A DNA stretch of 64,000 nt, from positions 15,789 to 79,788 of the forward strand of contig JAKQFQ010000359.1 in assembly GCA_029558315.1 (NCBI GenBank). Reading direction: 5' to 3'. This document shows positions 1-64,000 of this stretch, one piece after another. This stretch comes from Bacillota bacterium (lineage in GTDB: Bacteria > Bacillota > Clostridia > Lachnospirales > Lachnospiraceae). Position numbers and translations under genes: made by a program. The notes beneath the pieces were generated by a model. The model saw only the letters and a program-made list of their open reading frames with translations, made no database searches and was not told where the DNA came from. Every line of letters starts with the position of its first letter. Position 1 is the first letter of the stretch.

Positions 1-41
1 TCGTGGGAAAAGTATTTAATGTTACGTGGAAAGAGTGAGAA

Positions 42-1109
42 ATGAAAGACAGAATTTATGTATGTCATACCTTTTATCATGTTTATATCAGTTTTTTAAA
101 GGAATTGGCATTGCCCGGAGAAGAACAGGGAAAAGCAACCCTGTGTCTTAGTAAAATGTCCAATGATTTTGGGGATTTAAAAGAGCGGCTGCTTTCCTTA
201 CACTATTTTGAGGATGTATTGGAATTTGATGAGAAACGGGAGGATTTTTTCCCGGAGCTTGCAAAATATAAGATTGACCGTGGAAATATTCTCATTAATA
301 TGTTTTACCGGATTCGATTCACCAGAGAGTTTGCGAAATTACAGGCACCTTTTGTCCCGGTGGACTTTAAACAGTATCGCAATATTTATGTTTTCTGTGA
401 TTCTGATCCCATAGGTCTTTATCTGAATATGAATCATATCTATTATCATGCACTTGAGGATGGATTGGATTGCTTGAAAACGCTGGATGGCGCAAGGGTT
501 ACCAACCGCGGACATTTTGCAATGAAAGCGCGTATGGCTGCATGGAACCTGATTTTTATTGAAAACGGATACAGTAAATACTGCATTGATATGGAGATCA
601 ACAATCGCTCTGTTCTAAAGTATGATTTTTGGAAGTATATCGAAGTACCCAGAGAAGCGTTATATCAAAGGCTGACCAGAGAGGATCGGGAGCTGCTGTT
701 ACGAGCCTTTGTTGCAAACAAGAAACAGATAGAAGATTGCATTGCCAAATCCAAAGAAACACAAAACCCGATTCTGATATTGTCAGATCCTCTGTGTGAT
801 CTCGATACCAGGAGACAGATTATGAAGGATTTGATTGCAGAATATGGCAATGGTGGTATTGTATTTATAAAGCCGCATCCGAGGGATCATCTGGATTATG
901 CCAAAGAATTCCCGGAATGCCCACAGTTTGCGCCATCTGTACCGATGGAACTATTGAATTTTTTTGAAGGAATTCATTTTGACAAAGTAATCTCTGTATT
1001 TACAGAGCTTTCGGCAATTAAGTTTGCTGATGAAAAGATCCGGCTGGAAAGTGATTTTATGGATCGATATGAGAGCCCTGAGATTCACAGGCATAATGAC
1101 AAGATATAG
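42..1109 (+). CDS. GT52-like sialyltransferase-motif glycosyltransferase (candidate nonulosonic-acid / pseudaminic-acid transferase)
   Basis: 355-aa ORF. It carries the two short motifs shared by bacterial sialyltransferases: E-D-G (aa 139-141, nt 456-464) and H-P within FIKPHPRD (aa 279-280, nt 876-881). An ILILSDP stretch lies between them, as I recall for Neisseria Lst. It sits in the same operon region as a complete pse pathway. Confidence 0.5.
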   Translation: MKDRIYVCHTFYHVYISFLKELALPGEEQGKATLCLSKMSNDFGDLKERLLSLHYFEDVLEFDEKREDFFPELAKYKIDRGNILINMFYRIRFTREFAKLQAPFVPVDFKQYRNIYVFCDSDPIGLYLNMNHIYYHALEDGLDCLKTLDGARVTNRGHFAMKARMAAWNLIFIENGYSKYCIDMEINNRSVLKYDFWKYIEVPREALYQRLTREDRELLLRAFVANKKQIEDCIAKSKETQNPILILSDPLCDLDTRRQIMKDLIAEYGNGGIVFIKPHPRDHLDYAKEFPECPQFAPSVPMELLNFFEGIHFDKVISVFTELSAIKFADEKIRLESDFMDRYESPEIHRHNDKI

Positions 1110-1135
1110 AGCTAAGAAGCAGATGAAGGAGTAGT

Positions 1136-2881
1136 ATGGGAAAGATAATTAAGAAGATGAATCTCCTGCTGGATGGCAAGCAGAAGAGATTTATGATCGT
1201 GTTGGTATTGATGATGCTGATTGGTGCAATTCTGGAGACCGCAAGTATCTCTATTATTCTTCCGGTTGTTGGTATCGTGATGGATCCGGAGGCAGTTACC
1301 AACAACAGCATTGTTGCAGCGGTCTATAACTTCCTTGGGATGCATTCAGTGAGAAGCTTTACGATACTGATTATGCTTTCTATGGTTGGAGCATTTGTAT
1401 TAAAGAATGCATTTCTGTTTGTTCAGCAGAAGGTGCTCTATAATTTTGTATATACGAACCAGTTTAGAACCTCTGAACGAATGATGAAGAATTATATGCG
1501 TCGTGATTATGAGTTTTACCTAAATGCTGACACGGCTGTCATTCAGAGAAGTATTACCTCTGATGTGAACAACATGTATGGTCTGATTTTGTCACTTCTG
1601 CAAATCATTTCGGAGGTGATTGTATTCATCTGTCTGGTTGCTGTGCTTCTGATTGCAGATTTTTGGATGACTGTAATGATTTCCATCTTACTGATTGTTA
1701 CGCTCTGGATTATTAAGAAAATACTGAAGCCGGTGATGCGTAAAGCAGGTGAGGATAATCAGAATTTTTACAGTGGTCTCTTCAAATGGATTAGCCAGAC
1801 TGTAACCGGAATCAAGGAAGTAAAAATCGGTGGAAGAGAATCCTATTTTGTGGATGAATATATCAAATGTGGCAAGGGTTATGTCGATGCGGTGCAAAAG
1901 TACACCTTATATAATAATGTCCCGAGACTTTTGATTGAAACAGTAAGTGTTGCCGGGATGATTCTATATTTGCTTTACCTGATCCTTGCAGGAGAAGATA
2001 CCGGAGAAATGCTGGCAATTGTATCTGCATTTGGCGTGGCAGTAGTACGACTGATGCCATGTGCCAATCGAATTAATAATCAGATCAATAACATTGCATT
2101 TTTTGAACCGTTTTTCATGGGCGTGTCAGATAATCTGCAGGATGAAATCAACGGTGACAAAGTAGATCTTACGGATCTGTTACCGGAGAAAGAGAAGCTT
2201 CCTGTACACAGGGAGATTACTCTGACAGATATTTCCTACAAGTATCCCAATACAGAGAAAATGATTTTTGATAAAGCAACCCTGAAAATCCCGGTTGGCA
2301 GCAGTGTAGGTATTGTTGGAACCTCGGGTGCCGGTAAATCTACGATTGTAGATGTCCTTTTGGGGCTGTTACGGATAGAAGAAGGATCGATCTGTGCAGA
2401 TGGAGTAGATGTCCTTGAACCGAAAAATTACAGAAAGTGGCTCAAGAATGTGGGCTATATTCCACAGACAATCTTTATGCTTGATGATACGATTCGTAAG
2501 AATGTTGCATTTGGTATTCCGGAAGATGAGATTTCTGAAGAAAGACTATGGGAAGTATTAAAAGAGGCACAACTGGATGAATTTATCAAAGGACTGCCAA
2601 AAGGCCTGGAAACCGGTATTGGAGAGCGCGGTATTCGACTATCCGGTGGACAGCGGCAGAGAATCGGTATTGCAAGAGCGCTGTATGAGAATCCGGAAGT
2701 GTTGATTTTAGATGAAGCTACCAGTGCGTTGGATAATGATACCGAAGCAGCAATTATGGATTCGATCAATCTGCTTCATGGTCAGAAGACATTGATTATT
2801 ATTGCACACCGCTTGCAGACAATTGAGAAATGTGATGAGGTATACCGTGTAGAAGAGGGTAAAATCAGGAGGGAGAGATAA
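1136..2881 (+). CDS. ABC transporter, fused permease/ATPase half-transporter (PglK/MsbA-like), copy 1
   Basis: GAAGGAG RBS. The N-terminal half is hydrophobic. The C-terminal NBD has Walker A GTSGAGKST, signature LSGGQRQR and Walker B LILDEATSALD. The N-terminus (KQKR...LETASISIILP) resembles the PglK-type start. Confidence 0.85.
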   Translation: MGKIIKKMNLLLDGKQKRFMIVLVLMMLIGAILETASISIILPVVGIVMDPEAVTNNSIVAAVYNFLGMHSVRSFTILIMLSMVGAFVLKNAFLFVQQKVLYNFVYTNQFRTSERMMKNYMRRDYEFYLNADTAVIQRSITSDVNNMYGLILSLLQIISEVIVFICLVAVLLIADFWMTVMISILLIVTLWIIKKILKPVMRKAGEDNQNFYSGLFKWISQTVTGIKEVKIGGRESYFVDEYIKCGKGYVDAVQKYTLYNNVPRLLIETVSVAGMILYLLYLILAGEDTGEMLAIVSAFGVAVVRLMPCANRINNQINNIAFFEPFFMGVSDNLQDEINGDKVDLTDLLPEKEKLPVHREITLTDISYKYPNTEKMIFDKATLKIPVGSSVGIVGTSGAGKSTIVDVLLGLLRIEEGSICADGVDVLEPKNYRKWLKNVGYIPQTIFMLDDTIRKNVAFGIPEDEISEERLWEVLKEAQLDEFIKGLPKGLETGIGERGIRLSGGQRQRIGIARALYENPEVLILDEATSALDNDTEAAIMDSINLLHGQKTLIIIAHRLQTIEKCDEVYRVEEGKIRRER

Positions 2882-2887
2882 TCTGTA

Positions 2888-4282
2888 ATGCTGTTTCCAA
2901 GTATTATTTTCCTGTTTTGCTTCCTGCCGGTGATGCTGGTTCTGTATTACGGTCTGTGCAGGAAGAGTATGCAGTTAAAAAATCTTGTATTGTTTATCGG
3001 AAGTATTGCTTTCTATGCCTATGGTGAAGGCTTTGGAACATTACTTCTGCTGACTTCTATTGTGATGAACTGGGGAGCAGGGATGCTGTTGGAACGTTAC
3101 CAGAGGGAGCCCAAACGGGCGAAGACAGTGATGATTCTGGCAGTGATACTCAATCTGTCGCTTCTGTTCTTCTATAAATATCTTGATTTTGTAATCGCAT
3201 CACTCAATCGATTTGGACACTTCAATCTCCAGCAGACTAAAGTTTCGCTTCCAATCGGAATCTCCTTCTTTACCTTTCAGGCTGTTTCTTATGTGGTGGA
3301 TGTCTATCGAAAAAAGGCGCAGGCACAGAAAAACCCGGTGCTGGTTGGTCTTTATATTGCGCTGTTTCCACAATTGATTGCCGGACCTATCGTTCGATAT
3401 GATTCCATTGCACTTCAGATGAAGGAACGCAGGGAAACGCTTGATCAATTCGGACAGGGAGTCATAAGACTGATTACCGGTATTGGCAAGAAGATATTAC
3501 TTGCAGATTCGATGGCGCTCTTTGCTGACCGTATTTTTCAGACACAGGGTGCAGGAACAGCGTTAAGTGTTTCTTATGCATGGCTGGGAGCAATCGCATA
3601 TACGCTGCAGATTTATTATGATTTTTCCGGATATTCTGATATGGCGATTGGGCTTGGAAAAATGTTTGGGTTTACTTTTGAAGAAAACTTTAACTATCCT
3701 TATATTTCGCGCAGTGTGACGGAATTCTGGAGAAGATGGCATATTTCCTTAAGTACCTGGTTTCGTGATTATGTCTATATACCACTTGGAGGAAATCGCA
3801 AATCAAAGAAGAGAACCTATCTGAATCTATTCCTGGTCTGGCTGTTAACCGGAATCTGGCATGGTGCAGGCTTTACCTTTCTCCTATGGGGAATGCTGTA
3901 TTTTGTTATCCTGATATTTGAAAAATCAATTGGTCTTGGAAAAAAATGGAGCCTTCCTCCAGTGATTGCCAATATTTATACGATGGTTGTTGTGATTGTC
4001 GGATGGACGATTTTTAAATCAGGCTCCTTAACGCAGGCACTTTCCTATATGTGCAATATGATAGGAATTCATGCTAATGGACTGGTGGACCAGACGACCT
4101 TATTCTATCTGAGGGATAACTGGATGATCTTTGTGGCAGCGCTGGTATTGGTGACGCCGGTTGGAAAATATCTGGAGCAAAAACGAGTGCTCTATCAGCT
4201 TGGACTTGCTCTGGTTATGATCATTTCGCTGATTTATATTATTAAGGGGAATTACAGCCCGTTTATTTATTTTAGTTTTTAG
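2888..4282 (+). CDS. MBOAT-family membrane O-acyltransferase (AlgI/DltB-like)
   Basis: Polytopic 464-aa ORF with the AlgI-type block FWRRWHISLSTWFRDYVYIPLGGNR and the histidine block LLTGIWHGAG. Confidence 0.85.
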   Translation: MLFPSIIFLFCFLPVMLVLYYGLCRKSMQLKNLVLFIGSIAFYAYGEGFGTLLLLTSIVMNWGAGMLLERYQREPKRAKTVMILAVILNLSLLFFYKYLDFVIASLNRFGHFNLQQTKVSLPIGISFFTFQAVSYVVDVYRKKAQAQKNPVLVGLYIALFPQLIAGPIVRYDSIALQMKERRETLDQFGQGVIRLITGIGKKILLADSMALFADRIFQTQGAGTALSVSYAWLGAIAYTLQIYYDFSGYSDMAIGLGKMFGFTFEENFNYPYISRSVTEFWRRWHISLSTWFRDYVYIPLGGNRKSKKRTYLNLFLVWLLTGIWHGAGFTFLLWGMLYFVILIFEKSIGLGKKWSLPPVIANIYTMVVVIVGWTIFKSGSLTQALSYMCNMIGIHANGLVDQTTLFYLRDNWMIFVAALVLVTPVGKYLEQKRVLYQLGLALVMIISLIYIIKGNYSPFIYFSF

Positions 4283-4294
4283 AAAGTAGGTCAA

Positions 4295-5440
4295 ATGAAA
4301 GAAGAGAATCATAATCATAATTCAAATAGAGGAATTCTGTTTTTCTTCCTGATCACGATGACAATCCTTACGTTGGTTAATTGCTTCGAATTACTGACAA
4401 GAAGCGATGCAGAAGGAAGGTATGAGGGACTGGATCATCTGGATACTTTAGAGGATGATGCGATAGAAATGTGGGGAGCAATCCAGTATTGGATGGGAAA
4501 ACAGATTGCGTTTGGAACAACGACATATGAGGATGTCACACTTCTATCCAATGGATACGCGACGATGACTGATTCTAATTCGGATTATCATGCAGCAATC
4601 CTTGGGGCAGAGCAGGCATCTGCACTTGCAGCAGATCTTGGTGCAGCTTTCTTATATGTACAGGCACCGGGCAAACAACGTTATGCGGATGAACTCCCAC
4701 AAGGAGTGATGTGTTATTCGGTCCAAAAGAGTGAACTGGTGGTTGAGATTCTGCAACAGAAGCAAATTCCGGTAATCGATATGCGATCAGTGTTAGAGGC
4801 AACAGGAGAAGACTGGTGGAATTATTTTTACCGCTCCGACCATCATTGGAATAACCAGGCGGCATTTATTGCTTATCAGCAGATCTGTGAATATTTGCAA
4901 TCCTGTGGGATGCAGATGAATGGTAGCTATCTTCAACCAGAGGCATATGAAAGAAATGTGTATCAGGATGTTTTCCTTGGAACACACGGCAGAATGGCAG
5001 GTAGATATTATACAGGACTGGATGATTATGAACTCTGGCTGCCGACATTTGATACGCAATTTGATCTGACGGTTGCATCTCAGGGAATCCATTTGCGGGG
5101 CGATTTTGAAGAGTGTTTCGTTCATTATGAAAACCTGGACCATTATAGTTTTGATTATTATGCCTATTATGCTTATCTGAAGGAAGATTATGACTGCTTT
5201 GAAATTGTTAATGAGAGCAACACATCGGGACCACATGTTGTCATAATCAGAGATTCTGAGGCAGTCCCGGTATCCGTGTTCCTGGCATGCCAGTGTTCTG
5301 AACTGGATATCATTGATCTTCGGTATTGTGGAGATATGGAAGTGTCCGCTTATATTAGAGAACAGCAACCGGATGCAATAATCTATCTGTTTGGTCCGGG
5401 ATATCTGGCCAGTGAGAATGCGATGGTCATTCCAAGATAA
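4295..5440 (+). CDS. DHHW-motif protein (AlgJ/AlgX-like SGNH-type partner of MBOAT), membrane-anchored
   Basis: N-terminal hydrophobic anchor (GILFFFLITMTILTLV) and the diagnostic YRSDHHWN motif (DHHW at nt 4838-4849). It lies immediately downstream of the MBOAT gene. Confidence 0.75.
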   Translation: MKEENHNHNSNRGILFFFLITMTILTLVNCFELLTRSDAEGRYEGLDHLDTLEDDAIEMWGAIQYWMGKQIAFGTTTYEDVTLLSNGYATMTDSNSDYHAAILGAEQASALAADLGAAFLYVQAPGKQRYADELPQGVMCYSVQKSELVVEILQQKQIPVIDMRSVLEATGEDWWNYFYRSDHHWNNQAAFIAYQQICEYLQSCGMQMNGSYLQPEAYERNVYQDVFLGTHGRMAGRYYTGLDDYELWLPTFDTQFDLTVASQGIHLRGDFEECFVHYENLDHYSFDYYAYYAYLKEDYDCFEIVNESNTSGPHVVIIRDSEAVPVSVFLACQCSELDIIDLRYCGDMEVSAYIREQQPDAIIYLFGPGYLASENAMVIPR

Positions 5441-5462
5441 GAAATACAGATTGTGGTGTTTG

Positions 5463-5491
5463 TTGAAAGAAAGTGGCGTGTGTGTTATAAT
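5463..5491 (+). promoter_or_regulatory. Sigma-A-type promoter upstream of pseB
   Basis: TTGAAA (5463-5468), a 17-nt spacer ending in TGT (extended -10), then TATAAT (5486-5491). It sits in the 110-bp gap before pseB, one of only a few gaps longer than 80 bp in the window. Confidence 0.65.
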
Positions 5492-5550
5492 CTTTTTGTT
5501 TTTGCAGAACAATAGAGAATCGATTGAGATAGATAAGAGAGGTAAGAAAA

Positions 5551-6546
5551 ATGTTAAATGACAAGACAATACTAATCACAGGTGGAACCGGATCTTTTGG
5601 AAAATGTTTCACAAAATATGTTTTGACGCATTATAATCCCAAGAAAATAATTATTTATTCCAGAGATGAGTTTAAACAGTTCATTATGCAAAATGAATTC
5701 AGGGAGTATCAGGATAAGCTTCGTTTCTTTATTGGAGATGTCAGAGATTTAGAACGTTTGAAGCGTGCCTTAAATGGGGTAGACTATATTATTCATGCCG
5801 CAGCATTAAAACAGGTTCCGGCGTGTGAATACAATCCAAATGAGGCAATCAAGACCAATATTCATGGAGCTATGAATGTAATTGAAGCAGCACTGGACTG
5901 CGATGTTAAGAAGGTGGTAGCACTTTCTACTGACAAGGCGGTGAATCCGGTAAATCTTTATGGAGGCACAAAGCTCGTATCAGATAAGCTGTTTGTTGCG
6001 GCCAACGCATATGCCGGCGCAAGTGATTTGAATTTTTCTATCGTACGCTATGGAAATGTTGCCGGTAGCCGTGGATCGGTAATCCCGTTTTTCCAGAATA
6101 TCATTAATAAGGGCGATAAGGAATTGCCAATTACGGATTACAGGATGACCCGTTTCTGGATTTCTTTAACCCAGGGCGTTGAATTAGTGATCAAAGCACT
6201 TGAAGAAGCCAAAGGTGGAGAGACATTTATCAGTAAGATTCCATCCTTTAAGATTACAGATCTTGCACAGGCCATGTTACCCGGATGTGAAATGCCGGAG
6301 GTAGGTATTCGTGAGGGCGAAAAACTCCATGAAATCATGGTTACAGTGGAAGATTCCATGACAACGTATGAATATGATAAACATTTTATCGTTTATCCAC
6401 AGATGGTATGGAGTGAGAAGAAGATGCCGGTACCAACAGGCAAGAAAGTGCCGGAAGGATTCTCTTATAGTTCCGGTAATAACACCGAATGGCTTAGCGT
6501 TGAACAGATTAAGGAACTTTTAGAGGATATCGATTTGGAGAAATAA
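5551..6546 (+). CDS. pseB: UDP-N-acetylglucosamine 4,6-dehydratase (inverting), PseB/FlaA1 type
   Basis: Near-collinear match by eye to Campylobacter PseB: ILITGGTGSFGK, IIIYSRDE, FIGDVRD, ALSTDKAVNPVNLYGGTKL, RYGNVAGSRGSVIPFF, ELPITDYRMTRFWISL, GEKLHEIM. Confidence 0.9.
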   Translation: MLNDKTILITGGTGSFGKCFTKYVLTHYNPKKIIIYSRDEFKQFIMQNEFREYQDKLRFFIGDVRDLERLKRALNGVDYIIHAAALKQVPACEYNPNEAIKTNIHGAMNVIEAALDCDVKKVVALSTDKAVNPVNLYGGTKLVSDKLFVAANAYAGASDLNFSIVRYGNVAGSRGSVIPFFQNIINKGDKELPITDYRMTRFWISLTQGVELVIKALEEAKGGETFISKIPSFKITDLAQAMLPGCEMPEVGIREGEKLHEIMVTVEDSMTTYEYDKHFIVYPQMVWSEKKMPVPTGKKVPEGFSYSSGNNTEWLSVEQIKELLEDIDLEK

Positions 6547-6551
6547 TCAGG

Positions 6552-7601
6552 ATGAAAAAGGCAATTACGATCAAGAACAGAATGATTGGAGAAGGGCAGG
6601 CAGCCTATGTGATTGCTGAGATGTCAGCCAATCACGCAGGAGATATGAATCGAGCTTTGGAGATCATTCATGCAGCCAAGGAGTGTGGAGCTGATTGTGT
6701 GAAGATTCAGACCTATACACCGGACACGATTACAATGGATTGCCATAATGAATACTTCACATTACAAAGCGGAACCTGGAAGGGAGAAAATCTCTACCAG
6801 CTATACGGCAAGGCATATACCCCATGGGAGTGGCAACCTCGTTTGAAAGAGGAAGCGGATAAGATTGGAATTGATTTTTTCTCCACTCCATTTGATCGTA
6901 CTGCTGTTGATTTCCTGGAAGAAATGCAGGTTGAATTCTATAAGATTGCATCCTTTGAAGTGGTGGATATTCCCTTAATTCGTGCTGTTGCAGCAACACA
7001 CAAACCGATAATCATGTCGGTCGGGATGGCTACTGTTTCTGAAATAGAGGAAGCGATTGATGCTGTTAGAAGTATGGGCAACGATCAGCTTGCGCTTTTG
7101 AAATGCTGTAGTGTTTACCCTGCGATTGCAGACAATATGAATCTTCGTACCATTCCGGATATGAAGAATCGATTTGGAGTCCCGGTGGGACTATCCGATC
7201 ATTCCATGGGAGGAATTGCTGCTGTGACTGCAGTAGCTCTTGGAGCAGCAATCATAGAAAAGCACTTTTGTCTTGGGAGAGATATTGAAAATCCGGATTC
7301 TTCATTTTCAATGGAACCGGAAGAATTTGCCCAGATGGTAAAGGAAATCAGACTTGCAGAAAAAGCAATGGGAAATGTGAGCTATGAGTTGTCAAAGGCA
7401 GAAATGGAGAGCAGGAATACAAGAAAATCCATTTTTGCTTCAGCTGATATTCAGGCAGGTGAGAAGCTGACAGCATCCAATATCAGGGTGGTTCGTCCGG
7501 GATATGGTATGGAACCTAAGTATTATGACGAAATTCTTGGAAAGACAGCACGAAATGCAATTCCTTTTGGGACACCAATCAGTTGGGAACAGTTTGAATA
7601 A
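6552..7601 (+). CDS. pseI: Pseudaminic acid synthase (NeuB family)
   Basis: NeuB-family N-terminus (IAEMSANHAGD, DCVKIQTY, FKIASFE, GLSDHS) plus a C-terminal SAF-like domain. It is assigned as PseI rather than NeuB/LegI because PseB/C/G/H/F flank it. Confidence 0.8.
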   Translation: MKKAITIKNRMIGEGQAAYVIAEMSANHAGDMNRALEIIHAAKECGADCVKIQTYTPDTITMDCHNEYFTLQSGTWKGENLYQLYGKAYTPWEWQPRLKEEADKIGIDFFSTPFDRTAVDFLEEMQVEFYKIASFEVVDIPLIRAVAATHKPIIMSVGMATVSEIEEAIDAVRSMGNDQLALLKCCSVYPAIADNMNLRTIPDMKNRFGVPVGLSDHSMGGIAAVTAVALGAAIIEKHFCLGRDIENPDSSFSMEPEEFAQMVKEIRLAEKAMGNVSYELSKAEMESRNTRKSIFASADIQAGEKLTASNIRVVRPGYGMEPKYYDEILGKTARNAIPFGTPISWEQFE

Positions 7602-7613
7602 GGGTGGCAGAGA

Positions 7614-8645
7614 ATGAAACTATATATTCGTACCGAGGCCAATCAGATTACTGCTACAGGGCATGTGATGCGCTGTCTGGCAATGGCTGATGCGGCTTTG
7701 GCTAAAGGCATTGATACGGTATTTATCGCGGCGGAGGAAGCATCCCTTGCTCTGGTACATCAGAGAGGGTATGAGTCTATCTGCCTGTTTCATAAGTGGG
7801 ATAATTTTGATGATGAGATTCCTCTGATGCAGGAACTGATTCATACCAATGCAATTGAAGTGCTTCTGATTGACAGCTATTATGTCAGTGAGAAATATAT
7901 GAAGGCAATGGCAGAATTGACCCAGACAGCATACATTGATGATTTACATGCAAAAATCTGGACATGTCATACGCTGATTAATTATTCGGTATATGCCGAT
8001 TTGTTCGCTTATAAGCAGGAGTACCCGGATACGCAGAGATTACTTGGGTGTCAATATGTACCTCTTCGACATGAATTTGAACACCTGAGACCATTTGAGG
8101 TAAAGGAACAGGTAAGGAAGGTATTGGTTGTAACCGGTGGAACAGACGAGTTTCATTTTATGAAAGAATTTTGTAAAAAAATTGCAGCCGATAACAAATG
8201 GCAGGCAATTCATTTCTTTATGGTTTGTGGCAGATTTAACTGTGATCAGGAGCAATTGCAGGCAATGGCCTCACAGAATAGAAATATTGAGATTTGTGAA
8301 GCATTACCGACATTAAAGGATGCAATGGAAGATTCGGATTTGTTGATCACGGCGGGGGGTACAACCTTATATGAGATGGCTGCAATTGGTATTCCGGGAA
8401 TCTGCTTTGGCATAGCAGATAATCAGAAATATAATATTGCAGGATTTGAAGAAAGGCAGCTGGTTCTAAATGCCGGAGATATCAGAACAGATTTTTTCTT
8501 TGAGAATCTGATGCAAAAGCTGGAGGAGCTGATTTTCGATGCTGCAAGACGCCGTACAATGTCAGGACAATTAAGAAGGCTTGTGGATGGACAGGGTGCC
8601 AGTCGTATTATTGAGGCAATATGTAAGATAGAAGGAAATGAATAG
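7614..8645 (+). CDS. pseG: UDP-2,4-diacetamido-2,4,6-trideoxy-beta-L-altropyranose hydrolase (PseG, MurG/GT28-like fold)
   Basis: N-terminus IRTEANQITATGHVMRCLAMA and C-terminal LITAGGTTLYEMAAIGIP are typical of PseG. Its position inside the pse cluster supports the call. Confidence 0.75.
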   Translation: MKLYIRTEANQITATGHVMRCLAMADAALAKGIDTVFIAAEEASLALVHQRGYESICLFHKWDNFDDEIPLMQELIHTNAIEVLLIDSYYVSEKYMKAMAELTQTAYIDDLHAKIWTCHTLINYSVYADLFAYKQEYPDTQRLLGCQYVPLRHEFEHLRPFEVKEQVRKVLVVTGGTDEFHFMKEFCKKIAADNKWQAIHFFMVCGRFNCDQEQLQAMASQNRNIEICEALPTLKDAMEDSDLLITAGGTTLYEMAAIGIPGICFGIADNQKYNIAGFEERQLVLNAGDIRTDFFFENLMQKLEELIFDAARRRTMSGQLRRLVDGQGASRIIEAICKIEGNE

Positions 8646-8657
8646 GAGATGTTTGTG

Positions 8658-9857
8658 ATGGAGCAGAATCAACCGGCAATTACGGGTGGAAAACCAATCA
8701 GAGAGACCAGATTATTCTATGGTCATCAGTATATCGACGAGGCTGATATTGAGGCTGTTGTAGAGGTGCTAAAGAGCGATTATCTGACTTGCGGACCAAA
8801 GATTACGGCTTTGGAGGAGAGATTATGTGCAATTACGCAGGCGAAACATGCCTGTGTTGTCAGCAACGGAACGGCGGCATTGCATATCGCCGGCCAAGCC
8901 CTTGGAATCGGTAAAGGGGATGAAGTTATTACGACCCCTATTACGTTTGCGGCATCTGCTAATTGCGCACTCTATTGTGGCGCGATTCCGGTGTTTGCAG
9001 ATATTGATGAAAAAACATATAACATTGATGTGAATTGTATAGAGAAATGTATCACAGAGAAGACCAGAGCGGTAGTTGCTGTGGATTATACAGGACAGGC
9101 TGTGAATCTGCAGGCAATCAAGGAGCTTTGCAGGAAACATTCCCTGTATCTGATTGAAGATGCGGCACATGCTATCGGAACCAAATATCAGGGACAACCG
9201 GTGGGCAGTATTGCCGATCTTACGACCTTTTCGTTCCATCCTGTAAAAACTGTAACAGGTGGAGAGGGAGGCGCTGTGCTTACTAATGATGATGAACTGG
9301 CGAAGAAAGTTGCATTGTATCGTTCACATGGAATAACCAGAGAGCCGGAACTGATGGAACAGGAATCCGAGGGTGGATGGTATTACGAGCAGGTTGCACT
9401 TGGCATGAATTATAGAATGACAGACATTCAGGCCGCACTGATTCTAAGTCAGCTGGATAAGCTTGATTCATTTAGTGCAAGAAGAAGTGAGATTGTAAAG
9501 CAGTATAATGAAGCTTTTCTAAAGATAGATGGAGTTATCGTTCAGCAGGAAATCCCGGAATCGGAAACAACGAGACATTTGTACATCTTGAGATTGGACC
9601 CTGAGAAATTGAAATGTACCCGTGCGGAGTTCTTTCTGGCAATGGCGGCAGAAAATATTTGCTGCAATGTCCATTACATCCCTGTATATCGACATCCATA
9701 TTATGTACATCTTGGATATCCTAAGGGATTATGCCCTAATGCAGAAGCACTCTATGAGAACATGATGAGTCTTCCGTTATACTATTCACTGACGAATCAG
9801 GACGTAGAGGATGTAATTGGTGCAGTCAGAAAACTGGTAGCGTATTATCACATTTAA
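8658..9857 (+). CDS. pseC: UDP-4-amino-4,6-dideoxy-N-acetyl-beta-L-altrosamine transaminase (DegT/DnrJ/EryC1 family)
   Basis: YGHQYIDEADIEAVVEVLKSDYLTCGPK and SFHPVKTVTGGEGG (PLP lysine region). The start is moved from 8649 to the ATG at 8658 because AGGAG (8644-8648) abuts 8649 with no spacer. Confidence 0.85.
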   Translation: MEQNQPAITGGKPIRETRLFYGHQYIDEADIEAVVEVLKSDYLTCGPKITALEERLCAITQAKHACVVSNGTAALHIAGQALGIGKGDEVITTPITFAASANCALYCGAIPVFADIDEKTYNIDVNCIEKCITEKTRAVVAVDYTGQAVNLQAIKELCRKHSLYLIEDAAHAIGTKYQGQPVGSIADLTTFSFHPVKTVTGGEGGAVLTNDDELAKKVALYRSHGITREPELMEQESEGGWYYEQVALGMNYRMTDIQAALILSQLDKLDSFSARRSEIVKQYNEAFLKIDGVIVQQEIPESETTRHLYILRLDPEKLKCTRAEFFLAMAAENICCNVHYIPVYRHPYYVHLGYPKGLCPNAEALYENMMSLPLYYSLTNQDVEDVIGAVRKLVAYYHI

Positions 9858-9871
9858 CCCGGAGGAATACA

Positions 9872-10915
9872 ATGGAGTTATCCATTATTGTACCTGTCTA
9901 TAATATGGCAGCAGATGACAAATTAAAGCATTGTATGGATTCTTTGATTGCACAAACAGTCGATGAGTATGAAATTATTGCAGTGGATGATGCCTCGACA
10001 GATGAGTCGTTAAAAGTGCTTAGATCCTATGAGAAAAAATATCCCGGGATTGTAAAGGTAATTGCATGCAAGGAGAATCAGCGACAAGGCGGAGCAAAGA
10101 ATGCAGGCTTGGAACAGGCATCAGGAAAATGGGTTGGATTTATTGACAGTGATGACTGGATTATGCCGGATATGTATCAAAAGCTAATTAAGAAGGCTGA
10201 TGCAACCGGGGCAGATCTGGTGGGCTGTGATTATGCAATCGTTACCTCCTATTGTGAACCGGATAAAATAAAACAAACACAAATGCAGGTTGTTGAGAAT
10301 AATACGCAGCAACAGACCGGTGTCCTGGACGAAGAGAAGCATAAGAAACTAATCTTAAGATCCGGCAGTATGGTGGTCAAAATATATCTAAGACAGATTA
10401 TAGAAGAGAACCACCTGCGTTTCCCGGAGAGGATGTTTTATGAGGATAATTGTGCGGCACCGCTTTGGTCGATGTATTTTACCCATTTTGAGAGAGTGGA
10501 AGAACCCCTGTATTTTTATCTGACCTTACCGGCTTCTACTACGCATCATGTGACCTGGGATAAATGCCAGGATCGGATGAAGGCGGCAAAGCTGTTGCTT
10601 GAGGAGAGCAGAGCGAGAGGCTTTTTTCAACAGTACCAGAAAGAGATTGAGTTTCGATTTACAGAATTATTTTACGTGACAACGTTATTTTCCTATATGT
10701 ATTCCGGAAAGAGACAATCGATAAAGCATACTCGATGGTTGAAAAAGCAAATGCTTGAGGCCGTCGATCGTTTTTGGGAAAATCCATATTATACTTCCAT
10801 GGTAGCTGCGGAAGATCAGAAATTCATTCGGATTCAGATGAAATCCAATGTCATTTTTTTCTTATATTACCGATTGCTTTTTGCATATCGGAAGCTTAGA
10901 AAAGGCGTAAGATAG
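9872..10915 (+). CDS. GT2-family glycosyltransferase embedded in the pse cluster
   Basis: LSIIVPVYNMA...IIAVDDASTDES...IDSDDW (GT-A DXD region). Confidence 0.8.
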   Translation: MELSIIVPVYNMAADDKLKHCMDSLIAQTVDEYEIIAVDDASTDESLKVLRSYEKKYPGIVKVIACKENQRQGGAKNAGLEQASGKWVGFIDSDDWIMPDMYQKLIKKADATGADLVGCDYAIVTSYCEPDKIKQTQMQVVENNTQQQTGVLDEEKHKKLILRSGSMVVKIYLRQIIEENHLRFPERMFYEDNCAAPLWSMYFTHFERVEEPLYFYLTLPASTTHHVTWDKCQDRMKAAKLLLEESRARGFFQQYQKEIEFRFTELFYVTTLFSYMYSGKRQSIKHTRWLKKQMLEAVDRFWENPYYTSMVAAEDQKFIRIQMKSNVIFFLYYRLLFAYRKLRKGVR

Positions 10916-10928
10916 GAGAGGGATTAAG

Positions 10929-11621
10929 ATGAAAGCCTGTGCGATTATTACGGCCCGTGGTGGCAGCAAGAGAATTCCCAGAAAGAATATTAAAGATTTC
11001 CTTGGGAAACCGATATTAACCTATTCAATTGAAGCTGCACTTGCCTGTGGAGTATTTGACGAAGTGATGGTTTCGACAGATGATGAAGAGATTGCAGAGA
11101 TCGCAAGAGAGGCAGGAGCCTGCGTACCTTTTGTCCGAAGCGAAAGCAATTCCAATGATATGGCGACAACGGCAGAGGTTATTGATGAAGTTGTGAAGTG
11201 CTATCAGATGGAGGAAAAAAAATTTGACTTCCTGTGCTGCATTTATCCGACGGCTCCTTTTCTTACTGCAGATGCGATAAAATGTGCAATGAAAACATTA
11301 GAGGAAAGTGAGGCTGATTCAGTTCTCCCAGTGGTTCGTTTTTCCTTTCCACCGCAACGCAGTGTTGTTATGAAGGACGGATATCTAGAACCGAAATGGC
11401 CTGAGAATATGCAGAAAAGATCACAGGATTTGGAAGAAATGTATCATGACTGCGGACAGTTCTACTGCCTGCGGACCAGCAGCTTCCTCAAACAGAAGAA
11501 AGTGGTAATGGAGAAGACGTTACCGTATTTTCAAGAGGAAATGACAGTACAGGATATTGACACATTAGAAGACTGGAAGATTGCAGAAGTGAAATATAAG
11601 ATCTGGAAAGATAGAATCTGA
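10929..11621 (+). CDS. pseF: Pseudaminic acid cytidylyltransferase (CMP-NeuAc synthetase family)
   Basis: AIITARGGSKRIPRKNIKDFLGKP N-terminal cytidylyltransferase motif. About 230 aa, in pse context. Confidence 0.8.
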   Translation: MKACAIITARGGSKRIPRKNIKDFLGKPILTYSIEAALACGVFDEVMVSTDDEEIAEIAREAGACVPFVRSESNSNDMATTAEVIDEVVKCYQMEEKKFDFLCCIYPTAPFLTADAIKCAMKTLEESEADSVLPVVRFSFPPQRSVVMKDGYLEPKWPENMQKRSQDLEEMYHDCGQFYCLRTSSFLKQKKVVMEKTLPYFQEEMTVQDIDTLEDWKIAEVKYKIWKDRI

Positions 11622-11628
11622 GGATAAT

Positions 11629-13611
11629 ATGGAGCTATATCTTAGAAAAGCAACACAATTGGATAAGAAACTTATTTTCGACTGGGCCAATGAAGCCAAG
11701 ACCAGGAATAATTCTTTCCATAGTGAGCCCATCCTTTGGGAGGAACACGAAGCGTGGTTTGAGAAGGTGTTAGAAGCCAAGGACACCTTTCTTTTTGTAT
11801 GCATGGATTTTATGGTGCCGGTTGGACAGATTAGAGTGCAACTGACATCGGATCGGAAAGGTATGATCAGTTATAGCGTGGAAGAGAGCCATCGGGGGAG
11901 AGGTTACGGAAGAACTATGCTGGCACTTCTGGAGAAGGAACTGATTAAAAATAAGCTTATCGGCTATACCTTGATTGGAGAGACCAGGCCGGAGAATGAA
12001 GCTTCTGGACGGGCCTTCCTTTCACAGGGATATCTAAGAACTGAAGCAAGTAAAGAAAAGAATTGCTACTGTAAGGAAATAACTGCTCAACACAAGGAAA
12101 CAGCAGAGAAGAATGATACTGCGTTACAAAAGCGAGAGGCTAAGTTTGAAATTCTTCGTGTGTTGGCAATGATGATGATCATTGTTTTGCACTATCTAAG
12201 CAAGGGAGAATTGCTTGGAAATATAACTGATGGTATGAATCGAGCGAATTGCTGGTTCTGGTTTCTTGAGGCAGCATGTCTTGTCAGTGTGAATGTCTAT
12301 GTTTTAATTAGCGGTTATTTTCTGGTAAACAGCAGATTTTCTCTTGGTAAATTAGTGAATCTATGGTGCAGAATTCTGTTCTATAGTATCGGTGTGAGTG
12401 TTGTTTTGGTGATAACAGGTGTAGTGGATTATAGAAGCATTCTGAATTTTTATGATTTACAGTTCTTTTGTCTGCCGACCATCAATGGCCATTATTGGTT
12501 TGCAACCTCATATGTGATTTTTTATCTGCTGGCACCATTTCTTGGAAAAGCAGCGAAGGCGATGAAGAAAAAGGAGTTGAAGCTTCTTATTTTTCTGCTG
12601 TTAATTCCATTTTGTTTCATCAAATCTATCCTTCCGGTTGCCTTACCGGTTGATGATCTTGGGAACAGCTTTGTCTGGTTTATCTGCCTGTTTTTTATTG
12701 CGGCGTATATCAGACTTTATGGAATTGCATTCTTTAAGACAAAATGGGCAGGATTGGCTGTTTATCTGATGTCTGTTGGTGGAATCCTGCTTTCGATACT
12801 TGCAGCAGGAAGCCTGGTGAAGCAGACAGGAAACTATGAGTATGCACTTACGATTCCGTCAAATTACAATTTCTTCTTTGTATTAACGGGATCGGTGGGA
12901 TTGTTCTGTGCATTTTTGAAGATGCAGTTTAAGAATAATATTTTAACAGGATATCTGGTCAGAATTGCTCCGTATACATTTGGTGTGTACCTGCTGCATG
13001 AGCATCTGCTGCTTCGTTATGAGTGGCCTGGGTGGCTTTGGGTTTCAAATATTTACGGTGGCTATCGCGTTCTTCACATTTTATTCTGTACAATATTTGT
13101 CTTGGTAATTGGAATTCTTGTCGACTGGATAAGAAGTTTGATTTTTACCGCAATCCAGAAATTAATAATTTTTTCTTTGAAAATATATTATGCCAAGCAG
13201 GAGGTCTGGGATTATCTGATTTTTGGTGCATTGGCCACAGTAGTGAACTGGGTGGTTTATATTGCATTTGCATACTGTTTTCTTGCCCCATTCTGGCAAT
13301 ATCATGATACTATAAGAGAAATGACTGCGAATGTGATTGCATGGATTGTTGCAGTGCTCTTTGCTTATTGGACCAACAGAACATTCGTCTTTCATAGTAG
13401 TGCGAAGGGAACAAAGGCAATGCTTAAGGAGTTTAGTTCCTTTATCAGTGCAAGAATTTTTTCGTTCCTTGTAGAGCTTGGCATGTTTTATATCTTTGTA
13501 GACTGGCTTGAGATCAATGACCTGATATCAAAGCTGATTATCAGTGTTGTTGTGATTATATTAAACTATATATTCAGTAAGCTGTGGATTTTTAAGAAAA
13601 AAGAAAAATAG
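11629..13611 (+). CDS. pseH: Tri-domain fusion: PseH-type GNAT N-acetyltransferase + acyltransferase-3 (10-TM-like) + GtrA-like 4-TM domain
   Basis: aa 1-~160 are PseH-like GNAT (LRKATQLDKKLIFDWAN...EEHEAWF...HRGRGYG). aa ~170-520 are the AT3 type (FEILRVLAMMMIIVLHY..., many hydrophobic segments). aa ~530-660 are the GtrA type (YLIFGALATVVNWVVY...AYWTNRTFVF...LNYIFSKLWIFKK). It is a single uninterrupted ORF. Confidence 0.75.
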   Translation: MELYLRKATQLDKKLIFDWANEAKTRNNSFHSEPILWEEHEAWFEKVLEAKDTFLFVCMDFMVPVGQIRVQLTSDRKGMISYSVEESHRGRGYGRTMLALLEKELIKNKLIGYTLIGETRPENEASGRAFLSQGYLRTEASKEKNCYCKEITAQHKETAEKNDTALQKREAKFEILRVLAMMMIIVLHYLSKGELLGNITDGMNRANCWFWFLEAACLVSVNVYVLISGYFLVNSRFSLGKLVNLWCRILFYSIGVSVVLVITGVVDYRSILNFYDLQFFCLPTINGHYWFATSYVIFYLLAPFLGKAAKAMKKKELKLLIFLLLIPFCFIKSILPVALPVDDLGNSFVWFICLFFIAAYIRLYGIAFFKTKWAGLAVYLMSVGGILLSILAAGSLVKQTGNYEYALTIPSNYNFFFVLTGSVGLFCAFLKMQFKNNILTGYLVRIAPYTFGVYLLHEHLLLRYEWPGWLWVSNIYGGYRVLHILFCTIFVLVIGILVDWIRSLIFTAIQKLIIFSLKIYYAKQEVWDYLIFGALATVVNWVVYIAFAYCFLAPFWQYHDTIREMTANVIAWIVAVLFAYWTNRTFVFHSSAKGTKAMLKEFSSFISARIFSFLVELGMFYIFVDWLEINDLISKLIISVVVIILNYIFSKLWIFKKKEK

Positions 13612-13625
13612 GAACGGGAGAGACG

Positions 13626-14066
13626 ATGAAAAAATTATTTGATCAACTAATTAAGTTTGGCCTTGTAGGTGCGTTTTGTTTTGTGATTGATTTTACGATT
13701 ACGGTCGGAATGAATCGAATCGGGGTAAATTATCTGATTGCTGCATTCTTTGGCTTTGTTATTTCCGTAACCGTGAACTATGTTCTTAGCTTTAAATTCG
13801 TGTTTAAGAGAAAAGAGAACCTGGACCGAAGAGCAGAGTTTATGATCTTTTTGATTCTCAGTGTTATCGGCCTTGGGATTAATGAACTGATTATGTATCT
13901 GTGTGTGGATCTGGTATACTATCAACAGGCCTGGTTACAGGAGAAAATCATAGAAAATACCGCTGTTATTGCCGCCAAAATTATTGCTACGGCAGTTGTT
14001 ATGGTATATAACTTTGTAACAAGAAAGCTTTTTCTCGAGAAAAAGGAAAAAACAAAGTCAGAATAA
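13626..14066 (+). CDS. gtrA: GtrA-family small membrane protein (putative polyprenyl-phosphate-sugar flippase component)
   Basis: 146 aa with four hydrophobic segments. LIKFGLVGAFCFVIDFTI...NYVLSFKFVFKR...YNFVTRKLFLF-type GtrA pattern. Confidence 0.8.
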   Translation: MKKLFDQLIKFGLVGAFCFVIDFTITVGMNRIGVNYLIAAFFGFVISVTVNYVLSFKFVFKRKENLDRRAEFMIFLILSVIGLGINELIMYLCVDLVYYQQAWLQEKIIENTAVIAAKIIATAVVMVYNFVTRKLFLEKKEKTKSE

Positions 14067-14077
14067 GGGAAACAAGA

Positions 14078-14108
14078 ATGAAAAAGAAAATGAAAAAGAA
14101 AATGAAAA
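14078..14108 (+). repeat. 12-bp tandem repeat (ATGAAAAAGAAA x2 plus a partial third copy) spanning the start codon
   Basis: atgaaaaagaaa atgaaaaagaaa atgaaaa, encoding MKKKMKKKMK. It provides three in-frame ATGs. Confidence 0.9.
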
Positions 14109-15859
14109 CAACAGCAGTCATGATCATTCCAATTGTCTTTTTGCTTTATTCGATGATTGGAATTAACCAGGGAGCAGATGTGACAGACACAACGTATAGT
14201 CTGGGCAATTATCTCTTCTTTAATGAAATGACGAGCGGATGGAAATATGCAATTTATCTTGCTAATTGTGTCGGCAGCCTGCTGATGACAGTGACGGGAG
14301 GTAAACTGATTCTGATGAATGCAGTTACACGGTTGTTTGTTGCGGCTATGGCAATTGCTGTCTTTTTCGTGTTACGTAAGAGAGTTCCGTCCCTGATTTT
14401 ATTTATTGGAGAAATTCTTGCAATTAGTATGTGCTGGTGCCCAACTGTAATTCTATATAATTATCTTACGTATTTCTTTCTGACAATAGCAGCATTATTG
14501 CTATATTCGGGGCTGCAGCGGCAAAAGAAAAGTCTTCTTCTGTTAGCCGGGATTCTTCTGGGATTAAATGTTTTTGTCAGAATTTCCAATCTGACACAGA
14601 TGTCACTTATTCTGGTCGTTTTGTATGACGCATGGAGTAAGAGAGCAGAAACCAGGTGGGGAATAATTTTCTGGAAGAATACTTTGTTTTGCGTTTTGGG
14701 ATATGGAATCGGATGCGTGGGAATGCTTGGAGTTATGTTGCTTGTAGAAGGAAGCGATGGATATCTGTCGATGATTTCCTGGTTGTATGGTATGTTTACT
14801 TCATCAGACAGCAATGGCGGGTACTCCATGTTTGATATGGTGAAGTCGATTGTGGGTAATTATGTGGGGAATGTGAAATGGCTATTGCTCATGGCTGCCG
14901 GTATTGCAGCCGGAACTGCGATGTTTTTGATTGCTAAGAGTAAAATGTTATGGATCAAGAGAATACTTTTTGCAGGTGGAGTAGGAATCCTGTTCCTGTA
15001 TTTCTATCGAAATGGGATGTTTACCGGTCTGTACTATAGTGTTGGAAGTATCTTTTGCATCAATGTGGTATTTCTGCTCATCGCCTATATTGTACTTCTT
15101 ATGGCACTGTTTCACAGAACGCTGGAACAGGAAGACAAATTACTTGCACTGCTGGCTTTTCTGATTCTGCTATTTACACCACTGGGAAGTAATAATCATG
15201 TATATACGATTATGAACAACCTCTTTTTCCTGGCTCCGGTCACTTTGATGCTGTTTTATAAAATGCTTACTCCATTTTTGCCTAAAGAACAGAGTTTTCC
15301 GCTTGCTTTTATGAGTATGGCATTTTTGATTCTATTCGTTATTCAGGCTGTAATGTTTCATTCCTCCTTTGTCTTTCGTGACGGAACCAATGGGGAGAAG
15401 CGTGATACGGTAATTGCAGGGAATAGTGTGATGAGCGGTATGATCACTAACGCTGCTCATGCACAGGCAATCGAGGAACTGGAGAATTATACAATGCAGA
15501 ATCATCTGCAGGGAAGGTATGCGTTATTCTATGGCAACATCCCAGGGGCACAATATTTGCTTAAGATGCCTTGCGCAATTTCTTCAACCTGGCCGGATTT
15601 AGACAGTTACTCGTATGAACAGTTCCTCGAGGAGAGCACTGTGTTTGAAAATGCAGAGACACTACCGCTTTTTGTGTTATCACCAGAAGTTGCTGCGTAT
15701 GTGACAGAAGATTCAGAAGGGATGCAATATCTTCTGATCGATCAGCATTTATATGAGAAAGATCAAAAGCTTGACCGAATCAGAACGATAATATTAGAAT
15801 ACAATTATAAGGAGATTTTTGGAAATCAAGAATTTGTCCTGATGGAAGGAAGCAGATAA
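14078..15859 (+). CDS. Large polytopic membrane protein, candidate GT-C-type extracytoplasmic glycosyltransferase
   Basis: 593 aa. The N-terminal ~430 aa are strongly hydrophobic and the C-terminal ~150 aa are soluble. An acidic stretch follows the first hydrophobic segment (NQGADVTDTTYSLGNY). It sits next to gtrA. The function is inference only. Confidence 0.45.
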   Translation: MKKKMKKKMKTTAVMIIPIVFLLYSMIGINQGADVTDTTYSLGNYLFFNEMTSGWKYAIYLANCVGSLLMTVTGGKLILMNAVTRLFVAAMAIAVFFVLRKRVPSLILFIGEILAISMCWCPTVILYNYLTYFFLTIAALLLYSGLQRQKKSLLLLAGILLGLNVFVRISNLTQMSLILVVLYDAWSKRAETRWGIIFWKNTLFCVLGYGIGCVGMLGVMLLVEGSDGYLSMISWLYGMFTSSDSNGGYSMFDMVKSIVGNYVGNVKWLLLMAAGIAAGTAMFLIAKSKMLWIKRILFAGGVGILFLYFYRNGMFTGLYYSVGSIFCINVVFLLIAYIVLLMALFHRTLEQEDKLLALLAFLILLFTPLGSNNHVYTIMNNLFFLAPVTLMLFYKMLTPFLPKEQSFPLAFMSMAFLILFVIQAVMFHSSFVFRDGTNGEKRDTVIAGNSVMSGMITNAAHAQAIEELENYTMQNHLQGRYALFYGNIPGAQYLLKMPCAISSTWPDLDSYSYEQFLEESTVFENAETLPLFVLSPEVAAYVTEDSEGMQYLLIDQHLYEKDQKLDRIRTIILEYNYKEIFGNQEFVLMEGSR

Positions 15860-16987
15860 ATGATTAATTTTAATGTACCGCCATATACGGGAAAAGAGAT
15901 GGATTACATCAAGCAGTGTGTTGAAGCACAGAAAATATGCGGAGACGGGCAGTTTACCAGAAAATGTAATGAGTGGATAGAGAAGAAGATGAAAGTCAGA
16001 AAGTGTCTGCTGACAACCTCCTGTACGCATGCAACAGAAATGGCTGCATTACTTGCAGGTATTAAAGAGGGGGATGAGGTGATTATGCCTTCCTATACTT
16101 TTGTTTCTTCTGCGAATGCTTTTGTGCTTCGTGGTGCGAAGGTTGTATTTGTTGATATCAGACCGGATACCATGAATATGGATGAAAATCTGATCGAACA
16201 GGCAATTACTGAAAAAACGAAGGCAATTGTTCCGGTGCATTATGCCGGTGTAGCTTGTGAAATGGATAAAATAATGGAGCTGGCAAAGAAATATCGTTTG
16301 CTTGTCATTGAGGATGCAGCACAGGGAGTCATGTCGAATTATCATGGACAGGCACTTGGTACGATTGGTGATCTGGGATGCTACAGTTTTCATGAAACCA
16401 AGAATTACAGTATGGGAGAAGGCGGAGCTCTTCTGATGCGGGACGAGTTGTACATTGAAGAAGCGGAGATTATTAGAGAAAAAGGAACGGATCGTAGTCG
16501 CTTTTTTAGAGGACAGGTTGATAAATATACCTGGGTTAATTACGGCTCATCATATCTGCCAAGTGATATGAATGCAGCATATCTGTATGCACAGCTGGAA
16601 TTGGCAGAAGAGATTAATCAAGAAAGACTTGCCATCTGGAACCGATACTATGAAGGCCTTCGTCCACTGATGGAAGAGGGCAGACTACAGTTGCCTACAA
16701 TACCGGAAGGCTGTGTTCATAATGCACACATGTTTTATGTGAAAGCTGCAGATTTTGAAGAAAGAACGGCCTTGATCTCCTTTTTGAAGGAACAGGATAT
16801 CTTGTCGGTATTTCACTATATACCACTTCATACATCTCCGGCAGGAAAACAGTTTGGAAGATTTAATGGAGAGGATGTCTATACCACCAAGGAGAGCGAA
16901 AGACTGACAAGGCTTCCGCTATATTATAACATGACCCGGGAGCAGAATGAATATATCATTGATAAGGTGAAGGAGTTTTACCGCTAA
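15860..16987 (+). CDS. wecE: dTDP-4-amino-4,6-dideoxyhexose aminotransferase (WecE/RffA-like, DegT family)
   Basis: Collinear by eye with E. coli WecE: FNVPPYTGKEMDYI, CGDGQFTRKC, EVIMPSYTFVSSANAFVLRGAKVVFVDIRPDTMNMDE, VPVHYAGVACEMD, SFHETKNY, REKGTDRSRFFRGQVDKYTW, VFHYIPLH, TKESERLTRLPLYYN. Confidence 0.85.
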   Translation: MINFNVPPYTGKEMDYIKQCVEAQKICGDGQFTRKCNEWIEKKMKVRKCLLTTSCTHATEMAALLAGIKEGDEVIMPSYTFVSSANAFVLRGAKVVFVDIRPDTMNMDENLIEQAITEKTKAIVPVHYAGVACEMDKIMELAKKYRLLVIEDAAQGVMSNYHGQALGTIGDLGCYSFHETKNYSMGEGGALLMRDELYIEEAEIIREKGTDRSRFFRGQVDKYTWVNYGSSYLPSDMNAAYLYAQLELAEEINQERLAIWNRYYEGLRPLMEEGRLQLPTIPEGCVHNAHMFYVKAADFEERTALISFLKEQDILSVFHYIPLHTSPAGKQFGRFNGEDVYTTKESERLTRLPLYYNMTREQNEYIIDKVKEFYR

Positions 16988-16991
16988 ACAT

Positions 16992-18701
16992 ATGAAGAAG
17001 AAGGAAATGGCAATTTGTGCCGTGATTACAATTGGTTTTTTTGCAGTCATTGCGATGTGCTTTGATATGATGTATTGTCTTAACGATGATCTCATGATAC
17101 AGAGTATTCTTTCGGGTGGCTTTAGCGCAAAACCGAGCGGAATGAGTGTCTATCTGAGTCAGCCGTTAAGTTCCCTGCTGAGCTTTTTATATTCAATTAT
17201 TCCTGGTGTGCCCTGGTTGGGGGCTTTTTTCTGTACCTGCTATATTGTTGGCTTCTTTCTGATACTATACCGCCTTTTTTTACTGTTTCATTCTAAAAAG
17301 GAGCAGATTCTGGCGGCTGTAATCTGTATAAGTGCTTTTCTTGCTTTGTGTCTGAATAGTTATGTAATGATTCATTATACTGTCGTAGCTGCAATCACAG
17401 GTGGCTGCGGTATTTTTATGATGGTAACGGATAATCTGTTAGATAAACCGCGTTTTGGAAGGCGAATTGTTTCTGTGATTCTTCTTTGGTTTTGCTATCT
17501 GATTCGGACAAAGGTTTTTTTCCTGCTGATCCCATTTATCCTGTGTACACTGGCTTTGGATGTAATGGGAGACCATTCCAAAAAACACATGAAGCAGCTG
17601 ATTAGCTATCTTCTGGTGCTTTTTGGTGGACTAATGATTCTGATTGGAGTGAACCAATTCTGTTATTCCGAAGAGGCATGGCAGCAGTATCTGGCATATA
17701 ATGATGCCAGAACAGAAGTTTATGATTATCGCGGAATCTGGACTGATATAGATTCACTGCAATACTATCAGGAACAGAAAATTACAGAAGAGCAGCTTTT
17801 GATGTATCAAAGCTACAATATTATGCTTGATGATAATGCCGGGAATCTACAAGGAACCCAAATATTACAAAAGATTGCAGATAATCCGAACATTCCCGGA
17901 ACACAAGTATCCATTGTTAACAGAATCAAGAATGCATTATGGATTTACAAAGACCAGACAATTCATTCAGAGGATGGATATCCCTATAATTATTTGGCAA
18001 TAGGGATGTATTTACTTCTTGGTATTGTAATCCTTAGAGCTAAGAGATATTGGCATTGTTTGATTCTATTGCTAAGCGGTGGGGCGAGAAGCAGTTTATT
18101 CCTTTATCTCTATGCCTTTGGACGTTATCCAGAGAGAGTGACGCTTTCTATATATCTGGTGGAATTTCTCTTCCTTATGGGGTATTTGCTGTATCTTACA
18201 TTAACATCAAGGGACAGCCCAAAGAAGAGATATGTACAGGAAAGCATATTACTGCTTGTTTTTCTCTTGATTTCTGTTAATGGCATCAGCGTAACAATAC
18301 AGGATTGCAGGGAACAAAAATCTGTTAATGAAGCAGAGGATGTGGTATACTCATACATGGAATCCCATCCGGAGAATTTTTATTTTTTGGATGTCTATAC
18401 TACGGTATATCACACAAGAGGTGTATTTGATCCGATGGACAAGGAACCGGAGAATTATCTGTATCTTGGTGGCTGGATGACAGGAAGCCCATTGGTAACG
18501 ATGAAAAAAGAGTATTTTGGAATCGAAGAGATTAAAGATGCCTTGTTATATGCTGATAATGCCCTGTTTATCACCAGGGATGGAACCGGAATGACAGCAG
18601 AAAATCTGGAAAAGTGTCTGGGAGTGGAAGAAGGATATTTTCAATTGGTAGATATGTTACAGGGGGGAAATGATAATTTTTTGATTTATCAGGCGCAGTA
18701 A
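16992..18701 (+). CDS. Large polytopic membrane protein with a C-terminal soluble domain, candidate GT-C-type transferase
   Basis: 569 aa. Hydrophobic segments run to about aa 440. An NDD motif follows the first segment (CLNDDLMIQSIL). No family recognised. Confidence 0.4.
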   Translation: MKKKEMAICAVITIGFFAVIAMCFDMMYCLNDDLMIQSILSGGFSAKPSGMSVYLSQPLSSLLSFLYSIIPGVPWLGAFFCTCYIVGFFLILYRLFLLFHSKKEQILAAVICISAFLALCLNSYVMIHYTVVAAITGGCGIFMMVTDNLLDKPRFGRRIVSVILLWFCYLIRTKVFFLLIPFILCTLALDVMGDHSKKHMKQLISYLLVLFGGLMILIGVNQFCYSEEAWQQYLAYNDARTEVYDYRGIWTDIDSLQYYQEQKITEEQLLMYQSYNIMLDDNAGNLQGTQILQKIADNPNIPGTQVSIVNRIKNALWIYKDQTIHSEDGYPYNYLAIGMYLLLGIVILRAKRYWHCLILLLSGGARSSLFLYLYAFGRYPERVTLSIYLVEFLFLMGYLLYLTLTSRDSPKKRYVQESILLLVFLLISVNGISVTIQDCREQKSVNEAEDVVYSYMESHPENFYFLDVYTTVYHTRGVFDPMDKEPENYLYLGGWMTGSPLVTMKKEYFGIEEIKDALLYADNALFITRDGTGMTAENLEKCLGVEEGYFQLVDMLQGGNDNFLIYQAQ

Positions 18702-18717
18702 AGACTGCTGGAAAGGC

Positions 18718-19254
18718 ATGGTTAGAGTAATGAGTCAGGAATACGTTATCGTTGGAGAGAAAATCTGTCTTCGAAGGATGACAGTTGAGGATACACAACA
18801 GATTATCCAGTGGAGAAATTCTGAAGAAGTGATGGAGCAGTTCCTCTTTCGGGAGCCGTTGACAGTAAAGATGCATTTGAGCTGGATTGAGAATAAAGTC
18901 AAGACCGGATTGGTAGAGCAATTTATTGTATGCGTAAAGGAGACCGGGCGGGAAATAGGAAGCACCTATTTAAGAGACATTGACCGCAAAGAAAAAACTG
19001 CTGAATATGGAATGTTTATTGGGGAGACAGAGGAAAAAGGCAAAGGATACGGCAGGGAAATGGAAGATTTGACAACCCGTTATGCATTGGACTCTCTGGG
19101 AATGGAGAAAGTTATGATCAGAATGCTTGAGAGTAATATTGCTTCATATAAAGCTGCAATAGCGAATGGTTACCGCGTGATACCGGAGAAAGAAGAGACG
19201 ATGGTTCTGGATGGGCATCCGCAAAAGGTGATTTTTATGGAGGTGACGAAATGA
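18718..19254 (+). CDS. GNAT-family N-acetyltransferase (RimJ/RimL-like; candidate amino-sugar N-acetyltransferase)
   Basis: LRRMTVEDTQQIIQWRN...GKGYGRE...GYRV pattern. The start is uncertain (ATG 18718 has an RBS only 1 nt away; the alternative ATG is at 18730). Confidence 0.7.
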   Translation: MVRVMSQEYVIVGEKICLRRMTVEDTQQIIQWRNSEEVMEQFLFREPLTVKMHLSWIENKVKTGLVEQFIVCVKETGREIGSTYLRDIDRKEKTAEYGMFIGETEEKGKGYGREMEDLTTRYALDSLGMEKVMIRMLESNIASYKAAIANGYRVIPEKEETMVLDGHPQKVIFMEVTK

Positions 19255-20204
19255 GATTGGTGAGTTTTATCATCCCCTGTTACCGATCTGAGAAAACAAT
19301 TGGTACAGTTGTAGAAGAAATTAATCAGACAATGCAGGAACAACCTCAATATTCGTATGAGGTGATCCTGATTAATGATTGTTCTCCGGACGATACTTTT
19401 CAGACAATTAAGGAATTATGCCAGAAGGATCCGGCTGTAACCGGAATTGATTTTGCACGAAATTTTGGTCAGCACTCTGCTTTAATGGCCGGGATTCGTC
19501 AAGCCAAAGGGGAGATTATTGTCTGCCTGGATGATGATGGTCAGACACCAGCATGTGAAGCACCATTGCTTTTGGATGCATTAGAACAGGGGGCTGATGT
19601 TGCTTATGCAAGATACTCCCACAAGAAGCACTCGGTATTTCGTAACTTTGGCAGCTGGGTCAATGAGGAAATGGCAAGATTTATGCTGGACAAGCCAAAG
19701 GAATTATATATTTCAAGTTATTTTGCCGCTAAGCGTTATATCGTTGACGATATGATTAAGTATGAGAATTCTTATCCCTATGTAATTGGTCTGGTCTTAC
19801 GTTCTACCAGAAATATTGTGAATGTCGATGTGAATCATCGAAGCCGTGAGGTCGGTAATTCCGGATACACATTAAAGAAATTACTTGGATTGTGGATGAA
19901 TGGATTTACATCTTTTTCTGTTAAACCACTTAGAATTGCAACTGCAATTGGATGCTTTTTTGCAATCATAGGCTTTATCTATGGTATAATTGTTGTTATC
20001 CAAAGACTGGTTCTTCCGGATCGTGCACTTGGTTTTTCTTCGCTGATGTCAGCACTCGTGTTTTTTGGCGGTATGATTATGATTATGCTGGGGCTGATTG
20101 GTGAATATGTGGGAAGGATATATATCAGTATTAACAATTCCCCTCAATATGTAATCAAAGAGATTGTAAGACAAGAACAAAAGGAGAAGGAGAAGGTAGG
20201 ATGA
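19251..20204 (+). CDS. GtrB/ArnC-like GT2 polyprenyl-phosphate glycosyltransferase with two C-terminal TM helices
   Basis: VSFIIPCYRSEKTI...ILINDCSPDDT...NFGQHSALMAG...CLDDDGQ, then two C-terminal hydrophobic helices (IATAIGCFFAIIGFIYGIIVV; VFFGGMIMIMLGLIGEYVGRIY). This is the classic GtrB/ArnC layout. Confidence 0.8.
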   Translation: MRLVSFIIPCYRSEKTIGTVVEEINQTMQEQPQYSYEVILINDCSPDDTFQTIKELCQKDPAVTGIDFARNFGQHSALMAGIRQAKGEIIVCLDDDGQTPACEAPLLLDALEQGADVAYARYSHKKHSVFRNFGSWVNEEMARFMLDKPKELYISSYFAAKRYIVDDMIKYENSYPYVIGLVLRSTRNIVNVDVNHRSREVGNSGYTLKKLLGLWMNGFTSFSVKPLRIATAIGCFFAIIGFIYGIIVVIQRLVLPDRALGFSSLMSALVFFGGMIMIMLGLIGEYVGRIYISINNSPQYVIKEIVRQEQKEKEKVG

Positions 20205-20920
20205 GCAAAGAACTAACCAAAGAAAATGTTGTGGTTTCAGTAGTAATCCCCTGCTACAATGAGAAAGACACTCTGGAACATTTAATAGAAACCGTAAGAA
20301 ATTGCGGCTTTCAGACAGAGATCATTCTGGTAGATGACAAATCTACAGATGGAACAAGGGAACTGATTGTAAGTAAACTGGCAGGCAAGGTAGATAAGGT
20401 ACTCTTTCATAAAAAAAATATGGGTAAAGGTGCAGGGCTTCGCCATGGATTTAAGGTAGCAACCGGTGATGTGGTTATCGTACAGGATGCGGATCTGGAA
20501 TACGATCCCAAGGAATTTGATAAATTACTTGCTCCTTTTGTTTATGGCAAAAAGGACGCAGATGTTGTCTATGGTTCCAGATATGCCAGAGGAACCCAGT
20601 ATCGAGTAGAGAGCTTTTACCATTCGCTTGGTAATAAACTATTGACCTTGTTATCCAATGTGTGTTGTGATCTCTCTCTGACAGATATGGAAACATGTTA
20701 TAAAATGTTTCGTAGAGAAGTGATTCAGTCAATTGATATCAAGGAGAACCGGTTTGGATTTGAGCCGGAGGTTACAGCAAAAATCGCCAGGAGAAAAGAT
20801 AAAGTCTATGAAATCCCAATTTCATATAATCCAAGAACATTTGAACAGGGTAAAAAGATTGGCATCAAAGATGCAATCAGGGCGTTTTACTGTATCATAA
20901 GATATAATTTTTTTGATTAG
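20201..20920 (+). CDS. Soluble GT2 glycosyltransferase, DPM1/Ppm1-like (polyprenyl-phosphate hexose synthase-like)
   Basis: VSVVIPCYNEKDTL...ILVDDKSTDGT...NMGKGAGL...VQDADLEYDP motif set. 239 aa with no TM segment. Confidence 0.7.
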   Translation: MSKELTKENVVVSVVIPCYNEKDTLEHLIETVRNCGFQTEIILVDDKSTDGTRELIVSKLAGKVDKVLFHKKNMGKGAGLRHGFKVATGDVVIVQDADLEYDPKEFDKLLAPFVYGKKDADVVYGSRYARGTQYRVESFYHSLGNKLLTLLSNVCCDLSLTDMETCYKMFRREVIQSIDIKENRFGFEPEVTAKIARRKDKVYEIPISYNPRTFEQGKKIGIKDAIRAFYCIIRYNFFD

Positions 20921-20921
20921 T

Positions 20922-22316
20922 TTATGAAGCTTTATAACGCGTTTGGGAGTGAAAGAGTTCCGCAAGAAGAAGCAGACCTGCAATATAGAACAGCCCCCAG
21001 AAATACGAGAGGTATCTTCCTGTAGAACCAATGGTAATACAGCAGGCGGCAAGATTTCCTGTTAACATGATCAGAGTACATAACATAAAGCGTGCGGCAA
21101 TACTGTCGTGCGCTTTTTTTAATCGGTAAACAGAAAGGAAAAGTGCGGCAAAGTATACAACGTAGGCATAAACATAGCAAAGTGTCTTAAGCGGCGGATA
21201 CAGAAAGAAAACAGCTTCACAGGTACCGTAGAAAAACAAGGAGAAGAACCCGGACAGCCATTGCCCAAAATGACGAGGAGCCAATGCAATCAGCAGATCA
21301 TGAGCGACACTTTCATATGTATTGTAGATATCGGCATCTGAAAAGGACGGATCACTGCCATAATAAGAATTGGCCAGAGGAATATAGGAGTGAAGCTTTA
21401 AATACAGATTGGCGTCCATCAGGTGATTGCGTCTGTCAGACAACGTTGTGCCTCGATTGGCATAGACATATCCACTCGATTCAAGATCATCAAAAATCAG
21501 ATTAATAAATTCAGATTCCGGATGATTGTCAAATAAGGAGCGGTCCAAATCATCTGCCGTATAAAGAAAGTTAATCATATAACTGGTATTTGTGAATTCC
21601 GGCTTGACCGGTTCTCCAAATACATGCTGACTATAGACGAAGGTAATGGATTTGGTGATGACCAACAGCAAAATGATACCGCAAAGCATGGATCCAAGCA
21701 GAGAAAGAAATTGCTTTTTGAATTTGCGCATACTAAAAAGCAGATAAATACTTAGCAAAACGGAAAAAATTAAGGTCAACTGCATTTGTCCACGAAGAAG
21801 AATCAGTATGGCAGAACAAAGATAAGAACCTAACAGTGCTTTGGCATGATTACGACATAACGCGGTTAAAAAGAAGATCAGATACAGATAAAACAGGGAG
21901 TAACTTAACCCTTCTGTGAGGATCGTACGCTGATAGAGCAGGGGAGTGTCGCTAGTCAGCAATTCAATGCCATAAGGAAACAGGAGGAAGGGATAGAGAA
22001 TGCAATACAGGAGTGGCTTTACAGTAAAAAGCTTTCTGATCGTCATTCCAAGAGCCGTAACGGAAAAAATCGCGAGGATTGTCTGTCCAATAATAACAGC
22101 GGTGAGATAGAAATCCTCCGAGAAAAAACATCGAAAAAGTGAAAGCCATAATGGATAAAGCGGAGAACGCAGAATTAGTTTATCAATATAGCCTATACTA
22201 TCATTGGTGAATTGGGGGACAAAGTCACCCGGAAGGACAAAGAACAGAATCGTAAGGAGTAAAAGTATCAAATCGACGAGATGTTGTTTGATGAAGGTAA
22301 GTGACTTTGCTTTCAT
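20922..22316 (-). CDS. Polytopic membrane protein, ArnT/PMT_2-like GT-C candidate; paralog of 55322-56701
   Basis: 464 aa, hydrophobic throughout. The first-loop motif NDSIGYIDKLILRSPLYPLWLSLFRCFF aligns with ADSNSYIKMTTAREPVYPLLLAIFRFLF of the 55322 gene, and both share ILTEG. It is one of only two minus-strand genes. Confidence 0.55.
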   Translation of the reverse strand: MKAKSLTFIKQHLVDLILLLLTILFFVLPGDFVPQFTNDSIGYIDKLILRSPLYPLWLSLFRCFFSEDFYLTAVIIGQTILAIFSVTALGMTIRKLFTVKPLLYCILYPFLLFPYGIELLTSDTPLLYQRTILTEGLSYSLFYLYLIFFLTALCRNHAKALLGSYLCSAILILLRGQMQLTLIFSVLLSIYLLFSMRKFKKQFLSLLGSMLCGIILLLVITKSITFVYSQHVFGEPVKPEFTNTSYMINFLYTADDLDRSLFDNHPESEFINLIFDDLESSGYVYANRGTTLSDRRNHLMDANLYLKLHSYIPLANSYYGSDPSFSDADIYNTYESVAHDLLIALAPRHFGQWLSGFFSLFFYGTCEAVFFLYPPLKTLCYVYAYVVYFAALFLSVYRLKKAHDSIAARFMLCTLIMLTGNLAACCITIGSTGRYLSYFWGLFYIAGLLLLAELFHSQTRYKAS

Positions 22317-22382
22317 AGGTGCGTCATCCTTTCACTAAATTTATTGGCCAATGCAATTATTTGCAGATTTTAGTCATTATTT

Positions 22383-22411
22383 AGTGTAGGCGGTGAAGGG
22401 GGAAATGTCAA
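22383..22411 (-). promoter_or_regulatory. Candidate sigma-A promoter for the minus-strand membrane gene
   Basis: Read on the minus strand: TTGACA (plus coords 22406-22411), a 17-nt spacer, then TACACT (22383-22388). AAGGATG RBS lies before the start codon at 22316. Confidence 0.5.
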
Positions 22412-22440
22412 TTGCAAATGCCAGTCCTTTGTTATATAAT
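22412..22440 (+). promoter_or_regulatory. Candidate sigma-A promoter for the Wzy_C / phosphotransferase / GT operon
   Basis: TTGCAA (22412-22417), a 17-nt spacer, then TATAAT (22435-22440), about 50 nt upstream of ATG 22491. Confidence 0.6.
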
Positions 22441-22490
22441 TTACTTTGTGTAGCTACGGCCAGAATGAAACACAGTATGGAGAAGTATTA

Positions 22491-24074
22491 ATGAATGAAT
22501 TAATGGAAAAGATAAAGAGTAAGGCAAAATCTCCGGATACGTATCGTTATCTGTTGTTTATTGTCTTTCTATATATGATGATCTATGCTGGAATTGGGTT
22601 TATGAATGCCGGAAATAGCTATGAACAGGCTTATTCTTTACGTCTGTTCTGTATCGGATTTGGAATTTTAGTGCTGGTGATGATGGATGTGAAACAGTGG
22701 TTTACCATATGGTCGCTGCTCTATATTCCGCTTTGTTATGTGTTTACTCATTTCGCATATGAGAAGCATTGGATTGAAGATATTTGTGAGTATCAGTTTG
22801 TAGATATTATTCGCCAGGGGAAAATGGTGATTCTGATCTGGGGACTTGTCCTGATTGCGATTATTCGTGATTTGATTAAGAATAAGGGCTGGAAGAAATG
22901 GAAAACATTCCAACCGCTGCTGGCAGTTGTCTGGCTCTTATTTATCGTATTTTTAACATTATTCAAAAGAGATTACTTCTACGCCTCTGTTTTCATCATT
23001 TCCTATAGTGCCTATTTCTACGTTAACAGTAACCCTACACGGCGTGAGCTGTTGTGGAAGGCAATGTTAAATGCTGCAGTGTTATCATTATTCTATGTCA
23101 TTTATAAATCCATGATGCATAGGCCTTATGATTGCGAGCGCTATACGACTTATTTTGTGAATGCCAATATGGCAGGAATGTATCTGGCCTGTATGGTTGC
23201 GGTACTCTTTACAAAGCTGAATCTATGGTGGGCTAAAACAGATTGTGCCAAAGGAATCAAAGTTACTGTGCTGATTTTTTACTATCTCTTAATGGGATTT
23301 ACCTGCGGACTGGTTTTATTTAACTATACGCGAACGACAATACTGGGTCTTGGCTTTGCTTTTCTGACATTGTTGATTCTCCAACTCGTGAAAGAGAAGA
23401 GAAAACTCTTCGTGTTGCTGCGCTATGGGATACTTGTTCTGGTAGCAGCAGCATTATTCCAAGTGACATATCAGGTGATTCGATATGTTCCGGCTTATAT
23501 CAATGAACCATCGTATTTTTCCGGCGAATATAATCCGGATACCAGAATAATGAAAGATGATCCTGTAGATTCGCCCAAGTACACAACAATGGAGAGTTTT
23601 CTTACCCTGGCTTTGGGCAAATGGGGAATTTATGTGGAATTCGCCGATAGCAATGAAAACGGACAGGGGAGCGTAGAGGTAGATACAAACCGTGATGTAA
23701 CCAATGGAAGAACTGAGATATGGAAGACTTATCTTGCCAGAACCAATTGGACGGGCCATTATCCTGGACATATTCTGATGGACAGCGGTTATTTCTGTTA
23801 TCATGCACATAGTACTTATTTTCATGTGCTGTATCAATATGGATTATTATGCGGAATTGTTTATGCATTGATGATTGTTGGGGCTTATGTCTTTGCCATT
23901 GTATGTTATCTGCGGACAAGACAGGCGAATTTTATGATATTCGCAGTTCTTATCACAGGAATTAATTTAATAGGACAGATTACGGAGTGGATGGGGCATC
24001 CGGCATATGTGATTTGCATGATGCTTTTCTTCACATATGGCATGCTTCTGATGGAGAAGAAAAATGAAAGATAA
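22491..24074 (+). CDS. O-antigen ligase/polymerase family (Wzy_C domain) membrane protein
   Basis: Polytopic, with a large loop carrying GRTEIWKTYL...CYHAHSTYFHVLYQYGLLCG, the Wzy_C-type H-x-H ... G motif. The start is set at ATG 22491 (GGAGAAG RBS) rather than TTG 22446. Confidence 0.7.
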   Translation: MNELMEKIKSKAKSPDTYRYLLFIVFLYMMIYAGIGFMNAGNSYEQAYSLRLFCIGFGILVLVMMDVKQWFTIWSLLYIPLCYVFTHFAYEKHWIEDICEYQFVDIIRQGKMVILIWGLVLIAIIRDLIKNKGWKKWKTFQPLLAVVWLLFIVFLTLFKRDYFYASVFIISYSAYFYVNSNPTRRELLWKAMLNAAVLSLFYVIYKSMMHRPYDCERYTTYFVNANMAGMYLACMVAVLFTKLNLWWAKTDCAKGIKVTVLIFYYLLMGFTCGLVLFNYTRTTILGLGFAFLTLLILQLVKEKRKLFVLLRYGILVLVAAALFQVTYQVIRYVPAYINEPSYFSGEYNPDTRIMKDDPVDSPKYTTMESFLTLALGKWGIYVEFADSNENGQGSVEVDTNRDVTNGRTEIWKTYLARTNWTGHYPGHILMDSGYFCYHAHSTYFHVLYQYGLLCGIVYALMIVGAYVFAIVCYLRTRQANFMIFAVLITGINLIGQITEWMGHPAYVICMMLFFTYGMLLMEKKNER

Positions 24075-25467
24075 AAGTTTTGAACAGTATAAAAGGATAT
24101 TTCTCTTTAGTGAAATCGTGCTGACGCTGGATGCAATGTGCGGTTTATTCGGATGGCTATGGTATAGTTATTTGAATACTTTGAATGAGAAACCTTTTAC
24201 CGGGTCCGGTAATCTGATGGAGATTGTGGTATATGTCATTGCTACACTTGTCTTTATCCAGATTTTTGGAGGCTTTGAAATCGGATTTTATACAGCACTG
24301 AATGCGATTCTTTCGCAGGTGCTGGCGATGTTCTGCGTCAATTTTCTGATGGCTGTGCAGACAATTCTGACAATCAGTTCCATCTATACCCTGGATGAAA
24401 TTTTTCTGGCATTTTTCATACTGCAGGTAGCGCAGGTGGTAGCAGCTATCATTCTGGTGCAATGCTTTGATCATCTGTATGTGTGGTTGTTTCCGGCATG
24501 GGATATTCTGCTCGTGTATGAAAATGATTCTGTTCGCTTATTTATGGATAAGGTAAATACCAGGAAGGATAAATATGTAATTGGTGATACGATTAACGTA
24601 TCAGAAGGCGTCGAGGCAATCTGTGACAAAATACGTAAGCATGATTCCGTAATTATCTATGATGTTTCTTCAGCACTTCGCAATGACTTAATCAAATTCT
24701 GTTACGGCGAAGGAATCCGTGTATATCAGACACCGAAAATCTCAGATATCCTGATTCGCAGTGCCAAAGAACATCATCTCTTTGATACTCCGCTGTTAAT
24801 GTCTAATAATATTGGATTAACTTTTGAACAAAAAGTTGTGAAACGATTAATCGATATCGTAGTGTCCTTTCTGATGTTGATTATCACCGCCCCGATTATG
24901 CTGATAACGGCAATCTGTATTATAATTGAAGATCATGGTCCTGTATTTTTCATTCAGGAGAGAATTACACTTCATGACCGCCCGTTTATGATCTACAAAT
25001 TCCGTAGTATGATTGTGGATGCGGAAGCAGATGGAAAAGCCAGACCGGCGGTTGCCGATGACGACAGAATCACCAAGGTCGGCAGAATCATCAGAAAGAC
25101 CAGGATTGATGAACTGCCACAGCTATATAATGTATTAAAGGGAGACATGAGCCTGGTGGGGCCAAGGCCGGAGCGAGTGGAGCATGTTATTAAATATACG
25201 GAGAAAATACCGGAATTCCAATATCGAACCAAAGTGAAGGGTGGATTGACCGGATACGCGCAGGTATATGGCAAATATAATACAACTGCTTATGATAAGA
25301 TTAAGCTGGATTTAATGTATATTGAGAACTATTCTCTGGTTTTGGATTTCAGGATTGTAGTAATGACGATTAAAGTAATATTTATGAAGTCCAGTACGGA
25401 AGGATTTGCGAATAACAATCTTCCCGGTGAGGAACAGATGAAAGCAGAGAATGGAGAGGACTCGTAA
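24064..25467 (+). CDS. Polyprenyl (undecaprenyl)-phosphate glycosylphosphotransferase, WbaP/EpsL-type initiating enzyme
   Basis: N-terminal TM block plus the C-terminal bacterial sugar transferase domain: RPFMIYKFRSM...ITKVGRIIRKTRIDELPQLYNVLKGDMSLVGPRPE...GLTGYAQV. Confidence 0.9.
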   Translation: MKDKSFEQYKRIFLFSEIVLTLDAMCGLFGWLWYSYLNTLNEKPFTGSGNLMEIVVYVIATLVFIQIFGGFEIGFYTALNAILSQVLAMFCVNFLMAVQTILTISSIYTLDEIFLAFFILQVAQVVAAIILVQCFDHLYVWLFPAWDILLVYENDSVRLFMDKVNTRKDKYVIGDTINVSEGVEAICDKIRKHDSVIIYDVSSALRNDLIKFCYGEGIRVYQTPKISDILIRSAKEHHLFDTPLLMSNNIGLTFEQKVVKRLIDIVVSFLMLIITAPIMLITAICIIIEDHGPVFFIQERITLHDRPFMIYKFRSMIVDAEADGKARPAVADDDRITKVGRIIRKTRIDELPQLYNVLKGDMSLVGPRPERVEHVIKYTEKIPEFQYRTKVKGGLTGYAQVYGKYNTTAYDKIKLDLMYIENYSLVLDFRIVVMTIKVIFMKSSTEGFANNNLPGEEQMKAENGEDS

Positions 25468-25468
25468 T

Positions 25469-26629
25469 ATGATGGATGTGTTTTTGGTTGCAAGCAAGGG
25501 AATTCCGGCCAGATATGGCGGATTTGAGACCTTTGTTGAGCGCCTGGTCAGAGGAAAAAAATCGCAGGAGATTCAGTATCACGTTTCCTGTATGAATAAT
25601 GACGAAAAACATTTTCAGTATCAGGGAGCGGACTGCTTCAACGTCAGAGTACCATTGCCCGGTCCGGCAGGAAGAATACTTCATGTATCCCGGGTATTGT
25701 CGCAGGTCTACCGATGGAAAATGAAACACCCGGGTCAAGACACAATTGTGTATATATTAGGATGCAGGATTGGTCCTTTATTAAAATGGCATGCAGCAAG
25801 ATTGCACAAGCTTCGAATAACCATTATGGTAAATCCGGATGGATTGGAATGGAAAAGAGCAAAGTGGAGTGGAATTGAAAAAAGATTCCTGCGATATTGT
25901 GAGAAATGTCTTGTTGTAAATTCAGATCTTGCGATTTGTGATTCTGTAAATATTGAATCCTATATTAAAAAGACATATGCCGGCAAAGTCAAGAAGACGA
26001 CATTTTTAGCTTATGGTGCAGATGTGCATCCGCTGGCAGGTACGGATGAAACCTGGAATCGCTGGATGAAAGATAAAAAGATTGGTTCTTATGGGTATTA
26101 TCTGATTGTTGGCCGATTTGTTCCGGATAATAATTACGAAACCATGATTCTGGAATTTATGAAAGCAAAAACAGACAAAGACCTTGTTATTATAAGTAAT
26201 GTTGAGAAGAACAAATTCTACGATGACTTGCAACGAAAGACTGGATTTGAACAGGATCACAGAATAAAGTTTGTGGGAACGGTTTATGAAGAAGAATTGC
26301 TTAGAAGCATTCGCGAGCATGCATTTGCCTATCTGCATGGGCATGAAGTGGGAGGGACTAACCCTTCGTTACTTGAGGCATTGGCAACAACGAAGGTTAA
26401 TTTACTTCTAAATATTGGATTTAATCAGGAAGTTGCCGGTAAGGCAGCAAGATATTGGAACAAAGAAGAGGGCAGCTTGAGCCGGTTGATTGAGAACACG
26501 GAAAAGTTATCGAATGCAAAAATGGAAGAGCTTGGACGCCTTGCAAAAGAACGCATCCGGGATGCATACAGCTGGCCAAAGATCTGTGCTGATTATGAAG
26601 AGATATTTCTCCGATACGAAAGGGTGTAG
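25469..26629 (+). CDS. GT4 glycosyltransferase with DUF1972-type N-terminus (RgpA/WchF-like, rhamnosyltransferase-like)
   Basis: MMDVFLVASKGIPARYGGFETFVERL is the DUF1972 signature as I recall it. The C-terminus has HGHEVGGTNPSLLEA. The start is taken at ATG 25469, directly after the upstream stop. Confidence 0.65.
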   Translation: MMDVFLVASKGIPARYGGFETFVERLVRGKKSQEIQYHVSCMNNDEKHFQYQGADCFNVRVPLPGPAGRILHVSRVLSQVYRWKMKHPGQDTIVYILGCRIGPLLKWHAARLHKLRITIMVNPDGLEWKRAKWSGIEKRFLRYCEKCLVVNSDLAICDSVNIESYIKKTYAGKVKKTTFLAYGADVHPLAGTDETWNRWMKDKKIGSYGYYLIVGRFVPDNNYETMILEFMKAKTDKDLVIISNVEKNKFYDDLQRKTGFEQDHRIKFVGTVYEEELLRSIREHAFAYLHGHEVGGTNPSLLEALATTKVNLLLNIGFNQEVAGKAARYWNKEEGSLSRLIENTEKLSNAKMEELGRLAKERIRDAYSWPKICADYEEIFLRYERV

Positions 26630-26635
26630 AAACAT

Positions 26636-27760
26636 TTGACGGAACAGAAGAAACATATAGTTTTGATTTCCAACAGTTTTGGAAGTCTTTACAATTTTCG
26701 CTATGAGCTGATACTGACCTTGCTGAAGGACTATCGGGTTACCCTATTAACGCCAATGGAGGAGAGCGATTATGTTCACTTTGCTGCATTTATGGAGCAG
26801 GGCTGCGAATTGCTAAAGACCCCTTTAAGAAGACGCGGAAAAAATCCTTTTTCGGAGTGGAAACTGATTAGTTTATATGTACAATTATTGAAAAAACTTA
26901 ATCCGGATCTTGTGCTTACTTATACCATCAAACCGAATATATATGGAGGGATGGCCTGTAAAAAATTAAAAATACCTTATTTTTCCAATGTAACCGGACT
27001 GGGAACAGCCTTTCAAAAGGAAGGCATGCTAAAGAAATTAACGGTTTTTTTATTCCGCAGGGGAGTAAAGCATGCAGAATTGATCTTCTTTCAGAATGAA
27101 GAAAGCCAAAAAGTATTTAAGAGATGCAGAATAGGAAAAGGAAATAGTAAAATAGTACCCGGGTCCGGAATTAATCTGGATAAATTTCCGATGAAACCAT
27201 ATACAGAAGACAATGCCTTTCGATTTTTGTACATGGCAAGAATCATGAAAGAGAAGGGTGCGGATGAATTCTTTGCTGCTGCGCGCAGGATGAAGGAGAA
27301 GTACAAAGAAGTAGAATTTGCTGTTGTCGGCTTCTGTGAAGAAACTTATGAGACACAGATCAAAGAGCTTGAGAAACAAGGTGTGATTACTTATTATGGG
27401 TGGCAGGATGACAGTGCTTCCTTTATGGCTAAGGCAGGATGTCTTGTAAATCCATCTTATCATGAGGGAATGTCCAATGTATGTCTGGAGGCTGCGGCAA
27501 CCGGACGACCAATGATAGTATCTGATATCCCGGGATGCAGGGAGACGGTAGAGAATGGAACGAATGGATATCTCATCCCGGCAGGTGATGGCGAGGCATT
27601 ATTAGCGAAAATGATTCAATTCTACCAGTTGTCAACGAAACAGAAGGCACAGATGGGACAAAATGGAAGAAGAAAGATGGAACAGGAATTCGACCGACAA
27701 CTGGTTGTAGAAATTTATTGTAAAGAAATCAGAAGGGTATTGGAAAATGACAAGAACTAA
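26636..27760 (+). CDS. GT4 glycosyltransferase, PglA/WbuB-like
   Basis: TTG start. SLYNFRYELI, KNPFSE, IKPNIYGG, VTGLGTAF, FQNEES, GSGINLDKF and EGMSNVCLEAAATGRPMIVSD parallel the PglA layout by eye. Confidence 0.7.
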   Translation: MTEQKKHIVLISNSFGSLYNFRYELILTLLKDYRVTLLTPMEESDYVHFAAFMEQGCELLKTPLRRRGKNPFSEWKLISLYVQLLKKLNPDLVLTYTIKPNIYGGMACKKLKIPYFSNVTGLGTAFQKEGMLKKLTVFLFRRGVKHAELIFFQNEESQKVFKRCRIGKGNSKIVPGSGINLDKFPMKPYTEDNAFRFLYMARIMKEKGADEFFAAARRMKEKYKEVEFAVVGFCEETYETQIKELEKQGVITYYGWQDDSASFMAKAGCLVNPSYHEGMSNVCLEAAATGRPMIVSDIPGCRETVENGTNGYLIPAGDGEALLAKMIQFYQLSTKQKAQMGQNGRRKMEQEFDRQLVVEIYCKEIRRVLENDKN

Positions 27761-29291
27761 AAAGGTTTTTCTCTATACAGTGATCATTGGTATTTTGACG
27801 CATGCGTTTCGAATGACCAATGTGATGATCTGTACAGATACCGCCAACTATTTAAACACGATATCCCCAAGCTGGGTAACTTCACTGGGAAGATTTTTAC
27901 TGCCATTGATAGAAAAAATCAGAGGCACCAGAGAGCTTCCCTGGCTTATTGGAGTCATCTGCATTCTATTAATTGGTATTGCCGCTATATTGATTGCAGA
28001 ACTGTTTGATATTAAAGGAACAATCAGTCTGGTACTGCTTGCGTGGATTTTGGTTGCCAATCCGATTGTGACAAGTATATTTGCTTATATGTATACCGCA
28101 GATGGCTATATGATTGGGCTGGTATTCAGTGTCCTTGCCGCCTTTTTGTGTATCAGATTATCCGGTATCAAAGGTATCATTTGTGGTGCTGTTGCCCTGT
28201 TTCTTTCCATGGGATTCTATCAGGCCTTTCTATCTGTAACTATGATGCTGTTATGGATCTGGCTGGTTCTTTTGCTTATGAATCCGGCAAAAACAATGAA
28301 AAAAATTGGCCTTACAATGCTTCGTTTTTTTGCCATGGGTGGTTTGGGAGCCGGAATGTATCTGGTTGTCACCAAGATTGTATGGAAGGTTGGCGGTTAC
28401 GGAACGACTTCCTATATGGGAATGAATGAGGCCGGAGGCAGTGGATTGGCAGGAATCATGCAGGCAGCAATTGATTGTTATGTCGATTTTGCCAGATTTT
28501 TTATTGTACGTTGGCAGGTGAATGCGTATAATGTAATGAATGTATTATTGTTTCTCATGGTAGCAGTTGCACTGATACTGATTGTTCGTAAGAATCATTT
28601 ATATCATAAGCCGGAGAGATTAATCCTGCTCCTAGGCTTATTGCTGTGCCTGCCTTTTGCTGCACATGTTTTTGAGTTCATTTCGGATTCGGTGTCTTAT
28701 ACATCGACTTCCATGGAGTATAGTCTGTGTCTGATCGTACTATTGCCGATCATTCTGTGGGGAAGTCTGGATTTTGGAGAGGGTGAATTCTTCGAGTGGA
28801 GCACTTCCCTGTATTGGAAACGGTGTTTTCTGTGGATCATGACAGCAGTTTTGCTGCTTTTGATTTCCTTTAATTATTCGGTGATTGCCAATAAGGCATA
28901 CTACAATATGGAAAATGCCAATACCAAGCTGGAGAATCTGTTGAACCGATTAGAGACAAGAATGGAAATGCAGGCAGGCTATGAAGAAACGATGGAAGTG
29001 GCAATTATTGGTTCCTGTTATCAGATACCTGAATATGTAGATTGTGCTCCGATGATGTCTGGAGTGGTTTCCAATATTTTTCTTTCCTCGCCACAGGAGT
29101 ATGTCTGTGTTATGAACTGGAAGTTATCAACTGCCTATGGGGTGGCTCCAGAGGCGAGAATGCGGGAATTGGTTCAAACAGAAGAATTTGCCGGAATGAA
29201 ACATTGGCCGGATGAAGACTCTGTACGAATCATTGATGGTACGATGGTATTGTATTTGTCCGATAATGGATTGGACAACCTGTATCAATAG
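27747..29291 (+). CDS. Polytopic membrane protein, possibly GtrC/Glucos_trans_II-like
   Basis: 514 aa with about 10 hydrophobic segments then a soluble C-terminal ~130 aa. An acidic stretch follows segment 1 (ICTDTANYLNT). The family call is tentative. Confidence 0.4.
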   Translation: MTRTKKVFLYTVIIGILTHAFRMTNVMICTDTANYLNTISPSWVTSLGRFLLPLIEKIRGTRELPWLIGVICILLIGIAAILIAELFDIKGTISLVLLAWILVANPIVTSIFAYMYTADGYMIGLVFSVLAAFLCIRLSGIKGIICGAVALFLSMGFYQAFLSVTMMLLWIWLVLLLMNPAKTMKKIGLTMLRFFAMGGLGAGMYLVVTKIVWKVGGYGTTSYMGMNEAGGSGLAGIMQAAIDCYVDFARFFIVRWQVNAYNVMNVLLFLMVAVALILIVRKNHLYHKPERLILLLGLLLCLPFAAHVFEFISDSVSYTSTSMEYSLCLIVLLPIILWGSLDFGEGEFFEWSTSLYWKRCFLWIMTAVLLLLISFNYSVIANKAYYNMENANTKLENLLNRLETRMEMQAGYEETMEVAIIGSCYQIPEYVDCAPMMSGVVSNIFLSSPQEYVCVMNWKLSTAYGVAPEARMRELVQTEEFAGMKHWPDEDSVRIIDGTMVLYLSDNGLDNLYQ

Positions 29292-29328
29292 ATTATTTTG
29301 AAATTAGAACATAGATGGAGGCAAAAAA

Positions 29329-30648
29329 ATGAATCTTTATGAAAAAATTGTAGCAGGAGAAGAAAAGATTTCTTTGGTGGGACTAGGGTATGTCGGAATG
29401 CCGATTGCCGTTGCATTTGCTAGAAAAGTGAAGGTGGTCGGATTTGACCTAAATCAGGAGAAAATCAAGTTGTATCAGTCCGGAGTGGATCTAACCAAGG
29501 AAGTTGGTAATGAGATTATCAGGAATACCAAAGTGGAATTTTCATCTGATGAAACAAAACTCAGGGAAGCAAAATTTCATATCGTAGCAGTCCCAACGCC
29601 TGTGAATGATGATCATACGCCAGACCTTACTCCGGTAGAAGGTGCGAGTACAATCCTTGGAAGAAATCTGACCAAAGGCTCTGTAGTTGTATTTGAATCA
29701 ACGGTTTATCCCGGTGTAACAGAAGAAATCTGTGTGCCAATTCTGGAAAAAGAATCCGGTCTTCAATGTGGAACTGATTTCTTTATCGGTTATTCACCGG
29801 AACGAATTAATCCGGGAGATAAAGTGCATCGCTTAGAGACAATTACGAAGATTGTATCAGGTATGAATGAAGAAACTCTGGATACGATTGCAAAAGTGTA
29901 TGAACTGGTTGTGGAAGTAGGAGTTTATCGTGCAGAATCAATTAAAGTGGCAGAAGCTGCCAAGGTTATTGAGAATAGTCAGAGAGATATTAATATCGCA
30001 TTTATGAATGAACTTTCTATCATTTTCAACCGTATGGGGATTGATACACAGTCAGTACTGAATGCAGCCGGAACAAAATGGAACTTTTTGAAATTCTATC
30101 CAGGTCTTGTAGGTGGTCATTGTATTGGCGTTGATCCTTATTATCTAACCTATAAGGCAGAAGAGTTAGGATATCATTCACAGATTATACTTTCGGGCAG
30201 AAGAATCAATGATGATATGGGACGATATGTGGCAGAAAGTCTGGTGAAGAATCTGATTAAAGCGGATCGTAATGTTAAGAATGCAAGAATTGGTATCTTG
30301 GGATTTACCTTTAAGGAGAACTGTCCGGACACCAGAAATACGAAGGTAATCGATATTTATCATGAATTACAGGAATATGGAATTACTCCAATTGTTGTAG
30401 ATCCTGCAGCAGATGCTGCAGAAGCCAAGAGACTTTATGGAATTACCTTTGAAGATAAGAGTGCATTGAAGGAACTTGACGGTGTGATTATTGCGGTAAG
30501 CCATGAACAGTTTTTGCATCTTACGGAAGATGAAATCAGTTCTTTCTATGCTGTGTCAGAAAAAAGAAAGGTTTTGATTGATCTGAAAGGTATACTGAAT
30601 CGTAAGGAGTATGAGGCGAAAGAAGATTATTTATACTGGCGCCTGTAA
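29329..30648 (+). CDS. UDP-N-acetyl-hexosamine 6-dehydrogenase (TviB/WbpO/Cap5O-type nucleotide-sugar dehydrogenase)
   Basis: GGAGG RBS. ISLVGLGYVGMPIAVAFARKVKVVGFDLNQEKI Rossmann start, GYSPERINPGD, and GGHCIGVDPYYL with the catalytic Cys. Confidence 0.8.
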   Translation: MNLYEKIVAGEEKISLVGLGYVGMPIAVAFARKVKVVGFDLNQEKIKLYQSGVDLTKEVGNEIIRNTKVEFSSDETKLREAKFHIVAVPTPVNDDHTPDLTPVEGASTILGRNLTKGSVVVFESTVYPGVTEEICVPILEKESGLQCGTDFFIGYSPERINPGDKVHRLETITKIVSGMNEETLDTIAKVYELVVEVGVYRAESIKVAEAAKVIENSQRDINIAFMNELSIIFNRMGIDTQSVLNAAGTKWNFLKFYPGLVGGHCIGVDPYYLTYKAEELGYHSQIILSGRRINDDMGRYVAESLVKNLIKADRNVKNARIGILGFTFKENCPDTRNTKVIDIYHELQEYGITPIVVDPAADAAEAKRLYGITFEDKSALKELDGVIIAVSHEQFLHLTEDEISSFYAVSEKRKVLIDLKGILNRKEYEAKEDYLYWRL

Positions 30649-30701
30649 TTAAAAGAAGTCATTCTGCAGAACCATTACGTTGTGTGGCCCTGTAATTAAA
30701 A
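30642..30701 (+). repeat. 13-bp direct repeat duplicating the dehydrogenase stop-codon region
   Basis: CCTGTAATTAAAA occurs at 30642-30654 (it contains the TAA stop) and again at 30689-30701. A perfect 10-bp palindrome TTCTGCAGAA lies between them at 30662-30671. Confidence 0.85.
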
Positions 30702-30731
30702 TATAATAACAACGTAGGAAAGTGGTTAGCT

Positions 30732-31709
30732 ATGGGATATCTAAATTTACAATTTGAAAAAAACAGTGTCTTTCTGGTTACCGGTGGAGCCGGATTTATC
30801 GGATCCAATCTATGTGAAGCAATACTAAATCTTGGATATCAGGTTCGTTGTCTGGATGATTTATCGACTGGTAAACAGGAAAATGTTGACTTCTTAATGG
30901 ATAGAGTGGGATATACATTTATCAAAGGAGATATCAAAGATCTCGATACCTGTATGAGAGCCTGCAAAGGAGTAGATTATGTCATGAATGAGGCCGCATG
31001 GGGAAGCGTGCCTAGAAGTATAGAGATGCCTTTATTCTATGAGGAAAATAATATCAGAGGAACCCTGAATATGATGGAAGCTGCAAGAACACAAGGTGTT
31101 AAGAAATTTGTTTACGCATCCAGTTCTTCCGTCTATGGAGACCATCCGGTGCTTCCGAAGGTGGAGGGACAGGAGGGCAATCTGTTATCCCCCTATGCCT
31201 TGACGAAACGTGCGGATGAAGAATATGGTAAATTATACAAACGTTTATACGGTCTGGACACCTATGGACTTCGTTACTTTAATGTCTTTGGAAGAAGACA
31301 GGATCCGGATGGTGCTTATGCGGCAGTTATCCCCAAATTTATCAGACAGCTCCTCCACGGAGAAGTTCCCATCATCAATGGTGACGGCAAACAGTCCAGA
31401 GACTTTACTTATATTGATAATGTAATTGAAGCCAATCTGAAAGCCTGTCTGGCACCATCAGAGGCAGCGGGAGAAGCATTTAATGTTGCTTATGGCGGAA
31501 GAGAGTATCTGATTGATATTTATTATGACTTGTGCAAAGCGTTAGAGATTAATGTGGAACCGGTATTTGGACCGGATCGAGCAGGTGATATCAAGCATTC
31601 CAACGCAGATATCAGTAAAGCAAAGAAATTGTTAGGATATGATCCGGATTATGATTTTGCCAGCGGAATCGCACTGGCAATCGAGTGGTATAAGGAAAAT
31701 CTGAAATGA
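30732..31709 (+). CDS. NAD-dependent nucleotide-sugar 4-epimerase (TviC/WbpP-like, SDR family)
   Basis: FLVTGGAGFIGSNLCE, SSSSVYG and SPYALTKRADE (YxxxK). It lies directly after the TviB-like dehydrogenase, the classic pair for UDP-GalNAcA. Confidence 0.8.
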   Translation: MGYLNLQFEKNSVFLVTGGAGFIGSNLCEAILNLGYQVRCLDDLSTGKQENVDFLMDRVGYTFIKGDIKDLDTCMRACKGVDYVMNEAAWGSVPRSIEMPLFYEENNIRGTLNMMEAARTQGVKKFVYASSSSVYGDHPVLPKVEGQEGNLLSPYALTKRADEEYGKLYKRLYGLDTYGLRYFNVFGRRQDPDGAYAAVIPKFIRQLLHGEVPIINGDGKQSRDFTYIDNVIEANLKACLAPSEAAGEAFNVAYGGREYLIDIYYDLCKALEINVEPVFGPDRAGDIKHSNADISKAKKLLGYDPDYDFASGIALAIEWYKENLK

Positions 31710-32437
31710 GAAAAATTGCAATTCGAATTGATGATGTAACTGATGATATGGATTGGGAGAAATTCGGCAGATTTGAAGAAATCCTGAACCGATATCACAT
31801 CAAGCCATTAATTGGAGTGATTCCGAAGAATCAGGACGAAACACTTTGTCGGAATACGAAAAAGGAAGATTATGCTGATTGGCTAAAGGACAGGCAGAAG
31901 AATGGCTGGTTCATTGCCATGCATGGGTATGATCATCGCTATGTCACGAAAAAGGGAGGTATGTTTCCGCTCAATCATTTTTCGGAATTTGCAGGATTGG
32001 AATATGAGGAGCAGCTGCAGAAGCTCAAGGCCGGAAAAGAGGCATTATCTGACCTTGGAATATCTACCGATATTTTTATGGCACCGGCACATTCTTATGA
32101 TTACAATACATTAAAAGCGTTAGGACAATGTGGTTTTACGCATATTACAGACGGATTTGGGAGTCGTCCCTATAGCTTTAGGGGAATTGTTTTTCTGCCA
32201 ATTGCCAAGCGCAGAAGTGCTGAATTGAAAGCAGAGAGTGGAATTACAACCTTTGTCGTACACACGGCGACAATGCGGGAAGAAGACATGATTGGGTATG
32301 AACAATTGTTTCAGGAACACAAGGATCAATTTGTTGACTACAACATGCTCTATCAGATGCCGGCAGTAAAGCGAAGTGTTTGGGGCAGATGGATGGAATA
32401 CTGGATGGCAGTTTTGAAACACAGATTACTTAGTTAG
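31706..32437 (+). CDS. Polysaccharide-deacetylase-like protein (DUF2334-type)
   Basis: IAIRIDDVTDD start and MHGYDHRY...SEFAG resemble the DUF2334/NodB-like pattern as I recall it. There is an ATGA overlap with the epimerase gene. Confidence 0.45.
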   Translation: MRKIAIRIDDVTDDMDWEKFGRFEEILNRYHIKPLIGVIPKNQDETLCRNTKKEDYADWLKDRQKNGWFIAMHGYDHRYVTKKGGMFPLNHFSEFAGLEYEEQLQKLKAGKEALSDLGISTDIFMAPAHSYDYNTLKALGQCGFTHITDGFGSRPYSFRGIVFLPIAKRRSAELKAESGITTFVVHTATMREEDMIGYEQLFQEHKDQFVDYNMLYQMPAVKRSVWGRWMEYWMAVLKHRLLS

Positions 32438-32455
32438 TGCGGAAAGGCGGCAAAT

Positions 32456-33601
32456 GTGAATCGAGTCATTACGGTTTTACAGGTTCTTGGAGGCCTTGAA
32501 GTTGGCGGAGCAGAGAGCCGTGTTATGGATATTACAAGAAATCTGAATCAGAGCAAGGTGCGGTATGCTTTTTTGGTGCATGACAAAGGCCCGGACTACT
32601 ATGAGAAAGAAGCAGAAGAATTGGGGTGTGCTGTCTACAGAGTCCCAAGATTTTGCTTTTTTAACTATTTTGCTTATGTGAGGGCTATGAAAAAGTTCTT
32701 TGCAGAGCAAACGGATATCGATATCGTACAGGGGCATATTACCAGCAGTGCGGCAATCTATCTTCCGATTGCCAAGAAATCCGGTGTTAAGGTAACAATT
32801 GCACATGCAAGAAGCGCTGGCGTAGATCCCGGAATGAAAGGATTTTTAACAAGATTGTTAAGAAGACATCTGGGGAAAAAGTGTGATCAGATGTGGGCCT
32901 GTTCAACAGAGGCTGCGATTGCGGTCTACGGAAGAAAGACGTTTGAACAAAAACAGGTCACGATCATACACAATGCCATAAATGTAGACCAGTTTAAAAG
33001 CACTGCATTAAATTGTAGTGCCGGTGAAGAAATCCGGAGAAAATATGGATTGGAGAATCGCTTTGTTGTTGGACATGTGGGAAGATTTCATTATGCCAAG
33101 AATCATGAATTCCTGATTGGTGTATTTGCACAGATACTGCAGCAAAAAGAAAACGCTGTACTGCTTCTGGTTGGAGAAGGAAGCAGAATGAATGAAATGA
33201 AAGAGCTGACAAAGGAACTGGGAATTGAGCAGCAGGTAATATTTGCCGGAAGACAGACCAAGCCATCGGATTATTATCATGCGATGGATCTTCTGGTGTT
33301 TCCATCGAGATATGAGGGACTTCCCGGAACTATTGTTGAAGCACAGGCGGCGGGACTTCCGTGTCTGGTATCGGATCGTGTTACCAAAGATGTGGGAGTT
33401 ACTGAACTGGTAGAGTATGAAAGCCTGGACTCTTCTGCCAAAGTATGGGCTGAGAAAGGAATTGCACTGGCCTTAAAAACAGCACGGAAGAAAGCCACAG
33501 GGGATTTGATTGCACCTGAGCTGATTCTTAGAAAAGAAGATTTTGATGTAACCATGCAGGTGAAGAGGCTGGAGCAATTATATCAGTCCCTTATGCCGTG
33601 A
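32456..33601 (+). CDS. GT4 glycosyltransferase
   Basis: GTG start. LQVLGGLEVGGAES N-terminus, and VGRFHYAKNHEFLI...FPSRYEGLPGTIVEAQAAGLPCLVSD (EX7E region). Confidence 0.8.
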   Translation: MNRVITVLQVLGGLEVGGAESRVMDITRNLNQSKVRYAFLVHDKGPDYYEKEAEELGCAVYRVPRFCFFNYFAYVRAMKKFFAEQTDIDIVQGHITSSAAIYLPIAKKSGVKVTIAHARSAGVDPGMKGFLTRLLRRHLGKKCDQMWACSTEAAIAVYGRKTFEQKQVTIIHNAINVDQFKSTALNCSAGEEIRRKYGLENRFVVGHVGRFHYAKNHEFLIGVFAQILQQKENAVLLLVGEGSRMNEMKELTKELGIEQQVIFAGRQTKPSDYYHAMDLLVFPSRYEGLPGTIVEAQAAGLPCLVSDRVTKDVGVTELVEYESLDSSAKVWAEKGIALALKTARKKATGDLIAPELILRKEDFDVTMQVKRLEQLYQSLMP

Positions 33602-33637
33602 GAGTGGTTAGGATAGTAAAAAGTATTGGAGATTAAT

Positions 33638-34699
33638 ATGAAGCGAATGTTACACATCGTGGGTGGTATGTACCCTGGTGGCCTGGAGAATTTTATTATG
33701 AATATCAATCGCAATCTGAATCATGAACAGGTTGTTTTTGATGTGATTGTGCATAGCATTCGTGAAGGAGATTATACAGAGGAAATAAAAAAGCTTGGTG
33801 GAAAAGTCTATTTGGCACCACGTAAATCAAGACACCCAATCGGTAATTTCTTTGCGATTAAGAGGATTGTCAGAGAGAACCATTATGAAACAGTAATCAG
33901 ACATTCGGATAATGCATTTCCGGTTGTAGATCTTCTGGCTGCCAAACTGGGAGGTGCTAAGCGAAGAATCTACCAGTCGCATTCCTCGAGTAGTTCGCAT
34001 GTGCTCCTGCATCGGTTCTTTCGAACCTGGATGAGTGGAGTGGTAACTGATCGGTTCGCCTGTTCAGAGAATGCCGGCAAGTGGATGTATGGAAAACGTT
34101 CGTTTACGGTGGTAAAAAACGCAATTGATATTTCTGATAACCTTTATCATGCAGAGGTTCGGGAGAAAACAAGAAAAGAATGGAAGCTGGATGACAAAAT
34201 CGTCTATAGTCATGTCGGAATCTATATGCCGGCGAAGAACCATGAATTTTTAATCCGATTTTTTGCACAGATAGTGAAGAAGCAGGAGAACGCAGTACTG
34301 CTTTTGATCGGAGAAGGCGGGCTGCGCGAACAGATGGAGGAAGAGATTCGTAAACTTAAGCTGCAGGATAGCGTATTTCTTACGGGAATTCGCTCGGATG
34401 TTCCTGATTTGTTGCAGATGACAGATGTATTTCTGTTCCCCTCCATTTATGAAGGACTGCCTTTATCGGTAATAGAAGCGCAGGCAGCCGGTTTGAAATG
34501 TCTGATTTCTGATGCGATAACAAAGGAAGTGATAGTAACAAATCTGGTAACGCAAATGTCTTTGTCGCAGGGAGAAGAAGCCTGGGCGGATCGGGCCATT
34601 GAACTGTCATCACCATATCAAAGAAAAGACACAGGTAAAGAGATTGCTGATGCAGGTTATGATGTTAGAACACTGGCGCAGTGGTATGCCGCCTTGTAG
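33638..34699 (+). CDS. GT4 glycosyltransferase, tandem paralog of 32456-33601
   Basis: GGAG RBS 7 nt before ATG 33638. PAKNHEFLIRFFAQIVKKQENAVLLLIGEG...FPSIYEGLPLSVIEAQAAGLKCLISD aligns block for block with the upstream gene. Confidence 0.8.
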   Translation: MKRMLHIVGGMYPGGLENFIMNINRNLNHEQVVFDVIVHSIREGDYTEEIKKLGGKVYLAPRKSRHPIGNFFAIKRIVRENHYETVIRHSDNAFPVVDLLAAKLGGAKRRIYQSHSSSSSHVLLHRFFRTWMSGVVTDRFACSENAGKWMYGKRSFTVVKNAIDISDNLYHAEVREKTRKEWKLDDKIVYSHVGIYMPAKNHEFLIRFFAQIVKKQENAVLLLIGEGGLREQMEEEIRKLKLQDSVFLTGIRSDVPDLLQMTDVFLFPSIYEGLPLSVIEAQAAGLKCLISDAITKEVIVTNLVTQMSLSQGEEAWADRAIELSSPYQRKDTGKEIADAGYDVRTLAQWYAAL

Positions 34700-34734
34700 A
34701 AACTGTGAATGCGAAGGAAAGAAAGGATGTCTTC

Positions 34735-35859
34735 ATGTTAACCAAAATCATGTTTCATATCAATAGCCTTGGAAAAGGCGGAGCAGAGCGTGTAGTGGTA
34801 AACCTTGCGGAACAATTTGCTCAAAATGACATAGATGTCATTATTGCAACCGAATGGAAGGCAGAGGATGAATACGCTCTGACAGAGAAAGTCAGAAGAA
34901 TTCATGTGGGATTGAGTGAACAGGAGATGAAATCTTCGGCAGGAAGGCAGAGAAAAATCAGAAAGAACAGATTGAAAGAACAGATCATTTTGGAACAGCC
35001 GGATTTGATTTATTCATTTTGCAGAAATGCCAATTACAGAGCGGTACTGGCGGCAGCAGGAACCAAAGTGCCAGTGGTGATTTCTGTTCGAAGTGATCCA
35101 TCAATTGATTATGCAGGAAAGATACAGAAGCTGATCAGTTCTATTCTATATAGAAGAGCAGCCGGTGCTGTATTTCAGACAACAGAGGCAAGAGATTTCT
35201 TCCCCAGATCAATCCGTTCAAAATCACGTGTAATTTTGAATCCGCTCAACGAAAAATATCTTGCAGTTCCTAAAGCGAAACAAAGAAGAAAGGCAATTGT
35301 CACAGCCGGACGTTTTCATGAGGCAAAGGACCAGCTGGTGTTAATTAAGGCATTTGAAAGACTTAGAGAAGATTTTCCGGATTATGTTCTGGAGCTTTAT
35401 GGAGATGCCAGTGAAGATAATACATTACAACGTGTGAAAGAGTACATCAAATCACAGCATTTGGAAAATGCAGTTCTTTTGATGGGCAATAGTAATGAAT
35501 TAGAAAAAAGACTGGTGGATGCAGCGGTTTTTGTCCTGTCGTCTAAGTACGAAGGAATGCCGAATGCACTGATGGAAGCCATGGCAATGCAGATTCCTGT
35601 TGTTGCAACGGATTGTCCCTGCGGTGGTCCCAGAACTCTAATTGAAGACGGAATCAATGGTTTGCTGGTGAAGGTAGGAGACGATAAAGAAATGGCGGAT
35701 GCCATAAGGAAATATCTTCAGCATCCAGAGCAGGCAGAGGAAGTGGCAGTGAGAGGTGGGAAGATCACTCAGATTGCTTCTCCACAGAAAATCGCAAGTG
35801 AGTGGCTGTCTTATGGGATGGAGCTGAGCCAGAGAAGAAAGGGTGGAAATTCTCATTGA
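34735..35859 (+). CDS. GT4 glycosyltransferase
   Basis: AAAGGA RBS before ATG 34735. HINSLGKGGAERV N-terminus; SSKYEGMPNALMEAMAMQIPVVATDCPCGGPRTLIEDGINGLLV. Confidence 0.8.
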   Translation: MLTKIMFHINSLGKGGAERVVVNLAEQFAQNDIDVIIATEWKAEDEYALTEKVRRIHVGLSEQEMKSSAGRQRKIRKNRLKEQIILEQPDLIYSFCRNANYRAVLAAAGTKVPVVISVRSDPSIDYAGKIQKLISSILYRRAAGAVFQTTEARDFFPRSIRSKSRVILNPLNEKYLAVPKAKQRRKAIVTAGRFHEAKDQLVLIKAFERLREDFPDYVLELYGDASEDNTLQRVKEYIKSQHLENAVLLMGNSNELEKRLVDAAVFVLSSKYEGMPNALMEAMAMQIPVVATDCPCGGPRTLIEDGINGLLVKVGDDKEMADAIRKYLQHPEQAEEVAVRGGKITQIASPQKIASEWLSYGMELSQRRKGGNSH

Positions 35860-35876
35860 AAGAGTTAAAAAGTATT

Positions 35877-36998
35877 ATGGTGATAGGACCGGTCTATCCA
35901 TATAAAGGCGGAATTGCTCATTATACGGGCTTACTGTCAAAGGCATTAGGCAGCCAATATCTGGTAGATACTGTTTCCTATAGCTTACAGTATCCGAAGT
36001 TTATGTTTAAAAAGGAGCAAAAGGATTATGGCAATAAAACTTTTGAAATAAAGGATGCCAGATTCCTGATCAATACTGCGAATCCGTTTAGCTGGATGAA
36101 GATGAAACAGGAGATTAAAAAGAAAGAACCGGATTTATTGATTGTTCAGTGGTGGCACCCTTATTTTGCACCCTGCTATCAATGGATGCTTCATGGCTTA
36201 AAAAAGACCAAGGTACTTTTTGTCTGTCATAATGTTCTTCCGCATGAAAGATTTCCGATGGATCGAATACTTACAAAAAACACCTTGAAGAATGGTAATT
36301 ACTGTATTCTGCATTCTAAAGAGGATGAAGAGAATCTAAAGCTTCTGTTACCGAAGCTTCTTTATGAAAGAACTGTACTTCCGACTTATCAGGCATTCTG
36401 CCTGCAGCACATGACCAGAGAGGAAGCACGAAGGAAGCTTGGCATTTCTTTGGATGATAAGGTGATATTGTTTTTTGGACTGGTGAGAAAATATAAGGGC
36501 TTAGGATATCTGATTGCAGCAGCGAACCGGATTGTCACACAGTATCCTGAGATGAAAATCTGTATTGTCGGTGATTTTGGATCTTCCAGAGAAGAATATA
36601 TGGAACAGATCAGAAATACAGGCGTAGAAGATCATTTTATTATCCGCGATGGTTATGTTCCCGATGCAGAGGTGGAACCCTATTTTGCCGCAGCAGATTT
36701 AAATGTCTGTCCTTATGAGACAGCGACGCAGAGTGCAATCGTACAGGTTGCTTTTGGCTTTGAACTTCCGGTGCTGGCAACAAGAGTCGGTGGATTGCCG
36801 GAAGCGGTTACGGACGGATTGACAGGATATATCGTGGAGCCGATGAATCCGGATGCAATTGCGGAGGGGGTAATTCGTTATTTCAAAGAGGAGAAAGAAG
36901 AAGAATTCAGGAAGCATGTCAGCGAGGAAAAGGAACGGTTTTCATGGAACAGAACGGTAGAGATTATACAGCGATTATGGAAGGCAGAGCAGGAATGA
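35877..36998 (+). CDS. GT4 glycosyltransferase
   Basis: VIGPVYPYKGGIAHYT N-terminus; YETATQSAIVQVAFGFELPVLATRVGGLPEAVTDGLTGYIV. An alternative TTG start at 35856 overlaps the upstream stop. Confidence 0.75.
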   Translation: MVIGPVYPYKGGIAHYTGLLSKALGSQYLVDTVSYSLQYPKFMFKKEQKDYGNKTFEIKDARFLINTANPFSWMKMKQEIKKKEPDLLIVQWWHPYFAPCYQWMLHGLKKTKVLFVCHNVLPHERFPMDRILTKNTLKNGNYCILHSKEDEENLKLLLPKLLYERTVLPTYQAFCLQHMTREEARRKLGISLDDKVILFFGLVRKYKGLGYLIAAANRIVTQYPEMKICIVGDFGSSREEYMEQIRNTGVEDHFIIRDGYVPDAEVEPYFAAADLNVCPYETATQSAIVQVAFGFELPVLATRVGGLPEAVTDGLTGYIVEPMNPDAIAEGVIRYFKEEKEEEFRKHVSEEKERFSWNRTVEIIQRLWKAEQE

Positions 36999-37768
36999 GA
37001 TGTATCACATTAATCCCAATTTATAAGGAAACACTGGATGCGAATGAAGAGGCGTGTGTGTTAAGATATCAAAGAGTTCTTGGCAATGCAGATGTTTTTT
37101 TCCTGGCACCGCAGAAAATGAACACAAACTGGTATCAGAGTCATTTCCCACAAATTCAATATCGTTTTTTCCAGAAACGTTATTTTACAGGAGTCAAGTC
37201 ATACAATCACCTGATGCTGTCTCCAGCTTTTTACCGGAGCTTTGAAGAATATGATTATATGCTGATAGCGCAGACAGATGCAGTAATCTGGCAAAATGAG
37301 AATCTCCTGGATCAATTCATGGAGAGAGGTTATGATTACATCGGTGCGCCGTGGATTCCTGAACGAAGAATCTGGGAATGGGTTCTTCGAAAGAAGAGTG
37401 GCTTCCCGGGATGGACGATTCAGTGTTGTAAGAAAGAGGGGCAGGGAATTACAATGGGCAATGGAGGCTTTTGCCTGCGTAATATTAAGAAATGCGAAGC
37501 GCTGATTAAGGAAAATGCATGGAGAAAATGCTACTGGTTTTGGAAACGAAATGAAGATATCTTTTTTGGCGTTTTTGGGAGAGAGAACAAAAGTGATTTT
37601 CAACTTGCAGATGTGACAACCGGTCTTTTGTTTGCAAGAGAGTATCATCTGAAAGAAAGCATTGATAAGGGAGAGATCCCATTTGGTGTACATGGATGGC
37701 TAAAGGAATTCAAGGATTATGAGGAGATGGAACAGTATCTGTCTTCACATGGAGCAGCAATGAAGTGA
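36995..37768 (+). CDS. DUF5672-like protein (uncharacterised putative glycosyltransferase)
   Basis: Start ATG 36995 overlaps the upstream stop (ATGA). YDYIGAPW and GNGGFCLRN resemble the DUF5672 core as I recall it. It needs an HMM check. Confidence 0.4.
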   Translation: MRCITLIPIYKETLDANEEACVLRYQRVLGNADVFFLAPQKMNTNWYQSHFPQIQYRFFQKRYFTGVKSYNHLMLSPAFYRSFEEYDYMLIAQTDAVIWQNENLLDQFMERGYDYIGAPWIPERRIWEWVLRKKSGFPGWTIQCCKKEGQGITMGNGGFCLRNIKKCEALIKENAWRKCYWFWKRNEDIFFGVFGRENKSDFQLADVTTGLLFAREYHLKESIDKGEIPFGVHGWLKEFKDYEEMEQYLSSHGAAMK

Positions 37769-37784
37769 TGCAGGGAGATAAGGC

Positions 37785-38771
37785 ATGAAAAAGAACGCTT
37801 TGGTGAGTGTCATTGTTCCGGTTTATAATGCACAGGCCTATCTGAATAATTGCATAGAGAGTATCAGTCGGCAGACTTTTTCTGATTTTGAGTGTGTGTT
37901 GGTAAATGACGGCTCTACGGATGAATCGTTGTCTGTTTGCCGGTCATGGGAGCAAAAGGATTCAAGATTTCATGTGATTACAACTCCCAATCAGGGCGCG
38001 GCGGCGGCCAGAAATCGTGGGATAAAGGAGTCTTATGGAGAGTGGGTTGCATTTATTGATTGTGATGATGCAATTGCTGAAGGTTATTTGGAGTATCTAT
38101 ATCATCTGACAAAAAAGTACGGTGCTGATCTTGCGGTCTGCAGTTATGCAAAAATCTATCACAATCGAATTTTGGAGGAAACAAAACAGCCGGTTGAGGA
38201 GAGCTGGTGCTATACGGGGCTTGAAGCAACAAAACGTCTGTTGTACCAGCAATCATTTCTGAGTGTTCCATGGGGAATGTTATCGCAACGAAAGCTTTGG
38301 GATCATGTGGCGTTCCCGGAAGGAACAAAGGCAGAGGATATGGGAACAATCTATCGTTTGTTTCTTGCAACAACGAAAGTTGCCTATGGAAACCGTGCAT
38401 ATTATTACTACTATCAGCGGCCGGGAAATACCATGTTTTCCACACAGTCTGTTCGTAACATTGATTACTATCAGCACAGTAAAACAATGGTGCATGAGAT
38501 TGAAAAGAAAGTTCCGGTATTACGACTTGCTGCGATCAACAGACATTTTGCTGCATGCTTCCAGATATTATCAGAATGTGAAGTCAGAGAGCGCGGGGGA
38601 GAACTCGGACAGAAAATCTATCGGGATATTCGACAGTATCGAAAGCTTGTGCTGGTTGATAAAAGAGCGAAGATTCGAAACCGTGGAGCAGCAGCTCTGT
38701 CAATGATTAGTATCCGGGAGATTCATTGGATTCTTCATTTTAGATATGTGAGGCAAATGAAGCGATTGTAA
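37785..38771 (+). CDS. GT2-family glycosyltransferase
   Basis: VSVIVPVYNAQAYLNNCIESISRQTFSDFECVLVNDGSTDES...FIDCDD. Confidence 0.85.
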   Translation: MKKNALVSVIVPVYNAQAYLNNCIESISRQTFSDFECVLVNDGSTDESLSVCRSWEQKDSRFHVITTPNQGAAAARNRGIKESYGEWVAFIDCDDAIAEGYLEYLYHLTKKYGADLAVCSYAKIYHNRILEETKQPVEESWCYTGLEATKRLLYQQSFLSVPWGMLSQRKLWDHVAFPEGTKAEDMGTIYRLFLATTKVAYGNRAYYYYYQRPGNTMFSTQSVRNIDYYQHSKTMVHEIEKKVPVLRLAAINRHFAACFQILSECEVRERGGELGQKIYRDIRQYRKLVLVDKRAKIRNRGAAALSMISIREIHWILHFRYVRQMKRL

Positions 38772-38795
38772 ATAGCTTGTAGAATGGAGTAAATT

Positions 38796-39881
38796 GTGAA
38801 GAAAATCAGCATGGTTGAATACCAGGGGCGTTGTGATATCCAGGGAAGAGCCGTGGGACATGCACCTAAGGTATTAGAGGAATACTACAATTTTATCAAA
38901 GATGATTATAATGTTCGCATTTTTGCCCCAGAGGTGATATCAAAGCAGCTGCCGGTATCGCTACAAAAAGATACTTGTGAACTTCCCTATCGTATCATTA
39001 TGAAAGGGAAGAAGAGCTTTCTGGCAAAAATTACAGACAAGATGCATATGTTTGGAAACATTAAGAAGGCCATTTACTCCGCAGATGCTGAGGTTTTGTG
39101 GTTTTTTAATGTAGAGTATTATTTGATGCTATATCTTTTCCTGCACAGAAAACCGAAACAGAAAATCGTGTGCACCATGTTTCTGGATGGATATCATGGA
39201 AATGTGACAGCAAAGGTGAAACAATGGGTATTTGAAAAGGCACAGAAGAAAATTGACATAATTCTATCCTCCGGAAGAAAATTTTTATTCGCTAATACGA
39301 TGTCTGAATTTATACCGGATTATTATTATCGACCGGAAATCTATCAGCAATATCAACAGAAGAGTAAGGAGCCTTATGCAGTCTGTCTGGGAACGATGGG
39401 AAAGGGCAAAGAACTTGAAGAGATGGTGCAGGCGTTTAATCGCATCGGCTATTCACTTCAAATTGCGGGCAGATTCTATGACCATGAACGCTTAGTAGAA
39501 TTGAAAAGGAATGCAGGAGAGAATATTACGATCGAGGATTCCTATTTATCGCAGGAGGAATATCTGACAAAATTGTCAAAGGCTGCATATGTAGTGCTGC
39601 CTTACTCGCCAGGACAGTATGCAACCCAAACCTCTGGCGTGATGCAGGAGGCATTGTTTGTTAATACGATTGTGATAAGCTATCAGGATGTGCTTGATGG
39701 TGCGGGAATGTCCGGAATAGGGTTTCACAGGTGGGACGATCTGACGAAAGAACTACTGCAAACGGACCACCAGGAACTTCTATGCGGATATCAGGAACTT
39801 CGGGAAACAGTTTATGCCAGAGAACAAATCAGGGCTGACTATCGAAAGGTTTTTGAAGGAGTAATCAATGAAAGAAGTTGA
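38796..39881 (+). CDS. Hypothetical protein, divergent GT-B-like putative glycosyltransferase
   Basis: GTG start. The C-terminal half looks like a degenerate GT4 donor domain (AVCLGTMGKGKELEEM...VVLPYSPGQYATQTSGVMQEALFVNTIVIS). No clean family motif. Confidence 0.35.
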   Translation: MKKISMVEYQGRCDIQGRAVGHAPKVLEEYYNFIKDDYNVRIFAPEVISKQLPVSLQKDTCELPYRIIMKGKKSFLAKITDKMHMFGNIKKAIYSADAEVLWFFNVEYYLMLYLFLHRKPKQKIVCTMFLDGYHGNVTAKVKQWVFEKAQKKIDIILSSGRKFLFANTMSEFIPDYYYRPEIYQQYQQKSKEPYAVCLGTMGKGKELEEMVQAFNRIGYSLQIAGRFYDHERLVELKRNAGENITIEDSYLSQEEYLTKLSKAAYVVLPYSPGQYATQTSGVMQEALFVNTIVISYQDVLDGAGMSGIGFHRWDDLTKELLQTDHQELLCGYQELRETVYAREQIRADYRKVFEGVINERS

Positions 39882-41316
39882 AGATAGAAAAAAACAGGAT
39901 AAAGTGTTTTTACTGGTGGTCTCAGGTGCACTTTTTTTGACCTTGATTTACTTCCTGTTTGGCGCAGCCCAAAAGGAACTGTGGTTTGATGAAGTCGCAA
40001 TTATCGGCTTTATCAGCGAAGGGCGTACCATTCGTGGGATACTGCATTATTACCTTACAATTGAGGCTTCCAATTTACCCTTATATGCGATTCTTCTACT
40101 GCCATTTTATAATCTGTTTCCGGCAAAAGAATTATGGCTTTTGCTTCCGGGAATCTGTATGGTACTATTTGCAATTGGCATACTGGTGAAGATTGCAAAT
40201 CAGCGGATTGGAAGAACAGCCGCTTATGTTGTGCTGACGACAGGGATTATTTCTACAACAGTCATCAATCGTATGGGGTTGGAACTTCGGGCATATTCAC
40301 TGATGTTTCTATTATCCGTCTTAGTATTGGATCGTTTTTTATGCGCCGAAGAGAAACCGAATTTCAAAAATCTTATTTCTCTGTGGATTTGCGGTTCTTT
40401 ATTGATGTACTCACATTATTTTGGATGCTTATGCATGGCATGCCTTGGTTTTTTCTCATTGTTGGCATTAATTCGTAAAAAAGGTTCTCTTCGAGTTGTA
40501 ATAGCACTCATTGGTTCAGCAATCGCATTTATCCCATGGTTTGTTCTGACTATGAGTGAGACTAGTGTGTCAATCGATTCCTTCTGGATCGAACCGCCGA
40601 AAATGCTCCAGATGCCGGAGACAATAGGGTATTTGCTGGGCGGTAATTACTTTTACAGTATTTTGTTTGGAGTGGGATTCTTGTGGATTCTTTATGATGC
40701 TGTAAAGAAAAAAAGATTTTTTTCGCAGCAAATGCTTTTAACGGCAATGACTGGACTTATTATTGGAGGAGTGTTTATTTACAGCCGTTATATCAGTCCC
40801 GGAGGAGGCTTATATGAGAACCGCTACTTCCTGGTACTGCTCCCTTATGTTCTATTAATCCTGGGATATGGTATCGAACGGGTGAGACAAAAGAGGTTCT
40901 TTAGAATTATTATGGGGATCATACTATTGCTTGGGGCAGTGACCGGAGCCCATAGATGCTATCAGGATACCATGCAACAGTATGATATCTATTCTGCAAG
41001 TGCACAGTATATTCTGGAACAAAATGAAAATTTGCAACAGGATAGTCTGATTATTATGGCAAGTTATGGCGGCGTAGATGAGGTGGCCAATTGGGGATGG
41101 TATCATTATTATCTGGAACGCAGAGGAATTACCCATGTTGCCGGGGTTATGACAGACTGTTCCGGTTCTATTGACCAGACTGTAGAAGCATGTGCAGATT
41201 CTATTCAGAGAATATATGTATTTGGAGATGTTGATCATGCGTCCTACAGCGGAACGGATTACACTATAGTCGACAATGAAGACCTGATTAAACTGACAGT
41301 TTATGAAAGAAAATGA
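39868..41316 (+). CDS. GT-C-type membrane glycosyltransferase candidate (ArnT/PMT_2-like)
   Basis: 482 aa, about 10 hydrophobic segments plus a soluble C-terminal ~110 aa. The first-loop motif KELWFDEVAIIGF resembles the D-E motif of ArnT/PMT-type enzymes. Confidence 0.5.
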   Translation: MKEVEDRKKQDKVFLLVVSGALFLTLIYFLFGAAQKELWFDEVAIIGFISEGRTIRGILHYYLTIEASNLPLYAILLLPFYNLFPAKELWLLLPGICMVLFAIGILVKIANQRIGRTAAYVVLTTGIISTTVINRMGLELRAYSLMFLLSVLVLDRFLCAEEKPNFKNLISLWICGSLLMYSHYFGCLCMACLGFFSLLALIRKKGSLRVVIALIGSAIAFIPWFVLTMSETSVSIDSFWIEPPKMLQMPETIGYLLGGNYFYSILFGVGFLWILYDAVKKKRFFSQQMLLTAMTGLIIGGVFIYSRYISPGGGLYENRYFLVLLPYVLLILGYGIERVRQKRFFRIIMGIILLLGAVTGAHRCYQDTMQQYDIYSASAQYILEQNENLQQDSLIIMASYGGVDEVANWGWYHYYLERRGITHVAGVMTDCSGSIDQTVEACADSIQRIYVFGDVDHASYSGTDYTIVDNEDLIKLTVYERK

Positions 41317-41321
41317 GTATT

Positions 41322-41885
41322 CTATAAAGCTACAGGACGATTGATATAGCCTTCTGTTGCGTTATCTCTATGTCGAATGACTGCTGGGTTGCCAATGACA
41401 ATGGAATGAGCAGGAACATCTGTGGTAACATATGCACCTGGTGCAATCATAACATCATCGCCAATTGTGATGTTGCCAACAATAACGGCATTGGTTCCAA
41501 TCCAGACCTGATTGCCAATGACAGGAGTACCTTTCTTGCTGCCACGATTGATCTGACCAATCGTAATTCCGGTAGAGAGATTGACATTAAAACCAAGAAC
41601 CGCATCAGGATGAATGATGATGCGGCCAAGATGACCAAGATATAATCCTGGTCCGATATTGACCTCGGAAGGAATATTGATTTGCGTTTTGGCAGAGACA
41701 TGCATCAGCTGCAGACCATAAATCAGGCGTAATAGACCGGTACGTCTACGATAGTAGGAAGCCTTTCGCCATAGAATTAAGTATTTCACCTCTGGCGGAA
41801 GAAAGAAGCGCTGTTTTATGGATAATGGTCCCTCGTATATTCTGGACAAATCTTTTTTAATCAATTCTTTACATTCCTGATTCAT
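41322..41885 (-). CDS. Left-handed beta-helix (hexapeptide repeat) O-acetyltransferase, serine-acetyltransferase-like
   Basis: Minus strand with a GAGG RBS. Hexapeptide-repeat region GPGLYLGHLGRIIIHPDAVLGFNVNLSTGITIGQ...VIGNQVWIGTNAVIVGNITIGDDVMIAPGAYV. Confidence 0.8.
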   Translation of the reverse strand: MNQECKELIKKDLSRIYEGPLSIKQRFFLPPEVKYLILWRKASYYRRRTGLLRLIYGLQLMHVSAKTQINIPSEVNIGPGLYLGHLGRIIIHPDAVLGFNVNLSTGITIGQINRGSKKGTPVIGNQVWIGTNAVIVGNITIGDDVMIAPGAYVTTDVPAHSIVIGNPAVIRHRDNATEGYINRPVAL

Positions 41886-41929
41886 AATTTACCTCGTCTG
41901 ACAACACAATTCATCATTCAATGAGAAGA

Positions 41930-41957
41930 TTATACCATAGGTATGCCTTATTTGCAT
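41930..41957 (-). promoter_or_regulatory. Candidate extended -10 promoter for the minus-strand acetyltransferase gene
   Basis: On the minus strand: TGgTATAAT (TATAAT = plus coords 41930-41935), with a weak -35 ATGCAA at 16-nt spacing. Confidence 0.35.
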
Positions 41958-41972
41958 ATGATAGAAAAAGGA

Positions 41973-42001
41973 TTGTTTTTTGTCGTAATTTGTAATATAC
42001 T
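41973..42001 (+). promoter_or_regulatory. Candidate promoter for the LtaS-like gene
   Basis: TTGTTT (41973-41978), a 17-nt spacer, then TATACT (41996-42001). The -35 is weak. Confidence 0.35.
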
Positions 42002-42044
42002 CACCCTTGTGGTTTTTTAATACTAGTAAAGGTTGTTGAGAACA

Positions 42045-43865
42045 ATGAAAAACAAAGGAATTTTATTTATTACTATTTTTATATCGTCCTTCCTGATCGT
42101 TCCTGTTTTATCAATTCTTTTGATCTGGAATTTTTATCCGAAATTGAATCAAATAGGCTTGTTATTAATTAACGCAGTCTTTTTATTGATTTTACAATGC
42201 ATTGTTTATATCCTGACATTTTCATTACGAAGAACCTTAATTAGCTGTACGCTGATTAATTGGATTCTGTTTTCTCTTGATGAGATTGTTTATTGTCTGA
42301 AGAAGACACACGCGATGCCTGGTGATGTATATGCGTTAAGGACTGTTTTTTCTGTTACAGATAATTATGAATTCAATTTTTCGATACGTTTGTTCTGGAC
42401 AACGGCAGCAATGATGGTATTGATTGCCTTAATTCTGTTCGTGACCAAACGCATTAAGAATTATGAGAAGGAATTCTTTAAGAAAAGAAAGCTGAAGACT
42501 GGCTTTCTGATTGTGGTTGTGTCGATTGCATTGGTTTTCTTTCTTGTGCGACTGGAACCCTCGGATTTTACGATCGATCATTATGATAGCGAAATAACAA
42601 ACCGTCAGAATGGACTGATTCTGTCTTTCTATATTAATGCATTATCAATGATGCATAGTCCGCCAGAAGGATATTCTACAGAGGCTGCAATAGAAGGCTT
42701 GCTGGCTTATCCGGATGATACACTTACGATATCGGACAATCAGACGCTTCCCAATGTGATCATCGTGATGGATGAGGCATTTAGCGATCTAAGTATGTTG
42801 GGAGATCTTCAGACCAATGAAGATCCTCTTGAGTATTGCCATTTGCTTAACCAGCAGGATAATGTCATAAGTGGTAAAATGGATGTTTCGGTCTGGGGTG
42901 GATATACCTGTAATACAGAATTTGAGGTTCTGACCGGTAATTCATTGTTTCTGTTTAATGGATTTGTCATACCGTACAATAATCTGATTAGTGAGAATAC
43001 AGATTCTTTATGCAGTTATTTTCATACATTGGGGTATACTAACATAGCGATCCATCCGTTTTGGGGACAGTGCTGGCGAAGAGATATAGTCTATGGACAA
43101 CTGGGCTTTGATCGCTTTATCACAGCGCAGGAGTTTACTTCGGACGGAGAAATCAGAGATGCACAGGATTTTGCCGGTCGGGGGGGCTATGACTTTGGCG
43201 GTGATCTGGAATATATCCGTGAATATATTAGCGATAAAGAATCATTTCTTCGTGTAATCGAGGAGTTTGAGGCCAAAGAGGAGGATGAGAGAGTATTCAT
43301 TTTTAATGTAACCATGCAGAATCATGGAGATTATACCTATGCAGGTGACAATATTGAGTACACAATCAGCAGTAATCGGGTGCAGGATTCCTATGTAAAT
43401 CAGTATTTGTCCTTGGTTGATCGAACTGATGAGGCACTGGAAATGTTGATTCAGTATTTTGAAACTGTTGATGAGCCGGTTGTTATTCTTTTCTTTGGGG
43501 ACCATCAGCCGGGATTAAGGGACAATTTTTATGACACGATGTTTGAAACCACCGAGGATTCCTATACGGTACAGGATCAACAGATGAAATATACAGTTCC
43601 GTATTATATCTGGGCGAATTATGATCTAAATGATGTCTCTTATCCGGAATTGAGCACGAATTATCTTGCCATGGCATTAAAGGATGCCGCAGGTCTGCCT
43701 ATGGATTCCTATGATCATTTCCTTTATCAGCTCTATGACTCATATCCTGCGATGACAGGGAGATTATTGATGCAGGATAATGGCTTGATTTTCAGTAAAG
43801 GTTGCTATTGGAGTGAGGAATTATCTGAATATCAGCTATACCAGTACTATAGAATGTTTGAATAG
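42045..43865 (+). CDS. LTA-synthase-family (LtaS/GacH-like) membrane phosphoglycerol/sulfatase-superfamily transferase
   Basis: N-terminal ~5 hydrophobic segments, then an alkaline-phosphatase-superfamily domain (NVIIVMDEAFSD, GGYTCNTEFEVLTGNS, FFGDHQP). The ORF also opens at TTG 42033. Confidence 0.75.
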   Translation: MKNKGILFITIFISSFLIVPVLSILLIWNFYPKLNQIGLLLINAVFLLILQCIVYILTFSLRRTLISCTLINWILFSLDEIVYCLKKTHAMPGDVYALRTVFSVTDNYEFNFSIRLFWTTAAMMVLIALILFVTKRIKNYEKEFFKKRKLKTGFLIVVVSIALVFFLVRLEPSDFTIDHYDSEITNRQNGLILSFYINALSMMHSPPEGYSTEAAIEGLLAYPDDTLTISDNQTLPNVIIVMDEAFSDLSMLGDLQTNEDPLEYCHLLNQQDNVISGKMDVSVWGGYTCNTEFEVLTGNSLFLFNGFVIPYNNLISENTDSLCSYFHTLGYTNIAIHPFWGQCWRRDIVYGQLGFDRFITAQEFTSDGEIRDAQDFAGRGGYDFGGDLEYIREYISDKESFLRVIEEFEAKEEDERVFIFNVTMQNHGDYTYAGDNIEYTISSNRVQDSYVNQYLSLVDRTDEALEMLIQYFETVDEPVVILFFGDHQPGLRDNFYDTMFETTEDSYTVQDQQMKYTVPYYIWANYDLNDVSYPELSTNYLAMALKDAAGLPMDSYDHFLYQLYDSYPAMTGRLLMQDNGLIFSKGCYWSEELSEYQLYQYYRMFE

Positions 43866-43878
43866 AATGCCAGATAGG

Positions 43879-43909
43879 AAGAACCGGGATACCGGTTCTT
43901 TTCTATTCT
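43879..43909 (+). terminator. Rho-independent terminator
   Basis: 9-bp perfect stem AAGAACCGG / CCGGTTCTT with loop GATA, followed by TTCTATTCT. It starts 14 nt after the LtaS-like stop. It is the only clear hairpin plus T-tract I found in the window. Confidence 0.7.
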
Positions 43910-43964
43910 GAATATCATATGGTACAAGAAAAATGTTTGCATGTGGTATAACTACTATATTTCA

Positions 43965-43994
43965 TATACAAAACCCTGCAAAATATGGTATACT
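43965..43994 (+). promoter_or_regulatory. Candidate extended -10 promoter for the distal operon (asnB-like onward)
   Basis: TATACA (43965-43970), an 18-nt spacer, TGg, then TATACT (43989-43994). A second TGgTATAAC element lies at 43944-43952. Confidence 0.4.
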
Positions 43995-44110
43995 AAATTA
44001 CTAATGTGGTTTGATGGATTTATTATATATAATGCCATTGAGTGTTTAGATGGGCGGAATGATGGAATCCTAAGGATATTGCATGAAAGAATAGAAAGTC
44101 AGGATATTAC

Positions 44111-45979
44111 ATGTGTGGAATTGCTGGATTTGTAGGTAATGGAATAGAGAATAGAGAACATATCATGAAAGCAATGAATCAGCAGCTGATTCACAGAGGA
44201 CCGGACGCAGAAGGCATTTGGATGGATGATAAAAGCGGTGTCACGTTCGGACATCGACGTTTGGCAATTGTTGATCTTTCTGAAAATGGTGCACAGCCAA
44301 TGATTTCATCCAGTGGCCGCTTTGTGATTGCCTATAACGGAGAAATCTATAATGCTTTGGAATTAAAGCAGACAATGGAGCGAAGAGGCCATAGGGCTAT
44401 GTATCGGGGAACTTCAGACACAGAAGTGTTGTTGGAGTTAATTGAAACCTATGGATTAAGTCGTACGCTGCCAATGATTAAAGGGATGTTTGCAATTGCA
44501 TTATATGATAGAGAAGAAAAAACACTGACACTTATTCGAGACAGAGTGGGTGAAAAACCATTGTTTTATGGGTTTGTGAATGGCCATTTTGTATTTGCTT
44601 CAGAGCTTGGAGCGATGCGTCAATTCCCCGGATTTAGCGAGCAGCTTGATGCAGAGGCAATTAAAGAATATATTAGATATGGATATGTGCCGGCACCTCG
44701 AACCATATATCAGAACATTCATAAGTTAATGCCCGGTTCTCTGCTGACATTAGCAGAACCATTTCATAAGAAAACAATTACAACCTACTGGTCTATGGAA
44801 GAGGCTGCTATAAAGGGTGAGAAGAAACCGTTTGGTGGAAGCTTTTGGGAAGCAGCAGAGGAACTGGATCGTTTACTTTGTGAAGCAATCAGAGGACAGA
44901 TGGTCTCCGATGTTGCACTCGGAGCATATTTATCTGCAGGAATCGACAGTGCTACCATTGTTGCACTGATGTCCAAAATAAGTGAAGAGAAGATTAAAAC
45001 ATTTACCATTGGGTTTGAAGACAGAGCATATAATGAAGCAGAAGATGCGAAAAGAATTGCTAAGCATCTTGGGACGGATCATACACAATTATATGTATCC
45101 GAGAAAGAGCTAAAGGATGTGATACCTCTCATTCCGGGAATGTACGGAGAACCATTTGCGGATTCTTCTCAGATTCCAACCTATCTGGTCAGCAAACTGG
45201 CCAAAAGCAAGGTGACTGTTTCGCTTAGCGGTGATGCAGGGGATGAACTGTTTTGCGGATATAGTACTTACTACAAATTATTGCGTGTATTCCAAAAATC
45301 ACAACGCTTTCCAGGTGCTCTTCGACATTCGGCAGGTAAATTAGGAAGCAGGGCTTTTGCCGGAAACCATAAGATCTATCGCTCCGGTCTGTGCTTGTTA
45401 AGCGATGATATATTATCCATGAAGGAAGCATTGGGACATACCAGTTCCATTATGGATCGAATCGCGAAAGGTGCAGTCAAAACAGATGGAGCCACTCCAT
45501 TACAGGATCCCTGTGAGGCAATGATGCTTGATGATATGCTTCATTATCACCCGGATGATATCCTTGTTAAGGTGGATCGAGCGGGAATGGCTGTTTCTTT
45601 GGAAAACCGCATCCCTATGCTGGATCGTGATGTTATGGAATTTGCATGGTCTCTTCCAATTGACTTTAAGTATGATGGCACTACAACAAAACGGATTTTA
45701 AAGGAAGTGTTATATCAATATGTTCCCAAAGAACTGATGGATCGGCCCAAGAAAGGTTTTTCAGTGCCATTGGATCGGTGGCTAAGGGAAGGGGATACGG
45801 CACAATGGGCGAAGGAACTCATGCTTCACAGTAAAGCAGCAGAAGATGGGATTTTGGATAAAAAGCAGATGCAGTTACTGATGAAGGGATTTGAAAAAAA
45901 GGAGGAGCCGTCGCGGTTGGTATGGAATGTACTGATGTTTGAACAGTGGTACCGCGCGAGAAAGGCCTGGACTGTATGA
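44111..45979 (+). CDS. Asparagine synthase (glutamine-hydrolysing) family amidotransferase, AsnB/WbpS-like
   Basis: MCGIAGF N-terminal nucleophile Cys, GHRRLAIVD, and the SGGIDS-type PP-loop variant LSAGIDSATI. 622 aa. Confidence 0.85.
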   Translation: MCGIAGFVGNGIENREHIMKAMNQQLIHRGPDAEGIWMDDKSGVTFGHRRLAIVDLSENGAQPMISSSGRFVIAYNGEIYNALELKQTMERRGHRAMYRGTSDTEVLLELIETYGLSRTLPMIKGMFAIALYDREEKTLTLIRDRVGEKPLFYGFVNGHFVFASELGAMRQFPGFSEQLDAEAIKEYIRYGYVPAPRTIYQNIHKLMPGSLLTLAEPFHKKTITTYWSMEEAAIKGEKKPFGGSFWEAAEELDRLLCEAIRGQMVSDVALGAYLSAGIDSATIVALMSKISEEKIKTFTIGFEDRAYNEAEDAKRIAKHLGTDHTQLYVSEKELKDVIPLIPGMYGEPFADSSQIPTYLVSKLAKSKVTVSLSGDAGDELFCGYSTYYKLLRVFQKSQRFPGALRHSAGKLGSRAFAGNHKIYRSGLCLLSDDILSMKEALGHTSSIMDRIAKGAVKTDGATPLQDPCEAMMLDDMLHYHPDDILVKVDRAGMAVSLENRIPMLDRDVMEFAWSLPIDFKYDGTTTKRILKEVLYQYVPKELMDRPKKGFSVPLDRWLREGDTAQWAKELMLHSKAAEDGILDKKQMQLLMKGFEKKEEPSRLVWNVLMFEQWYRARKAWTV

Positions 45980-47154
45980 AAAAAAGAATACTGATGATTT
46001 CGGATACTATTGTGATGCCATTAGAGCGTGGAAATCGCAAGAGAGTCTATAATTTAATACAAATGATGAAGGATAATGATTGCGAGGTGGATTTTTTGTA
46101 CCTGGCAACTTACCCCGAGGAAGACCCGACTTTAACGGAAGAACTAGTTGGAAAAGAGCATTTCATCAGATTTGAGAATAGAAAGAGAACTTTACCTGTA
46201 TTTCTAAAACGAAAAGTTAGAAAAGTGTTGGAGCTTCTTCATATTCCAGGTCTGTTTAAGTATTTTACCATTGATGAATTGATTAGTCCGAAGATTGGAC
46301 GATTTATAGAACAATTAATGCAGGAGAGGCATTATGATGTCGTCTGGGCAGAATATATTTATACGTCCAAGGCATTGTGCTACGTGCCGGAAGGGGTAAC
46401 AAAGGTAATCGATACAGTCAATGCTTTTAGCTTTAAGCGACAGATGTATGAAGCTGTAGGTTACTATAATTATGAATTTGCATTAAAGAAAAAGGAAGAA
46501 GCCAAAGGGCTTATGAGAGCCGACTGGGTGGTGGCAATCCAGGAAGAGGAAGAGGATTTCTTTCGTTCTATTTTACCAAAGGATGCTAAAGTATGTACCA
46601 TTGGCGAAAACATGCCGGTTACCAATCCGTATGTTGCACAGACCAATCATATTCTGTTTCTGGGAAGCTACTATGTTGTAAACAGAGAAGGAGTAAAGCA
46701 TTTTATTCAATCCATTCTGCCGATTTTGAAGGAAAGTAAAGTACCATTTCATTTTCAGCTCGCCGGAACAATCTGTCGTCATATCGAGGACAGCGAAGAT
46801 TATGAGAAACTTGGAATTGTTGATTCGGTGGAGGAAGTATATCGCAATGCAAGAGTTGTAATTAATCCGGTTCATGTTGGAACCGGGTTAAATATCAAAA
46901 CAATTGAGGCAGTCAGTATGGCTAAGCCTTTAGTCTCTCATAGTGTTGGTGTACGTGGCTTACGTACAGATCAGACGTTTGCGCTTGTATCGGATGATGA
47001 CAGAGAATTTGCAAAGAACATCATTACGGTTCTGACGGATGAGAAGAAGGCTATGGAATTATCGGAAAACGCGGCATGTTTCATGCAAAAATATATTAAG
47101 AAGAATACGGAAGCATTGCGTGCTATTCTGGAGGACACACATGAACGTATATAA
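45976..47154 (+). CDS. GT4-like glycosyltransferase
   Basis: ATG 45976 overlaps the upstream stop (ATGA). ILMISDTIVMPLERGNRKRV N-terminus; VINPVHVGTGLNIKTIEAVSMAKPLVSHSVGVRGL. Confidence 0.65.
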   Translation: MKKRILMISDTIVMPLERGNRKRVYNLIQMMKDNDCEVDFLYLATYPEEDPTLTEELVGKEHFIRFENRKRTLPVFLKRKVRKVLELLHIPGLFKYFTIDELISPKIGRFIEQLMQERHYDVVWAEYIYTSKALCYVPEGVTKVIDTVNAFSFKRQMYEAVGYYNYEFALKKKEEAKGLMRADWVVAIQEEEEDFFRSILPKDAKVCTIGENMPVTNPYVAQTNHILFLGSYYVVNREGVKHFIQSILPILKESKVPFHFQLAGTICRHIEDSEDYEKLGIVDSVEEVYRNARVVINPVHVGTGLNIKTIEAVSMAKPLVSHSVGVRGLRTDQTFALVSDDDREFAKNIITVLTDEKKAMELSENAACFMQKYIKKNTEALRAILEDTHERI

Positions 47155-48883
47155 ACGACTGAAACAGTTATTGAATCAGAAGCAGAAAAGACAAGTTCTT
47201 TTGCTTATCTTTATGATTTTTGTCAGTGCTTTGCTGGAAACACTTGGTGTATCTATCATCGTACCATTGATTTCGGCTGTAGTCACTCCGGAGAAGCTTC
47301 TGGAGAATGAGACAGTTCAGAAGATATTTACGATATTTGGAGTGGCAATCACGGATAAAACTTTCTTTGTTAAATTGCTGCTTTTATGTACTATGGGTAT
47401 TTTTTTGCTGAAAAATATTTATCTGTTGTTTTTATACTATATTCAGGCGCGGTTCGTTACGAAGACGGAAGCGACAACATCCATCAGACTTTTAAATGAA
47501 TACTTGAATCGCCCTTACGAATTCTATCTCAATGCAGATGTTAATGCAATGTTTCAGACAATTAATAAGGATATACCGCATGTGTTTGAACTTTTACAGG
47601 AAGTGATGAAGCTTCTTACGGAGATTGCAGTCTCTATGTGTTTATGTACTCTCCTGTTTGTGGTGGACTTTAAGATGAGTCTGAGCATCTCTGTATTACT
47701 GTTGCTGATGGTGCTGTTTATTGTTTTTGTTCTAAAACCCAAGCTGGGCAATCTTGGACAAGGAAGACTAAAGCAACAGGTCTTGACAATGAAATGGATG
47801 CAGCAGGGAATCTTTGGAATTAAGGATGTTAAGGTTGCAGCCAAGGAAAAGTACTTCCTTGGGAAATTTGCAGATGCTTACACCAGACTTGCCGGAATTA
47901 TAAGGAAATATACGGTTTTTAATAACGCACCCAGACTTGTAATTGAGACTGTCTGTATTGTCGGATTACTTGGATATATGTTTCTGTGCATTGTCAAAGG
48001 AGAAGATATGAGCAGACTTTTGCCACAGTTAACAGCATTTGCGCTTGCTGCTGTGCGTCTGATGCCAAGTGTAAACCGTATCTCAACTCATTTATCAACA
48101 ATTGCATATTATGAGCCTTCTCTTAACTTTGTATGCGATAATTTAAATATTGCAGAGCTAAAAGATGTGGAAGAGAAAACATCAGCAGAGGTAATGGAAT
48201 TAAAACATTCGATCGAGCTAAAAGAGATTACCTATGCATATCCCAATACAGATCGAAAAATCTTTGATCGGGCCAGTATGAATATACCGGTTGGACAATC
48301 GGTGGGGGTTATTGGAAGTTCAGGTGCCGGCAAGACGACAATTATCGATGTGTTACTGGGACTGTTACAGCCCAAAGAGGGTAGTATCTGTTGTGATGGA
48401 AAAGCAATTTTGGAAGACGATATTTCCTGGCTTCATAATATTGGATATATTGCTCAGAATATCTATATGCTGGACAGCACTATACGTGATAACGTCGCAT
48501 TTGGTGTGGATACAAAGGATATGGATGAGCAAAGAATCTGGGAAGTTTTACGGGAAGCTCAGATGGAAGAGTATGTAAGAAAACTGCCGGAGGGGCTGGA
48601 TACCGTGATAGGAGATCGTGGCGTTCGTATTTCCGGAGGACAAAGACAGAGAATCGGAATTGCAAGGGCATTATATCATGATCCGGAGCTGCTGGTTTTT
48701 GATGAAGCAACCAGTGCGTTGGATAATGAAACAGAAGCAGCAATCATGGAGGCAATCAATGCTCTTAAGGGAAGAAAAACAATGGTAATTATTGCACATC
48801 GTCTTAAGACAATTGAAAGCTGTGATATGATTTACCGCGTTGAAAACGGTAAGATTACAAGAACTATTTTGGAGGAAACGTGA
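47141..48883 (+). CDS. ABC transporter, fused permease/ATPase half-transporter (PglK/MsbA-like), copy 2
   Basis: Start taken at MNVYKRLKQLLNQKQKR (ATG 47141). Walker A GSSGAGKTT, ISGGQRQR, LVFDEATSALD. Collinear with copy 1 (YEFYLNAD, GIKDVKV, NNAPRLVIETV, AAVRLMPS). Confidence 0.85.
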   Translation: MNVYKRLKQLLNQKQKRQVLLLIFMIFVSALLETLGVSIIVPLISAVVTPEKLLENETVQKIFTIFGVAITDKTFFVKLLLLCTMGIFLLKNIYLLFLYYIQARFVTKTEATTSIRLLNEYLNRPYEFYLNADVNAMFQTINKDIPHVFELLQEVMKLLTEIAVSMCLCTLLFVVDFKMSLSISVLLLLMVLFIVFVLKPKLGNLGQGRLKQQVLTMKWMQQGIFGIKDVKVAAKEKYFLGKFADAYTRLAGIIRKYTVFNNAPRLVIETVCIVGLLGYMFLCIVKGEDMSRLLPQLTAFALAAVRLMPSVNRISTHLSTIAYYEPSLNFVCDNLNIAELKDVEEKTSAEVMELKHSIELKEITYAYPNTDRKIFDRASMNIPVGQSVGVIGSSGAGKTTIIDVLLGLLQPKEGSICCDGKAILEDDISWLHNIGYIAQNIYMLDSTIRDNVAFGVDTKDMDEQRIWEVLREAQMEEYVRKLPEGLDTVIGDRGVRISGGQRQRIGIARALYHDPELLVFDEATSALDNETEAAIMEAINALKGRKTMVIIAHRLKTIESCDMIYRVENGKITRTILEET

Positions 48884-50016
48884 AAATAGCAATTATTTTG
48901 CCCCATTTTTATCCTTATGTCGGTGGTGCTGAAAAGATGTTTTATGATCTTGCCAAAGGACTGATTCAAGCCGGACATGAGGTACGGGTGGTGGCTAGAA
49001 ACATTGGAAATGAATATCTTGGACCAAAAGTTGTGGACGGTATCAATATTTGTTATTGTCCCTGGAAATCCATGTTTGGACATCCAGTCCCAAGAAAAAA
49101 AGATCTCGAAGAAGTAATTGCATGGTGTGATATTGTGCATACATCAATCTTTACGACGTCTCCGCCGGTCAGCAGACTTGCTAGAAAGTATCACAAACCG
49201 GCACTCCTTACGGTCTATGAAGCAAGGGGAAACAAATGGTTTTGGGCGGATAATTTTATTAGAGCGACGGCATTTTATCTTGTAGAGCAATATACGATTC
49301 GTCAACGTTTTAACTGTTACCATGCTATTTCAGATGCGACGAAGGCAGATGTGGAGCGTTATTGCCACCGTAGAAATGTGAGAAGAATTTATCTGGCGAA
49401 TGAAATGGATCAGGCACATGTTGCGAAAGATTTTTCCATGCGTCAATATTTCGGCCTCTCTATGGAACAAAAGGTATTTCTGTATTATGGCAGACCCGGG
49501 AAGACCAAAGGAATCCTGGTCTATGAGCGTGCAATCGATAAACTGGTGAAAGAGTGCGATTCAAGACTGCTTGAGAATACATCTTTCTGCTTTTTGCTTG
49601 GCAAGGAACCGGAGGATTTACGGGCGGCGTTCATTCGACTGATAGAGAAAAAAGGACTGACGAATCGTGTAATTATCCGGGATTCGGTGACAAGAGAACA
49701 ACTGGGAGCCTGTATTCAACAGGCAGATTGCGTTGTTGTTCCATCCCTCACAGAAGGATTTGGATTTAGTGCACTGGAAGCCTGCCAGATTGGAAGCAGG
49801 CTGATTTACAGCGATGGAGGTTCTCTTCCGGAAGTGACATTTGGTGAGTGTAAATCTTTTAGAAACCGTGATGAAGCAGATCTGGCAGATAAATTAAAGG
49901 CGGTTGTCGAAAATCGTGAAGATGCTTTTGACATCATTCCCGCAAAAACATTTACTTATGATGAAATGTTTGGTGGAATGATTCACTTATATGAGGAATT
50001 GGTGCAGAAATGTTAA
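48880..50016 (+). CDS. GT4 glycosyltransferase
   Basis: GTG start overlapping the upstream TGA. IAIILPHFYPYVGGAEKM; VPSLTEGFGFSALEACQIGSRLIYSDGGSLPEV. Confidence 0.8.
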   Translation: MKIAIILPHFYPYVGGAEKMFYDLAKGLIQAGHEVRVVARNIGNEYLGPKVVDGINICYCPWKSMFGHPVPRKKDLEEVIAWCDIVHTSIFTTSPPVSRLARKYHKPALLTVYEARGNKWFWADNFIRATAFYLVEQYTIRQRFNCYHAISDATKADVERYCHRRNVRRIYLANEMDQAHVAKDFSMRQYFGLSMEQKVFLYYGRPGKTKGILVYERAIDKLVKECDSRLLENTSFCFLLGKEPEDLRAAFIRLIEKKGLTNRVIIRDSVTREQLGACIQQADCVVVPSLTEGFGFSALEACQIGSRLIYSDGGSLPEVTFGECKSFRNRDEADLADKLKAVVENREDAFDIIPAKTFTYDEMFGGMIHLYEELVQKC

Positions 50017-52058
50017 TATTCGTATGGATATTGGGTATGCTTGGCGCAATGACAATGCTTGCATGCTATTACCGTAAAATTGAAGCCGGAAGACTGGTGA
50101 TTGTTGGAACAGGTATTTATTTTAGCCTGTTTGTAATAATGAGCGGAATTCTGATTTGGATAGACCGATTCAGCCTGTTATGGGCTACTGCACTTGTACT
50201 TGTCATTGAAATTGTGCTAACGTTGGCAAAACTGTTCCTTAGCGACTTTTCACTTCCCAAAATACTACCTGCATGGAAAAAATACCTGCCAATTGCAATA
50301 TTGTTGATTGTTTGTGCATTTTTATCAGGAGAGAAAGCTGGCGTATATGGTACTGGACAGGATCAGGGACTGTATCAGATTCGGGCAATGCTTTATATGG
50401 GTGGATACAATCAAAATGTGGTAGATTTTTCTGAGTACGACCAGATTGAATCTGGTGCAGAGCGCGAGCATTATGTGACACAGCTAAAAGATATGGAAGG
50501 GTATTATCTTCTTTCCAAGGATCAGGTAGCAGGTGCCGGTGACTGTGAGGGCGTTTTGCATGGAATCGGAACGTTTCCTGCAATGCTGGCCTTATGGGGG
50601 AAAATGTTTGGCCTGAGTAATATGACAGGGATTTTGACCATTTTCTATCTGTTGGCAATTGCAAATACCTGGCTGATTTGTGACAACTTGAGGTTAAAAA
50701 GAACCACATCCTTAATTGCGGCTGTGTTTATGGGAATCTGTCCAATTGTCTTATGGTGTTCTAAGAATACTTTGACAGAAATGTTTTTTACGAGTTTAAT
50801 CTGTATTTTTATTGAACTTCTTACAGAAAATCCGAAGAAAAAAATTGTGCTCTGGTCTGCTGTACCCATGGTGGCTGCAGCATTTTACCATGTTACCATC
50901 AGTATCTTTATGCCATTGGTTGTATTGCTCTATCTGTTGGGATATCTGCAGAGTAAGAATCGAAAAATGCTTTATGCAATGATCCTTTCACTGGTTGGTT
51001 ATGCCGCAGGAATGAATATGATGATGAAGACAGCACGTCATTACACACTTAAGAATCTGGATATGCTGTTTGGAAGAACTAAGAATATTCTAAATGCAGA
51101 GAATATCCAAGGTGTAATCTGGGGAATTGCGATTGTTCTGTCTTTAGCAGCGATTGTTCTTCTTCTGAGGGAAATTAGACATCGCATTTTCCGGGGGCTG
51201 GCTAAGTTTAAGAAGAGTATAAAGATCAATCAATTCTTTGGAATCGGCGTCAGTGTAATAACAGCACTTTTGATTTTTTTCTTTATTTACAAGGGATTTA
51301 AGGCAGCACATATGGGAATGTGGCCAATGAAACTCAGTATTCTTGGATATCTGTTTATGACCGGATTTGTTATGCTTCCGGCAGCATTCCTTTCTGTGTT
51401 TATCAATGGAAGGAAGATGTTGCGTAAGCGAAATACAATGGTAATTGGCGTAAGTCTTCTTTATATATTATTTGTATATTGTGGAATCCTGTGGGTACTG
51501 ATATATTATTACTATTACTATGCAAGATATTTTGCACCTTTTGTTGTATTTATTCTGGTTGCGGCGGCAATGTTCTGGGATCGGATTTCAGTAAAAATCA
51601 CCATACCGCTGCTTGCTGTATTTGCCGGACTGGTAATCTGGCAGAGTAACCTTTTATATACGGAGAAGGATTTGACCTATTGCGATTATTCCATTGTGGA
51701 GAGTATGACATCCTGTGTTAATTCCAAAGATGCTATTCTTGTCATGGACTGGGGATATCATATTCAAAGAATCTACGCTATGGCTTTAAAAGGAACAACG
51801 GGAGCAGATATCTTTTTTGTAACACCTGATTTAATGCCGGAGAGACTGGCAATCTGTGCTGCAGCTTACGAGAATGTCTTTTTACTGCAATATGATTTGG
51901 GATATCTGACAGAGGATACAGGAGAATGGCGCTATGTATATCAAGGAATGATGCATACTTCTATTTATGAGAATTATATAGATCGTGGGTTACCTTACGC
52001 GAAGAAAAATGCAACGATGGATAGCCCTGTTGCACTTATGATTTATAATAGAGATTAA
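50010..52058 (+). CDS. Very large polytopic membrane protein, candidate GT-C-type transferase
   Basis: 682 aa, hydrophobic through about aa 540, then a soluble C-terminal domain. Early loop GVYGTGQDQGLYQIRAM. It lies directly upstream of a polyprenyl-phosphate-type GT2. Confidence 0.4.
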   Translation: MLIFVWILGMLGAMTMLACYYRKIEAGRLVIVGTGIYFSLFVIMSGILIWIDRFSLLWATALVLVIEIVLTLAKLFLSDFSLPKILPAWKKYLPIAILLIVCAFLSGEKAGVYGTGQDQGLYQIRAMLYMGGYNQNVVDFSEYDQIESGAEREHYVTQLKDMEGYYLLSKDQVAGAGDCEGVLHGIGTFPAMLALWGKMFGLSNMTGILTIFYLLAIANTWLICDNLRLKRTTSLIAAVFMGICPIVLWCSKNTLTEMFFTSLICIFIELLTENPKKKIVLWSAVPMVAAAFYHVTISIFMPLVVLLYLLGYLQSKNRKMLYAMILSLVGYAAGMNMMMKTARHYTLKNLDMLFGRTKNILNAENIQGVIWGIAIVLSLAAIVLLLREIRHRIFRGLAKFKKSIKINQFFGIGVSVITALLIFFFIYKGFKAAHMGMWPMKLSILGYLFMTGFVMLPAAFLSVFINGRKMLRKRNTMVIGVSLLYILFVYCGILWVLIYYYYYYARYFAPFVVFILVAAAMFWDRISVKITIPLLAVFAGLVIWQSNLLYTEKDLTYCDYSIVESMTSCVNSKDAILVMDWGYHIQRIYAMALKGTTGADIFFVTPDLMPERLAICAAAYENVFLLQYDLGYLTEDTGEWRYVYQGMMHTSIYENYIDRGLPYAKKNATMDSPVALMIYNRD

Positions 52059-52088
52059 AATGATTTGTTGGACTGACGGAGGCATAAT

Positions 52089-53138
52089 ATGAAACTGATT
52101 ATACAGATTCCCTGCTATAATGAAGCAGAGACATTGGAAATTGCATTGAATGATCTGCCAAGGCATCTGGATGGAATTGATGAGATTGAATATCTGATAA
52201 TTAATGACGGAAGTAAAGATAATACCGTTGAAGTGGCAATGAACTGGGGTGTTCATCATGTCATCAGCTTTACCAGAAATAAGGGACTTGCCAAAGGCTT
52301 TATGGCAGGTATCGAAGCAAGTCTTTCTTATGGTGCGGATATCATCGTTAATACAGATGCGGACAATCAGTATTGCGGAGAAGACATTGCCAAATTGATT
52401 GAGCCTATTTTACAGGGAAATGCGGATATTGTAATTGGCGAGCGGCCGATTGATCAGACAGATCATTTCTCCTTTATTAAGAAGAAATTACAACACTTTG
52501 GCAGTTGGGTTGTACGAAAAGCATCGAAAACAGATATCCCGGATGCTCCTTCCGGATTCAGAGCATTTTCCAGAGAGGCAGCAATGCACATAAATGTCAT
52601 CAATGAGTATACCTATACGCTGGAGACGATTGTACAGGCTGGGCGGAATAAAATGGCGATTACGTCTGTTCCAATCAGAACAAATCCGGAGTTAAGGAAG
52701 TCCAGATTATTCAGCAGTATGGGTTCCTACATCAAAAAGTCAATGCTGACGATTCTAAGAGCACTATTAATGTATCGCTCTCTGGCATGTCTGACGATTG
52801 TTGGCGCGTTGCCGTTTTTGGCTGGTTTTGCGCTCAGTGTCAGATTCCTGATTTATTATATCAACGGAAGAAATTCCGGACATATTCAATCGCTGATACT
52901 GGCATGTACGCTAATGATTATGGGATTTATGACCTTTGTCATTGGTATGCTGGCAGATGTATTATCTGCGAACCGAAAGATTATGGAGGATGTGCAGTAC
53001 CATGTTCGTAAGCTGACTTATGATGAATCAGATGCAAAGGTTTGGCAGGAGGCTGCAACACAAAGCATTGGACTGGAGAATCCGGAGGGCAATCCTGACA
53101 GTGTGAGTGGGACAACGACGGAGGATACAAAAGTTTGA
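52089..53138 (+). CDS. GT2 polyprenyl-phosphate hexosyltransferase-like enzyme with C-terminal TM helices
   Basis: LIIQIPCYNEAETL...LIINDGSKDNT...NKGLAKGF...NTDADNQY, then two C-terminal hydrophobic helices (CLTIVGALPFLAGFALSV; LILACTLMIMGFMTFVIGMLADV). Confidence 0.75.
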   Translation: MKLIIQIPCYNEAETLEIALNDLPRHLDGIDEIEYLIINDGSKDNTVEVAMNWGVHHVISFTRNKGLAKGFMAGIEASLSYGADIIVNTDADNQYCGEDIAKLIEPILQGNADIVIGERPIDQTDHFSFIKKKLQHFGSWVVRKASKTDIPDAPSGFRAFSREAAMHINVINEYTYTLETIVQAGRNKMAITSVPIRTNPELRKSRLFSSMGSYIKKSMLTILRALLMYRSLACLTIVGALPFLAGFALSVRFLIYYINGRNSGHIQSLILACTLMIMGFMTFVIGMLADVLSANRKIMEDVQYHVRKLTYDESDAKVWQEAATQSIGLENPEGNPDSVSGTTTEDTKV

Positions 53139-53935
53139 ATAAGGAACCGTTAGTTACAATATTTGTCTTAATCTATAATAATCCGGATGGACTTAAGACA
53201 ACTGTGGATTCGTTACTGAATCAAACCTACAGGAATGCAGAGATTCTGTTAAGTGATGACGGATCTACAAAGTACGACACTGCTATTCTGGAAGATTATG
53301 CAAAGAGATTGAGAAAGAAATATCATCAGGTAAGAGTGAATGTTAATGATAAAAATGTTGGAACTGTTCGGCATTTAAACAAGGTATTTCAAATGGCTAA
53401 GGGAGAATATCTGTTTAGCTGCAGCTCCGGAGACCGTTTTCACAGTAATACTACGGTAGAATGCCTGGTTGAAGCATTCCTTCGAAAGAATGCGTTAATC
53501 ATCACAACAAGACGATATGATGTGGACAAAGAGTTACATCATAGGATGAAACCTTTTATTCTGGTTGGCATGGCATTACGACTGGCACCACGAAAGCTGA
53601 TGAACTATATGGTGAGAAAAAGGAATCTGCTGAGTGGCTGCTGTACCTTTTACCGAAAAGAGTTGTTTGAGCAATACGGATATCATGATGAAGATTATTT
53701 CCTTGTCGAAGATTATCCTTACTATATTGATTTGCTGCGAAGAAATATCAGGATTAACTGGTCACCGCTTGTTACTATCGATCATGAAATCGGTGGTGTA
53801 TCAACGGGAAAGGTGCATCCGGGAATCTATCGGGACATCGAATTGCTAAGAGAGAAGCTATATCCAATACGATCGGAGTTTGATCGCTCCACAAGAGTTT
53901 TTTTGGAGAAGTGTCATAACAAAATGGAGGATTAA
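53135..53935 (+). CDS. GT2-family glycosyltransferase (soluble)
   Basis: TTG start overlapping the upstream TGA. VTIFVLIYNNPDGLKTTVDSLLNQTYRNAEILLSDDGST. Confidence 0.7.
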   Translation: MNKEPLVTIFVLIYNNPDGLKTTVDSLLNQTYRNAEILLSDDGSTKYDTAILEDYAKRLRKKYHQVRVNVNDKNVGTVRHLNKVFQMAKGEYLFSCSSGDRFHSNTTVECLVEAFLRKNALIITTRRYDVDKELHHRMKPFILVGMALRLAPRKLMNYMVRKRNLLSGCCTFYRKELFEQYGYHDEDYFLVEDYPYYIDLLRRNIRINWSPLVTIDHEIGGVSTGKVHPGIYRDIELLREKLYPIRSEFDRSTRVFLEKCHNKMED

Positions 53936-53936
53936 G

Positions 53937-54338
53937 ATGGAAATAAAGAAATATCCTTTACAGCAACATGGGGATGCAAGGGGACATTTGGTTGCACTGG
54001 AAGAAAAAATTGATGTGCCATTTGAAATCAAGCGTGTATACTATATGTTTGATACAAAGCCAGGCGTGGTTCGTGGCATGCATGCACATAAGTCTCTGGA
54101 ACAATTGCTGGTATGTGTTCATGGTTCAGTGAAAATTTTGTTGGACAATGGAACCGAAAAAGAGACAGTTGTACTGGATAATCCATATGAAGGTCTCTAT
54201 GTGTCAAATAGTATGTGGCGAGAAATGTCAGAGTTCTCAGAGGGGGCAGTTCTGATGGTATTTGCATCGAAATACTATGATGAAACAGATTATATTAGAG
54301 ATTATGATGAGTTCTTAAAATCAGTCGGCAGAAAGTAG
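53937..54338 (+). CDS. FdtA/WxcM-like cupin: dTDP-4-keto-6-deoxyhexose 3,4-ketoisomerase
   Basis: HGDARGHLVALE...FEIKRVYYMFD...VRGMHAHKSLEQLLVCVHGSV is the FdtA/QdtA-type signature. 133 aa from ATG 53937. Confidence 0.7.
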   Translation: MEIKKYPLQQHGDARGHLVALEEKIDVPFEIKRVYYMFDTKPGVVRGMHAHKSLEQLLVCVHGSVKILLDNGTEKETVVLDNPYEGLYVSNSMWREMSEFSEGAVLMVFASKYYDETDYIRDYDEFLKSVGRK

Positions 54339-54361
54339 TGCAGAAAGGAAAGGTTATTGGA

Positions 54362-55321
54362 ATGGATAAGATTGCAGTTCTGATTCCGTGCTATAACGAG
54401 GAAAAAACAATAGAGAAAGTTGTCAGGGATGCCAGAAAGGCACTCCCGGAAGCGATTGTCTATGTTTATGATAATAATTCAACAGATCAAACGGTAGAGT
54501 ATGCACAAAAAGCCGGTGCCATTGTAAGACATGAATATAAACAAGGTAAGGGCAATGTAATCCGCAGAATGTTTCGGGAGATTGATGCTGTCTGCTATAT
54601 TATGGTAGATGGAGACGATACCTATCCGATGGAATATGCAAAGGAGATGGCAGACCAGGTCTTGGAAAAGCAGATGGACATGGTAGTGGGAGACCGCCTT
54701 TCTTCTACCTATTTTACACAGAATAAGCGGCCATTTCATAATCTGGGGAATTCGGTTGTCAGGAGTAGTATCAACCGACTGTTTCACTGCGAAATTAAGG
54801 ATATTATGACAGGATTTAGGGCATTATCCTATGAATTTGTCAAGAGTTACCCTGTATTAAGCAAAGGCTTTGAAATTGAAACAGAGATGACAATACATGC
54901 TGTTTTTAATCAGATGGCGATTGCCAATGTGGTAGTTGAGTATCGTGATCGGCCGGAGGGAAGCGAATCCAAGTTAAATACTTATTCTGATGGAATGAAG
55001 GTCCTTTCTTTGATCATTAAGCTTTATAAGAATTATAAGCCGCTGGCATTCTTTTCCTGGATGGCAGCTTTGATGACAGTAATCGCAGCAGTGCTGTTTT
55101 TCTGGGTGTTCGCCAGATTCTTAAATAGTGGTTTGGTTGAAAATATGCCAACGCTGATTGTCAGCGGATTTATTGAACTGGCTGCAGTACAGGCCTTTTT
55201 TGCAGGGATGATTTTATCTGATATGGTAACAAAAAATCGCCGGGAATTTGAACTTAATCTCAACGAGATTAGTAGAAGAAAACGTCAACTGAGTAAGATG
55301 GAAAGTGAGAACCAGCAGTAA
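54362..55321 (+). CDS. GT2 polyprenyl-phosphate glycosyltransferase-like enzyme with C-terminal TM helices
   Basis: AAAGGAAAGG RBS before ATG 54362 (the ORF opens at GTG 54338). IAVLIPCYNEEKTI...VYDNNSTDQT...MVDGDDTYP, then C-terminal helices (LAFFSWMAALMTVIAAVLFFWVF; LIVSGFIELAAVQAFFAGMIL). Confidence 0.75.
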   Translation: MDKIAVLIPCYNEEKTIEKVVRDARKALPEAIVYVYDNNSTDQTVEYAQKAGAIVRHEYKQGKGNVIRRMFREIDAVCYIMVDGDDTYPMEYAKEMADQVLEKQMDMVVGDRLSSTYFTQNKRPFHNLGNSVVRSSINRLFHCEIKDIMTGFRALSYEFVKSYPVLSKGFEIETEMTIHAVFNQMAIANVVVEYRDRPEGSESKLNTYSDGMKVLSLIIKLYKNYKPLAFFSWMAALMTVIAAVLFFWVFARFLNSGLVENMPTLIVSGFIELAAVQAFFAGMILSDMVTKNRREFELNLNEISRRKRQLSKMESENQQ

Positions 55322-56701
55322 ATGCAGGGAAGACATAAAATAGTAGAAAAATGGAAGATGAATAAGCAGGAAGGGCTGGCACTCTTGATTCTGGCAGCCT
55401 TTTACCTCATATTTTGTTTTACCTTTGGAGTGCAGATTTGTGCAGATTCCAATAGTTATATCAAGATGACAACAGCCAGAGAACCGGTATATCCATTGCT
55501 TCTGGCTATTTTTCGTTTCCTTTTTGGAGAAGTAAATTATCTGTTTTTTGTTGTAGTTTTTCAAAACCTGCTGATGGCTTATGCGGTCTGGAAAATTGTA
55601 ATATTTTGTACGCGAAAGTTTCAGCTGAAATGGTTCCTTACCTATGGAATGATCTTGTTTCATTTTGCGGTAGCTTTCTTATGCCAGTTTGCTGCAGGAC
55701 GAGCTTCTATTTATCCCAACAGTATTTTGACAGAGGGAATTACATTATCCTTATGGCTTCTGTTTATCTGTAAGCTCCTTGAGGCATTGTATTCTGGAAA
55801 AATTAAACCAGTTGTAGGCGCAATGATTCTGGCAGCCATTATGATGGATACCAGAAAGCAGATGGCAATCACATATATTGTAATATTCGCAACATTGCTT
55901 TTGGGATGGATTGGAAGTAAAGGATATCTGAAAAAAATGGGAATAACATTGGGGATGATTCTGCTCAGCATATTATTGGCAATTGGTGGAACGCGTCTCT
56001 ACAATTATTCATTACATGGTGCTTTTGCCCAGAATACAAGAGATATGAATCTGGTACTGACCACGACGCTTTATGTTGCGGATCGTGAAGATGCCGCTCT
56101 AATTGAAGAAGAATCAGTAAGGAACTTATTTATTACTGTATTTGATATCTTAGATGAGGAAGAGTGCAACTATCGTTATGCAGGCGAAGGCTGGAGAAAC
56201 CTTGAGGCACATTATGGTGCTCACTATGATACAATTACGGTGGATACAACCGGTCCGATGTTCATTGAGTATGCAATTGCAGAAGGATTTGCAGAAGGAT
56301 TGCCGGCGGAACAGGAAGCAGACCGTATGAGTGCGGTGATTGTCCAATCACTTTTAATAGACAATCTTTCCACCTATGCATCTGTATATTTATCTTCAGC
56401 GTTGAATGGAATGATTAACAGTATTGCGAAGCGAGGCGGTCTGTTAGACTACTACGCTTTATTCGCCTATATGATTTATCTAATTCTTATGTTAAAATGT
56501 CTTTTGAATAGAGAGAGCCGTACAATTGGGCTAATGGCATTGACAGTCTTTATTGGGATTGCGGTGAATGTTGGTGTGGCAGCAGCTCTGATTTTTTGCC
56601 AGACACGATATATGATTTATAACATGGCATTGTTCTATATGGCACTTTTGCTGATGCTTTGGATTACAGGCAGCAGCTTTTTCGAAAAACGAAAGAAATA
56701 G
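55322..56701 (+). CDS. Polytopic membrane protein, ArnT/PMT_2-like GT-C candidate; paralog of 20922-22316
   Basis: Starts the nucleotide after the upstream stop. ADSNSYIKMTTAREPVYPLLLAIFRFLF and ILTEG blocks are shared with the minus-strand gene at 20922-22316. Confidence 0.55.
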   Translation: MQGRHKIVEKWKMNKQEGLALLILAAFYLIFCFTFGVQICADSNSYIKMTTAREPVYPLLLAIFRFLFGEVNYLFFVVVFQNLLMAYAVWKIVIFCTRKFQLKWFLTYGMILFHFAVAFLCQFAAGRASIYPNSILTEGITLSLWLLFICKLLEALYSGKIKPVVGAMILAAIMMDTRKQMAITYIVIFATLLLGWIGSKGYLKKMGITLGMILLSILLAIGGTRLYNYSLHGAFAQNTRDMNLVLTTTLYVADREDAALIEEESVRNLFITVFDILDEEECNYRYAGEGWRNLEAHYGAHYDTITVDTTGPMFIEYAIAEGFAEGLPAEQEADRMSAVIVQSLLIDNLSTYASVYLSSALNGMINSIAKRGGLLDYYALFAYMIYLILMLKCLLNRESRTIGLMALTVFIGIAVNVGVAAALIFCQTRYMIYNMALFYMALLLMLWITGSSFFEKRKK

Positions 56702-56732
56702 AAAGCAGTAAAAAGAAACGGAGAATTACAAA

Positions 56733-58511
56733 ATGAGAGCAATTGGTGATATTTTACACAAGTTAAACTATATCATGAACCGTAAACAGAAACAGCAGTA
56801 TGTATTAGTTACTGCTGCTGCATTTGTCGGATCAATGTGGGAATTACTTGGTGTTACTACGGTACTGCCATTTATTGAGTCTATCATGACGCCGGAAAAA
56901 ATGACTGAAAAGTGGTATGTTAATTTTCTGGTTCGTATTTTCCATCCACAGTCAAACCTTGATATGATAACCATGCTGGGTGTATTGATTATTTGCGTCT
57001 ATATTCTGAAGAATATTTATCTGATGTTTTCATCTTATGTACAGGCATGGTATTCAACAGGTGTACAGAGAGATTTATCAATTAAAATGTCCAATACATT
57101 TCTTCATAGTTCTTATCTGTTTCATCTGAATGTGAATTCCGCTGTGCTGATTCGAAGTATTAACCAGGATGTAGTTGGTGTGTTTGCAGTTTTCTTTTAT
57201 CTGTTTCGTATTTTGGCAGAAGTCTTTACGATTGTGGCAATTAGTGTATATATCATTTATCTGGACCCAATTCTTGCGATCTCGCTAGTTGGAATTCTTG
57301 GTTCATGTATGCTGATTCTTTTCTTTGGATTGAAAAAACTGGTTAAGAGATTTGGAAGGATTGGTCAGGATTGTGATGGTAAGATGCTGCAGTATTTAAC
57401 GCAGGCATTTAACGGAATCAAAGAAATTATGGTAATGAATCGACAGGAATACTTCCAACAAAGCTTTAGTAAATCCTGTACGTTAAGTGCCAAAGCAGCG
57501 AAAAGAAATAATTTCCTGAATGTCATTCCGGTAAATATCTATGAAGTTGTATGTATCGGAGGCCTCATTGGCATTGTAATAATCAGGCTGCATATGAATG
57601 TTGACGTCGCAGAATTTATTACGAAGCTTGCAATCATTGCAGTTGCAGCATTTCGGTTATTTCCTGCAGTAAGTCGGTTGACTACTAATCTGAATGCAAT
57701 CATGTATAATCGTCCCAGACTGGATTCCATGTATGATATGCTAAAAACAATAGAATGTGAAGATGATTATAAACTAAAAGATATTGATGAGAGTAAAGTA
57801 ATTGCTTTGAAATTTGAAAACGAATTATCAATCAATAAAATCACCTGGAAATATCCTTCAGGCCAGGAAGCTGTGTTACAGGATTTGAGTCTTTGCATTC
57901 AAAAAGGACAGTCTATTGCATTGATTGGACCATCCGGAGCCGGTAAGACAACATTGGCTGATGTGATTCTAGGACTGCTCAATCCGCAAAAAGGGCATAT
58001 TCTGCTGGATGGAGTGGATGTTTATGACAACCTGCCCGGTTGGTCTAAGATTATTGGATATGTTCCTCAGGCAGTCTATCTGACGGATGATAATATTAGA
58101 AATAATGTAGCATTTGGTATCTATGAGGATCAGATAGATGAAGACAAAGTCTGGAAAGCACTGGAAGAAGCGCAGTTAGCTGATTTTGTCAGACATTTGG
58201 AGGAAGGTCTGAACACAATGGTAGGAGAGCGAGGGGTTCGTTTGTCTGGCGGACAAAGACAGCGTATCGCGATTGCGAGAGCACTATATGAAAACCCTGA
58301 GATTCTTGTCCTGGATGAGGCAACCAGTGCGTTGGATACGGAGACAGAGACTGCAGTAATGGAATCGATTGATTCCCTGCATGGAAGCAAGACGATGATT
58401 ATAGTGGCACACAGACTGACAACAATTCGTAATTGTGATGCAATTTACGAGATTAAGGATGGAGTCGCAATACGCAGAAACAAAGAGGAAATAGTCGGAG
58501 AGAACGCATGA
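56733..58511 (+). CDS. ABC transporter, fused permease/ATPase half-transporter (PglK/MsbA-like), copy 3
   Basis: GGAGAA RBS. Walker A GPSGAGKTT, LSGGQRQR, LVLDEATSALD. The N-terminal pattern RKQKQQ...WELLGVTTVLP is shared with copies 1 and 2. Confidence 0.85.
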   Translation: MRAIGDILHKLNYIMNRKQKQQYVLVTAAAFVGSMWELLGVTTVLPFIESIMTPEKMTEKWYVNFLVRIFHPQSNLDMITMLGVLIICVYILKNIYLMFSSYVQAWYSTGVQRDLSIKMSNTFLHSSYLFHLNVNSAVLIRSINQDVVGVFAVFFYLFRILAEVFTIVAISVYIIYLDPILAISLVGILGSCMLILFFGLKKLVKRFGRIGQDCDGKMLQYLTQAFNGIKEIMVMNRQEYFQQSFSKSCTLSAKAAKRNNFLNVIPVNIYEVVCIGGLIGIVIIRLHMNVDVAEFITKLAIIAVAAFRLFPAVSRLTTNLNAIMYNRPRLDSMYDMLKTIECEDDYKLKDIDESKVIALKFENELSINKITWKYPSGQEAVLQDLSLCIQKGQSIALIGPSGAGKTTLADVILGLLNPQKGHILLDGVDVYDNLPGWSKIIGYVPQAVYLTDDNIRNNVAFGIYEDQIDEDKVWKALEEAQLADFVRHLEEGLNTMVGERGVRLSGGQRQRIAIARALYENPEILVLDEATSALDTETETAVMESIDSLHGSKTMIIVAHRLTTIRNCDAIYEIKDGVAIRRNKEEIVGENA

Positions 58512-59656
58512 AAATCCTGTTCATCACGCATTATGACAATATGTATGGAGCGAATCAGGCCTTATACCGGCTGATTCGTTGTCTGAAAACAGTGCATGAA
58601 GAAGAACCTATGCTTGTCATACCTGCTACAGGAGAAATGACAGAAGAGATGGACAAATTAGGCGTTCCCTGCCTGATTAGCCCCATCACTCAATGGCAGG
58701 GGGTTTATACTACTCCCGGTAGATTCCTGATTAAGAAAATGATACGTAGGAAAGCGATAGCCAGAGAAGTTGAGAGCCTATATTTACAATTAAAGGATCA
58801 GAACATTGATGTAATACATTCTAATTCAAGTGTAATCGGAACTGGTGCGATGCTGGCTTCCAAGCTGGGATGTCGTCATATCTGGCATATCAGAGAGTTT
58901 TCCAGGGAACATTTTCATATGAAGTATTTCTATGGTATGCGAATGGTTCGAAGGTTGTATGAAAGTGCAGATTATGTAATCGCAATTTCGGATGCTTTAA
59001 AGATGAATTACCTGGAGAAATATCCTAAGGCAAATGTAATTCGTATTTATGATGGAGTGAATTGGAATTCTGTGGAAGAAACACAGACAAAAGAGCGTGC
59101 GCTGGATGCACCCATACGTTTTTGCTATCTGGGCTATCTATTTCCAATGAAACATCAGCTCGAAGTATTGGAAGGATGCAGGCAACTGAATCAGTCAGGT
59201 TTTACTAATTATGAGTTTTGGTTGATTGGTGATGGAAAAGAGAAGTATCAGAAAAAACTCAGGAAAATGATTAAACAGTATAATCTGACACAAGTGAAAA
59301 TGCCGGGATATGTTGAAAACGCGGCTTTGTTATTAAATACGATGGATGTGGGCGTTATTGCTTCAGAGTATGAAGGCTTTGGCCTGGTAACGGTTGAGTA
59401 CATGCTTCATGGTCTTCCTGTAATTGGCTACCGAAGCGGTGGAACAGTTGAAATTATTCAGGATGGAATCACAGGTTGTTTAGTTCATTCGAGGGAAGAA
59501 TTTGTTGCAGCTATGAAGTATATGATGGAGAATCAGGAACGAAGAACACGTATGGGAGAAGCGGGGAAGGAAAGAGCCAAAGTCTGCTTTACAGAAGAAC
59601 AGAATGCTTCACTGATTGCACAGGTATACGAAAAGATAAGGAAAGGAGCAATCTAA
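58508..59656 (+). CDS. GT4 glycosyltransferase
   Basis: ATGA overlap with the ABC gene. ILFITHYDNMYGANQAL; ASEYEGFGLVTVEYMLHGLPVIGYRSGGTVEIIQDGITG. Confidence 0.8.
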   Translation: MKILFITHYDNMYGANQALYRLIRCLKTVHEEEPMLVIPATGEMTEEMDKLGVPCLISPITQWQGVYTTPGRFLIKKMIRRKAIAREVESLYLQLKDQNIDVIHSNSSVIGTGAMLASKLGCRHIWHIREFSREHFHMKYFYGMRMVRRLYESADYVIAISDALKMNYLEKYPKANVIRIYDGVNWNSVEETQTKERALDAPIRFCYLGYLFPMKHQLEVLEGCRQLNQSGFTNYEFWLIGDGKEKYQKKLRKMIKQYNLTQVKMPGYVENAALLLNTMDVGVIASEYEGFGLVTVEYMLHGLPVIGYRSGGTVEIIQDGITGCLVHSREEFVAAMKYMMENQERRTRMGEAGKERAKVCFTEEQNASLIAQVYEKIRKGAI

Positions 59657-59657
59657 A

Positions 59658-60554
59658 TTGTTCATCATAAGATTTCATGGTGGTTTGGGTAATCAAATGT
59701 TTCAGTATGCGTTTTATCAGTATGTGGAAAACTATATTACGAAGGATTTGAAAGCGGATCTAACCTGGTTTGATAGAAATAAAAAGGAACATCAGGGTTA
59801 TGAATTGGAAAAAGTATTCGGAATACGAATGCCGGTAGCAAGCTATGAAGAGGTAGCAAGAGTTCATGAGTATTATCCCAGATATTATCCACTGGCCGGT
59901 TTGCGGTATCTAGCCAGAAATAATGCGGCAAGAAAGAATCGTGGAAGAGATACTACGGCTTCACACATTTTTGATTTTGGCGAGAAACAATATGTTTTTA
60001 ATAATATCTATGAGAGTCTTGATCTGAGTAAAGATTGGTATATTGAGGGTGTATTTTGCTCAGATGCTTACTTAAGAAAATGCGAGAGCAAAGTTAAATC
60101 CAGTTTTAACTTTATAACAAAACTGGAAGGAATGAATCTTTCAGCATCAGAAGCAATGAAAGATTGTGAATCCGTAGCAATACATGTCAGGCGGGGTGAT
60201 TATGTAGGGAATGTTTTTGACATTTTAGATTTATCCTATTATCAAAATGCTGTCGAAGAGATGAAAAAGAGAGTAAAGAAACCTGTTTTCTATATCTTTT
60301 CAGATGATATGGATTACGTTCGGGAGAAGTTTACATTTATTGAAGATGGAATCCCTGTTCATAATGTAGGCCAGGCCAGTTATATGGATATGAAGCTGAT
60401 CAGCTGTTGTAAGCATGCAATTATAGCCAACAGTACCTTTAGCTACTGGGGAGCATTACTGGGAGAGACCCCTGCGAGTATCATTATTGCGCCAAAGAGA
60501 TATAAAGCAGATGAGCAGGTAGCTCTTGCCAGAGGTAATTGGATAAAAATGTAG
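59658..60554 (+). CDS. GT11-family alpha-1,2-fucosyltransferase
   Basis: TTG start with an AGGAG RBS. GGLGNQMFQYAFY, HVRRGDY and STFSYWGA are the three hallmark GT11 (FutC/WbsJ-type) motifs. Confidence 0.85.
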   Translation: MFIIRFHGGLGNQMFQYAFYQYVENYITKDLKADLTWFDRNKKEHQGYELEKVFGIRMPVASYEEVARVHEYYPRYYPLAGLRYLARNNAARKNRGRDTTASHIFDFGEKQYVFNNIYESLDLSKDWYIEGVFCSDAYLRKCESKVKSSFNFITKLEGMNLSASEAMKDCESVAIHVRRGDYVGNVFDILDLSYYQNAVEEMKKRVKKPVFYIFSDDMDYVREKFTFIEDGIPVHNVGQASYMDMKLISCCKHAIIANSTFSYWGALLGETPASIIIAPKRYKADEQVALARGNWIKM

Positions 60555-60569
60555 TATCGTGGAGGATGT

Positions 60570-61511
60570 ATGAATCTTGAATGGAAGTATAAAAGAATAT
60601 ACTGGAAAGTAAGAAAGTATCTGGATGTACATTTAAAGATTCGTTTTTCAAGAAATCGCTATAATGGACAACAGATTTTATCCATAGCGGATACAAACAA
60701 TCAATTGGAGCAACTGATTGTTTCTGGAAAGCCATTTGCTGTTGGAAGAATCGGCGGAACGGAATTGAAAGCGATGGTTGCCTGTCAGAAAGAATTTCAT
60801 GATCTTAAAGAAAAAGAAAGCTGCAGGAGTCTGCTTATATGTCTATCCGGCTTTTATGGTGATATGAAGGAATTTGAGCGCTTTGGAAAACTAATGGAGA
60901 TTTCGCTGAAAGAAATAGATCTGGTTGGAGTCTGGTATAATCAGATGGAAGACTATATGCTGAAGCATTATGCGGCCAATACAACTAAGTATGGGAAGTT
61001 AGAGGGATTAGAGCCGTGGTATTGTAAGGAGAAGCCGTGGAGTCGTGCATTAAAAGGCAAAAAAGTAGTGTGTATTCATCCTTTTGCAGAAAGTATTATG
61101 GCGCAATATGAGAAACGAGAGCAATTATTTCCGGGTTTAGAGATTCTTCCGGAATTTGAGCTTCGTTGTGTGAAAGCAGTGCAGACGTTATTTGGACAGG
61201 AAGATAAGAGATTCGCTTCATGGTTTGATGCCCTGGACTATATGGTAGAAGAAGCGATGAAGGAAGAGTTTGATGTTGCGCTGATTGCCTGTGGTGCATA
61301 TGGATTGCCATTGGCAGCACGATTAAAACAGAAAGGCAAACAGGCGATACATGTTGGTGGTGCGTTACAGCTATTATTTGGTATTCGAGGCAGCAGGTGG
61401 GATGATTTTGAGGAGTTGAATACAGTATATAATGATGCCTGGCAGTATCCATTAGCCTGCGATCAGCTGACGACCGGAAATGATAATGTTGAGAATGGAT
61501 GTTATTGGTAA
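60570..61511 (+). CDS. Hypothetical protein, possible GT-D-fold (DUF1792-like) glycosyltransferase
   Basis: ILSIADTNNQLEQLIVSGKPFAVGRIGGTELKAM resembles the DUF1792 N-terminus (ARFGDGE) as I recall it. C-terminal IACGAYGLPLAARLKQKGKQAIHVGGALQLLFGI. Confidence 0.3.
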   Translation: MNLEWKYKRIYWKVRKYLDVHLKIRFSRNRYNGQQILSIADTNNQLEQLIVSGKPFAVGRIGGTELKAMVACQKEFHDLKEKESCRSLLICLSGFYGDMKEFERFGKLMEISLKEIDLVGVWYNQMEDYMLKHYAANTTKYGKLEGLEPWYCKEKPWSRALKGKKVVCIHPFAESIMAQYEKREQLFPGLEILPEFELRCVKAVQTLFGQEDKRFASWFDALDYMVEEAMKEEFDVALIACGAYGLPLAARLKQKGKQAIHVGGALQLLFGIRGSRWDDFEELNTVYNDAWQYPLACDQLTTGNDNVENGCYW

Positions 61512-62659
61512 TGGAGCAAAAGAAAGAACAGAAGAAAGTATTAATTGCAAATGGATGCTTTTATCTTGGAGTTCTCTGTGAACTCCTTGTTTCTGTATCC
61601 GGCTATGCGTACGGAGGATATAAGGAACCTTGGATTATTATCCTGGGAATGCTGTTATTCTCTGTAAAAATTCTTCTGACTATGCATTTGAGACAGGACT
61701 GGCCGGTGTTCCTTGGCTGTGCGGTATTTGGACTTCTCTGTTTCTGCTTTCAAGGTTCGGCGTTAGTGTTAAGGATTGCACTGATTTTATTAGCCGGAAG
61801 AGATCAACAGGCGAAAAAAGTGATGAAACTCTTTTTCTTTGGAACATTGGCAATAATGATTATAACAGCGATTTTATCGGTGTTGGGACTCCATAATACG
61901 ATGAGTCTGACGCAGGTATTTCGAAATGAACCAGAGACCAGATACTGTTTTGGATTTTTTCATCCGAATGGATTTTCCTTTTTCTGGATGAAAGTACTTG
62001 CTCTTGGATTTTATTGTTACTATGATCGCTTAAAGTGGTGGGGATATTTCATCATCTGCAGTTTGGGCTTTGGCTTGTTTTTGCTCGCAAACTCCAAGAC
62101 GGGAATTGCAGGGTGTATCTTATTGATGATGGGTACAATTGTAATCCGCTATTGTCATAAGACGTGGGTGAATCAATTGATTTATTATGCCGGAGGAATT
62201 TTGATGGCATCAGAGATTGCCCTGGTACTTATTACGATGTATTTTTTTGAAGCACAACCGGGAACAACAGCAGGTGTCGGAATCTGGAATGTCTTTAATA
62301 TTTTGACCACCGGCCGTTTCTATTTTATTCATAAAACAGCAATGGAAGTCCCGCTTCCATGGTTTGGATATCAGGGATTTATGGAAGCCACGGAGGTTGG
62401 TTTTGTGAATGCCCTTTATAATCAGGGAATTCTCTTCTTTAATATTTACCTTGTGATTTTAGTATGGATTTACCGTAAAATGTATCAGAAGAAGGATTCT
62501 ATGGGAATGCTGTTGATTGTTGTATTTACCTTTTATTCACTGGGAGAAGCCTTTCTTCCGTATGTTAATAAAAATGTAGTATTAATGCTATGCATCGGAG
62601 TGATTCCGGCATTAACATTGAAAAGAAGTAAAGATAAGGCGGTGGCAGAACATGAATGA
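61499..62659 (+). CDS. Polytopic membrane protein, Wzy-like oligosaccharide repeat-unit polymerase candidate
   Basis: About 10 hydrophobic segments. FHPNGFSFFW...LLANSKTGIAGCILL resembles O-antigen polymerase loops. An alternative start at ATG 61511 overlaps the upstream TAA. Confidence 0.45.
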   Translation: MLLVMEQKKEQKKVLIANGCFYLGVLCELLVSVSGYAYGGYKEPWIIILGMLLFSVKILLTMHLRQDWPVFLGCAVFGLLCFCFQGSALVLRIALILLAGRDQQAKKVMKLFFFGTLAIMIITAILSVLGLHNTMSLTQVFRNEPETRYCFGFFHPNGFSFFWMKVLALGFYCYYDRLKWWGYFIICSLGFGLFLLANSKTGIAGCILLMMGTIVIRYCHKTWVNQLIYYAGGILMASEIALVLITMYFFEAQPGTTAGVGIWNVFNILTTGRFYFIHKTAMEVPLPWFGYQGFMEATEVGFVNALYNQGILFFNIYLVILVWIYRKMYQKKDSMGMLLIVVFTFYSLGEAFLPYVNKNVVLMLCIGVIPALTLKRSKDKAVAEHE

Positions 62660-63665
62660 AATGCGAAAGATTAAGATCAATTATGTGGATTTCTGGCCGG
62701 GATTGGACAAGAAAGATAACTTTTTCTATAATATTCTGGTTCACTATTATGACGTGGAAATCAGTGATTCTCCGGATTATGTTTTCTGCAGTTGCTTTGG
62801 GAATGAACATTTCAAATATACCAACTGTGTAAAGATCCTATTTCTTGGAGAAAATATAGTTCCTGATTTTAATCTTTATGATTATGCAATGGGATTCCAC
62901 TATATTGATTTTGAAGATCGATACTTACGATTGCCGCTTTATGTATTGTATAGTAAAAAAATTATTAATGCTGCACTTACGAAGCATACATTTACAACCA
63001 AGTATTATCTTGAAAAGAAAAAGTTTTGCAATTTTGTTATTTCGAATCCTTATGCAGCAAGTGAGAGAGATGCTATGATTGATGCGCTAAATCAGTATCA
63101 GACGGTTGATTCTGGCGGAAGATATCGAAACAATGTTGGGGGACCGGTTGCTGATAAAATGGAATTTGTTAAGAATTATCGATTCACAATGGCATTTGAG
63201 AATTCATCCATGAATGGATATACAACGGAAAAGATACTGGAGGCATTTGCGGGAGATACCATTCCGATTTACTGGGGAAGTTCCAGAATTGCTGAGGAGT
63301 TCAATCCGGAGGCATTTATAAATTGTCATGCGTATTCCTCGTTCGATGAGGTGATACAACGTGTTCGAGAGATTAATGAGAACGAGGAATTGTATTTACA
63401 GATGATAACTGCACCAATGGTTACGAAAGAGAGCCAGGCAGTACAATATTTAGAAGATGGATATGCAGATGCTTTTTTAAGAAGAATTTTTGATCAACAA
63501 CCACAAATGGCTATTCGAAGAAATATGGTATATATAGGACGTGATTATCAGAAACGTTTAAGTGATGATAAGAAGATAGAAAGCATTTTGAATGTGATTC
63601 GTAAACCAATACACTTATGGAATAAAAAGAAAGCACAATGGAAATCGAGAAAGGATAAGAAGTAA
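62652..63665 (+). CDS. GT10-family alpha-1,3/4-fucosyltransferase
   Basis: YRFTMAFENSSMNGYTTEKILEAFAGDTIPIYWGS matches the GT10 core (H. pylori FutA: FNLCFENS..GYVTEKI..A....IPIYWG). KILFLGEN upstream block. Confidence 0.85.
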   Translation: MNEMRKIKINYVDFWPGLDKKDNFFYNILVHYYDVEISDSPDYVFCSCFGNEHFKYTNCVKILFLGENIVPDFNLYDYAMGFHYIDFEDRYLRLPLYVLYSKKIINAALTKHTFTTKYYLEKKKFCNFVISNPYAASERDAMIDALNQYQTVDSGGRYRNNVGGPVADKMEFVKNYRFTMAFENSSMNGYTTEKILEAFAGDTIPIYWGSSRIAEEFNPEAFINCHAYSSFDEVIQRVREINENEELYLQMITAPMVTKESQAVQYLEDGYADAFLRRIFDQQPQMAIRRNMVYIGRDYQKRLSDDKKIESILNVIRKPIHLWNKKKAQWKSRKDKK

Positions 63666-64000
63666 ATGAAAGCTGTGGAATCAAAAAGCAGAAATCTATA
63701 TGGTAGGATGATGATAATCAATGCCTTGTTTTTTTTGCTTTTACATTTAACATTTGTTGGATTTACCAATGATGATGCTTTTTTTGTTATCGTAAGGAGC
63801 CAATGGGATTCTTTAATAGATTTACTGATTCACCGATATCTTACAGATTCCTCCCGGGTATTATCAGAAGCGATTCTATTTACGCTAATCAGACTTCCCT
63901 TTCTTGTGTGGCAGATTCTGGATACTGCAATCTGTATTTTAGTATATCACTCCTTAACTGTGATTTTTGTAAATGATAAGAAGAGTAAAAACAATGTGCT
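63666..64000 (+). CDS. Polytopic membrane protein, 5-prime partial (runs off the window end), DUF6056/GT-C-like
   Basis: ATG 63666 directly follows the GT10 stop. My own translation is MKAVESKSRNLYGRMMIINALFFLLLHLTFVGFTNDDAFFVIV... and stays open to nt 64000. It is not in the ORF track because it has no stop. Confidence 0.5.
   Translation, partial: MKAVESKSRNLYGRMMIINALFFLLLHLTFVGFTNDDAFFVIVRSQWDSLIDLLIHRYLTDSSRVLSEAILFTLIRLPFLVWQILDTAICILVYHSLTVIFVNDKKSKNNV

Follow-up and report, generated by a model that had tools for sequence, protein, structure and literature searches.

A GNAT, acyltransferase-3 and GtrA fusion protein of Lachnospiraceae and the conserved gene neighbours of its membrane part

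The GNAT-AT3-GtrA protein encoded in the 64,000-nucleotide stretch of Lachnospiraceae DNA analysed here (the window) is genuine, and its three-part, membrane-bound make-up is conserved among Lachnospiraceae of gut and rumen. Its GNAT can be separated from the rest and goes with pseudaminic acid (Pse) genes, and what the acyltransferase-3 (AT3) domain keeps as partners is GtrA together with a GT-C glycosyltransferase, inside a WecE/GNAT/GT2 module, a conservation that a preliminary description of the same DNA did not mention. The best explanation overall, which can as a whole be considered rather probable, is that a PseH-like GNAT has been added to an AT3-GtrA unit working in a lipid-sugar decoration module. 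In the 660-aa protein, a single lineage (Lachnospiraceae) would have strung together two functions that can be separated, GNAT on the one hand and AT3-GtrA on the other, and the module would be a transmembrane glycosylation system with an added acyltransferase. The protein and its immediate surroundings are the following.

5551 to 11621, forward strand: Pse operon (pseB, pseI, pseG, pseC, a GT2, pseF), directly upstream of the tri-domain ORF
11620 to 11624, forward strand: Shine-Dalgarno-like GAGGA, 4 nt before the ATG at 11629 and overlapping the pseF stop codon (11619-11621)
11629 to 13611 including the stop codon, forward strand: tri-domain ORF GNAT-AT3-GtrA, ATG start, 660 aa
11629 to 12093, forward strand: GNAT domain, aa 1-155, PseH-like and cytoplasmic (Pfam Acetyltransf_3/Acetyltransf_1, Foldseek, conserved residues)
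12094 to 12138, forward strand: flexible linker, aa 156-170, with pLDDT below 50 for aa 156-166 and a length that differs between homologues
12139 to 13122, forward strand: AT3 domain, aa 171-498, ten-helix AT3-only core (PF01757, motif, model)
13123 to 13212, forward strand: AT3/GtrA junction, aa 499-528, prolonging the long helix 477-522, with the conserved motif IYYAKxEVWDYLIFG
13213 to 13593, forward strand: canonical fused GtrA domain, aa 529-655, four TM helices (PF04138)
13616 to 13621, forward strand: Shine-Dalgarno GGGAGA of the GtrA146 gene, read from the sequence
13626 to 14066, forward strand: GtrA146, a stand-alone 146-aa GtrA and divergent paralogue (R95 replaced by Ser, S136 by Arg)

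The proposal that one 660-aa ORF joins three modules is borne out by the ORF call and by Pfam, where all domain matches, for the GNAT, Acyl_transf_3 and GtrA alike, exceed the curated cut-offs. The landmarks quoted for the membrane domains (FEILRVLAMMMIIVLHY, AYWTNRTFVF and LNYIFSKLWIF) correspond to aa 173-189, 579-588 and 645-655 of the protein, and the gap to the stand-alone GtrA gene is exactly 14 nt, as had been described. The identical sequence is present on five contigs from four sources (NCBI, JGI, Logan and ENA), and four more 660-aa variants with at least 90% identity to it were found on other contigs. Full-length homologues keeping all three domains form about 60 clusters (90% identity clustering) at 41-57% identity, and both the GNAT/AT3 and the AT3/GtrA junctions are in frame when these homologues are aligned. 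The uninterrupted single ORF is present in about 24 Lachnospiraceae species-representative genomes. The AlphaFold2 model (pLDDT 87.3, pTM 0.80) shows an alpha/beta GNAT fold, a disordered linker (156-166) and then ten helices in AT3 and four in GtrA; it bears out the helix numbers that had been supposed, and its pTM hints at a defined AT3-GtrA arrangement. Literature searches on fusions of AT3 with GtrA or GNAT and on Lachnospiraceae Pse, the AT3 literature included, gave no description of such a fusion, in agreement with the earlier surmise that the three-way architecture was undescribed. VanT likewise combines an AT3 membrane domain and a cytoplasmic enzyme of a related cell-wall pathway in one protein (PMC9558356, PMC12423673), although its enzyme is a C-terminal serine/alanine racemase, whereas here the GNAT is N-terminal and a GtrA is fused as well.

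The AT3 domain matches Acyl_transf_3 (PF01757) over aa 173-498 with 75.0 bits (cut-off 31), covering model positions 4-324 of 326, and in the AlphaFold2 model its ten helices extend from aa 171 to about 500, with the four of GtrA coming after them. R177-X10-H188, the R/K-X10-H motif of TMH1, is invariant in 27 and in 40 aligned homologues (40/40). OafA, OafB and Oac have an essential RXXR motif after TMH2 that the present AT3 subfamily does not conserve, which counts against the best explanation. The consensus at the site is LWCQVFFYS, and the window protein holds a lone Arg (R248) there, with F251, Y252 and S253 as the invariant residues. We know of no characterised close relative of the tri-domain AT3, the NCBIfam scan found no named family for it, and neither an SGNH domain nor an 11th helix was found in the 660-aa protein by the Pfam scan or in the model. 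The R/K-X10-H motif has been shown to be essential in OafA (R14, H25) (PMC7448272). Like the AT3-only enzymes Oac, WbaK and Lag-1 (PMC9558356), the domain consists of a ten-helix core devoid of SGNH or 11th helix, with the invariant R/K-X10-H in TMH1, an SG motif in TMH2 and a surface-glycan locus around it; unlike them, it is fused to an N-terminal GNAT and a C-terminal GtrA and does not conserve RXXR. As in the AT3-SGNH enzymes OafA, OafB, OatA and PglI, the AT3 is joined to a partner thought to aid acyl delivery to the acceptor, but this partner is a 4-TM GtrA with cytoplasmic termini and not an extracytoplasmic SGNH attached via an 11th helix. The preliminary description gave SGNH domains as the usual fusion or pairing partner of AT3 proteins, which proved inaccurate, AT3 domains being most often stand-alone and SGNH the commonest fusion (PMC9558356).

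The fused GtrA domain scores 80.5 bits with GtrA_DPMS_TM (PF04138; cut-off 26.1), and GtrA146 79.9 bits with the same Pfam model. In the structure model the helices of the fused domain span aa 524-551, 560-587, 595-626 and 631-654. All ten GtcA hallmarks are present at identical spacing (A579, N583, V587, F588, F605, R609, K635, N646, S650, F655) and are invariant in 32/32 fused GtrA domains. In GtcA, the hallmark residues are conserved in more than 99% of homologues and R95 and N132 are essential (PMC7389260); their counterparts in the fused domain are R609 and N646, and GtrA146 deviates at the R95 position, where it has Ser. The following genes lie downstream of GtrA146.

14078 to 15859, forward strand: M593, a GT-C-fold membrane glycosyltransferase according to its AF2 model and Foldseek; no Pfam family
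15860 to 16987, forward strand: WecE-type dTDP-4-amino-4,6-dideoxyhexose transaminase (NF008687 and TIGR02379 at 650 bits, over cut-offs)
16992 to 18701, forward strand: M569, another multi-pass membrane protein, whose C-terminal domain is acidic (hydropathy profile)
18718 to 19254, forward strand: GNAT178, a stand-alone GNAT whose occurrence follows that of WecE and GT2
19251 to 20204, forward strand: GT2_317, an ArnC/GtrB/PgfS-like GT2 with two C-terminal TM helices, a putative polyprenyl-phosphate sugar synthase
20201 to 20920, forward strand: soluble GT2, PpgS/AglJ-like, not conserved with the module

M593 has no Pfam or NCBIfam match, even when the Pfam threshold is relaxed to E<=5. Its AF2 model (pLDDT 88, pTM 0.88) retrieves only GT-C enzymes among the best 25 Foldseek matches, with ArnT (5f15) first at E=2.3e-5 and STT3, AglB, PMT, AftA, Emb and PglB also represented, and its first external loop has an invariant D37 and a D34 conserved to at least 90%. 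More than 500 proteins of this type were found, and all 120 listed are named 'hypothetical protein'; judged by its predicted fold, the M593 type is a large, unannotated and previously unclassified GT-C family. M569 gave nothing with Pfam at E<=5, and a homologue of it weakly matches PF19528 (GT_STM0557_N), which suggests that M569 is probably GT-C-like. GNAT178, which reaches 67 bits on TIGR03585 (the PseH equivalog), above the 30 of the fused GNAT, and which is joined to GT2 in two of the compared loci (L043 and L077), is probably an N-acetyltransferase for a 4-amino sugar. GT2_317 scores 187 bits with the ArnC model and 170 bits with PgfS, both under the equivalog cut-offs, and the match is therefore at family level only. 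No rmlA/rmlB, dTDP-glucose 4,6-dehydratase included, was found in the scanned part of the window from 30.7 to 41.3 kb; for the dehydratase, this negative result counts against the best explanation.

Across a comparison set of 80 related loci, AT3, GtrA and M593 form the stable unit, being neighbours in almost every one, and nearly all of these loci contain AT3, M593, WecE, M569, GNAT178 and GT2_317 together. In about 40 species, gtrA and then AT3 are separate adjacent genes (gaps of -4 to about 120 nt, median 24), this free gtrA being the orthologue of the fused GtrA domain, and about 45 species have the AT3/GtrA pair without any fused GNAT. The AT3 is also found fused to the M593-type GT-C (P0237, P0307, L047/L082) and, in part of the comparison loci, to GtrA without a GNAT; fusion of AT3 to a Pse enzyme was never seen in the compared loci, the fused GNAT excepted. 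Just upstream of most unfused loci lie PseF-like (about 60%) and PseI-like (about 50%) genes, a GT52 and a PglK-like ABC gene; with such nonulosonate-type genes nearby, the AT3 could therefore act on a nonulosonate glycan and not on a lipid-linked 4-amino sugar. Two roles considered for the GtrA proteins lost ground in the comparison. That the tethered GtrA obligately dimerises with GtrA146 is weakened because L081 carries a GNAT-AT3 without fused GtrA and with the GtrA146 type alone, and that the fused GtrA anchors the soluble PpgS-like GT2 (20201-20920) is rejected because this GT2 is conserved in L006 and L022-26 only.

The gene set resembles the transmembrane glycosylation systems of three components that are known from phages of Shigella and Salmonella (GtrA/GtrB/GtrC) and from Bacillus and Listeria (CsbB-GtcA-YfhO and GtlA-GtcA-GtlB) (PMC8035078). 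It shares with them a membrane-anchored GT-A/GT2 bearing C-terminal TM helices, a 4-TM GtrA-family protein with the GtcA hallmarks and a GT-C-fold transferase with a conserved Asp in its first external loop, all encoded side by side. Unlike these systems, the GtrA is here fused to AT3 or, in relatives, directly adjoins it, the M593 GT-C has no Pfam model, and there are an own amino-sugar branch (WecE and GNAT) and a second, divergent GtrA. For the GtrA family, translocation of polyprenyl-phosphate sugars is a role that the literature itself only infers (PMC8035078). In the proposed scheme, WecE and GNAT178 would supply an NDP-4-acetamido-4,6-dideoxyhexose, the ArnC-like GT2 would load the sugar on polyprenyl phosphate, the canonical GtrA domain would handle or flip the lipid-linked sugar, and M593, probably with M569 as well, would transfer it onto a surface glycan outside the membrane. 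At the outer face, the AT3 would O-acylate the sugar or its acceptor, drawing on cytoplasmic acyl-CoA via R177-X10-H188. Co-occurrence of AT3 and GtrA genes was found in the searched literature only in the gsf cluster of Actinoplanes missouriensis, a GtrA-dependent glycosylation cluster that also has an acyltransferase-3 gene (PMC13390465); in contrast to the present loci, the gsf genes are separate and non-adjacent, no functional link has been proposed, and the phylum is another.

It may tentatively be speculated that this AT3 subfamily does not act on its own and that AT3, the GtrA flippase and the GT-C form a physical complex that flips, acylates and transfers, in which the AT3 would O-acylate a polyprenyl-phosphate-linked monosaccharide while GtrA presents it at the outer leaflet, before or during GT-C transfer. 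If so, the AT3-GtrA, AT3-GT-C and GNAT-AT3-GtrA fusions would be Rosetta-stone records of this complex, and GtrA rather than SGNH would be the long-sought partner explaining acceptor access of SGNH-less AT3 enzymes.

The GNAT domain matches Acetyltransf_3 (PF13302) over aa 3-134 (38.7 bits, cut-off 25.4) and Acetyltransf_1 (PF00583; 32.1 bits, cut-off 20.7). It has the acetyl-CoA motif R-x-x-G-x-G as R89-G-R-G92-Y-G94, with R89 invariant among the aligned homologues, which also conserve N123, S126 and Y135. With the whole 660-aa model, the top 50 Foldseek matches are all GNAT folds (TM-scores of 0.7-0.84, normalised to the target), including MJ1062 (3eo4) and, at rank 36, H. pylori PseH (4ri1), to which the structural alignment gives about 15% identity. 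The domain had been called a PseH-type GNAT. This designation is borne out in part only: the Pse-operon context and the rank of TIGR03585 as its best NCBIfam match speak for it, but the score of 30.4 bits lies below the equivalog cut-off of 93.1. The PseH model is nevertheless the top and most consistent NCBIfam match in 40/40 fused-GNAT homologues (best E-value 3.9e-14). PseB, PseC, PseG, PseI and PseF of the window all score above their NCBIfam equivalog cut-offs, which leaves PseH as the sole step without an above-threshold gene, and pseF ends 7 nt upstream of the tri-domain ATG; the only candidates for this step are the fused GNAT and GNAT178, the latter tracking WecE. Like the PseH proteins Cj1313/HP0327 (TIGR03585; 4xpk, 4ri1), the fused GNAT has a GNAT fold of equal length, R-x-x-G-x-G and a pseBCGIF operon otherwise lacking PseH; unlike them, it is tethered to a membrane protein and falls far below the equivalog cut-off. 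Most plausibly it serves as the PseH step of the adjacent operon: on its disordered tether, aa 1-155 would carry out the acetyl-CoA-dependent N-acetylation of UDP-4-amino-4,6-dideoxy-beta-L-AltNAc for pseB-I-G-C-F. Against this assignment, L019 retains the complete GNAT with none of pseG, pseI and pseF lying within 10 kb.

The separability of the GNAT bears on the view, sketched in the preliminary description as a physical coupling of a Pse synthesis step to trans-membrane acylation and lipid-sugar handling, that the domains serve one integrated pathway. In its full form this would mean that the AT3 O-acetylates Pse or a Pse-bearing glycan, GtrA handles the lipid-linked acceptor and the PseH fusion co-localises the making and modifying of one sugar at the membrane. 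This appears unlikely, even though about 24 species, at 41-57% identity, keep the fusion and every GNAT motif in it, the model's pTM (0.80) suggests that the membrane domains are arranged compactly, and the AT3-only Lag-1 does act on a nonulosonic acid, 8-O-acetylating legionaminic acid (PMC9558356); the nonulosonate transferase-like GT52, PglK-like ABC and PseF/PseI-like genes adjoining gtrA-AT3 in most unfused loci likewise agree with it. Against it, the model places the GNAT on a disordered linker, and within the fused clade the GNAT has been lost or eroded at least three times with AT3-GtrA still joined; in an AT3-domain neighbour-joining tree (without bootstrap values), the forms with a truncated GNAT or none at all branch inside the tri-domain clade. 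The AT3/GtrA/GT-C module runs without a fused GNAT in some 45 species, the AT3 is joined to GT-C in some lineages and to no Pse enzyme beyond the fused GNAT, and the fused-type GNAT is joined to PseI in L070, which points to opportunistic fusion of operon neighbours. With these observations, coupling of Pse synthesis to trans-membrane acylation does not stand as a conserved functional requirement.

It is somewhat less probable still that the fused GNAT is not PseH and N-acetylates another amine, for instance the WecE product or, at the cytoplasmic face and ahead of flipping by GtrA, a polyprenyl-phosphate-linked amino sugar, with GNAT178 as the true PseH. The higher TIGR03585 score of GNAT178 and its weak match to C. 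jejuni PseH (4xpk) in a PDB sequence search fit this assignment, as do L052 and L080, where the GNAT beside pseI is closer to the GNAT178 type, and L073, which has pseB, C, F and G and GNAT178 as its only in-locus GNAT. However, GNAT178 accompanies WecE, M569 and GT2 where the fetched flanks show no Pse gene (e.g., L042, L044, L046-48), and its fusions are to GT2, whereas the fused type, besides being joined to PseI in L070, is the sole GNAT in the Pse-plus, WecE-minus loci L002-5, L007 and L010 and is truncated in L022-26, where no pseG, pseI or pseF lies within 10 kb. PDB sequence and fold searches did not separate PseH from other small-molecule GNATs; MJ1062 is the best match of both proteins in single-sequence searches, so that sequence search cannot tell which of them is PseH. 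That a frameshift, mis-assembly or decaying read-through joined separate genes can be given next to no credence: L011, split into a 116-aa GNAT ORF and a 613-aa ORF, shows that frame disruptions do occur among the homologues, but this reading is effectively refuted by the identical protein in independent assemblies and by the single ORF that about 24 species share, in which the catalytic residues of each of the three domains show purifying conservation, and the confident predicted structure also speaks against it.

Under the favoured reading, a PseH-like GNAT added to an AT3-GtrA unit of a glycosylation module, the locus family bears on an open question in the AT3 field, namely by what means SGNH-less stand-alone AT3 enzymes recognise and reach acceptors outside the cytoplasm, and whether a partner protein is required (PMC9558356). 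With an AT3 beside or fused to a canonical GtrA or GT-C in almost every locus, it offers a concrete, testable candidate and a Rosetta-stone clue to how such enzymes find partners. The carriers are Lachnospiraceae that abound in gut and rumen. Their surface glycans, including those bearing pseudaminic acid, are essentially uncharacterised and probably shape phage and host-immune recognition. Cultured carriers are Lachnospiraceae bacterium XPB1003, NK4A179 and AB2028.

A preliminary description had proposed that one ORF of 660 aa joins GNAT, acyltransferase-3 (AT3) and GtrA modules and that a separate 146-aa GtrA gene follows 14 nt downstream. Both statements are borne out, the former by the ORF and by Pfam matches of all three domains above gathering thresholds, the latter by a second ORF (GtrA146) matching GtrA_DPMS_TM with 79.9 bits. 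The genes concerned are arranged as follows.

Tri-domain gene and its surroundings, in window order
Farther upstream: GT52-like transferase, PglK-like ABC exporter, MBOAT and AlgX-type pair
Directly upstream: pseB, pseI, pseG, pseC, a GT2, pseF
11620-11624: Shine-Dalgarno-like GAGGA, 4 nt before the 660-aa ORF, overlapping the pseF stop codon
11629..13611, plus strand: tri-domain GNAT-AT3-GtrA ORF, ATG start, 660 aa
13616-13621: Shine-Dalgarno-like GGGAGA, 4 nt before the 146-aa ORF
13626..14066, plus strand: stand-alone GtrA ORF (GtrA146), 146 aa, 14 nt after the tri-domain ORF
14078-15859: M593, multi-pass membrane protein of 593 aa
Downstream of M593: WecE-type dTDP-4-amino-4,6-dideoxyhexose transaminase, 650 bits
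16992-18701: M569, multi-pass protein of 569 aa, layout similar to M593
Downstream of M569: GNAT178, stand-alone GNAT of 178 aa
Downstream of GNAT178: ArnC/PgfS-like GT2 with two C-terminal TM helices
Last in the block: soluble GT2

In the 660-aa protein, the GNAT domain (Acetyltransf_3) covers aa 3-134 (38.7 bits), Acyl_transf_3 aa 173-498 (75 bits) and GtrA_DPMS_TM aa 529-655 (80.5 bits). The AlphaFold2 model, calculated with 40 homologues in the alignment, is confident (mean pLDDT 87.3, pTM 0.80). It opens with the alpha/beta domain of the GNAT, which a disordered linker (aa 156-166) joins to the ten AT3 helices; a long helix (477-522) and the four GtrA helices follow. With 14 membrane helices, and the GNAT and both termini cytoplasmic, the predicted protein is topologically consistent.

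The fusion is not the product of an assembly error or a frameshift, since the identical sequence is present on five contigs (NCBI, JGI, Logan, ENA) and the tri-domain gene is a single unbroken ORF in about 24 of the 80 related loci obtained by scanning one genome per GTDB species. Cultured rumen isolates such as XPB1003 (L013) and NK4A179 (L016) are among these. Four further 660-aa variants, at least 90% identical, are each found on other contigs. The fusion is split only in L011, from one MAG (UBA7481), into a 116-aa GNAT ORF and a 613-aa ORF (L011:8166-10227), the cause being a frameshift or else an error in sequencing. All three Pfam domains are present in about 60 clusters (90% identity) of full-length homologues, 41-57% identical to the 660-aa protein; their named members are Lachnospiraceae MAGs, annotated solely as "GNAT family N-acetyltransferase". 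This architecture is seldom found: of 1.84 billion cluster representatives at 50% identity, only about 12 span both AT3 and GtrA, seven of them also with a GNAT-length N-terminal extension, and the other approximately 280 strong relatives include, among the matches listed, more than 100 stand-alone AT3s of about 350-390 aa.

The catalytic and hallmark residues of all three domains are intact. Regarding AT3, the TMH1 R/K-X10-H motif (R177...H188) is invariant among homologues, as is the TMH2 SG motif; the residues matching R177 and H188 in OafA, R14 and H25, are essential (PMC7448272). The RXXR motif is not conserved in alignments of this AT3 group, which thus forms a distinct subfamily. In GtcA homologues, eight residues are conserved in >99%, among them R95 and N132, both essential to the GtcA of Listeria (PMC7389260). 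These eight, together with S136 and F141, align with identical spacing to A579, N583, V587, F588, F605, R609, K635, N646, S650 and F655, and all ten positions are invariant in 32/32 fused GtrA domains, which marks the fused domain as a canonical GtrA rather than a degenerate anchor. The GNAT has the acetyl-CoA motif R89-x-x-G92-x-G94; R89, N123, S126 and Y135 do not vary among the 40 homologues.

Downstream, M593 has no family match in Pfam or NCBIfam. Its predicted structure (pLDDT 88, pTM 0.88) points to a GT-C fold, the best 25 Foldseek PDB matches all being GT-C glycosyltransferases with ArnT first (E=2.3e-5), followed by STT3, AglB, PMT, AftA, Emb, PglB, ALG9/12 and AftD. In the first external loop, D37 is invariant and D34 nearly so. 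The M593 family comprises more than 500 proteins, all of the 120 listed being named "hypothetical protein" at source. M569 likewise has no Pfam or NCBIfam family; one homologue has a weak match to PF19528 (GT_STM0557_N). Because GtrA, the GT-C-fold M593 and an ArnC-like GT2 occur together, the downstream block corresponds to the GT-A/GtrA/GT-C type of "multi-component transmembrane glycosylation system" (PMC8035078), and it has its own amino-sugar branch.

When the 80 loci were searched with the window proteins and the ORFs then checked, AT3, M593, WecE, M569, GNAT178 and the ArnC-like GT2 were found together in almost all of them, and Pse genes in a subset only. About 40 species carry AT3 (about 355 aa) as a gene of its own, with a free-standing 142-aa gtrA in front of it; the gaps run from -4 to about 120 nt (median 24). 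This free gtrA scores 90-120 bits against the fused GtrA domain vs 10-20 bits against GtrA146, and is therefore the orthologue of the fused domain. As genes, gtrA comes before AT3, whereas AT3 comes before GtrA in the fusion, so the two remain paired whichever comes first. Other Lachnospiraceae have AT3 fused instead to an M593-type GT-C in proteins of 900-975 aa: P0237 (900 aa, L082:4924-7626), P0307 (971 aa) and the 975-aa protein of L047 (L047:10477-13404); the order in L082 is gtrA / AT3-GT-C / WecE. A related 928-aa protein, P0101, joins AT3 to DUF6044 (PF01757 + PF19510). Moreover, AT3-GtrA without GNAT occurs in L028 and L029, and GNAT-AT3 followed by a separate GtrA in L081. The persistent association is that of AT3, GtrA and GT-C, and the alternative fusions are Rosetta-stone evidence that the three work together; they are probably in physical contact.

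In a neighbour-joining tree of AT3 domains, built without bootstrap from 49 unfused and 32 GtrA-fused sequences, all 49 unfused AT3s lie in one clade and all 32 fused ones outside it. GNAT-less (L020, L028/29) and truncated-GNAT (L022-26) forms are nested among the tri-domain forms of this unbootstrapped tree, whose shape is consistent with AT3 and GtrA having fused once and the GNAT having been lost or eroded independently at least three times since. Physical coupling of Pse synthesis to AT3 and GtrA, as first proposed, is not required throughout the family; the GNAT is a separable, Pse-linked add-on.

Separate HMMs for the GNAT of the fusion and for GNAT178 separate the two types cleanly at the sequence level: intact fusion-type domains score at least 188 bits and GNAT178 homologues at least 231 bits with their own model, cross-scores being at most 51 bits. 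The five Pse enzymes encoded upstream (PseB, I, G, C, F) exceed NCBIfam equivalog cut-offs, and PseH is the only Pse step without an assigned gene in the window operon. Loci with Pse genes and without WecE (L002-5, L007, L010) have no GNAT other than the fusion type, and in an Acetatifactor MAG this type is joined (129 bits) to pseudaminic acid synthase, PseI, in one 498-aa ORF (L070:4891-6387). GNAT178 always accompanies WecE, M569 and GT2, and a 491-aa fusion of its type with the ArnC-like polyprenyl-phosphate GT2 (L043:16466-17941, L077:16476-17951) ties it to the lipid-linked sugar branch. In L022-L026 (about 9989-11893), the protein is 631-634 aa long and its GNAT is cut short behind the acetyl-CoA loop; pseB is immediately upstream, and pseG, pseI and pseF were not found within 10 kb. 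The earlier "PseH-type" label thus stands in part: the Pse-gene context favors it and the PseH model is the most consistent curated match for 40/40 homologues (best E-value 3.9e-14), but at 30.4 bits the window protein stays well below the cut-off of 93.1 and is outscored by GNAT178 (67 bits), so the domain is called PseH-like, and PseH by context only, not a demonstrated PseH.

In the most likely mechanism, the tethered cytoplasmic GNAT would carry out PseH acetylation for the adjacent CMP-Pse pathway, while WecE and GNAT178 would generate an NDP-4-acetamido-4,6-dideoxyhexose whose sugar the ArnC-like GT2 would transfer to polyprenyl phosphate. The GtrA domain would bind or flip the polyprenyl-phosphate-linked sugar, M593 (and probably M569) would pass it to a surface glycan, and AT3, drawing on cytoplasmic acyl-CoA, would O-acylate the sugar or its acceptor on the outer side of the membrane. 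Of this scheme, the domains with their residues and folds, the gene neighbourhoods and the fusions are observed; we infer which substrates and which acyl group are involved, whether acylation or transfer comes first, and that a complex forms. In the main rival reading, AT3 would instead acylate a Pse-bearing glycan, for which Lag-1 is a precedent; GT52, ABC exporter and PseF/PseI-like (nonulosonate-type) genes also flank most unfused loci. In the window, the GT52-like (sialyltransferase-family) transferase and PglK-like exporter occupy 42-2881, and in unfused loci such a pair is directly upstream of gtrA-AT3, a position suggesting that the decorated substrate is a nonulosonate-bearing lipid-linked glycan. 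On the preferred reading, the locus combines a transmembrane glycosylation system, into which AT3 is integrated, with a lineage-specific PseH-like fusion.

Described AT3 architectures are AT3-only, AT3-SGNH, AT3-racemase (VanT) and NRF-AT3, with no mention of GtrA or GNAT fusions in the AT3 literature examined (PMC9558356, PMC7448272, PMC12423673), within which the three-way architecture is, as proposed, undescribed. Whether AT3-only proteins require partners is a question posed explicitly by one review (PMC9558356). A GtrA-dependent cluster (PMC13390465) also holds an AT3 gene, but a separate one, and the two are not linked there. Public databases already contain the tri-domain sequences, generically named, which makes the finding a variation on known kinds rather than a new category.

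GtrA146 is a paralogue distinct from the fused canonical GtrA. In the alignment, Ser replaces the essential R95 of GtcA and Arg replaces S136, as if the charge had moved from TM3 to TM4. The carriers of its type are L001, L003, L006, L008-10, L012, L013, L015, L018, L020, L027-29, L031, L032 and L081; it occurs in 17/33 loci with an AT3-fused canonical GtrA vs 0/43 with a free canonical gtrA, and is the sole GtrA in L081.

Neither an NDP-hexose 4,6-dehydratase nor rmlA/rmlB turned up in those parts of the window that were scanned (for rmlA/rmlB, 30.7-41.3 kb). In many related loci, a dehydratase-like SDR (TIGR01181 about 150 bits, below cut-off) lies between fusion and GT-C (L009:10433-11515, L013:11998-13077, L016:7302-8396, L022:11890-12960, L028:11746-12825), a position at which the window has just 14 nt. 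The MBOAT (DltB/PatA-like, 464 aa) and AlgX-type SGNH protein (381 aa) at 2888-5440 make up another O-acylation system, independent of AT3 and encoded within its operon; of the related loci, only some have it (L001-3, L010, L011, L027). Surface-glycan genes fill nearly all of the 64-kb window in a single plus-strand array, with GC skew positive throughout 1-64000 (about +0.2). Among the members of the array are a Wzy-like protein, a Bac_transf initiating transferase, UDP-glucose dehydrogenase, an asparagine synthase homologue, a GtrII-type GT-C (27747-29291), a sulfatase/LtaS-like protein (42033-43865), two more ABC exporters and many GT1/GT2/GT4 genes.

Follow-up and report, generated by a model that had tools for sequence, protein, structure and literature searches.

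A conserved Lachnospiraceae gene cassette that may add a lipid-linked N-acetylated 4-amino-6-deoxy sugar outside the membrane

Layout of the locus

The stretch of DNA analysed here (the window, 64 kb) comes from an uncultured gut Lachnospiraceae bacterium. It contains a tightly packed 14-gene operon (5551-20920), the 3' half of which is the cassette described below. The initial annotation had described six open reading frames in the cassette and had given family names to GtrA, WecE, GNAT and GT2. All six were found exactly where it had placed them, all on the plus strand, and the profile matches behind the four names lie far beyond chance.

5463-5491: best promoter-like site, just upstream of the PseB operon half
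5551..11621, + strand: PseB, PseI, PseG, PseC, a GT2 and PseF; upstream operon half, CMP-pseudaminic acid pathway
11629..13611, + strand: GNAT + Acyl_transf_3 + GtrA tri-domain fusion, 660 aa (Pfam PF13302, PF01757 and PF04138 in one ORF)
13626..14066, + strand: GtrA, 146 aa
14078..15859, + strand: polytopic protein P593, 593 aa
15860..16987, + strand: WecE orthologue, 375 aa
16992..18701, + strand: polytopic protein P569, 569 aa
18718..19254, + strand: GNAT, 178 aa
19251..20204, + strand: GT2_TM, 317 aa
20201..20920, + strand: GT2_sol, a TM-less DPM1/PpgS/AglJ-type GT2; its first 4 nt are the last 4 of GT2_TM
21087..21116, + strand: best terminator-like hairpin in a consensus scan (13-bp stem, 6 GC pairs, T-run)
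22446-24074: Wzy_C-like protein, separate from P593 and P569
31706..32437, + strand: DUF2334/polysaccharide-deacetylase-like protein (PF10096, 165 bits; PF01522, 4e-7)

The operon opens with pseudaminic-acid genes, the first of which is PseB (5551). The initial annotation had overlooked GT2_sol, the tri-domain fusion gene and the fact that the cassette belongs to this longer operon. PseB, PseI, PseG, PseC and PseF exceeded their NCBIfam equivalog cut-offs (540, 480, 180, 482 and 296 bits, respectively), and the gaps in this half are 3-14 nt. The cassette ORFs are separated by 0-16 nt or overlap by 4 nt, which fits translational coupling. Judged from its sequence, the hairpin, 167 nt past the GT2_sol stop, is the probable operon end. 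Neighbouring genes encode a phosphoglycosyltransferase, glycosyltransferases and an ABC exporter. The window carries more than a dozen GT genes (GT2, GT4 and others), and many of its Leloir GT2/GT4 enzymes could use dTDP-Fuc4NAc in the cytoplasm. Neither RmlA nor RmlB was found in the 64-kb window.

Sugar-nucleotide enzymes

The aminotransferase, which the initial annotation called WecE-like, is an unambiguous WecE orthologue. It scored 650.5 bits against NF008687 (cut-off 375) and 650 bits against TIGR02379 (cut-off 435), and shares 66% identity with E. coli WecE (PDB 4piw) across 366 residues, at 571 bits. Against the putative aminotransferase 5u1z, which we take to be the gluco-type enzyme VioA, it scored 110 bits; a VioA-type identity was therefore rejected in favour of the WecE type (galacto, Fuc4N). 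The product of 15860..16987 is thus predicted to be a dTDP-4-keto-6-deoxy-D-glucose 4-aminotransferase that forms dTDP-Fuc4N.

The GNAT matches PF13302 (Acetyltransf_3) with 78 bits (1e-21). Its best model is PseH (TIGR03585) at 67 bits, under the 93.1 cut-off, and the GNAT of a human-gut variant reached 81 bits against PseH; WecD models gave 17-23 bits against cut-offs of 195-219. The substrate of the GNAT is ambiguous, since PseH outscores WecD as its model and the operon itself encodes a Pse pathway. The only other PseH candidate in the operon is the GNAT domain of the fusion, a weak match of 30 bits, and that domain always comes after PseF. Where the genes part, as between loci L001 and L003 of one genome, the GNAT goes with WecE and P569 and not with the Pse genes. 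It is proposed that the GNAT N-acetylates the 4-amino sugar nucleotide; it could also be PseH.

Two polytopic proteins with predicted GT-C folds

No Pfam or NCBIfam model matched P593 or P569, and none of the YfhO, GtrII and PMT_2 models was above threshold for either, although 2 of 30 P593 homologues matched PMT_2 weakly. Both proteins belong to real, conserved families, with at least 540 homologues for P593 and 6978 cluster representatives at E<=1e-3 for P569.

P593 has a polytopic N-terminal domain and a soluble C-terminal domain of ~160 aa. Its AF2 model (pLDDT 89.9, pTM 0.90) was searched against the PDB with Foldseek, and each of the 22 best matches was a GT-C enzyme: STT3 (E 2e-5), ArnT (1e-4), AftA, PglB, AglB, Pmt, ALG9/12 and Emb. 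Just past TM1, D37 is invariant and D34 is at least 90% conserved. For P569 (pLDDT 91.8, pTM 0.91) each of the 13 best matches was GT-C, namely ArnT 5ezm (E 2.3e-3, prob 1.0), DPY19, PglB, AftA, STT3, Pmt4, AglB and Emb, with modest figures (that E-value was the best, and TM-scores were 0.25-0.40). Its N31-D32-D33 motif past TM1 is invariant. Transporters appeared among the matches of the two models at a probability of 0.15 or below. The two proteins have no detectable kinship (hhalign probability 36%). The models thus predict that P593 and P569 are GT-C-fold glycosyltransferases from two different unclassified families; a match to non-transferase folds, named beforehand as a condition that would count against the initial annotation, was not what they gave.

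Probable lipid-carrier enzymes and the acyltransferase fusion

GT2_TM matches PF00535 with 96 bits (3e-27) and consists of a GT-A domain, juxtamembrane helices and two C-terminal TM helices. Its closest solved relative is ArnC (PDB 9hwj), which aligned over the full length, including the C-terminal TM helices, at 154 bits; GtrB (5ekp) gave 114 bits and DPMS 54 bits, which places GT2_TM nearer ArnC than GtrB. Against the ArnC equivalog NF007986 it scored 187 bits, far under the 529 cut-off, and against PgfS 170 bits. The metal-binding motif is LDDDGQ and not DADLQ, an atypical DDD. The full-length alignment and the TM helices mark it as an ArnC/GtrB-type polyprenyl-phosphate glycosyltransferase, whose sugar donor, not readable from the sequence, we infer. 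ArnC itself accepts a 4-acylamido sugar in its N-acylated form only (bioRxiv 10.1101/2025.01.29.634835).

GT2_sol is a possible second polyprenyl-phosphate sugar synthase. It scored 121.7 bits against AglJ (TIGR04182), 80.7 against ArnC, 64.2 against PpgS and 59.6 against a dolichyl-P hexose transferase, all under cut-offs, and is present in about seven related loci at 67-82% identity. With this second candidate and further GT-C candidates, several enzyme pairings are possible.

The product of 13626..14066 is a small 4-TM protein that matches PF04138 with 79.9 bits (cut-off 26.1; 2e-22), and is a candidate flippase for the lipid-phosphate-sugar. In most related loci its gene (63-71% identity) lies directly 5' of the P593 gene, and the fusion gene is kept directly upstream of this pair. 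In one genome (P0117) an AT3 domain is joined to a P593-type GT-C instead, and in the genome with loci L001 and L003 GtrA and the 593-aa GT-C lie apart from the WecE block. The pair is tied more tightly to the AT3 acyltransferase than to the WecE block, and the 660-aa fusion probably serves the cassette as a partner for O-/N-acyl modification.

Conservation of the cassette

The block GtrA–(AT3)–GT-C–WecE–GT-C–(GNAT)–GT2 was found repeatedly across Lachnospiraceae. Every sampled locus came from this family, so common descent may account for part of the synteny. WecE, P569 and GNAT are contiguous in ~17 of 44 genome loci, the P569 gene lying between the other two, and the full P593-WecE-P569-GNAT-GT2 block occurs in L128, L129 and at least 11 dereplicated lineages besides. 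Among 37 dereplicated clusters of GT2 orthologues, 31 have the GNAT as the next gene 5' of the GT2, and most of the others are contigs cut short. An aminotransferase lies within ~5 kb upstream in 18 of the 21 GT2 clusters having enough upstream sequence; ~14 of these have the WecE type and 4 a different DegT type, so the aminotransferase/N-acyltransferase/Pren-P-GT triad is kept despite the swap.

Some loci depart from this arrangement. In at least four genomes (loci L003, L006, L012 and L015) WecE-P569-GNAT is present with no GT2_TM in the next 5-10 kb; the GNAT is missing from the WecE-GT-C-GT2 block of L044, L049 and L130; and L066, L089 and L033 hold GNAT-GT2 without an adjacent aminotransferase, a true PseC being the only one nearby. 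In the GT2 tree all loci lacking WecE group in one clade, apart from the WecE-linked orthologues, which suggests that the non-WecE loci may carry a different sugar. Distant relatives of P569 occur in two-gene GT2 + P569 cassettes, in which a GT2_sol-like gene precedes. The conserved WecE-GT-C-GNAT-GT2 block, with its nearly invariant GNAT-GT2 pair, supports the interpretation of the initial annotation, and the separable GtrA/P593 pair and the loci lacking GT2 or GNAT limit that support.

The product of 31706..32437 also matched the lipid-GlcNAc deacetylase NF053788 weakly. In nine related loci a homologue (44-52% identity) lies 2.4-6 kb 3' of the GT2 orthologue, and the protein is tentatively considered an ArnD-like deacylase candidate with a weak link to the cassette.

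Comparison with known systems

The Gram-negative Arn system (ArnB, ArnA, ArnC, ArnD, ArnE/F, ArnT) has the same succession of 4-aminotransferase, N-acyltransferase, ArnC-type Pren-P GT2, small flippase and GT-C. Arn uses UDP-Ara4N, a formyltransferase and the flippase ArnE/F, whereas the cassette would use a dTDP-linked 4-amino-4,6-dideoxyhexose made via the WecE orthologue, a GNAT (acetyl) and a GtrA-type flippase. Unlike Arn, it has two unrelated GT-Cs, only a distant ArnD candidate in its genome region, and a Gram-positive host with no lipid A acceptor.

In the Gtr (GtrA/GtrB/GtrC) and CsbB-GtcA-YfhO / GacI-GacJ-GacK-GacL systems, a sugar is likewise added to a pre-made glycan outside the membrane (PMC11127046, PMC8035078). 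Their donors are UDP-Glc, UDP-GlcNAc or UDP-Gal, taken ready-made, and they have no sugar-nucleotide tailoring genes, whereas the cassette embeds an aminotransferase and an N-acetyltransferase, and its GT-Cs stay below threshold for the YfhO, GtrII and PMT_2 models.

Enterobacterial common antigen synthesis (WecE, WecD, WecF) shares the predicted product dTDP-Fuc4N, but the cassette acetyltransferase is unlike WecD, and WecF/GT56 is absent from the window ORFs of at least 120 aa. A Pren-P GT2 and GT-Cs flank the cassette WecE, so that a lipid monophosphate would donate the sugar on the outer side of the membrane.

Mycobacterial PpgS (Rv3631)/Rv3632/Rv3779 also combines a GT2-made polyprenyl-phosphate amino-sugar, a GtrA-like partner and a GT-C acting on cell-wall polysaccharide. 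GT2_sol resembles PpgS in architecture, with low similarity. PpgS uses UDP-GalNAc and, unlike the cassette, has no dedicated aminotransferase.

Proposed pathway and alternatives

Altogether, the cassette is probably, though by no means securely, an Arn-like multi-component system that adds a lipid-linked N-acetylated 4-amino-6-deoxy sugar, most likely Fuc4NAc, extracytoplasmically. dTDP-4-keto-6-deoxy-D-glucose (from RmlA/RmlB, encoded outside the window) would be converted by the WecE orthologue to dTDP-Fuc4N and by the PseH-like GNAT to dTDP-Fuc4NAc, the counterpart of the ArnA formyltransferase step. The ArnC-like membrane GT2 would transfer the sugar to undecaprenyl phosphate, and GtrA would flip the lipid-linked sugar. 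P569 would then transfer it to a cell-wall glycan, and P593 would probably do so at a second site. The phosphoglycosyltransferase, glycosyltransferases and ABC exporter encoded nearby would assemble this glycan, and the AT3 acyltransferase might modify the product further. This mirroring of the ArnB/ArnA/ArnC logic supports a lipid-phosphate-linked 4-acetamido-4,6-dideoxyhexose donor. The lipid-phosphate route of the initial annotation is strengthened by the GT-C folds, the WecE type and the block synteny, and is left in part conditional by the ambiguous GNAT substrate and the inferred GT2 donor.

It is unlikely, but conceivable, that the genes are together by coincidence, with WecE and GNAT feeding a cytoplasmic Leloir GT and GtrA/GT2/GT-C forming an ordinary Gtr/CsbB-YfhO-type system with UDP-donor Glc, GlcNAc or Gal. 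The many GT genes of the window, the nearly equal scores of GT2_TM against PgfS and ArnC, and the genomes with WecE-P569-GNAT but no GT2 would fit this, and characterised Firmicutes three-component systems do use Glc, GlcNAc or Gal (PMC11127046, PMC8035078). Against it, at least 17 loci have a GT-C gene between WecE and GNAT, the GNAT and GT2 genes are almost always adjacent, an aminotransferase of either type lies upstream in 18 of 21 informative clusters, and the block has no UDP-Glc or UDP-GlcNAc tailoring gene. The initial annotation had also named a cytoplasmic GT as a possible destination of the WecE product, and the lack of a WecF/GT56-type Fuc4NAc transferase among the window ORFs of at least 120 aa speaks against that too.

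A different sugar on the lipid carrier is a little less probable again. In one form of this reading the GNAT would be PseH, and the GT2 would load the PseH product, UDP-2,4-diacetamido-2,4,6-trideoxy-L-altrose, or a UDP sugar related to it; in another, dTDP-Fuc4N would be loaded unacetylated or acylated by the fusion's GNAT domain. The PseH match, the Pse genes in the same operon with their one weak alternative PseH, the GNAT-GT2 loci near a true PseC and the WecE-GT-C-GT2 loci lacking the GNAT are consistent with this; the GNAT staying with WecE-P569 on separation, the fusion's GNAT domain always following PseF, and the separate clades of WecE-linked and unlinked GT2 argue against it. It is very improbable that P593 and/or P569 are polytopic envelope proteins of another kind (a flippase, ligase, polymerase or enzyme of acyl modification, for example) that have only the helical-bundle architecture in common with GT-Cs. 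Curated family matches are absent for both and the P569 Foldseek figures are modest, but all top matches are GT-C, and, like GT-Cs, both proteins carry a soluble domain at the C-terminus and, in their first extracytoplasmic loop, an acidic motif that is invariant. The separately encoded Wzy_C-like protein and the two-gene GT2 + P569 cassettes also favour glycosyltransferases.

The Arn-like reading would place in these Lachnospiraceae a lipid-phosphate route that is known for other sugars. As far as the literature consulted goes, the suggestion of the initial annotation that it is new for Fuc4NAc holds, and with Fuc4NAc the route would be new.

Gene Content and Layout

The initial annotation had assigned six open reading frames (ORFs) to an Arn/Gtr-like module for an N-acetylated 4-amino-4,6-dideoxyhexose. 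All six were found in the sequence, exactly where it had placed them and all on the forward strand:

13626-14066, +, GtrA (PF04138)
14078-15859, +, P593, a 593-aa polytopic protein with a predicted GT-C fold
15860-16987, +, aminotransferase, WecE orthologue (NF008687)
16992-18701, +, P569, a 569-aa polytopic protein with a predicted GT-C fold
18718-19254, +, GNAT of the Acetyltransf_3 type (PF13302)
19251-20204, +, GT2_TM, a GT2 of the ArnC/GtrB type (PF00535)

The gaps between these genes are 0-16 nt, and the GNAT and GT2_TM overlap by 4 nt. The gene list was incomplete at both ends, since it had overlooked a three-domain fusion protein upstream and a second GT2 downstream, the start of which overlaps GT2_TM by 4 nt:

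11629-13611, +, GNAT+AT3+GtrA fusion, 660 aa: cytoplasmic GNAT (weakly PseH-like), 10-TM Acyl_transf_3 domain (AT3) and C-terminal GtrA/DPMS-TM domain
20201-20920, +, GT2_sol, 239 aa, no TM helices, similar to AglJ, PpgS and DPM1

Fourteen closely spaced genes extend from PseB (5551) to GT2_sol (20920), and the cassette makes up their 3' part. The order is PseB, PseI, PseG, PseC, GT2, PseF, GNAT+AT3+GtrA fusion, GtrA, P593, WecE, P569, GNAT, GT2_TM, GT2_sol. The best promoter-like site (5463-5491) lies just 5' of PseB and the best terminator-like hairpin (21087-21116) just 3' of GT2_sol, both from a consensus scan only, in which 63 promoter-like sites were seen and 54.6 were expected.

The 146-aa GtrA matched PF04138 at 2e-22 (79.9 bits against a gathering score of 26.1) and shows four hydrophobic segments by inspection of its sequence, as in a small 4-TM protein. 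Within 13626-20204 the genes for a polyprenyl-phosphate GT2, a GT-C and a small candidate flippase share one strand and are at most 16 nt apart, and this three-component arrangement is kept in many Lachnospiraceae loci.

The tri-domain fusion lies directly after PseF in many Lachnospiraceae loci, and in GCA_028748585.1 the AT3 domain is fused instead to a GT-C of the P593 type (P0117, 900 aa). We know of no characterised protein with the GNAT+AT3+GtrA architecture.

Two Polytopic Proteins with a Predicted GT-C Fold

Sequence and family-profile searches of P593 and P569 against Pfam, NCBIfam and the PDB gave no significant match. P593 matched none of the curated GT-C families (PMT_2, YfhO, GtrII, ArnT-like) at E<=1, and P569 had no Pfam or NCBIfam match to a curated GT-C family, so neither belongs to these by sequence. 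Alignments were made of 30 P593 homologues and of 31 P569 homologues, the latter reaching down to 20% identity; in a lenient scan 2 of the 30 matched PMT_2 (best 3e-5), and 1 of the 31 weakly matched DUF6056 (1e-4).

Structure prediction followed by Foldseek was the only informative route for these two proteins. AlphaFold (AF2) gave a pLDDT of 89.9 and a pTM of 0.90 for P593, and 91.8 and 0.91 for P569. In Foldseek searches of the PDB the 22 best matches of P593 were all GT-C enzymes (STT3 at 2e-5, ArnT at 1e-4, AftA, PglB, AglB, Pmt4, ALG9/12, Emb), with TM-scores of 0.3-0.5. The fold match of P569 is weaker, with TM-scores of 0.25-0.40, and its 13 best matches were still all GT-C (ArnT at 2.3e-3 with probability 1.0, DPY19, PglB, AftA, STT3, Pmt4, AglB, Emb). 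Transporters appeared at negligible probability only.

GT-C enzymes have a catalytic acidic residue just after TM1. Both proteins have a Lys-rich N-terminus, then TM1, an invariant acidic motif in the first extracytoplasmic loop, and a C-terminal alpha/beta domain. In P593, D37 is invariant and D34 at least 90% conserved among the 30 homologues, just after TM1 (helix 2-25); in P569, N31-D32-D33 is invariant among the 31 homologues, directly after TM1 (helix 4-23). Judged by these models, P593 and P569 are predicted GT-C members of families for which there are no curated models, and they are predicted to transfer a sugar from a polyprenyl-(di)phosphate-linked donor.

P593 and P569 were considered as possible paralogues; BLASTP and hhalign were not significant, and the two are not detectably related. 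The P593 family has at least 540 homologues, and an exhaustive profile search for P569 found 6978 representatives at 50% identity clustering, 2209 of them at E<=1e-30.

The Two GT2 Enzymes

GT2_TM matched PF00535 with 96 bits. Over residues 2-314 it can be aligned in full with ArnC (8-322) and with GtrB (28-334), and the alignment takes in the juxtamembrane helices and both C-terminal TM helices, which bears out the initial description of a GtrB/ArnC-type GT2 with two such helices. Solved ArnC structures scored 154 bits against 114 for GtrB. The ArnC equivalog NF007986 scored 187 bits and did not reach its cut-off of 529, so GT2_TM is ArnC-like in its working and is not an ArnC orthologue.

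For ArnC, a DXD motif (DADLQ) and a donor-phosphate-binding Arg (R205) have been defined, and the enzyme takes its sugar in N-acylated form only (bioRxiv 10.1101/2025.01.29.634835). GT2_TM has LDDDGQ, an acidic but atypical metal-binding motif, where ArnC, GtrB and DPMS have DADLQ, and its HRSREVGNSGY pairs in the alignment with HAEREFGESKY of ArnC, in the conserved donor-phosphate Arg region. Both features were counted as present in GT2_TM, the metal motif being atypical.

GT2_sol may, from its sequence, be a second polyprenyl-phosphate glycosyltransferase that makes a second lipid-phosphate sugar. A gene of the GT2_sol type stands immediately before the genes for distant relatives of P569 (23-27% identity).

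The Aminotransferase and the Acetyltransferase

The aminotransferase scored 650.5 bits against the WecE equivalog NF008687 (cut-off 375) and is 66% identical to E. coli WecE (PDB 4piw) over 366 aa, which confirms its identification as WecE-like. The segment SFHETKN, which presumably holds the PLP-binding lysine, is identical in the two proteins in the alignment. The putative aminotransferase 5u1z, which we take to be VioA (gluco-type), scored only 110 bits. With a strong match to WecE and a weak one to 5u1z, the predicted product is dTDP-Fuc4N rather than dTDP-Qui4N. The host is a Firmicute, and for proteins from different phyla 66% identity is unusually high; this suggests that the gene was acquired by horizontal transfer.

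The GNAT matched PF13302 at 1e-21. It scored 23 and 17 bits against the WecD models (cut-offs 219 and 195) and 67 bits against the PseH model (cut-off 93.1), and so reaches the cut-off of neither family; PseH is its best model.

Conservation in Related Loci

A total of 130 related loci were compared: 44 genome loci found with a P569 profile, 80 metagenome loci found with the GT2, and 6 found by exact protein look-up. The proteins of the window were mapped onto all of them by tblastn. Every fetched locus is from Lachnospiraceae, so part of the synteny is inherited and not independently maintained.

In about 17 of the 44 genome loci, WecE, P569 and the GNAT follow one another without interruption. 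The longer block (GtrA)-(AT3)-P593-WecE-P569-GNAT-GT2 is found in at least 11 dereplicated lineages, plus the two fetched loci L128 and L129, and in nearly every lineage P569 separates WecE from the GNAT. Cultured relatives with the block include Lachnospiraceae bacterium XPB1003 (L017) and NK4A179 (L022). Loci with a GT2_TM orthologue (>=55% identity, n=93) fell into 37 clusters at 95% nucleotide identity. A GNAT is immediately upstream of the orthologue in 31 of the 37; the exceptions are mostly truncated contigs, and three loci (L044, L049, L130) genuinely have no GNAT. An aminotransferase is found within about 5 kb upstream in 18 of the 21 clusters that have enough upstream sequence, about 14 of these being of the WecE type and 4 another DegT enzyme.

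One of the four DegT clusters is made up of 47 contigs, mostly labelled as human-gut assemblies, in which DegT-GNAT-GT2 is followed by large polytopic proteins (two unassigned, GtrII, a P569 relative and DUF6044). A locus of this lineage is:

L079, human gut metagenome contig ORRZ01000069.1, 2663-19387, variant cassette

The order in L079 is GT2, DUF6020, FAD oxidoreductase, GT2, GT2, DegT aminotransferase, GNAT, ArnC-like GT2 (67% identity), and then five consecutive polytopic proteins of 530-590 aa that include the GtrII protein, the P569 relative and DUF6044. The DegT aminotransferase there has no family assignment. In a neighbour-joining tree of the GT2, the loci without WecE form one clade.

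The cluster counts, together with the swapped or absent aminotransferases, indicate that the invariant core is the N-acetyltransferase with the ArnC-like GT2. An aminotransferase usually comes before this core and GT-C genes stand alongside it, which by analogy is the logic of ArnB/ArnA(formyltransferase)/ArnC.

Two stricter views of the cassette were rejected. It is not one indivisible unit: in GCA_037193965.1, GtrA and P593 are found with Pse genes and the AT3 fusion, WecE-P569-GNAT is eight genes away, and no GT2_TM was found in the 10 kb that follow WecE-P569-GNAT. Three further loci (L006, L012, L015) resemble this genome in having WecE-P569-GNAT with no adjacent GT2_TM. Nor is the GT2 orthologue always found with WecE, as in a large clade its partner is a different DegT enzyme, or no aminotransferase is adjacent. 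In three loci (L066, L089, L033) GNAT-GT2 is found with only a genuine PseC a few kb off.

Other Genes of the Window

The whole 64-kb window, from an uncultured member of the Lachnospiraceae, is a surface-glycan locus. Downstream of the cassette are a Wzy_C-like protein, a phosphoglycosyltransferase, GT4 genes, a GtrII GT-C, a UDP-Glc dehydrogenase, a TviC-like epimerase (the SDR at 30732, a TviC-like 4-epimerase) and a DUF2334 deacetylase-like gene. Further features of the window are:

42-1109, GT52 (sialyltransferase-family) gene
1136-2881, 47039-48883 and 56733-58511, +, three PglK/MsbA-type ABC exporters
2888-5440, DltB-like MBOAT and AlgX-like pair
20922-22316, -, 464-aa polytopic protein, no family match, the only reverse-strand gene in the region
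27747-29291, +, GtrII-family protein (PF14264, 1e-37)
31706-32437, +, DUF2334/polysaccharide-deacetylase-like gene, weak match to a lipid-GlcNAc deacetylase model
39868-41316, +, GT-C candidate, 482 aa (PMT_2 below threshold, E 0.011)
53880-54338, +, FdtA/WxcM-like dTDP-4-keto-6-deoxyglucose 3,4-isomerase, overlapping the preceding GT2 ORF by 56 nt (region 53135-54338)
59658-63665, +, adjacent GT11 (alpha-1,2-fucosyltransferase family), GT-D-like and GT10 (alpha-1,3-fucosyltransferase, FucT_N domain) genes

With the additional GT-C candidates, the locus may encode four or more extracytoplasmic glycosyltransferases. The ABC exporters, together with the GT52 and MBOAT/AlgX genes, suggest several independent routes of lipid-linked glycan export. 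The GT11 and GT10 genes suggest an H/Lewis-type fucosylated surface glycan, which would make host-glycan mimicry possible in gut Lachnospiraceae. The 464-aa protein gene converges on the end of the operon with a gap of 1 nt; no homologue was found in the 130 fetched loci, and it is unrelated to P593 and P569. In nine loci (L016-L018, L022, L049, L051, L052, L057, L076) a homologue of the DUF2334-type gene follows the ArnC-like GT2 at a distance of 2.4-6 kb, and this gene could be an ArnD-like deacylase. Besides WecE, the FdtA-like isomerase also uses the dTDP-4-keto intermediate, although neither RmlA nor RmlB is encoded in the window.

Proposed Mechanism and Alternatives

Gene identities, motifs, operon packing and synteny were established directly, as were the folds in the structure models. 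The donor specificity, flipping, GT-C/donor pairing and acceptor that follow are what we infer from them. WecE would make dTDP-Fuc4N, which the GNAT would acetylate; the ArnC-like GT2 would put the Fuc4NAc on undecaprenyl phosphate (Und-P), and GtrA would flip the lipid-linked sugar. P569 would then pass the sugar to a wall glycan, and P593 would probably do likewise at a second site. The AT3 domain would acylate further, and the DUF2334 gene product, which is a lead only, might act as an ArnD analogue that exposes a cationic amine. On balance we somewhat favor this route from WecE through the GNAT, GT2 and GtrA to the GT-C for Fuc4NAc.

It was also considered that the cassette is an ordinary Gtr/CsbB-type system for a common sugar, while WecE and the GNAT feed a cytoplasmic glycosyltransferase. 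This seems unlikely. RmlA, RmlB, WecF/GT56 and an ArnA-like decarboxylase were sought in the window and none was found; among all its ORFs of 120 aa or longer, none matched PF07429 or WecF. The possibility raised initially, that the WecE product goes to a cytoplasmic enzyme, thus loses ground within the window, with such a gene possible elsewhere in the genome. Another reading has the chemistry right in kind with a different sugar, or with the GNAT acting as PseH. PseH, although below its cut-off, is the best model of the GNAT and WecD is not, and apart from the GNAT the operon's Pse pathway has just one PseH candidate, the GNAT domain of the fusion, at 30 bits; this counts against the proposed model. 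So do the loci with WecE-P569-GNAT and no nearby GT2_TM, those with GNAT-GT2 and only a PseC, and the origin of all loci in a single family. We hold the reading with a different sugar, or with the GNAT as PseH, to be quite improbable. That the two polytopic proteins are not transferases, which their empty family searches might suggest, is very hard to credit: the choice between transferase and non-transferase families, left to HMM and structure searches by the initial annotation, came out as GT-C in the structure models and Foldseek.

The proposed Fuc4NAc route works like the Arn pathway, and like the Gtr, CsbB-GtcA-YfhO, GacI-L and PpgS-Rv3779 systems. It does not belong to the Arn pathway itself: GT2_TM falls short of the ArnC equivalog, the sugar is different, and ArnA, ArnE/F and lipid A are absent. 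Nor does the cassette hold an ArnD or other deacetylase; the DUF2334/Polysacc_deac_1-like gene, 11 kb downstream, is a tentative candidate. The route is not the ECA pathway either, as the window has neither WecD nor WecF. In a literature search of incomplete coverage, no polyprenyl-phosphate-linked Fuc4NAc/Qui4NAc donor, no description of these GT-C families and no characterised Lachnospiraceae locus of this type were found.

Significance

Our broader proposal is tentative, with the odds a little against it: that Lachnospiraceae have an undescribed lipid donor, Und-P-Fuc4NAc or, in wider terms, Und-P-linked 4-acetamido-4,6-dideoxyhexoses. An ArnC-like GT2 would form this donor with a dTDP sugar as substrate, and two new GT-C families that Pfam and NCBIfam do not cover, one of them with thousands of members, would use it. 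The sugars delivered from polyprenyl-monophosphate donors include Glc, Gal, GlcNAc, Man, Ara4N, GalN, GalA and pentofuranoses; if the proposal is true, 4-acetamido-4,6-dideoxyhexoses would join these outside the membrane. To our knowledge this would be the first polyprenyl-monophosphate donor with a dTDP sugar as its precursor.

What would be new is the sugar, the derivation of its donor from dTDP, and both GT-C families. Systems of this kind are well known and their principle is established, which would make this an extension and not a new principle. If true, "aminate, N-acylate, load on Und-P" would be a general module that is not peculiar to polymyxin resistance, and Arn-type chemistry would reach Gram-positive cell-wall glycans, with a different aminotransferase in the case of the variant from a very common human-gut lineage. 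Two large families of "hypothetical" membrane proteins (about 7000 representatives and at least 540 homologues) would gain a function. The cassette and its variant are widespread in gut Lachnospiraceae, with one lineage found in dozens of human-gut assemblies, and the resulting surface glycans could affect the host-immune and phage interactions of these major commensals.

Follow-up and report, generated by a model that had tools for sequence, protein, structure and literature searches.

We analysed a 64,000-nt stretch of DNA, here called the window, from an uncultured member of the Lachnospiraceae (Bacillota/Clostridia) of gut or manure type, so the Gram-positive host named in an initial annotation is correct. 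That annotation had placed six open reading frames at 56733–63665, and all six were recovered at exactly these positions:

56733–58511, + strand: PglK/Wzk-like ABC half-transporter with fused transmembrane and nucleotide-binding domains (TMD + NBD), 592 aa
58508–59656, + strand: GT4 (retaining GT-B) glycosyltransferase, soluble, 382 aa (Pfam Glycos_transf_1 6.4e-31, Glyco_transf_4 1.3e-10)
59658–60554, + strand: GT11-family fucosyltransferase, 298 aa, TTG start (Pfam PF01531)
60570–61511, + strand: GT-D-fold-like protein, 313 aa (Pfam PF22882)
61499–62659, + strand: membrane protein with 9–10 TM segments, 386 aa, Wzy_C/WaaL superfamily
62652–63665, + strand: GT10-family fucosyltransferase, H. 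pylori FucT type, 337 aa

These genes are tightly packed, with intergenic spacing of -13 to +15 nt and 31 nt upstream of the ABC gene; the ABC stop and GT4 start codons share nucleotides (ATGA), and GGAG-type sites lie upstream of several start codons. From 44111 to the window end the largest intergenic gap is 31 nt. Promoter and terminator matches did not exceed the frequency seen in shuffled sequence. The module had been described as terminal, which holds for the window only: the next gene begins at 63666, directly 3' of the GT10 stop codon, and the cluster runs on for ~19 kb past the window end. The six genes lie inside a ~93-kb co-directional cell-envelope glycan super-locus, in which more than 30 transferases and three PglK-like ABC paralogues (mutually 35–45% identical) occupy one region with no visible module boundaries. 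The two other ABC paralogues and the many other transferases make the limits of our module uncertain. A nonulosonic-acid gene set lies in the window as well, and the locus carries an MBOAT/FkbH/ACP set. Other genes that enter the argument are:

24064–25467, within the window: another Bac_transf phosphoglycosyl transferase gene
52089–53138, + strand: GtrB-like GT2 with C-terminal TM segments (Pfam Glycos_transf_2 1.3e-24)
53135–53935, + strand: soluble GT2 glycosyltransferase (Pfam Glycos_transf_2 1.4e-25)
53937–54338, + strand: FdtA-like dTDP-4-keto-6-deoxyhexose 3,4-isomerase (Pfam FdtA 5.5e-52)
54338–55321, + strand: second GtrB-like GT2 with C-terminal TM segments (Pfam Glycos_transf_2 6e-18)
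55322–56701, + strand: membrane protein with about 10 TM segments (TM prediction)
63666–64000, + strand: start of a 448-aa DUF6056/GT_STM0557_N (GtrC-like) membrane protein, running off the window
L001 13921–14835: further inverting GT2

The 52089–53138 product, with TM segments at about residues 220–287, is by its sequence of the polyprenyl-phosphate glycosyltransferase type and a member of a conserved block upstream of the module (83% identity in L011, L013–L015 and L017). Its soluble GT2 neighbour is 46–59% identical across 12 related loci, and the second GtrB-like protein, with two TM segments, is 76–85% identical in related loci. The FdtA gene appears in the public gene call as 133 aa. 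The 55322–56701 product had no Pfam or NCBIfam match, and we regard it as a candidate for glycosyl transfer on the outside face. It shares 28% identity with the 20922–22316 product (minus strand) and is conserved at 64–69% identity in L007–L012, L021 and L024. The DUF6056 gene, complete in L001 (11015–12361), matches PF19528 at 1.2e-14 and immediately follows GT10 in 11 related loci (62–69% identity). Farther downstream of GT10 are a second GT11 gene and a Bac_transf initiating enzyme gene, the latter ~16 kb away in the same organism (L033, overlap 99.9% identical) and downstream in relatives too.

The motifs reported for the two fucosyltransferases (GGLGNQMFQYA, HVRRGDY and STFSYWGA; FENS..GYTTEKI..IPIYWG) were all found in the translations. 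GT11 matches Pfam Glyco_transf_11 (PF01531) at 2.3e-30 over residues 4–296 of 298 and is a predicted alpha1,2-fucosyltransferase; NCBI gives an identical protein, HPF28473.1, the name alpha-1,2-fucosyltransferase. GT10 matches Pfam FucT_N (1.2e-32) and Glyco_transf_10 (1.5e-22), as well as the H. pylori FucT structure (PDB 2NZW, E 2.5e-48). We checked six residues of H. pylori FucT, and GT10 keeps each of them, E95, R195, N240, Y246, E249 and K250 corresponding to E67, R139, N184, Y190, E193 and K194, and we predict an alpha1,3/4-fucosyltransferase. The pairing of GT11 and GT10 with the ABC gene in one overlapping or abutting series is therefore confirmed, with motifs and catalytic residues intact.

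The ABC protein is polytopic (Pfam ABC_tran 2.6e-33, ABC_membrane 7e-8), with intact Walker A, signature and Walker B motifs. Its PglK/Wzk-like label is well founded. PglK was the top NCBIfam model at 342 bits, far under the 1000-bit equivalog cut-off, followed by MsbA (298) and HepA (294); the protein lies under every NCBIfam equivalog cut-off. PglK was also the best solved half-transporter match (PDB 5C73, full-length score 267 bits; MsbA, 204 bits), with residues 9–578 collinear with 3–559, and the sole PDB match of the TMD alone (E 6e-11). PglK residues R86, R260, R302 and R309 correspond to K93, V267, R308 and R315, so that three of four cavity positive charges are kept and R260 is replaced by valine. 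We propose from these matches that the ABC protein is the flippase for an undecaprenyl-PP-linked glycan, and from synteny alone we infer its tie to these particular transferases. The subthreshold equivalog scores, with MsbA and HepA not far under PglK, the unconserved R260 and the presence of three paralogues among so many transferases would also suit a transporter that exports a different super-locus product or a non-glycan, the fucosyl glycan crossing by other means and the adjacency reflecting dense module packing. We give this little credence: the end of the ABC gene includes the GT4 start codon, the gene adjoins GT4-(GT11-GT-D)-Wzy_C-like-GT10 in 12 other genomes despite differing glycosyltransferase content, the membrane domain of its product matches only PglK, no window ORF matched the MOP/Wzx family, and the window gave no sign of an ABC-2 (Wzm/Wzt) transporter.

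Two module proteins called for closer assignment. The 60570–61511 product, formerly an "unknown protein", is probably a glycosyltransferase with a GT-D-like fold; it matches PF22882, a family of more than 4600 members, at 6.2e-8 (32.7 bits, cut-off 27), and the top three Foldseek PDB matches to its AF2 model (pLDDT 93) are the DUF1792 GT-D structures 4PFX, 4PHR and 5V4A (E 1.5e-4 to 1.6e-3). The 61499–62659 product itself had no Pfam match, and hhalign found no match between it and the window's other Wzy_C-like protein; among its family, 8 of 32 members matched Wzy_C (best E 7.8e-10). Its AF2 model (pLDDT 88.7) gave WaaL 7TPG first in Foldseek (E 0.018, probability 1.0, TM 0.43), then RodA. 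R142, R148 and R273 are invariant in the family and H155 nearly so, and all four lie in non-helical loops of the model. Homologues and fold thus hint at a divergent Wzy_C/WaaL superfamily member, perhaps a polymerase, perhaps a ligase; the earlier term "Wzy-like" holds at the level of the superfamily and does not separate these two roles. GT4, GT11, GT-D-like and GT10 proteins all lack TM segments, whereas the ABC and Wzy_C-like proteins each cross the membrane several times, so that cytoplasmic nucleotide-sugar chemistry followed by flipping would be the natural order.

We found ABC-GT4-Wzy_C-like-GT10 in 12 other Lachnospiraceae genomes (34–81% identity); Lachnospiraceae bacterium AB2028 is an isolate that carries the block. 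GT10 belongs to the conserved core of this block, with homologues at 61–72% identity in 16 further Lachnospiraceae genomes. GT11 was found in 7 of the 12 related loci and missing in the other five, and is thus an accessory gene. These patterns bear on the proposal that GT11 and GT10 act on type 1/type 2 chains to give H, Lewis x/y and Lewis a/b epitopes exported by a Wzk-like route. An H. pylori-type GT10 with its checked catalytic and donor residues all kept, a GT11 in the same operon-like series, and a PglK/Wzk-like ABC protein and WaaL-like protein at hand would fit such a pathway. The inverting GT2 enzymes at 53135–53935 and L001 13921–14835 could in principle make beta-Gal/beta-GlcNAc linkages, as GT2 enzymes do for the S. 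pneumoniae type 14 capsule. However, GT10 or GT11 family membership does not reveal acceptor specificity; characterised bacterial GT11s vary in acceptor, and one of them, HhFT2 of H. hepaticus, forms an alpha1,3 linkage (PMC4202792). The window has no GT25-type LacNAc or Gal transferase, the module's other transferases being a retaining GT4 and a GT-D-like enzyme; no H. pylori-style phase-variable (poly-C) tracts were found; and one sample carrying the same organism is a swine manure lagoon. With GT11 accessory as well, the step to Lewis/H host mimicry was not borne out, and we consider it very unlikely. A GT10 in a clade-conserved block with an accessory GT11 suits a cell-envelope polymer of the lineage, decorated in variable ways, better than a device dedicated to mimicry.

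The window does lack gmd, fcl and fkp, as first reported: none of its 52 non-shadow ORFs (at least 150 aa) was assigned to Gmd, Fcl or fucokinase. Its only GDP_Man_Dehyd-type matches are a PseB-like protein (5551–6546) and a TviC-like epimerase (30732–31709), which scored 45 bits on the TIGR01472 gmd model against a cut-off of 415, and tblastn with Gmd and Fcl probes gave SDR matches at 24–31% identity only. The three genes were likewise absent from ~93 kb around the module and, in 23 related loci, from the 10 kb on either side of GT10. This would be expected if no GDP-L-fucose were made and GT10 and GT11 used another GDP-6-deoxyhexose or salvaged fucose, or were inactive, a reading that we find highly doubtful. 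Three FucT-family genes are intact (HxRRGDY motif, H. pylori FucT catalytic residues) and 61–72% identical across species, which argues for a working donor supply. FdtA is encoded but rmlA and rmlB are missing from the locus, with neither product among the window ORFs, so precursor genes are evidently unlinked in this organism. Moreover, fucose has been reported among the neutral sugars of exopolysaccharide (EPS) from Butyrivibrio, another of the Lachnospiraceae (PMC2914790).

We lean towards a module that contributes to a surface glycan that contains fucose and is assembled on undecaprenyl diphosphate. The sequence shows which genes are there, their families, the kept catalytic residues and the synteny; from these we infer the glycan's lipid carrier, step order, flipped substrate, donor, acceptor and final epitope. 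A Bac_transf phosphoglycosyl transferase would start the lipid-linked oligosaccharide on undecaprenyl phosphate. The soluble GT4, GT-D-like, GT11 and GT10 enzymes, with neighbouring GT2/GT4 enzymes and the second GT11, would extend it at the cytoplasmic face, two or three FucT-family enzymes adding L-fucose from GDP-fucose made by unlinked genes. The PglK-like ABC half-transporter would flip the finished undecaprenyl-PP-glycan, which the Wzy_C/WaaL-superfamily protein may then polymerise or ligate to a wall or lipid acceptor. We saw no wall ligase of the LCP type. Outside the membrane, the GtrB-like GT2 and polytopic membrane proteins and the MBOAT/FkbH/ACP set could add decoration. We would describe the product as a fucose-containing polysaccharide or oligosaccharide of the cell surface and not as a Lewis or H mimic.

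Pfam Wzy_C spans O-antigen ligases, Wzy polymerases and PglL-type O-oligosaccharyltransferases, and nonulosonic-acid gene sets, such as the one in the window, are often tied to protein glycosylation. The Wzy_C match of the 61499–62659 family and the WaaL fold match would therefore also suit a PglL/WsaB-type O-oligosaccharyltransferase passing a fucosylated oligosaccharide to S-layer, pilin, flagellin or other surface proteins, and PglK itself works in protein glycosylation. We judge this unlikely: no S-layer, flagellin or pilin gene was seen in ~93 kb, the number of transferases and the MBOAT/FkbH decoration genes fit a polymer better, and sequence does not tell ligases, polymerases and oligosaccharyltransferases apart.

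A close counterpart of such a route is the H. pylori Lewis O-antigen pathway (WecA, FutA/B GT10, FutC GT11, Wzk, WaaL; Hug et al. 2010, PMC2841628), in which a PglK homologue of relaxed specificity flips complete fucosylated undecaprenyl-PP glycans. Both have GT10, GT11, a PglK-homologous ABC half-transporter and a WaaL/Wzy_C protein, no Wzx, and predicted assembly at the cytoplasmic face before flipping; the position of the WaaL/Wzy_C protein between GT11 and GT10 strengthens the formal parallel with the WecA-Wzk-WaaL route. The differences are that the module genes form one operon-like series whereas those of H. pylori are scattered, that the host is monoderm without a lipid A-core acceptor, that the nearby initiating enzyme is of Bac_transf rather than WecA type, and that the module has a GT10 without heptad repeats, no poly-C phase-variation tracts and no GT25-type Gal transferases. 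C. jejuni PglK (5C73), the flippase for the N-glycan lipid-linked oligosaccharide, shares collinear full-length likeness with the ABC protein; unlike it, the latter is one of three paralogues in a single locus, where neither the PglB oligosaccharyltransferase nor any other pgl gene is present.

The GT11-containing E. coli O86, O128 and O127 clusters have Wzx/Wzy and usually gmd and fcl within the cluster. As here, their GT11 enzymes (WbwK, WbsJ and WbiQ, respectively), with an HxRRxD motif, lie among repeat-unit transferases (PMC4202792), and GDP-fucose is the expected donor in both; unlike them, the module has an ABC half-transporter and no linked GDP-fucose genes. Within the same family, Butyrivibrio EPS loci share with our super-locus a very large glycan gene content, B. 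proteoclasticus B316 having 13 EPS loci with 363 genes (PMC2914790). None of these loci is biochemically characterised. Fucose is on record among the neutral sugars of the EPS. The report of fucose in Butyrivibrio EPS dates from 1988.

The six open reading frames of the module lie on the plus strand at exactly the coordinates proposed in the initial annotation, and every peptide motif quoted there was found in the translations.

Open reading frames of the module (window positions, strand, product, Pfam match)
56733-58511, +, ABC protein; ABC_membrane and ABC_tran
58508-59656, +, GT4; Glycos_transf_1, 6e-31
59658-60554, +, GT11; PF01531, 2.3e-30, full length
60570-61511, +, GT-D-like protein of 313 aa; PF22882, 6e-8, above threshold
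61499-62659, +, membrane protein of 386 aa; no Pfam family
62652-63665, +, GT10; FucT_N 1.2e-32 and Glyco_transf_10 1.5e-22

The module had been described as terminal, which is true only because the window stops there: a new open reading frame begins at 63666. The four transferases have no transmembrane segments; the ABC and 386-aa (Wzy_C-like) proteins are polytopic. Each component falls into a known family and had a name in public records before this analysis. MAG entries labelled "Lachnospiraceae bacterium" (Bacillota/Clostridia) include identical proteins, annotated there as alpha-1,2-fucosyltransferase, as a family 10 glycosyltransferase and as an ABC transporter.

GT10 scored 112.6 bits on FucT_N (cut-off 27.2) and 80.5 bits on Glyco_transf_10 (cut-off 23.9). 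Its type is that of H. pylori FucT (PDB entry 2NZW, E 2.5e-48). HpFucT residues E95, R195, N240, Y246, E249 and K250 correspond to E67, R139, N184, Y190, E193 and K194, and all are conserved. R195, N240, Y246 and K250 bind the donor, as Sun et al. 2007 reportedly found. In HpFucT, E95 has been proposed as catalytic base and E249 as stabiliser of the intermediate, and mutating either one leaves little activity (PMC4202792). At 337 aa the protein is shorter than the HpFucT chains in PDB (371 and 420 residues). Its C-terminus has no DDLRxNY heptad repeats, just the basic tail KKKAQWKSRKDKK; heptad repeats and amphipathic helices at this end are a feature of the H. pylori enzyme, not of the GT10 family as a whole.

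GT11 scored 106.3 bits on PF01531 (cut-off 23.9), covering residues 4-296 of 298, and its translation contains GGLGNQMFQYA, HVRRGDY and STFSYWGA. The HxRRxD motif functions in donor binding and is critical in characterised enzymes of the family (PMC4202792). A sequence search for a solved relative found none. We predict from its sequence an alpha1,2-fucosyltransferase with GDP-L-fucose as donor; the linkage is not fixed by family membership, because the GT11 member HhFT2 forms alpha1,3 linkages (PMC4202792). The gene starts with TTG at 59658, one base past the GT4 stop codon. The JGI gene call (285 aa) uses a later start and loses the conserved N-terminal GGLGNQMFQYA.

The 313-aa protein, previously listed as unknown, proved to have a family: it is a putative GT-D-like glycosyltransferase by PF22882 (32.7 bits, cut-off 27) and by fold. 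On NCBIfam GT-D_rel it reached 26.5 bits against a cut-off of 75, which makes it a distant GT-D relative. The family around it counts more than 4600 proteins, all uncharacterised. Its model (pLDDT 93) gave the DUF1792 GT-D structures 4PFX, 4PHR and 5V4A as the top three Foldseek hits, the sole convincing structural matches.

The 386-aa membrane protein had been labelled Wzy-like. It has no match of its own to Wzy_C (PF04932), and its homologues and fold place it in the Wzy_C/WaaL superfamily. Of 32 aligned homologues, 8 match PF04932 (best E 7.8e-10). An AF2 model (pLDDT 88.7) returned WaaL 7TPG at rank 1 in Foldseek (probability 1.0, E 0.018, TM 0.43) and RodA at ranks 2 and 3; beyond these, no probability exceeded 0.4. 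This likeness to the WaaL/SEDS fold is weak but specific. R142, R148 and R273 are invariant in the family and H155 nearly so, all in non-helical loops of the model. Together the homologue and model data point to a divergent superfamily member that may act as a polymerase, a ligase or an O-oligosaccharyltransferase. We detected 74 homologues, and all those with a source name are from Lachnospiraceae. The window has another Wzy_C-like protein (22446-24074), and an hhalign comparison of this family with it yielded a probability of just 0.5%, in a test made weak by a single-sequence template; the result lends no support to a shared family.

The ABC protein is a fused TMD-NBD half-transporter with intact ATPase motifs (GPSGAGKTT, LSGGQRQR and ILVLDEATSALD). 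The initial annotation had called it a PglK-like flippase, and PglK-like it genuinely is, with flipping as a predicted activity. Among NCBIfam models PglK scored best (342 bits; MsbA 298, HepA 294), and since this is far below the PglK equivalog cut-off of 1000 bits, we regard the protein as PglK-like, not as a PglK orthologue. PglK was likewise the best solved half-transporter in PDB (267 bits; MsbA 204), and the membrane domain alone gave a collinear match to PglK (E 6e-11), its sole match in the whole PDB. The PglK cavity arginines R86, R260, R302 and R309 are reportedly needed for flipping (Perez et al. 2015); their counterparts are K93, V267, R308 and R315, so that positive charge is retained at three of the four positions.

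Three PglK-like ABC paralogues, 35-45% identical, are encoded in the window (1136-2881, 47039-48883 and 56733-58511), each with a Bac_transf enzyme and a protein of EpsG or Wzy_C type in its vicinity. No window ORF gave a family match to a MOP/Wzx flippase. These two observations suggest that PglK-type ABC flippases replace Wzx in this lineage. To our knowledge such a replacement is little documented for Gram-positive polysaccharide pathways, and our literature search on PglK-like flippases in Gram-positives found nothing specific. The apparent use of three PglK-type ABC flippases, not Wzx, in a Gram-positive lineage is a moderately interesting aspect of the locus. Directly after the first ABC gene, at 2888-5440, lies a gene pair for an MBOAT and an AlgX-like SGNH protein, which probably form a module for O-acetylation of polysaccharide outside the cytoplasm.

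Glycan genes extend past both ends of the window. Three retrieved sequences extend the locus, L030 upstream and L001 and L033 downstream. L033 was recovered by an exact 38-nt search of metagenome contigs and is 99.94% identical to L001 in their overlap. A protein homologue search with an N-terminal fragment (140 aa) of the GT4 that comes next gave no match.

Gene content of the flanking sequences
L030, upstream 10 kb: one gene each for Bac_transf and EpsG, with a run of GT2 and GT4 genes
L001, downstream 10 kb, first part: a DUF6056/GT_STM0557_N membrane protein, a PMT_2-like membrane protein and a GT2
L001, remainder: MBOAT, FkbH_N, ACP, MaoC and SDR genes
L033, a further 9.6 kb downstream, in order: GT4, GT2, an unknown gene, GT2 and a second GT11
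L033 5642-4695, minus strand of L033: the second GT11, 315 aa; PF01531 6.7e-34; HIRRGDY and SNSSFSWW
L033, after the second GT11: a GT2, a 473-aa Bac_transf phosphoglycosyl transferase (initiating enzyme), a HAD-like gene and another GT2

With the window, these sequences make up about 93 kb of nearly unbroken, co-directional glycan genes. The second GT11 lies some 15 kb further downstream than GT10, at about 77.6-78.5 kb in window-equivalent coordinates, and is 35% identical to the first across the C-terminal half. Between 44111 and the end of the window, intergenic gaps measure 31 nt at most. Matches to promoter and terminator consensus sequences across 44-64 kb were as numerous as in shuffled sequence, and operon boundaries therefore could not be set. 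The boundaries first drawn around the module are therefore arbitrary. A 218-kb ENA contig carries the same locus, and so do several further metagenomes.

Some features of the window are noted here in passing. The last sizeable intergenic gap upstream of the module is one of 246 nt before 44111. At 42033-45979 are a 5-TM protein with a sulfatase domain (LtaS or phosphoglycerol-transferase-like) and, after it, an AsnB-like glutamine amidotransferase. All but two window genes are on the plus strand, GC skew is positive throughout the 64 kb (+0.11 to +0.29) and G+C is 36-43%; the strand bias and skew are typical of leading-strand gene packing in Bacillota. One of the only two real minus-strand genes (20922-22316) and a plus-strand gene (55322-56701) encode paralogous membrane proteins of about 10 TM segments, 28% identical and of no Pfam family.

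Scanning species-representative genomes with GT10 yielded 23 related loci, with which the window proteins were compared by tblastn. Module content varied as follows.

Module genes at related GT10 loci
Seven other Lachnospiraceae genomes (L007-L010, L012, L021, L024): ABC-GT4-GT11-GT-D-Wzy_C-like-GT10, 48-81% identity
L011: the same block without GT11
Four genomes, including isolate AB2028 (L013-L015, L017): ABC-GT4-Wzy_C-like-GT10, with neither GT11 nor GT-D
L018, L019: GT10 with just an adjacent GT4 and a distant GT-D-like gene; no ABC gene
L016, L020: GT10 alone, no other module gene

This distribution indicates that GT10 is core to a lineage-conserved envelope-glycan locus and that GT11 and GT-D are accessory. 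Conservation was highest for the two GtrB-like GT2 genes upstream (76-85% identical) and for the ABC gene (67-81%), and lowest for the GT4 and Wzy_C-like proteins. Conservation continues downstream: a DUF6056 membrane protein directly follows GT10 in 11 related loci, an MBOAT-FkbH-ACP-MaoC-SDR set lies downstream of it in most, and GT4-GT2-GT2-x-Bac_transf comes after that set in the relatives too. A homologue of the second GT11, 53% identical, is present in L008. At L001 14835-20601 the set reads MBOAT, a 329-aa unknown gene, FkbH_N, an 80-aa carrier protein (PP-binding), MaoC dehydratase and SDR, with the 329-aa gene left out of what is conserved; it looks like a Dlt-like system that would put an ACP-borne glyceryl or hydroxyacyl group on an extracellular glycopolymer. 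A literature search on Lachnospiraceae GT10 or GT11 found nothing specific. For now we regard this as an ordinary, though well-annotated, cluster of glycan genes; the module lies inside a glycan super-locus of unusual size that is conserved in a clade of Lachnospiraceae.

The pairing of two fucosyltransferases with a PglK-like ABC protein and a WaaL/Wzy_C-like partner was annotated correctly and usefully, and the most economical reading of it is a pathway of four stages. An undecaprenyl-PP-linked glycan would be assembled on the cytoplasmic face and fucosylated from GDP-fucose; the PglK-like ABC protein would flip it; the Wzy_C-like protein would polymerise or ligate it; and outside the membrane it would be decorated by GtrB/GT-C-type and MBOAT systems. 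We infer the carrier lipid, substrate, donor, acceptor and product alike. The scheme matches in its logic the WecA-Wzk-WaaL route of H. pylori, where fucosylated undecaprenyl-PP glycans are flipped in complete form by Wzk, an enzyme of relaxed specificity (PMC2841628). Should the pathway hold, a conserved fucose-bearing envelope glycan would be built by a widespread Lachnospiraceae group of rumen, gut and manure, using PglK-type ABC flippases and not Wzx.

Fucose in the surface polysaccharides of Lachnospiraceae is not new: the neutral sugars of Butyrivibrio EPS include it, according to Stack 1988 as cited in PMC2914790, and in B. proteoclasticus EPS accounts for 363 genes in 13 loci (PMC2914790). 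The initial annotation went further, proposing that the pair may build a Lewis/H-type epitope that mimics host glycans. We found no support for this. Acceptors differ among bacterial GT11 enzymes: T antigen for WbwK and WbiQ, Gal-beta1,4-Glc for WbsJ, and both Lewis x and type 1 chains for FutC (PMC4202792). A Lewis-antigen system of the H. pylori type would have enzymes for a LacNAc or type 1 backbone, namely a GlcNAc transferase and GT25-type galactosyltransferases; no window ORF matched Glyco_transf_25, and GT2 enzymes are present. Phase variation in the H. pylori style was rejected, because homopolymers do not exceed 7 nt and runs of poly-C or poly-G stay below 6. One metagenome with the locus, SRR13442943, came from a swine manure lagoon. 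The H. pylori system has a lipid A-core acceptor and WecA-type initiation, whereas the host here belongs to Bacillota/Clostridia and the initiating enzymes at the locus are of Bac_transf types. Host mimicry of Lewis/H type by this locus is speculation, and we think it improbable. Slightly less probable still is the broader reading, in which a monoderm Lachnospiraceae clade has PglK/Wzk-type ABCs replacing Wzx, with one route displaying a doubly or triply fucosylated Lewis/H-like epitope; if true, it would give the Lewis O-antigen pathway of H. pylori an equivalent in Gram-positives. Such mimicry would matter for immunology, and is at present unsupported. The locus offers a compact, soluble GT10 and GT11 as an enzyme resource, and a GT10 free of the H. 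pylori heptad-repeat tail may help in making fucosylated oligosaccharides.

As first noted, the window encodes no Gmd, Fcl or Fkp. Pfam and NCBIfam scans of all window ORFs that reach 150 aa and lie outside shadow frames gave only two matches of GDP_Man_Dehyd type, a PseB-like protein and a TviC-like epimerase; for the latter the gmd model TIGR01472 gave 45 bits (cut-off 415). Nor did Pfam labels and profile scans reveal gmd, fcl or fkp anywhere in the 93 kb or in the 10-kb flanks of the 23 related loci, and tblastn with E. coli Gmd and Fcl sequences, which served as probes only, matched just SDR proteins at 24-31% identity. The absence of these genes from the 93 kb and related flanks is weak negative evidence, and the three intact, conserved fucosyltransferase-family genes argue for the existence of a donor supply. 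An FdtA-like dTDP-4-keto-6-deoxyhexose 3,4-isomerase is encoded at 53937-54338, with RmlA and RmlB nowhere in the window, so nucleotide-sugar precursor genes are evidently unlinked from the locus. At 42-11621 a GT52 sialyltransferase-like gene adjoins a nonulosonic-acid gene set of pseudaminic or legionaminic type (PseB-like dehydratase, NeuB, a GT28_C (PseG-like) protein, DegT aminotransferase and a CMP-sugar cytidylyltransferase), and from this gene content the locus probably makes a sialic-acid-like sugar too.
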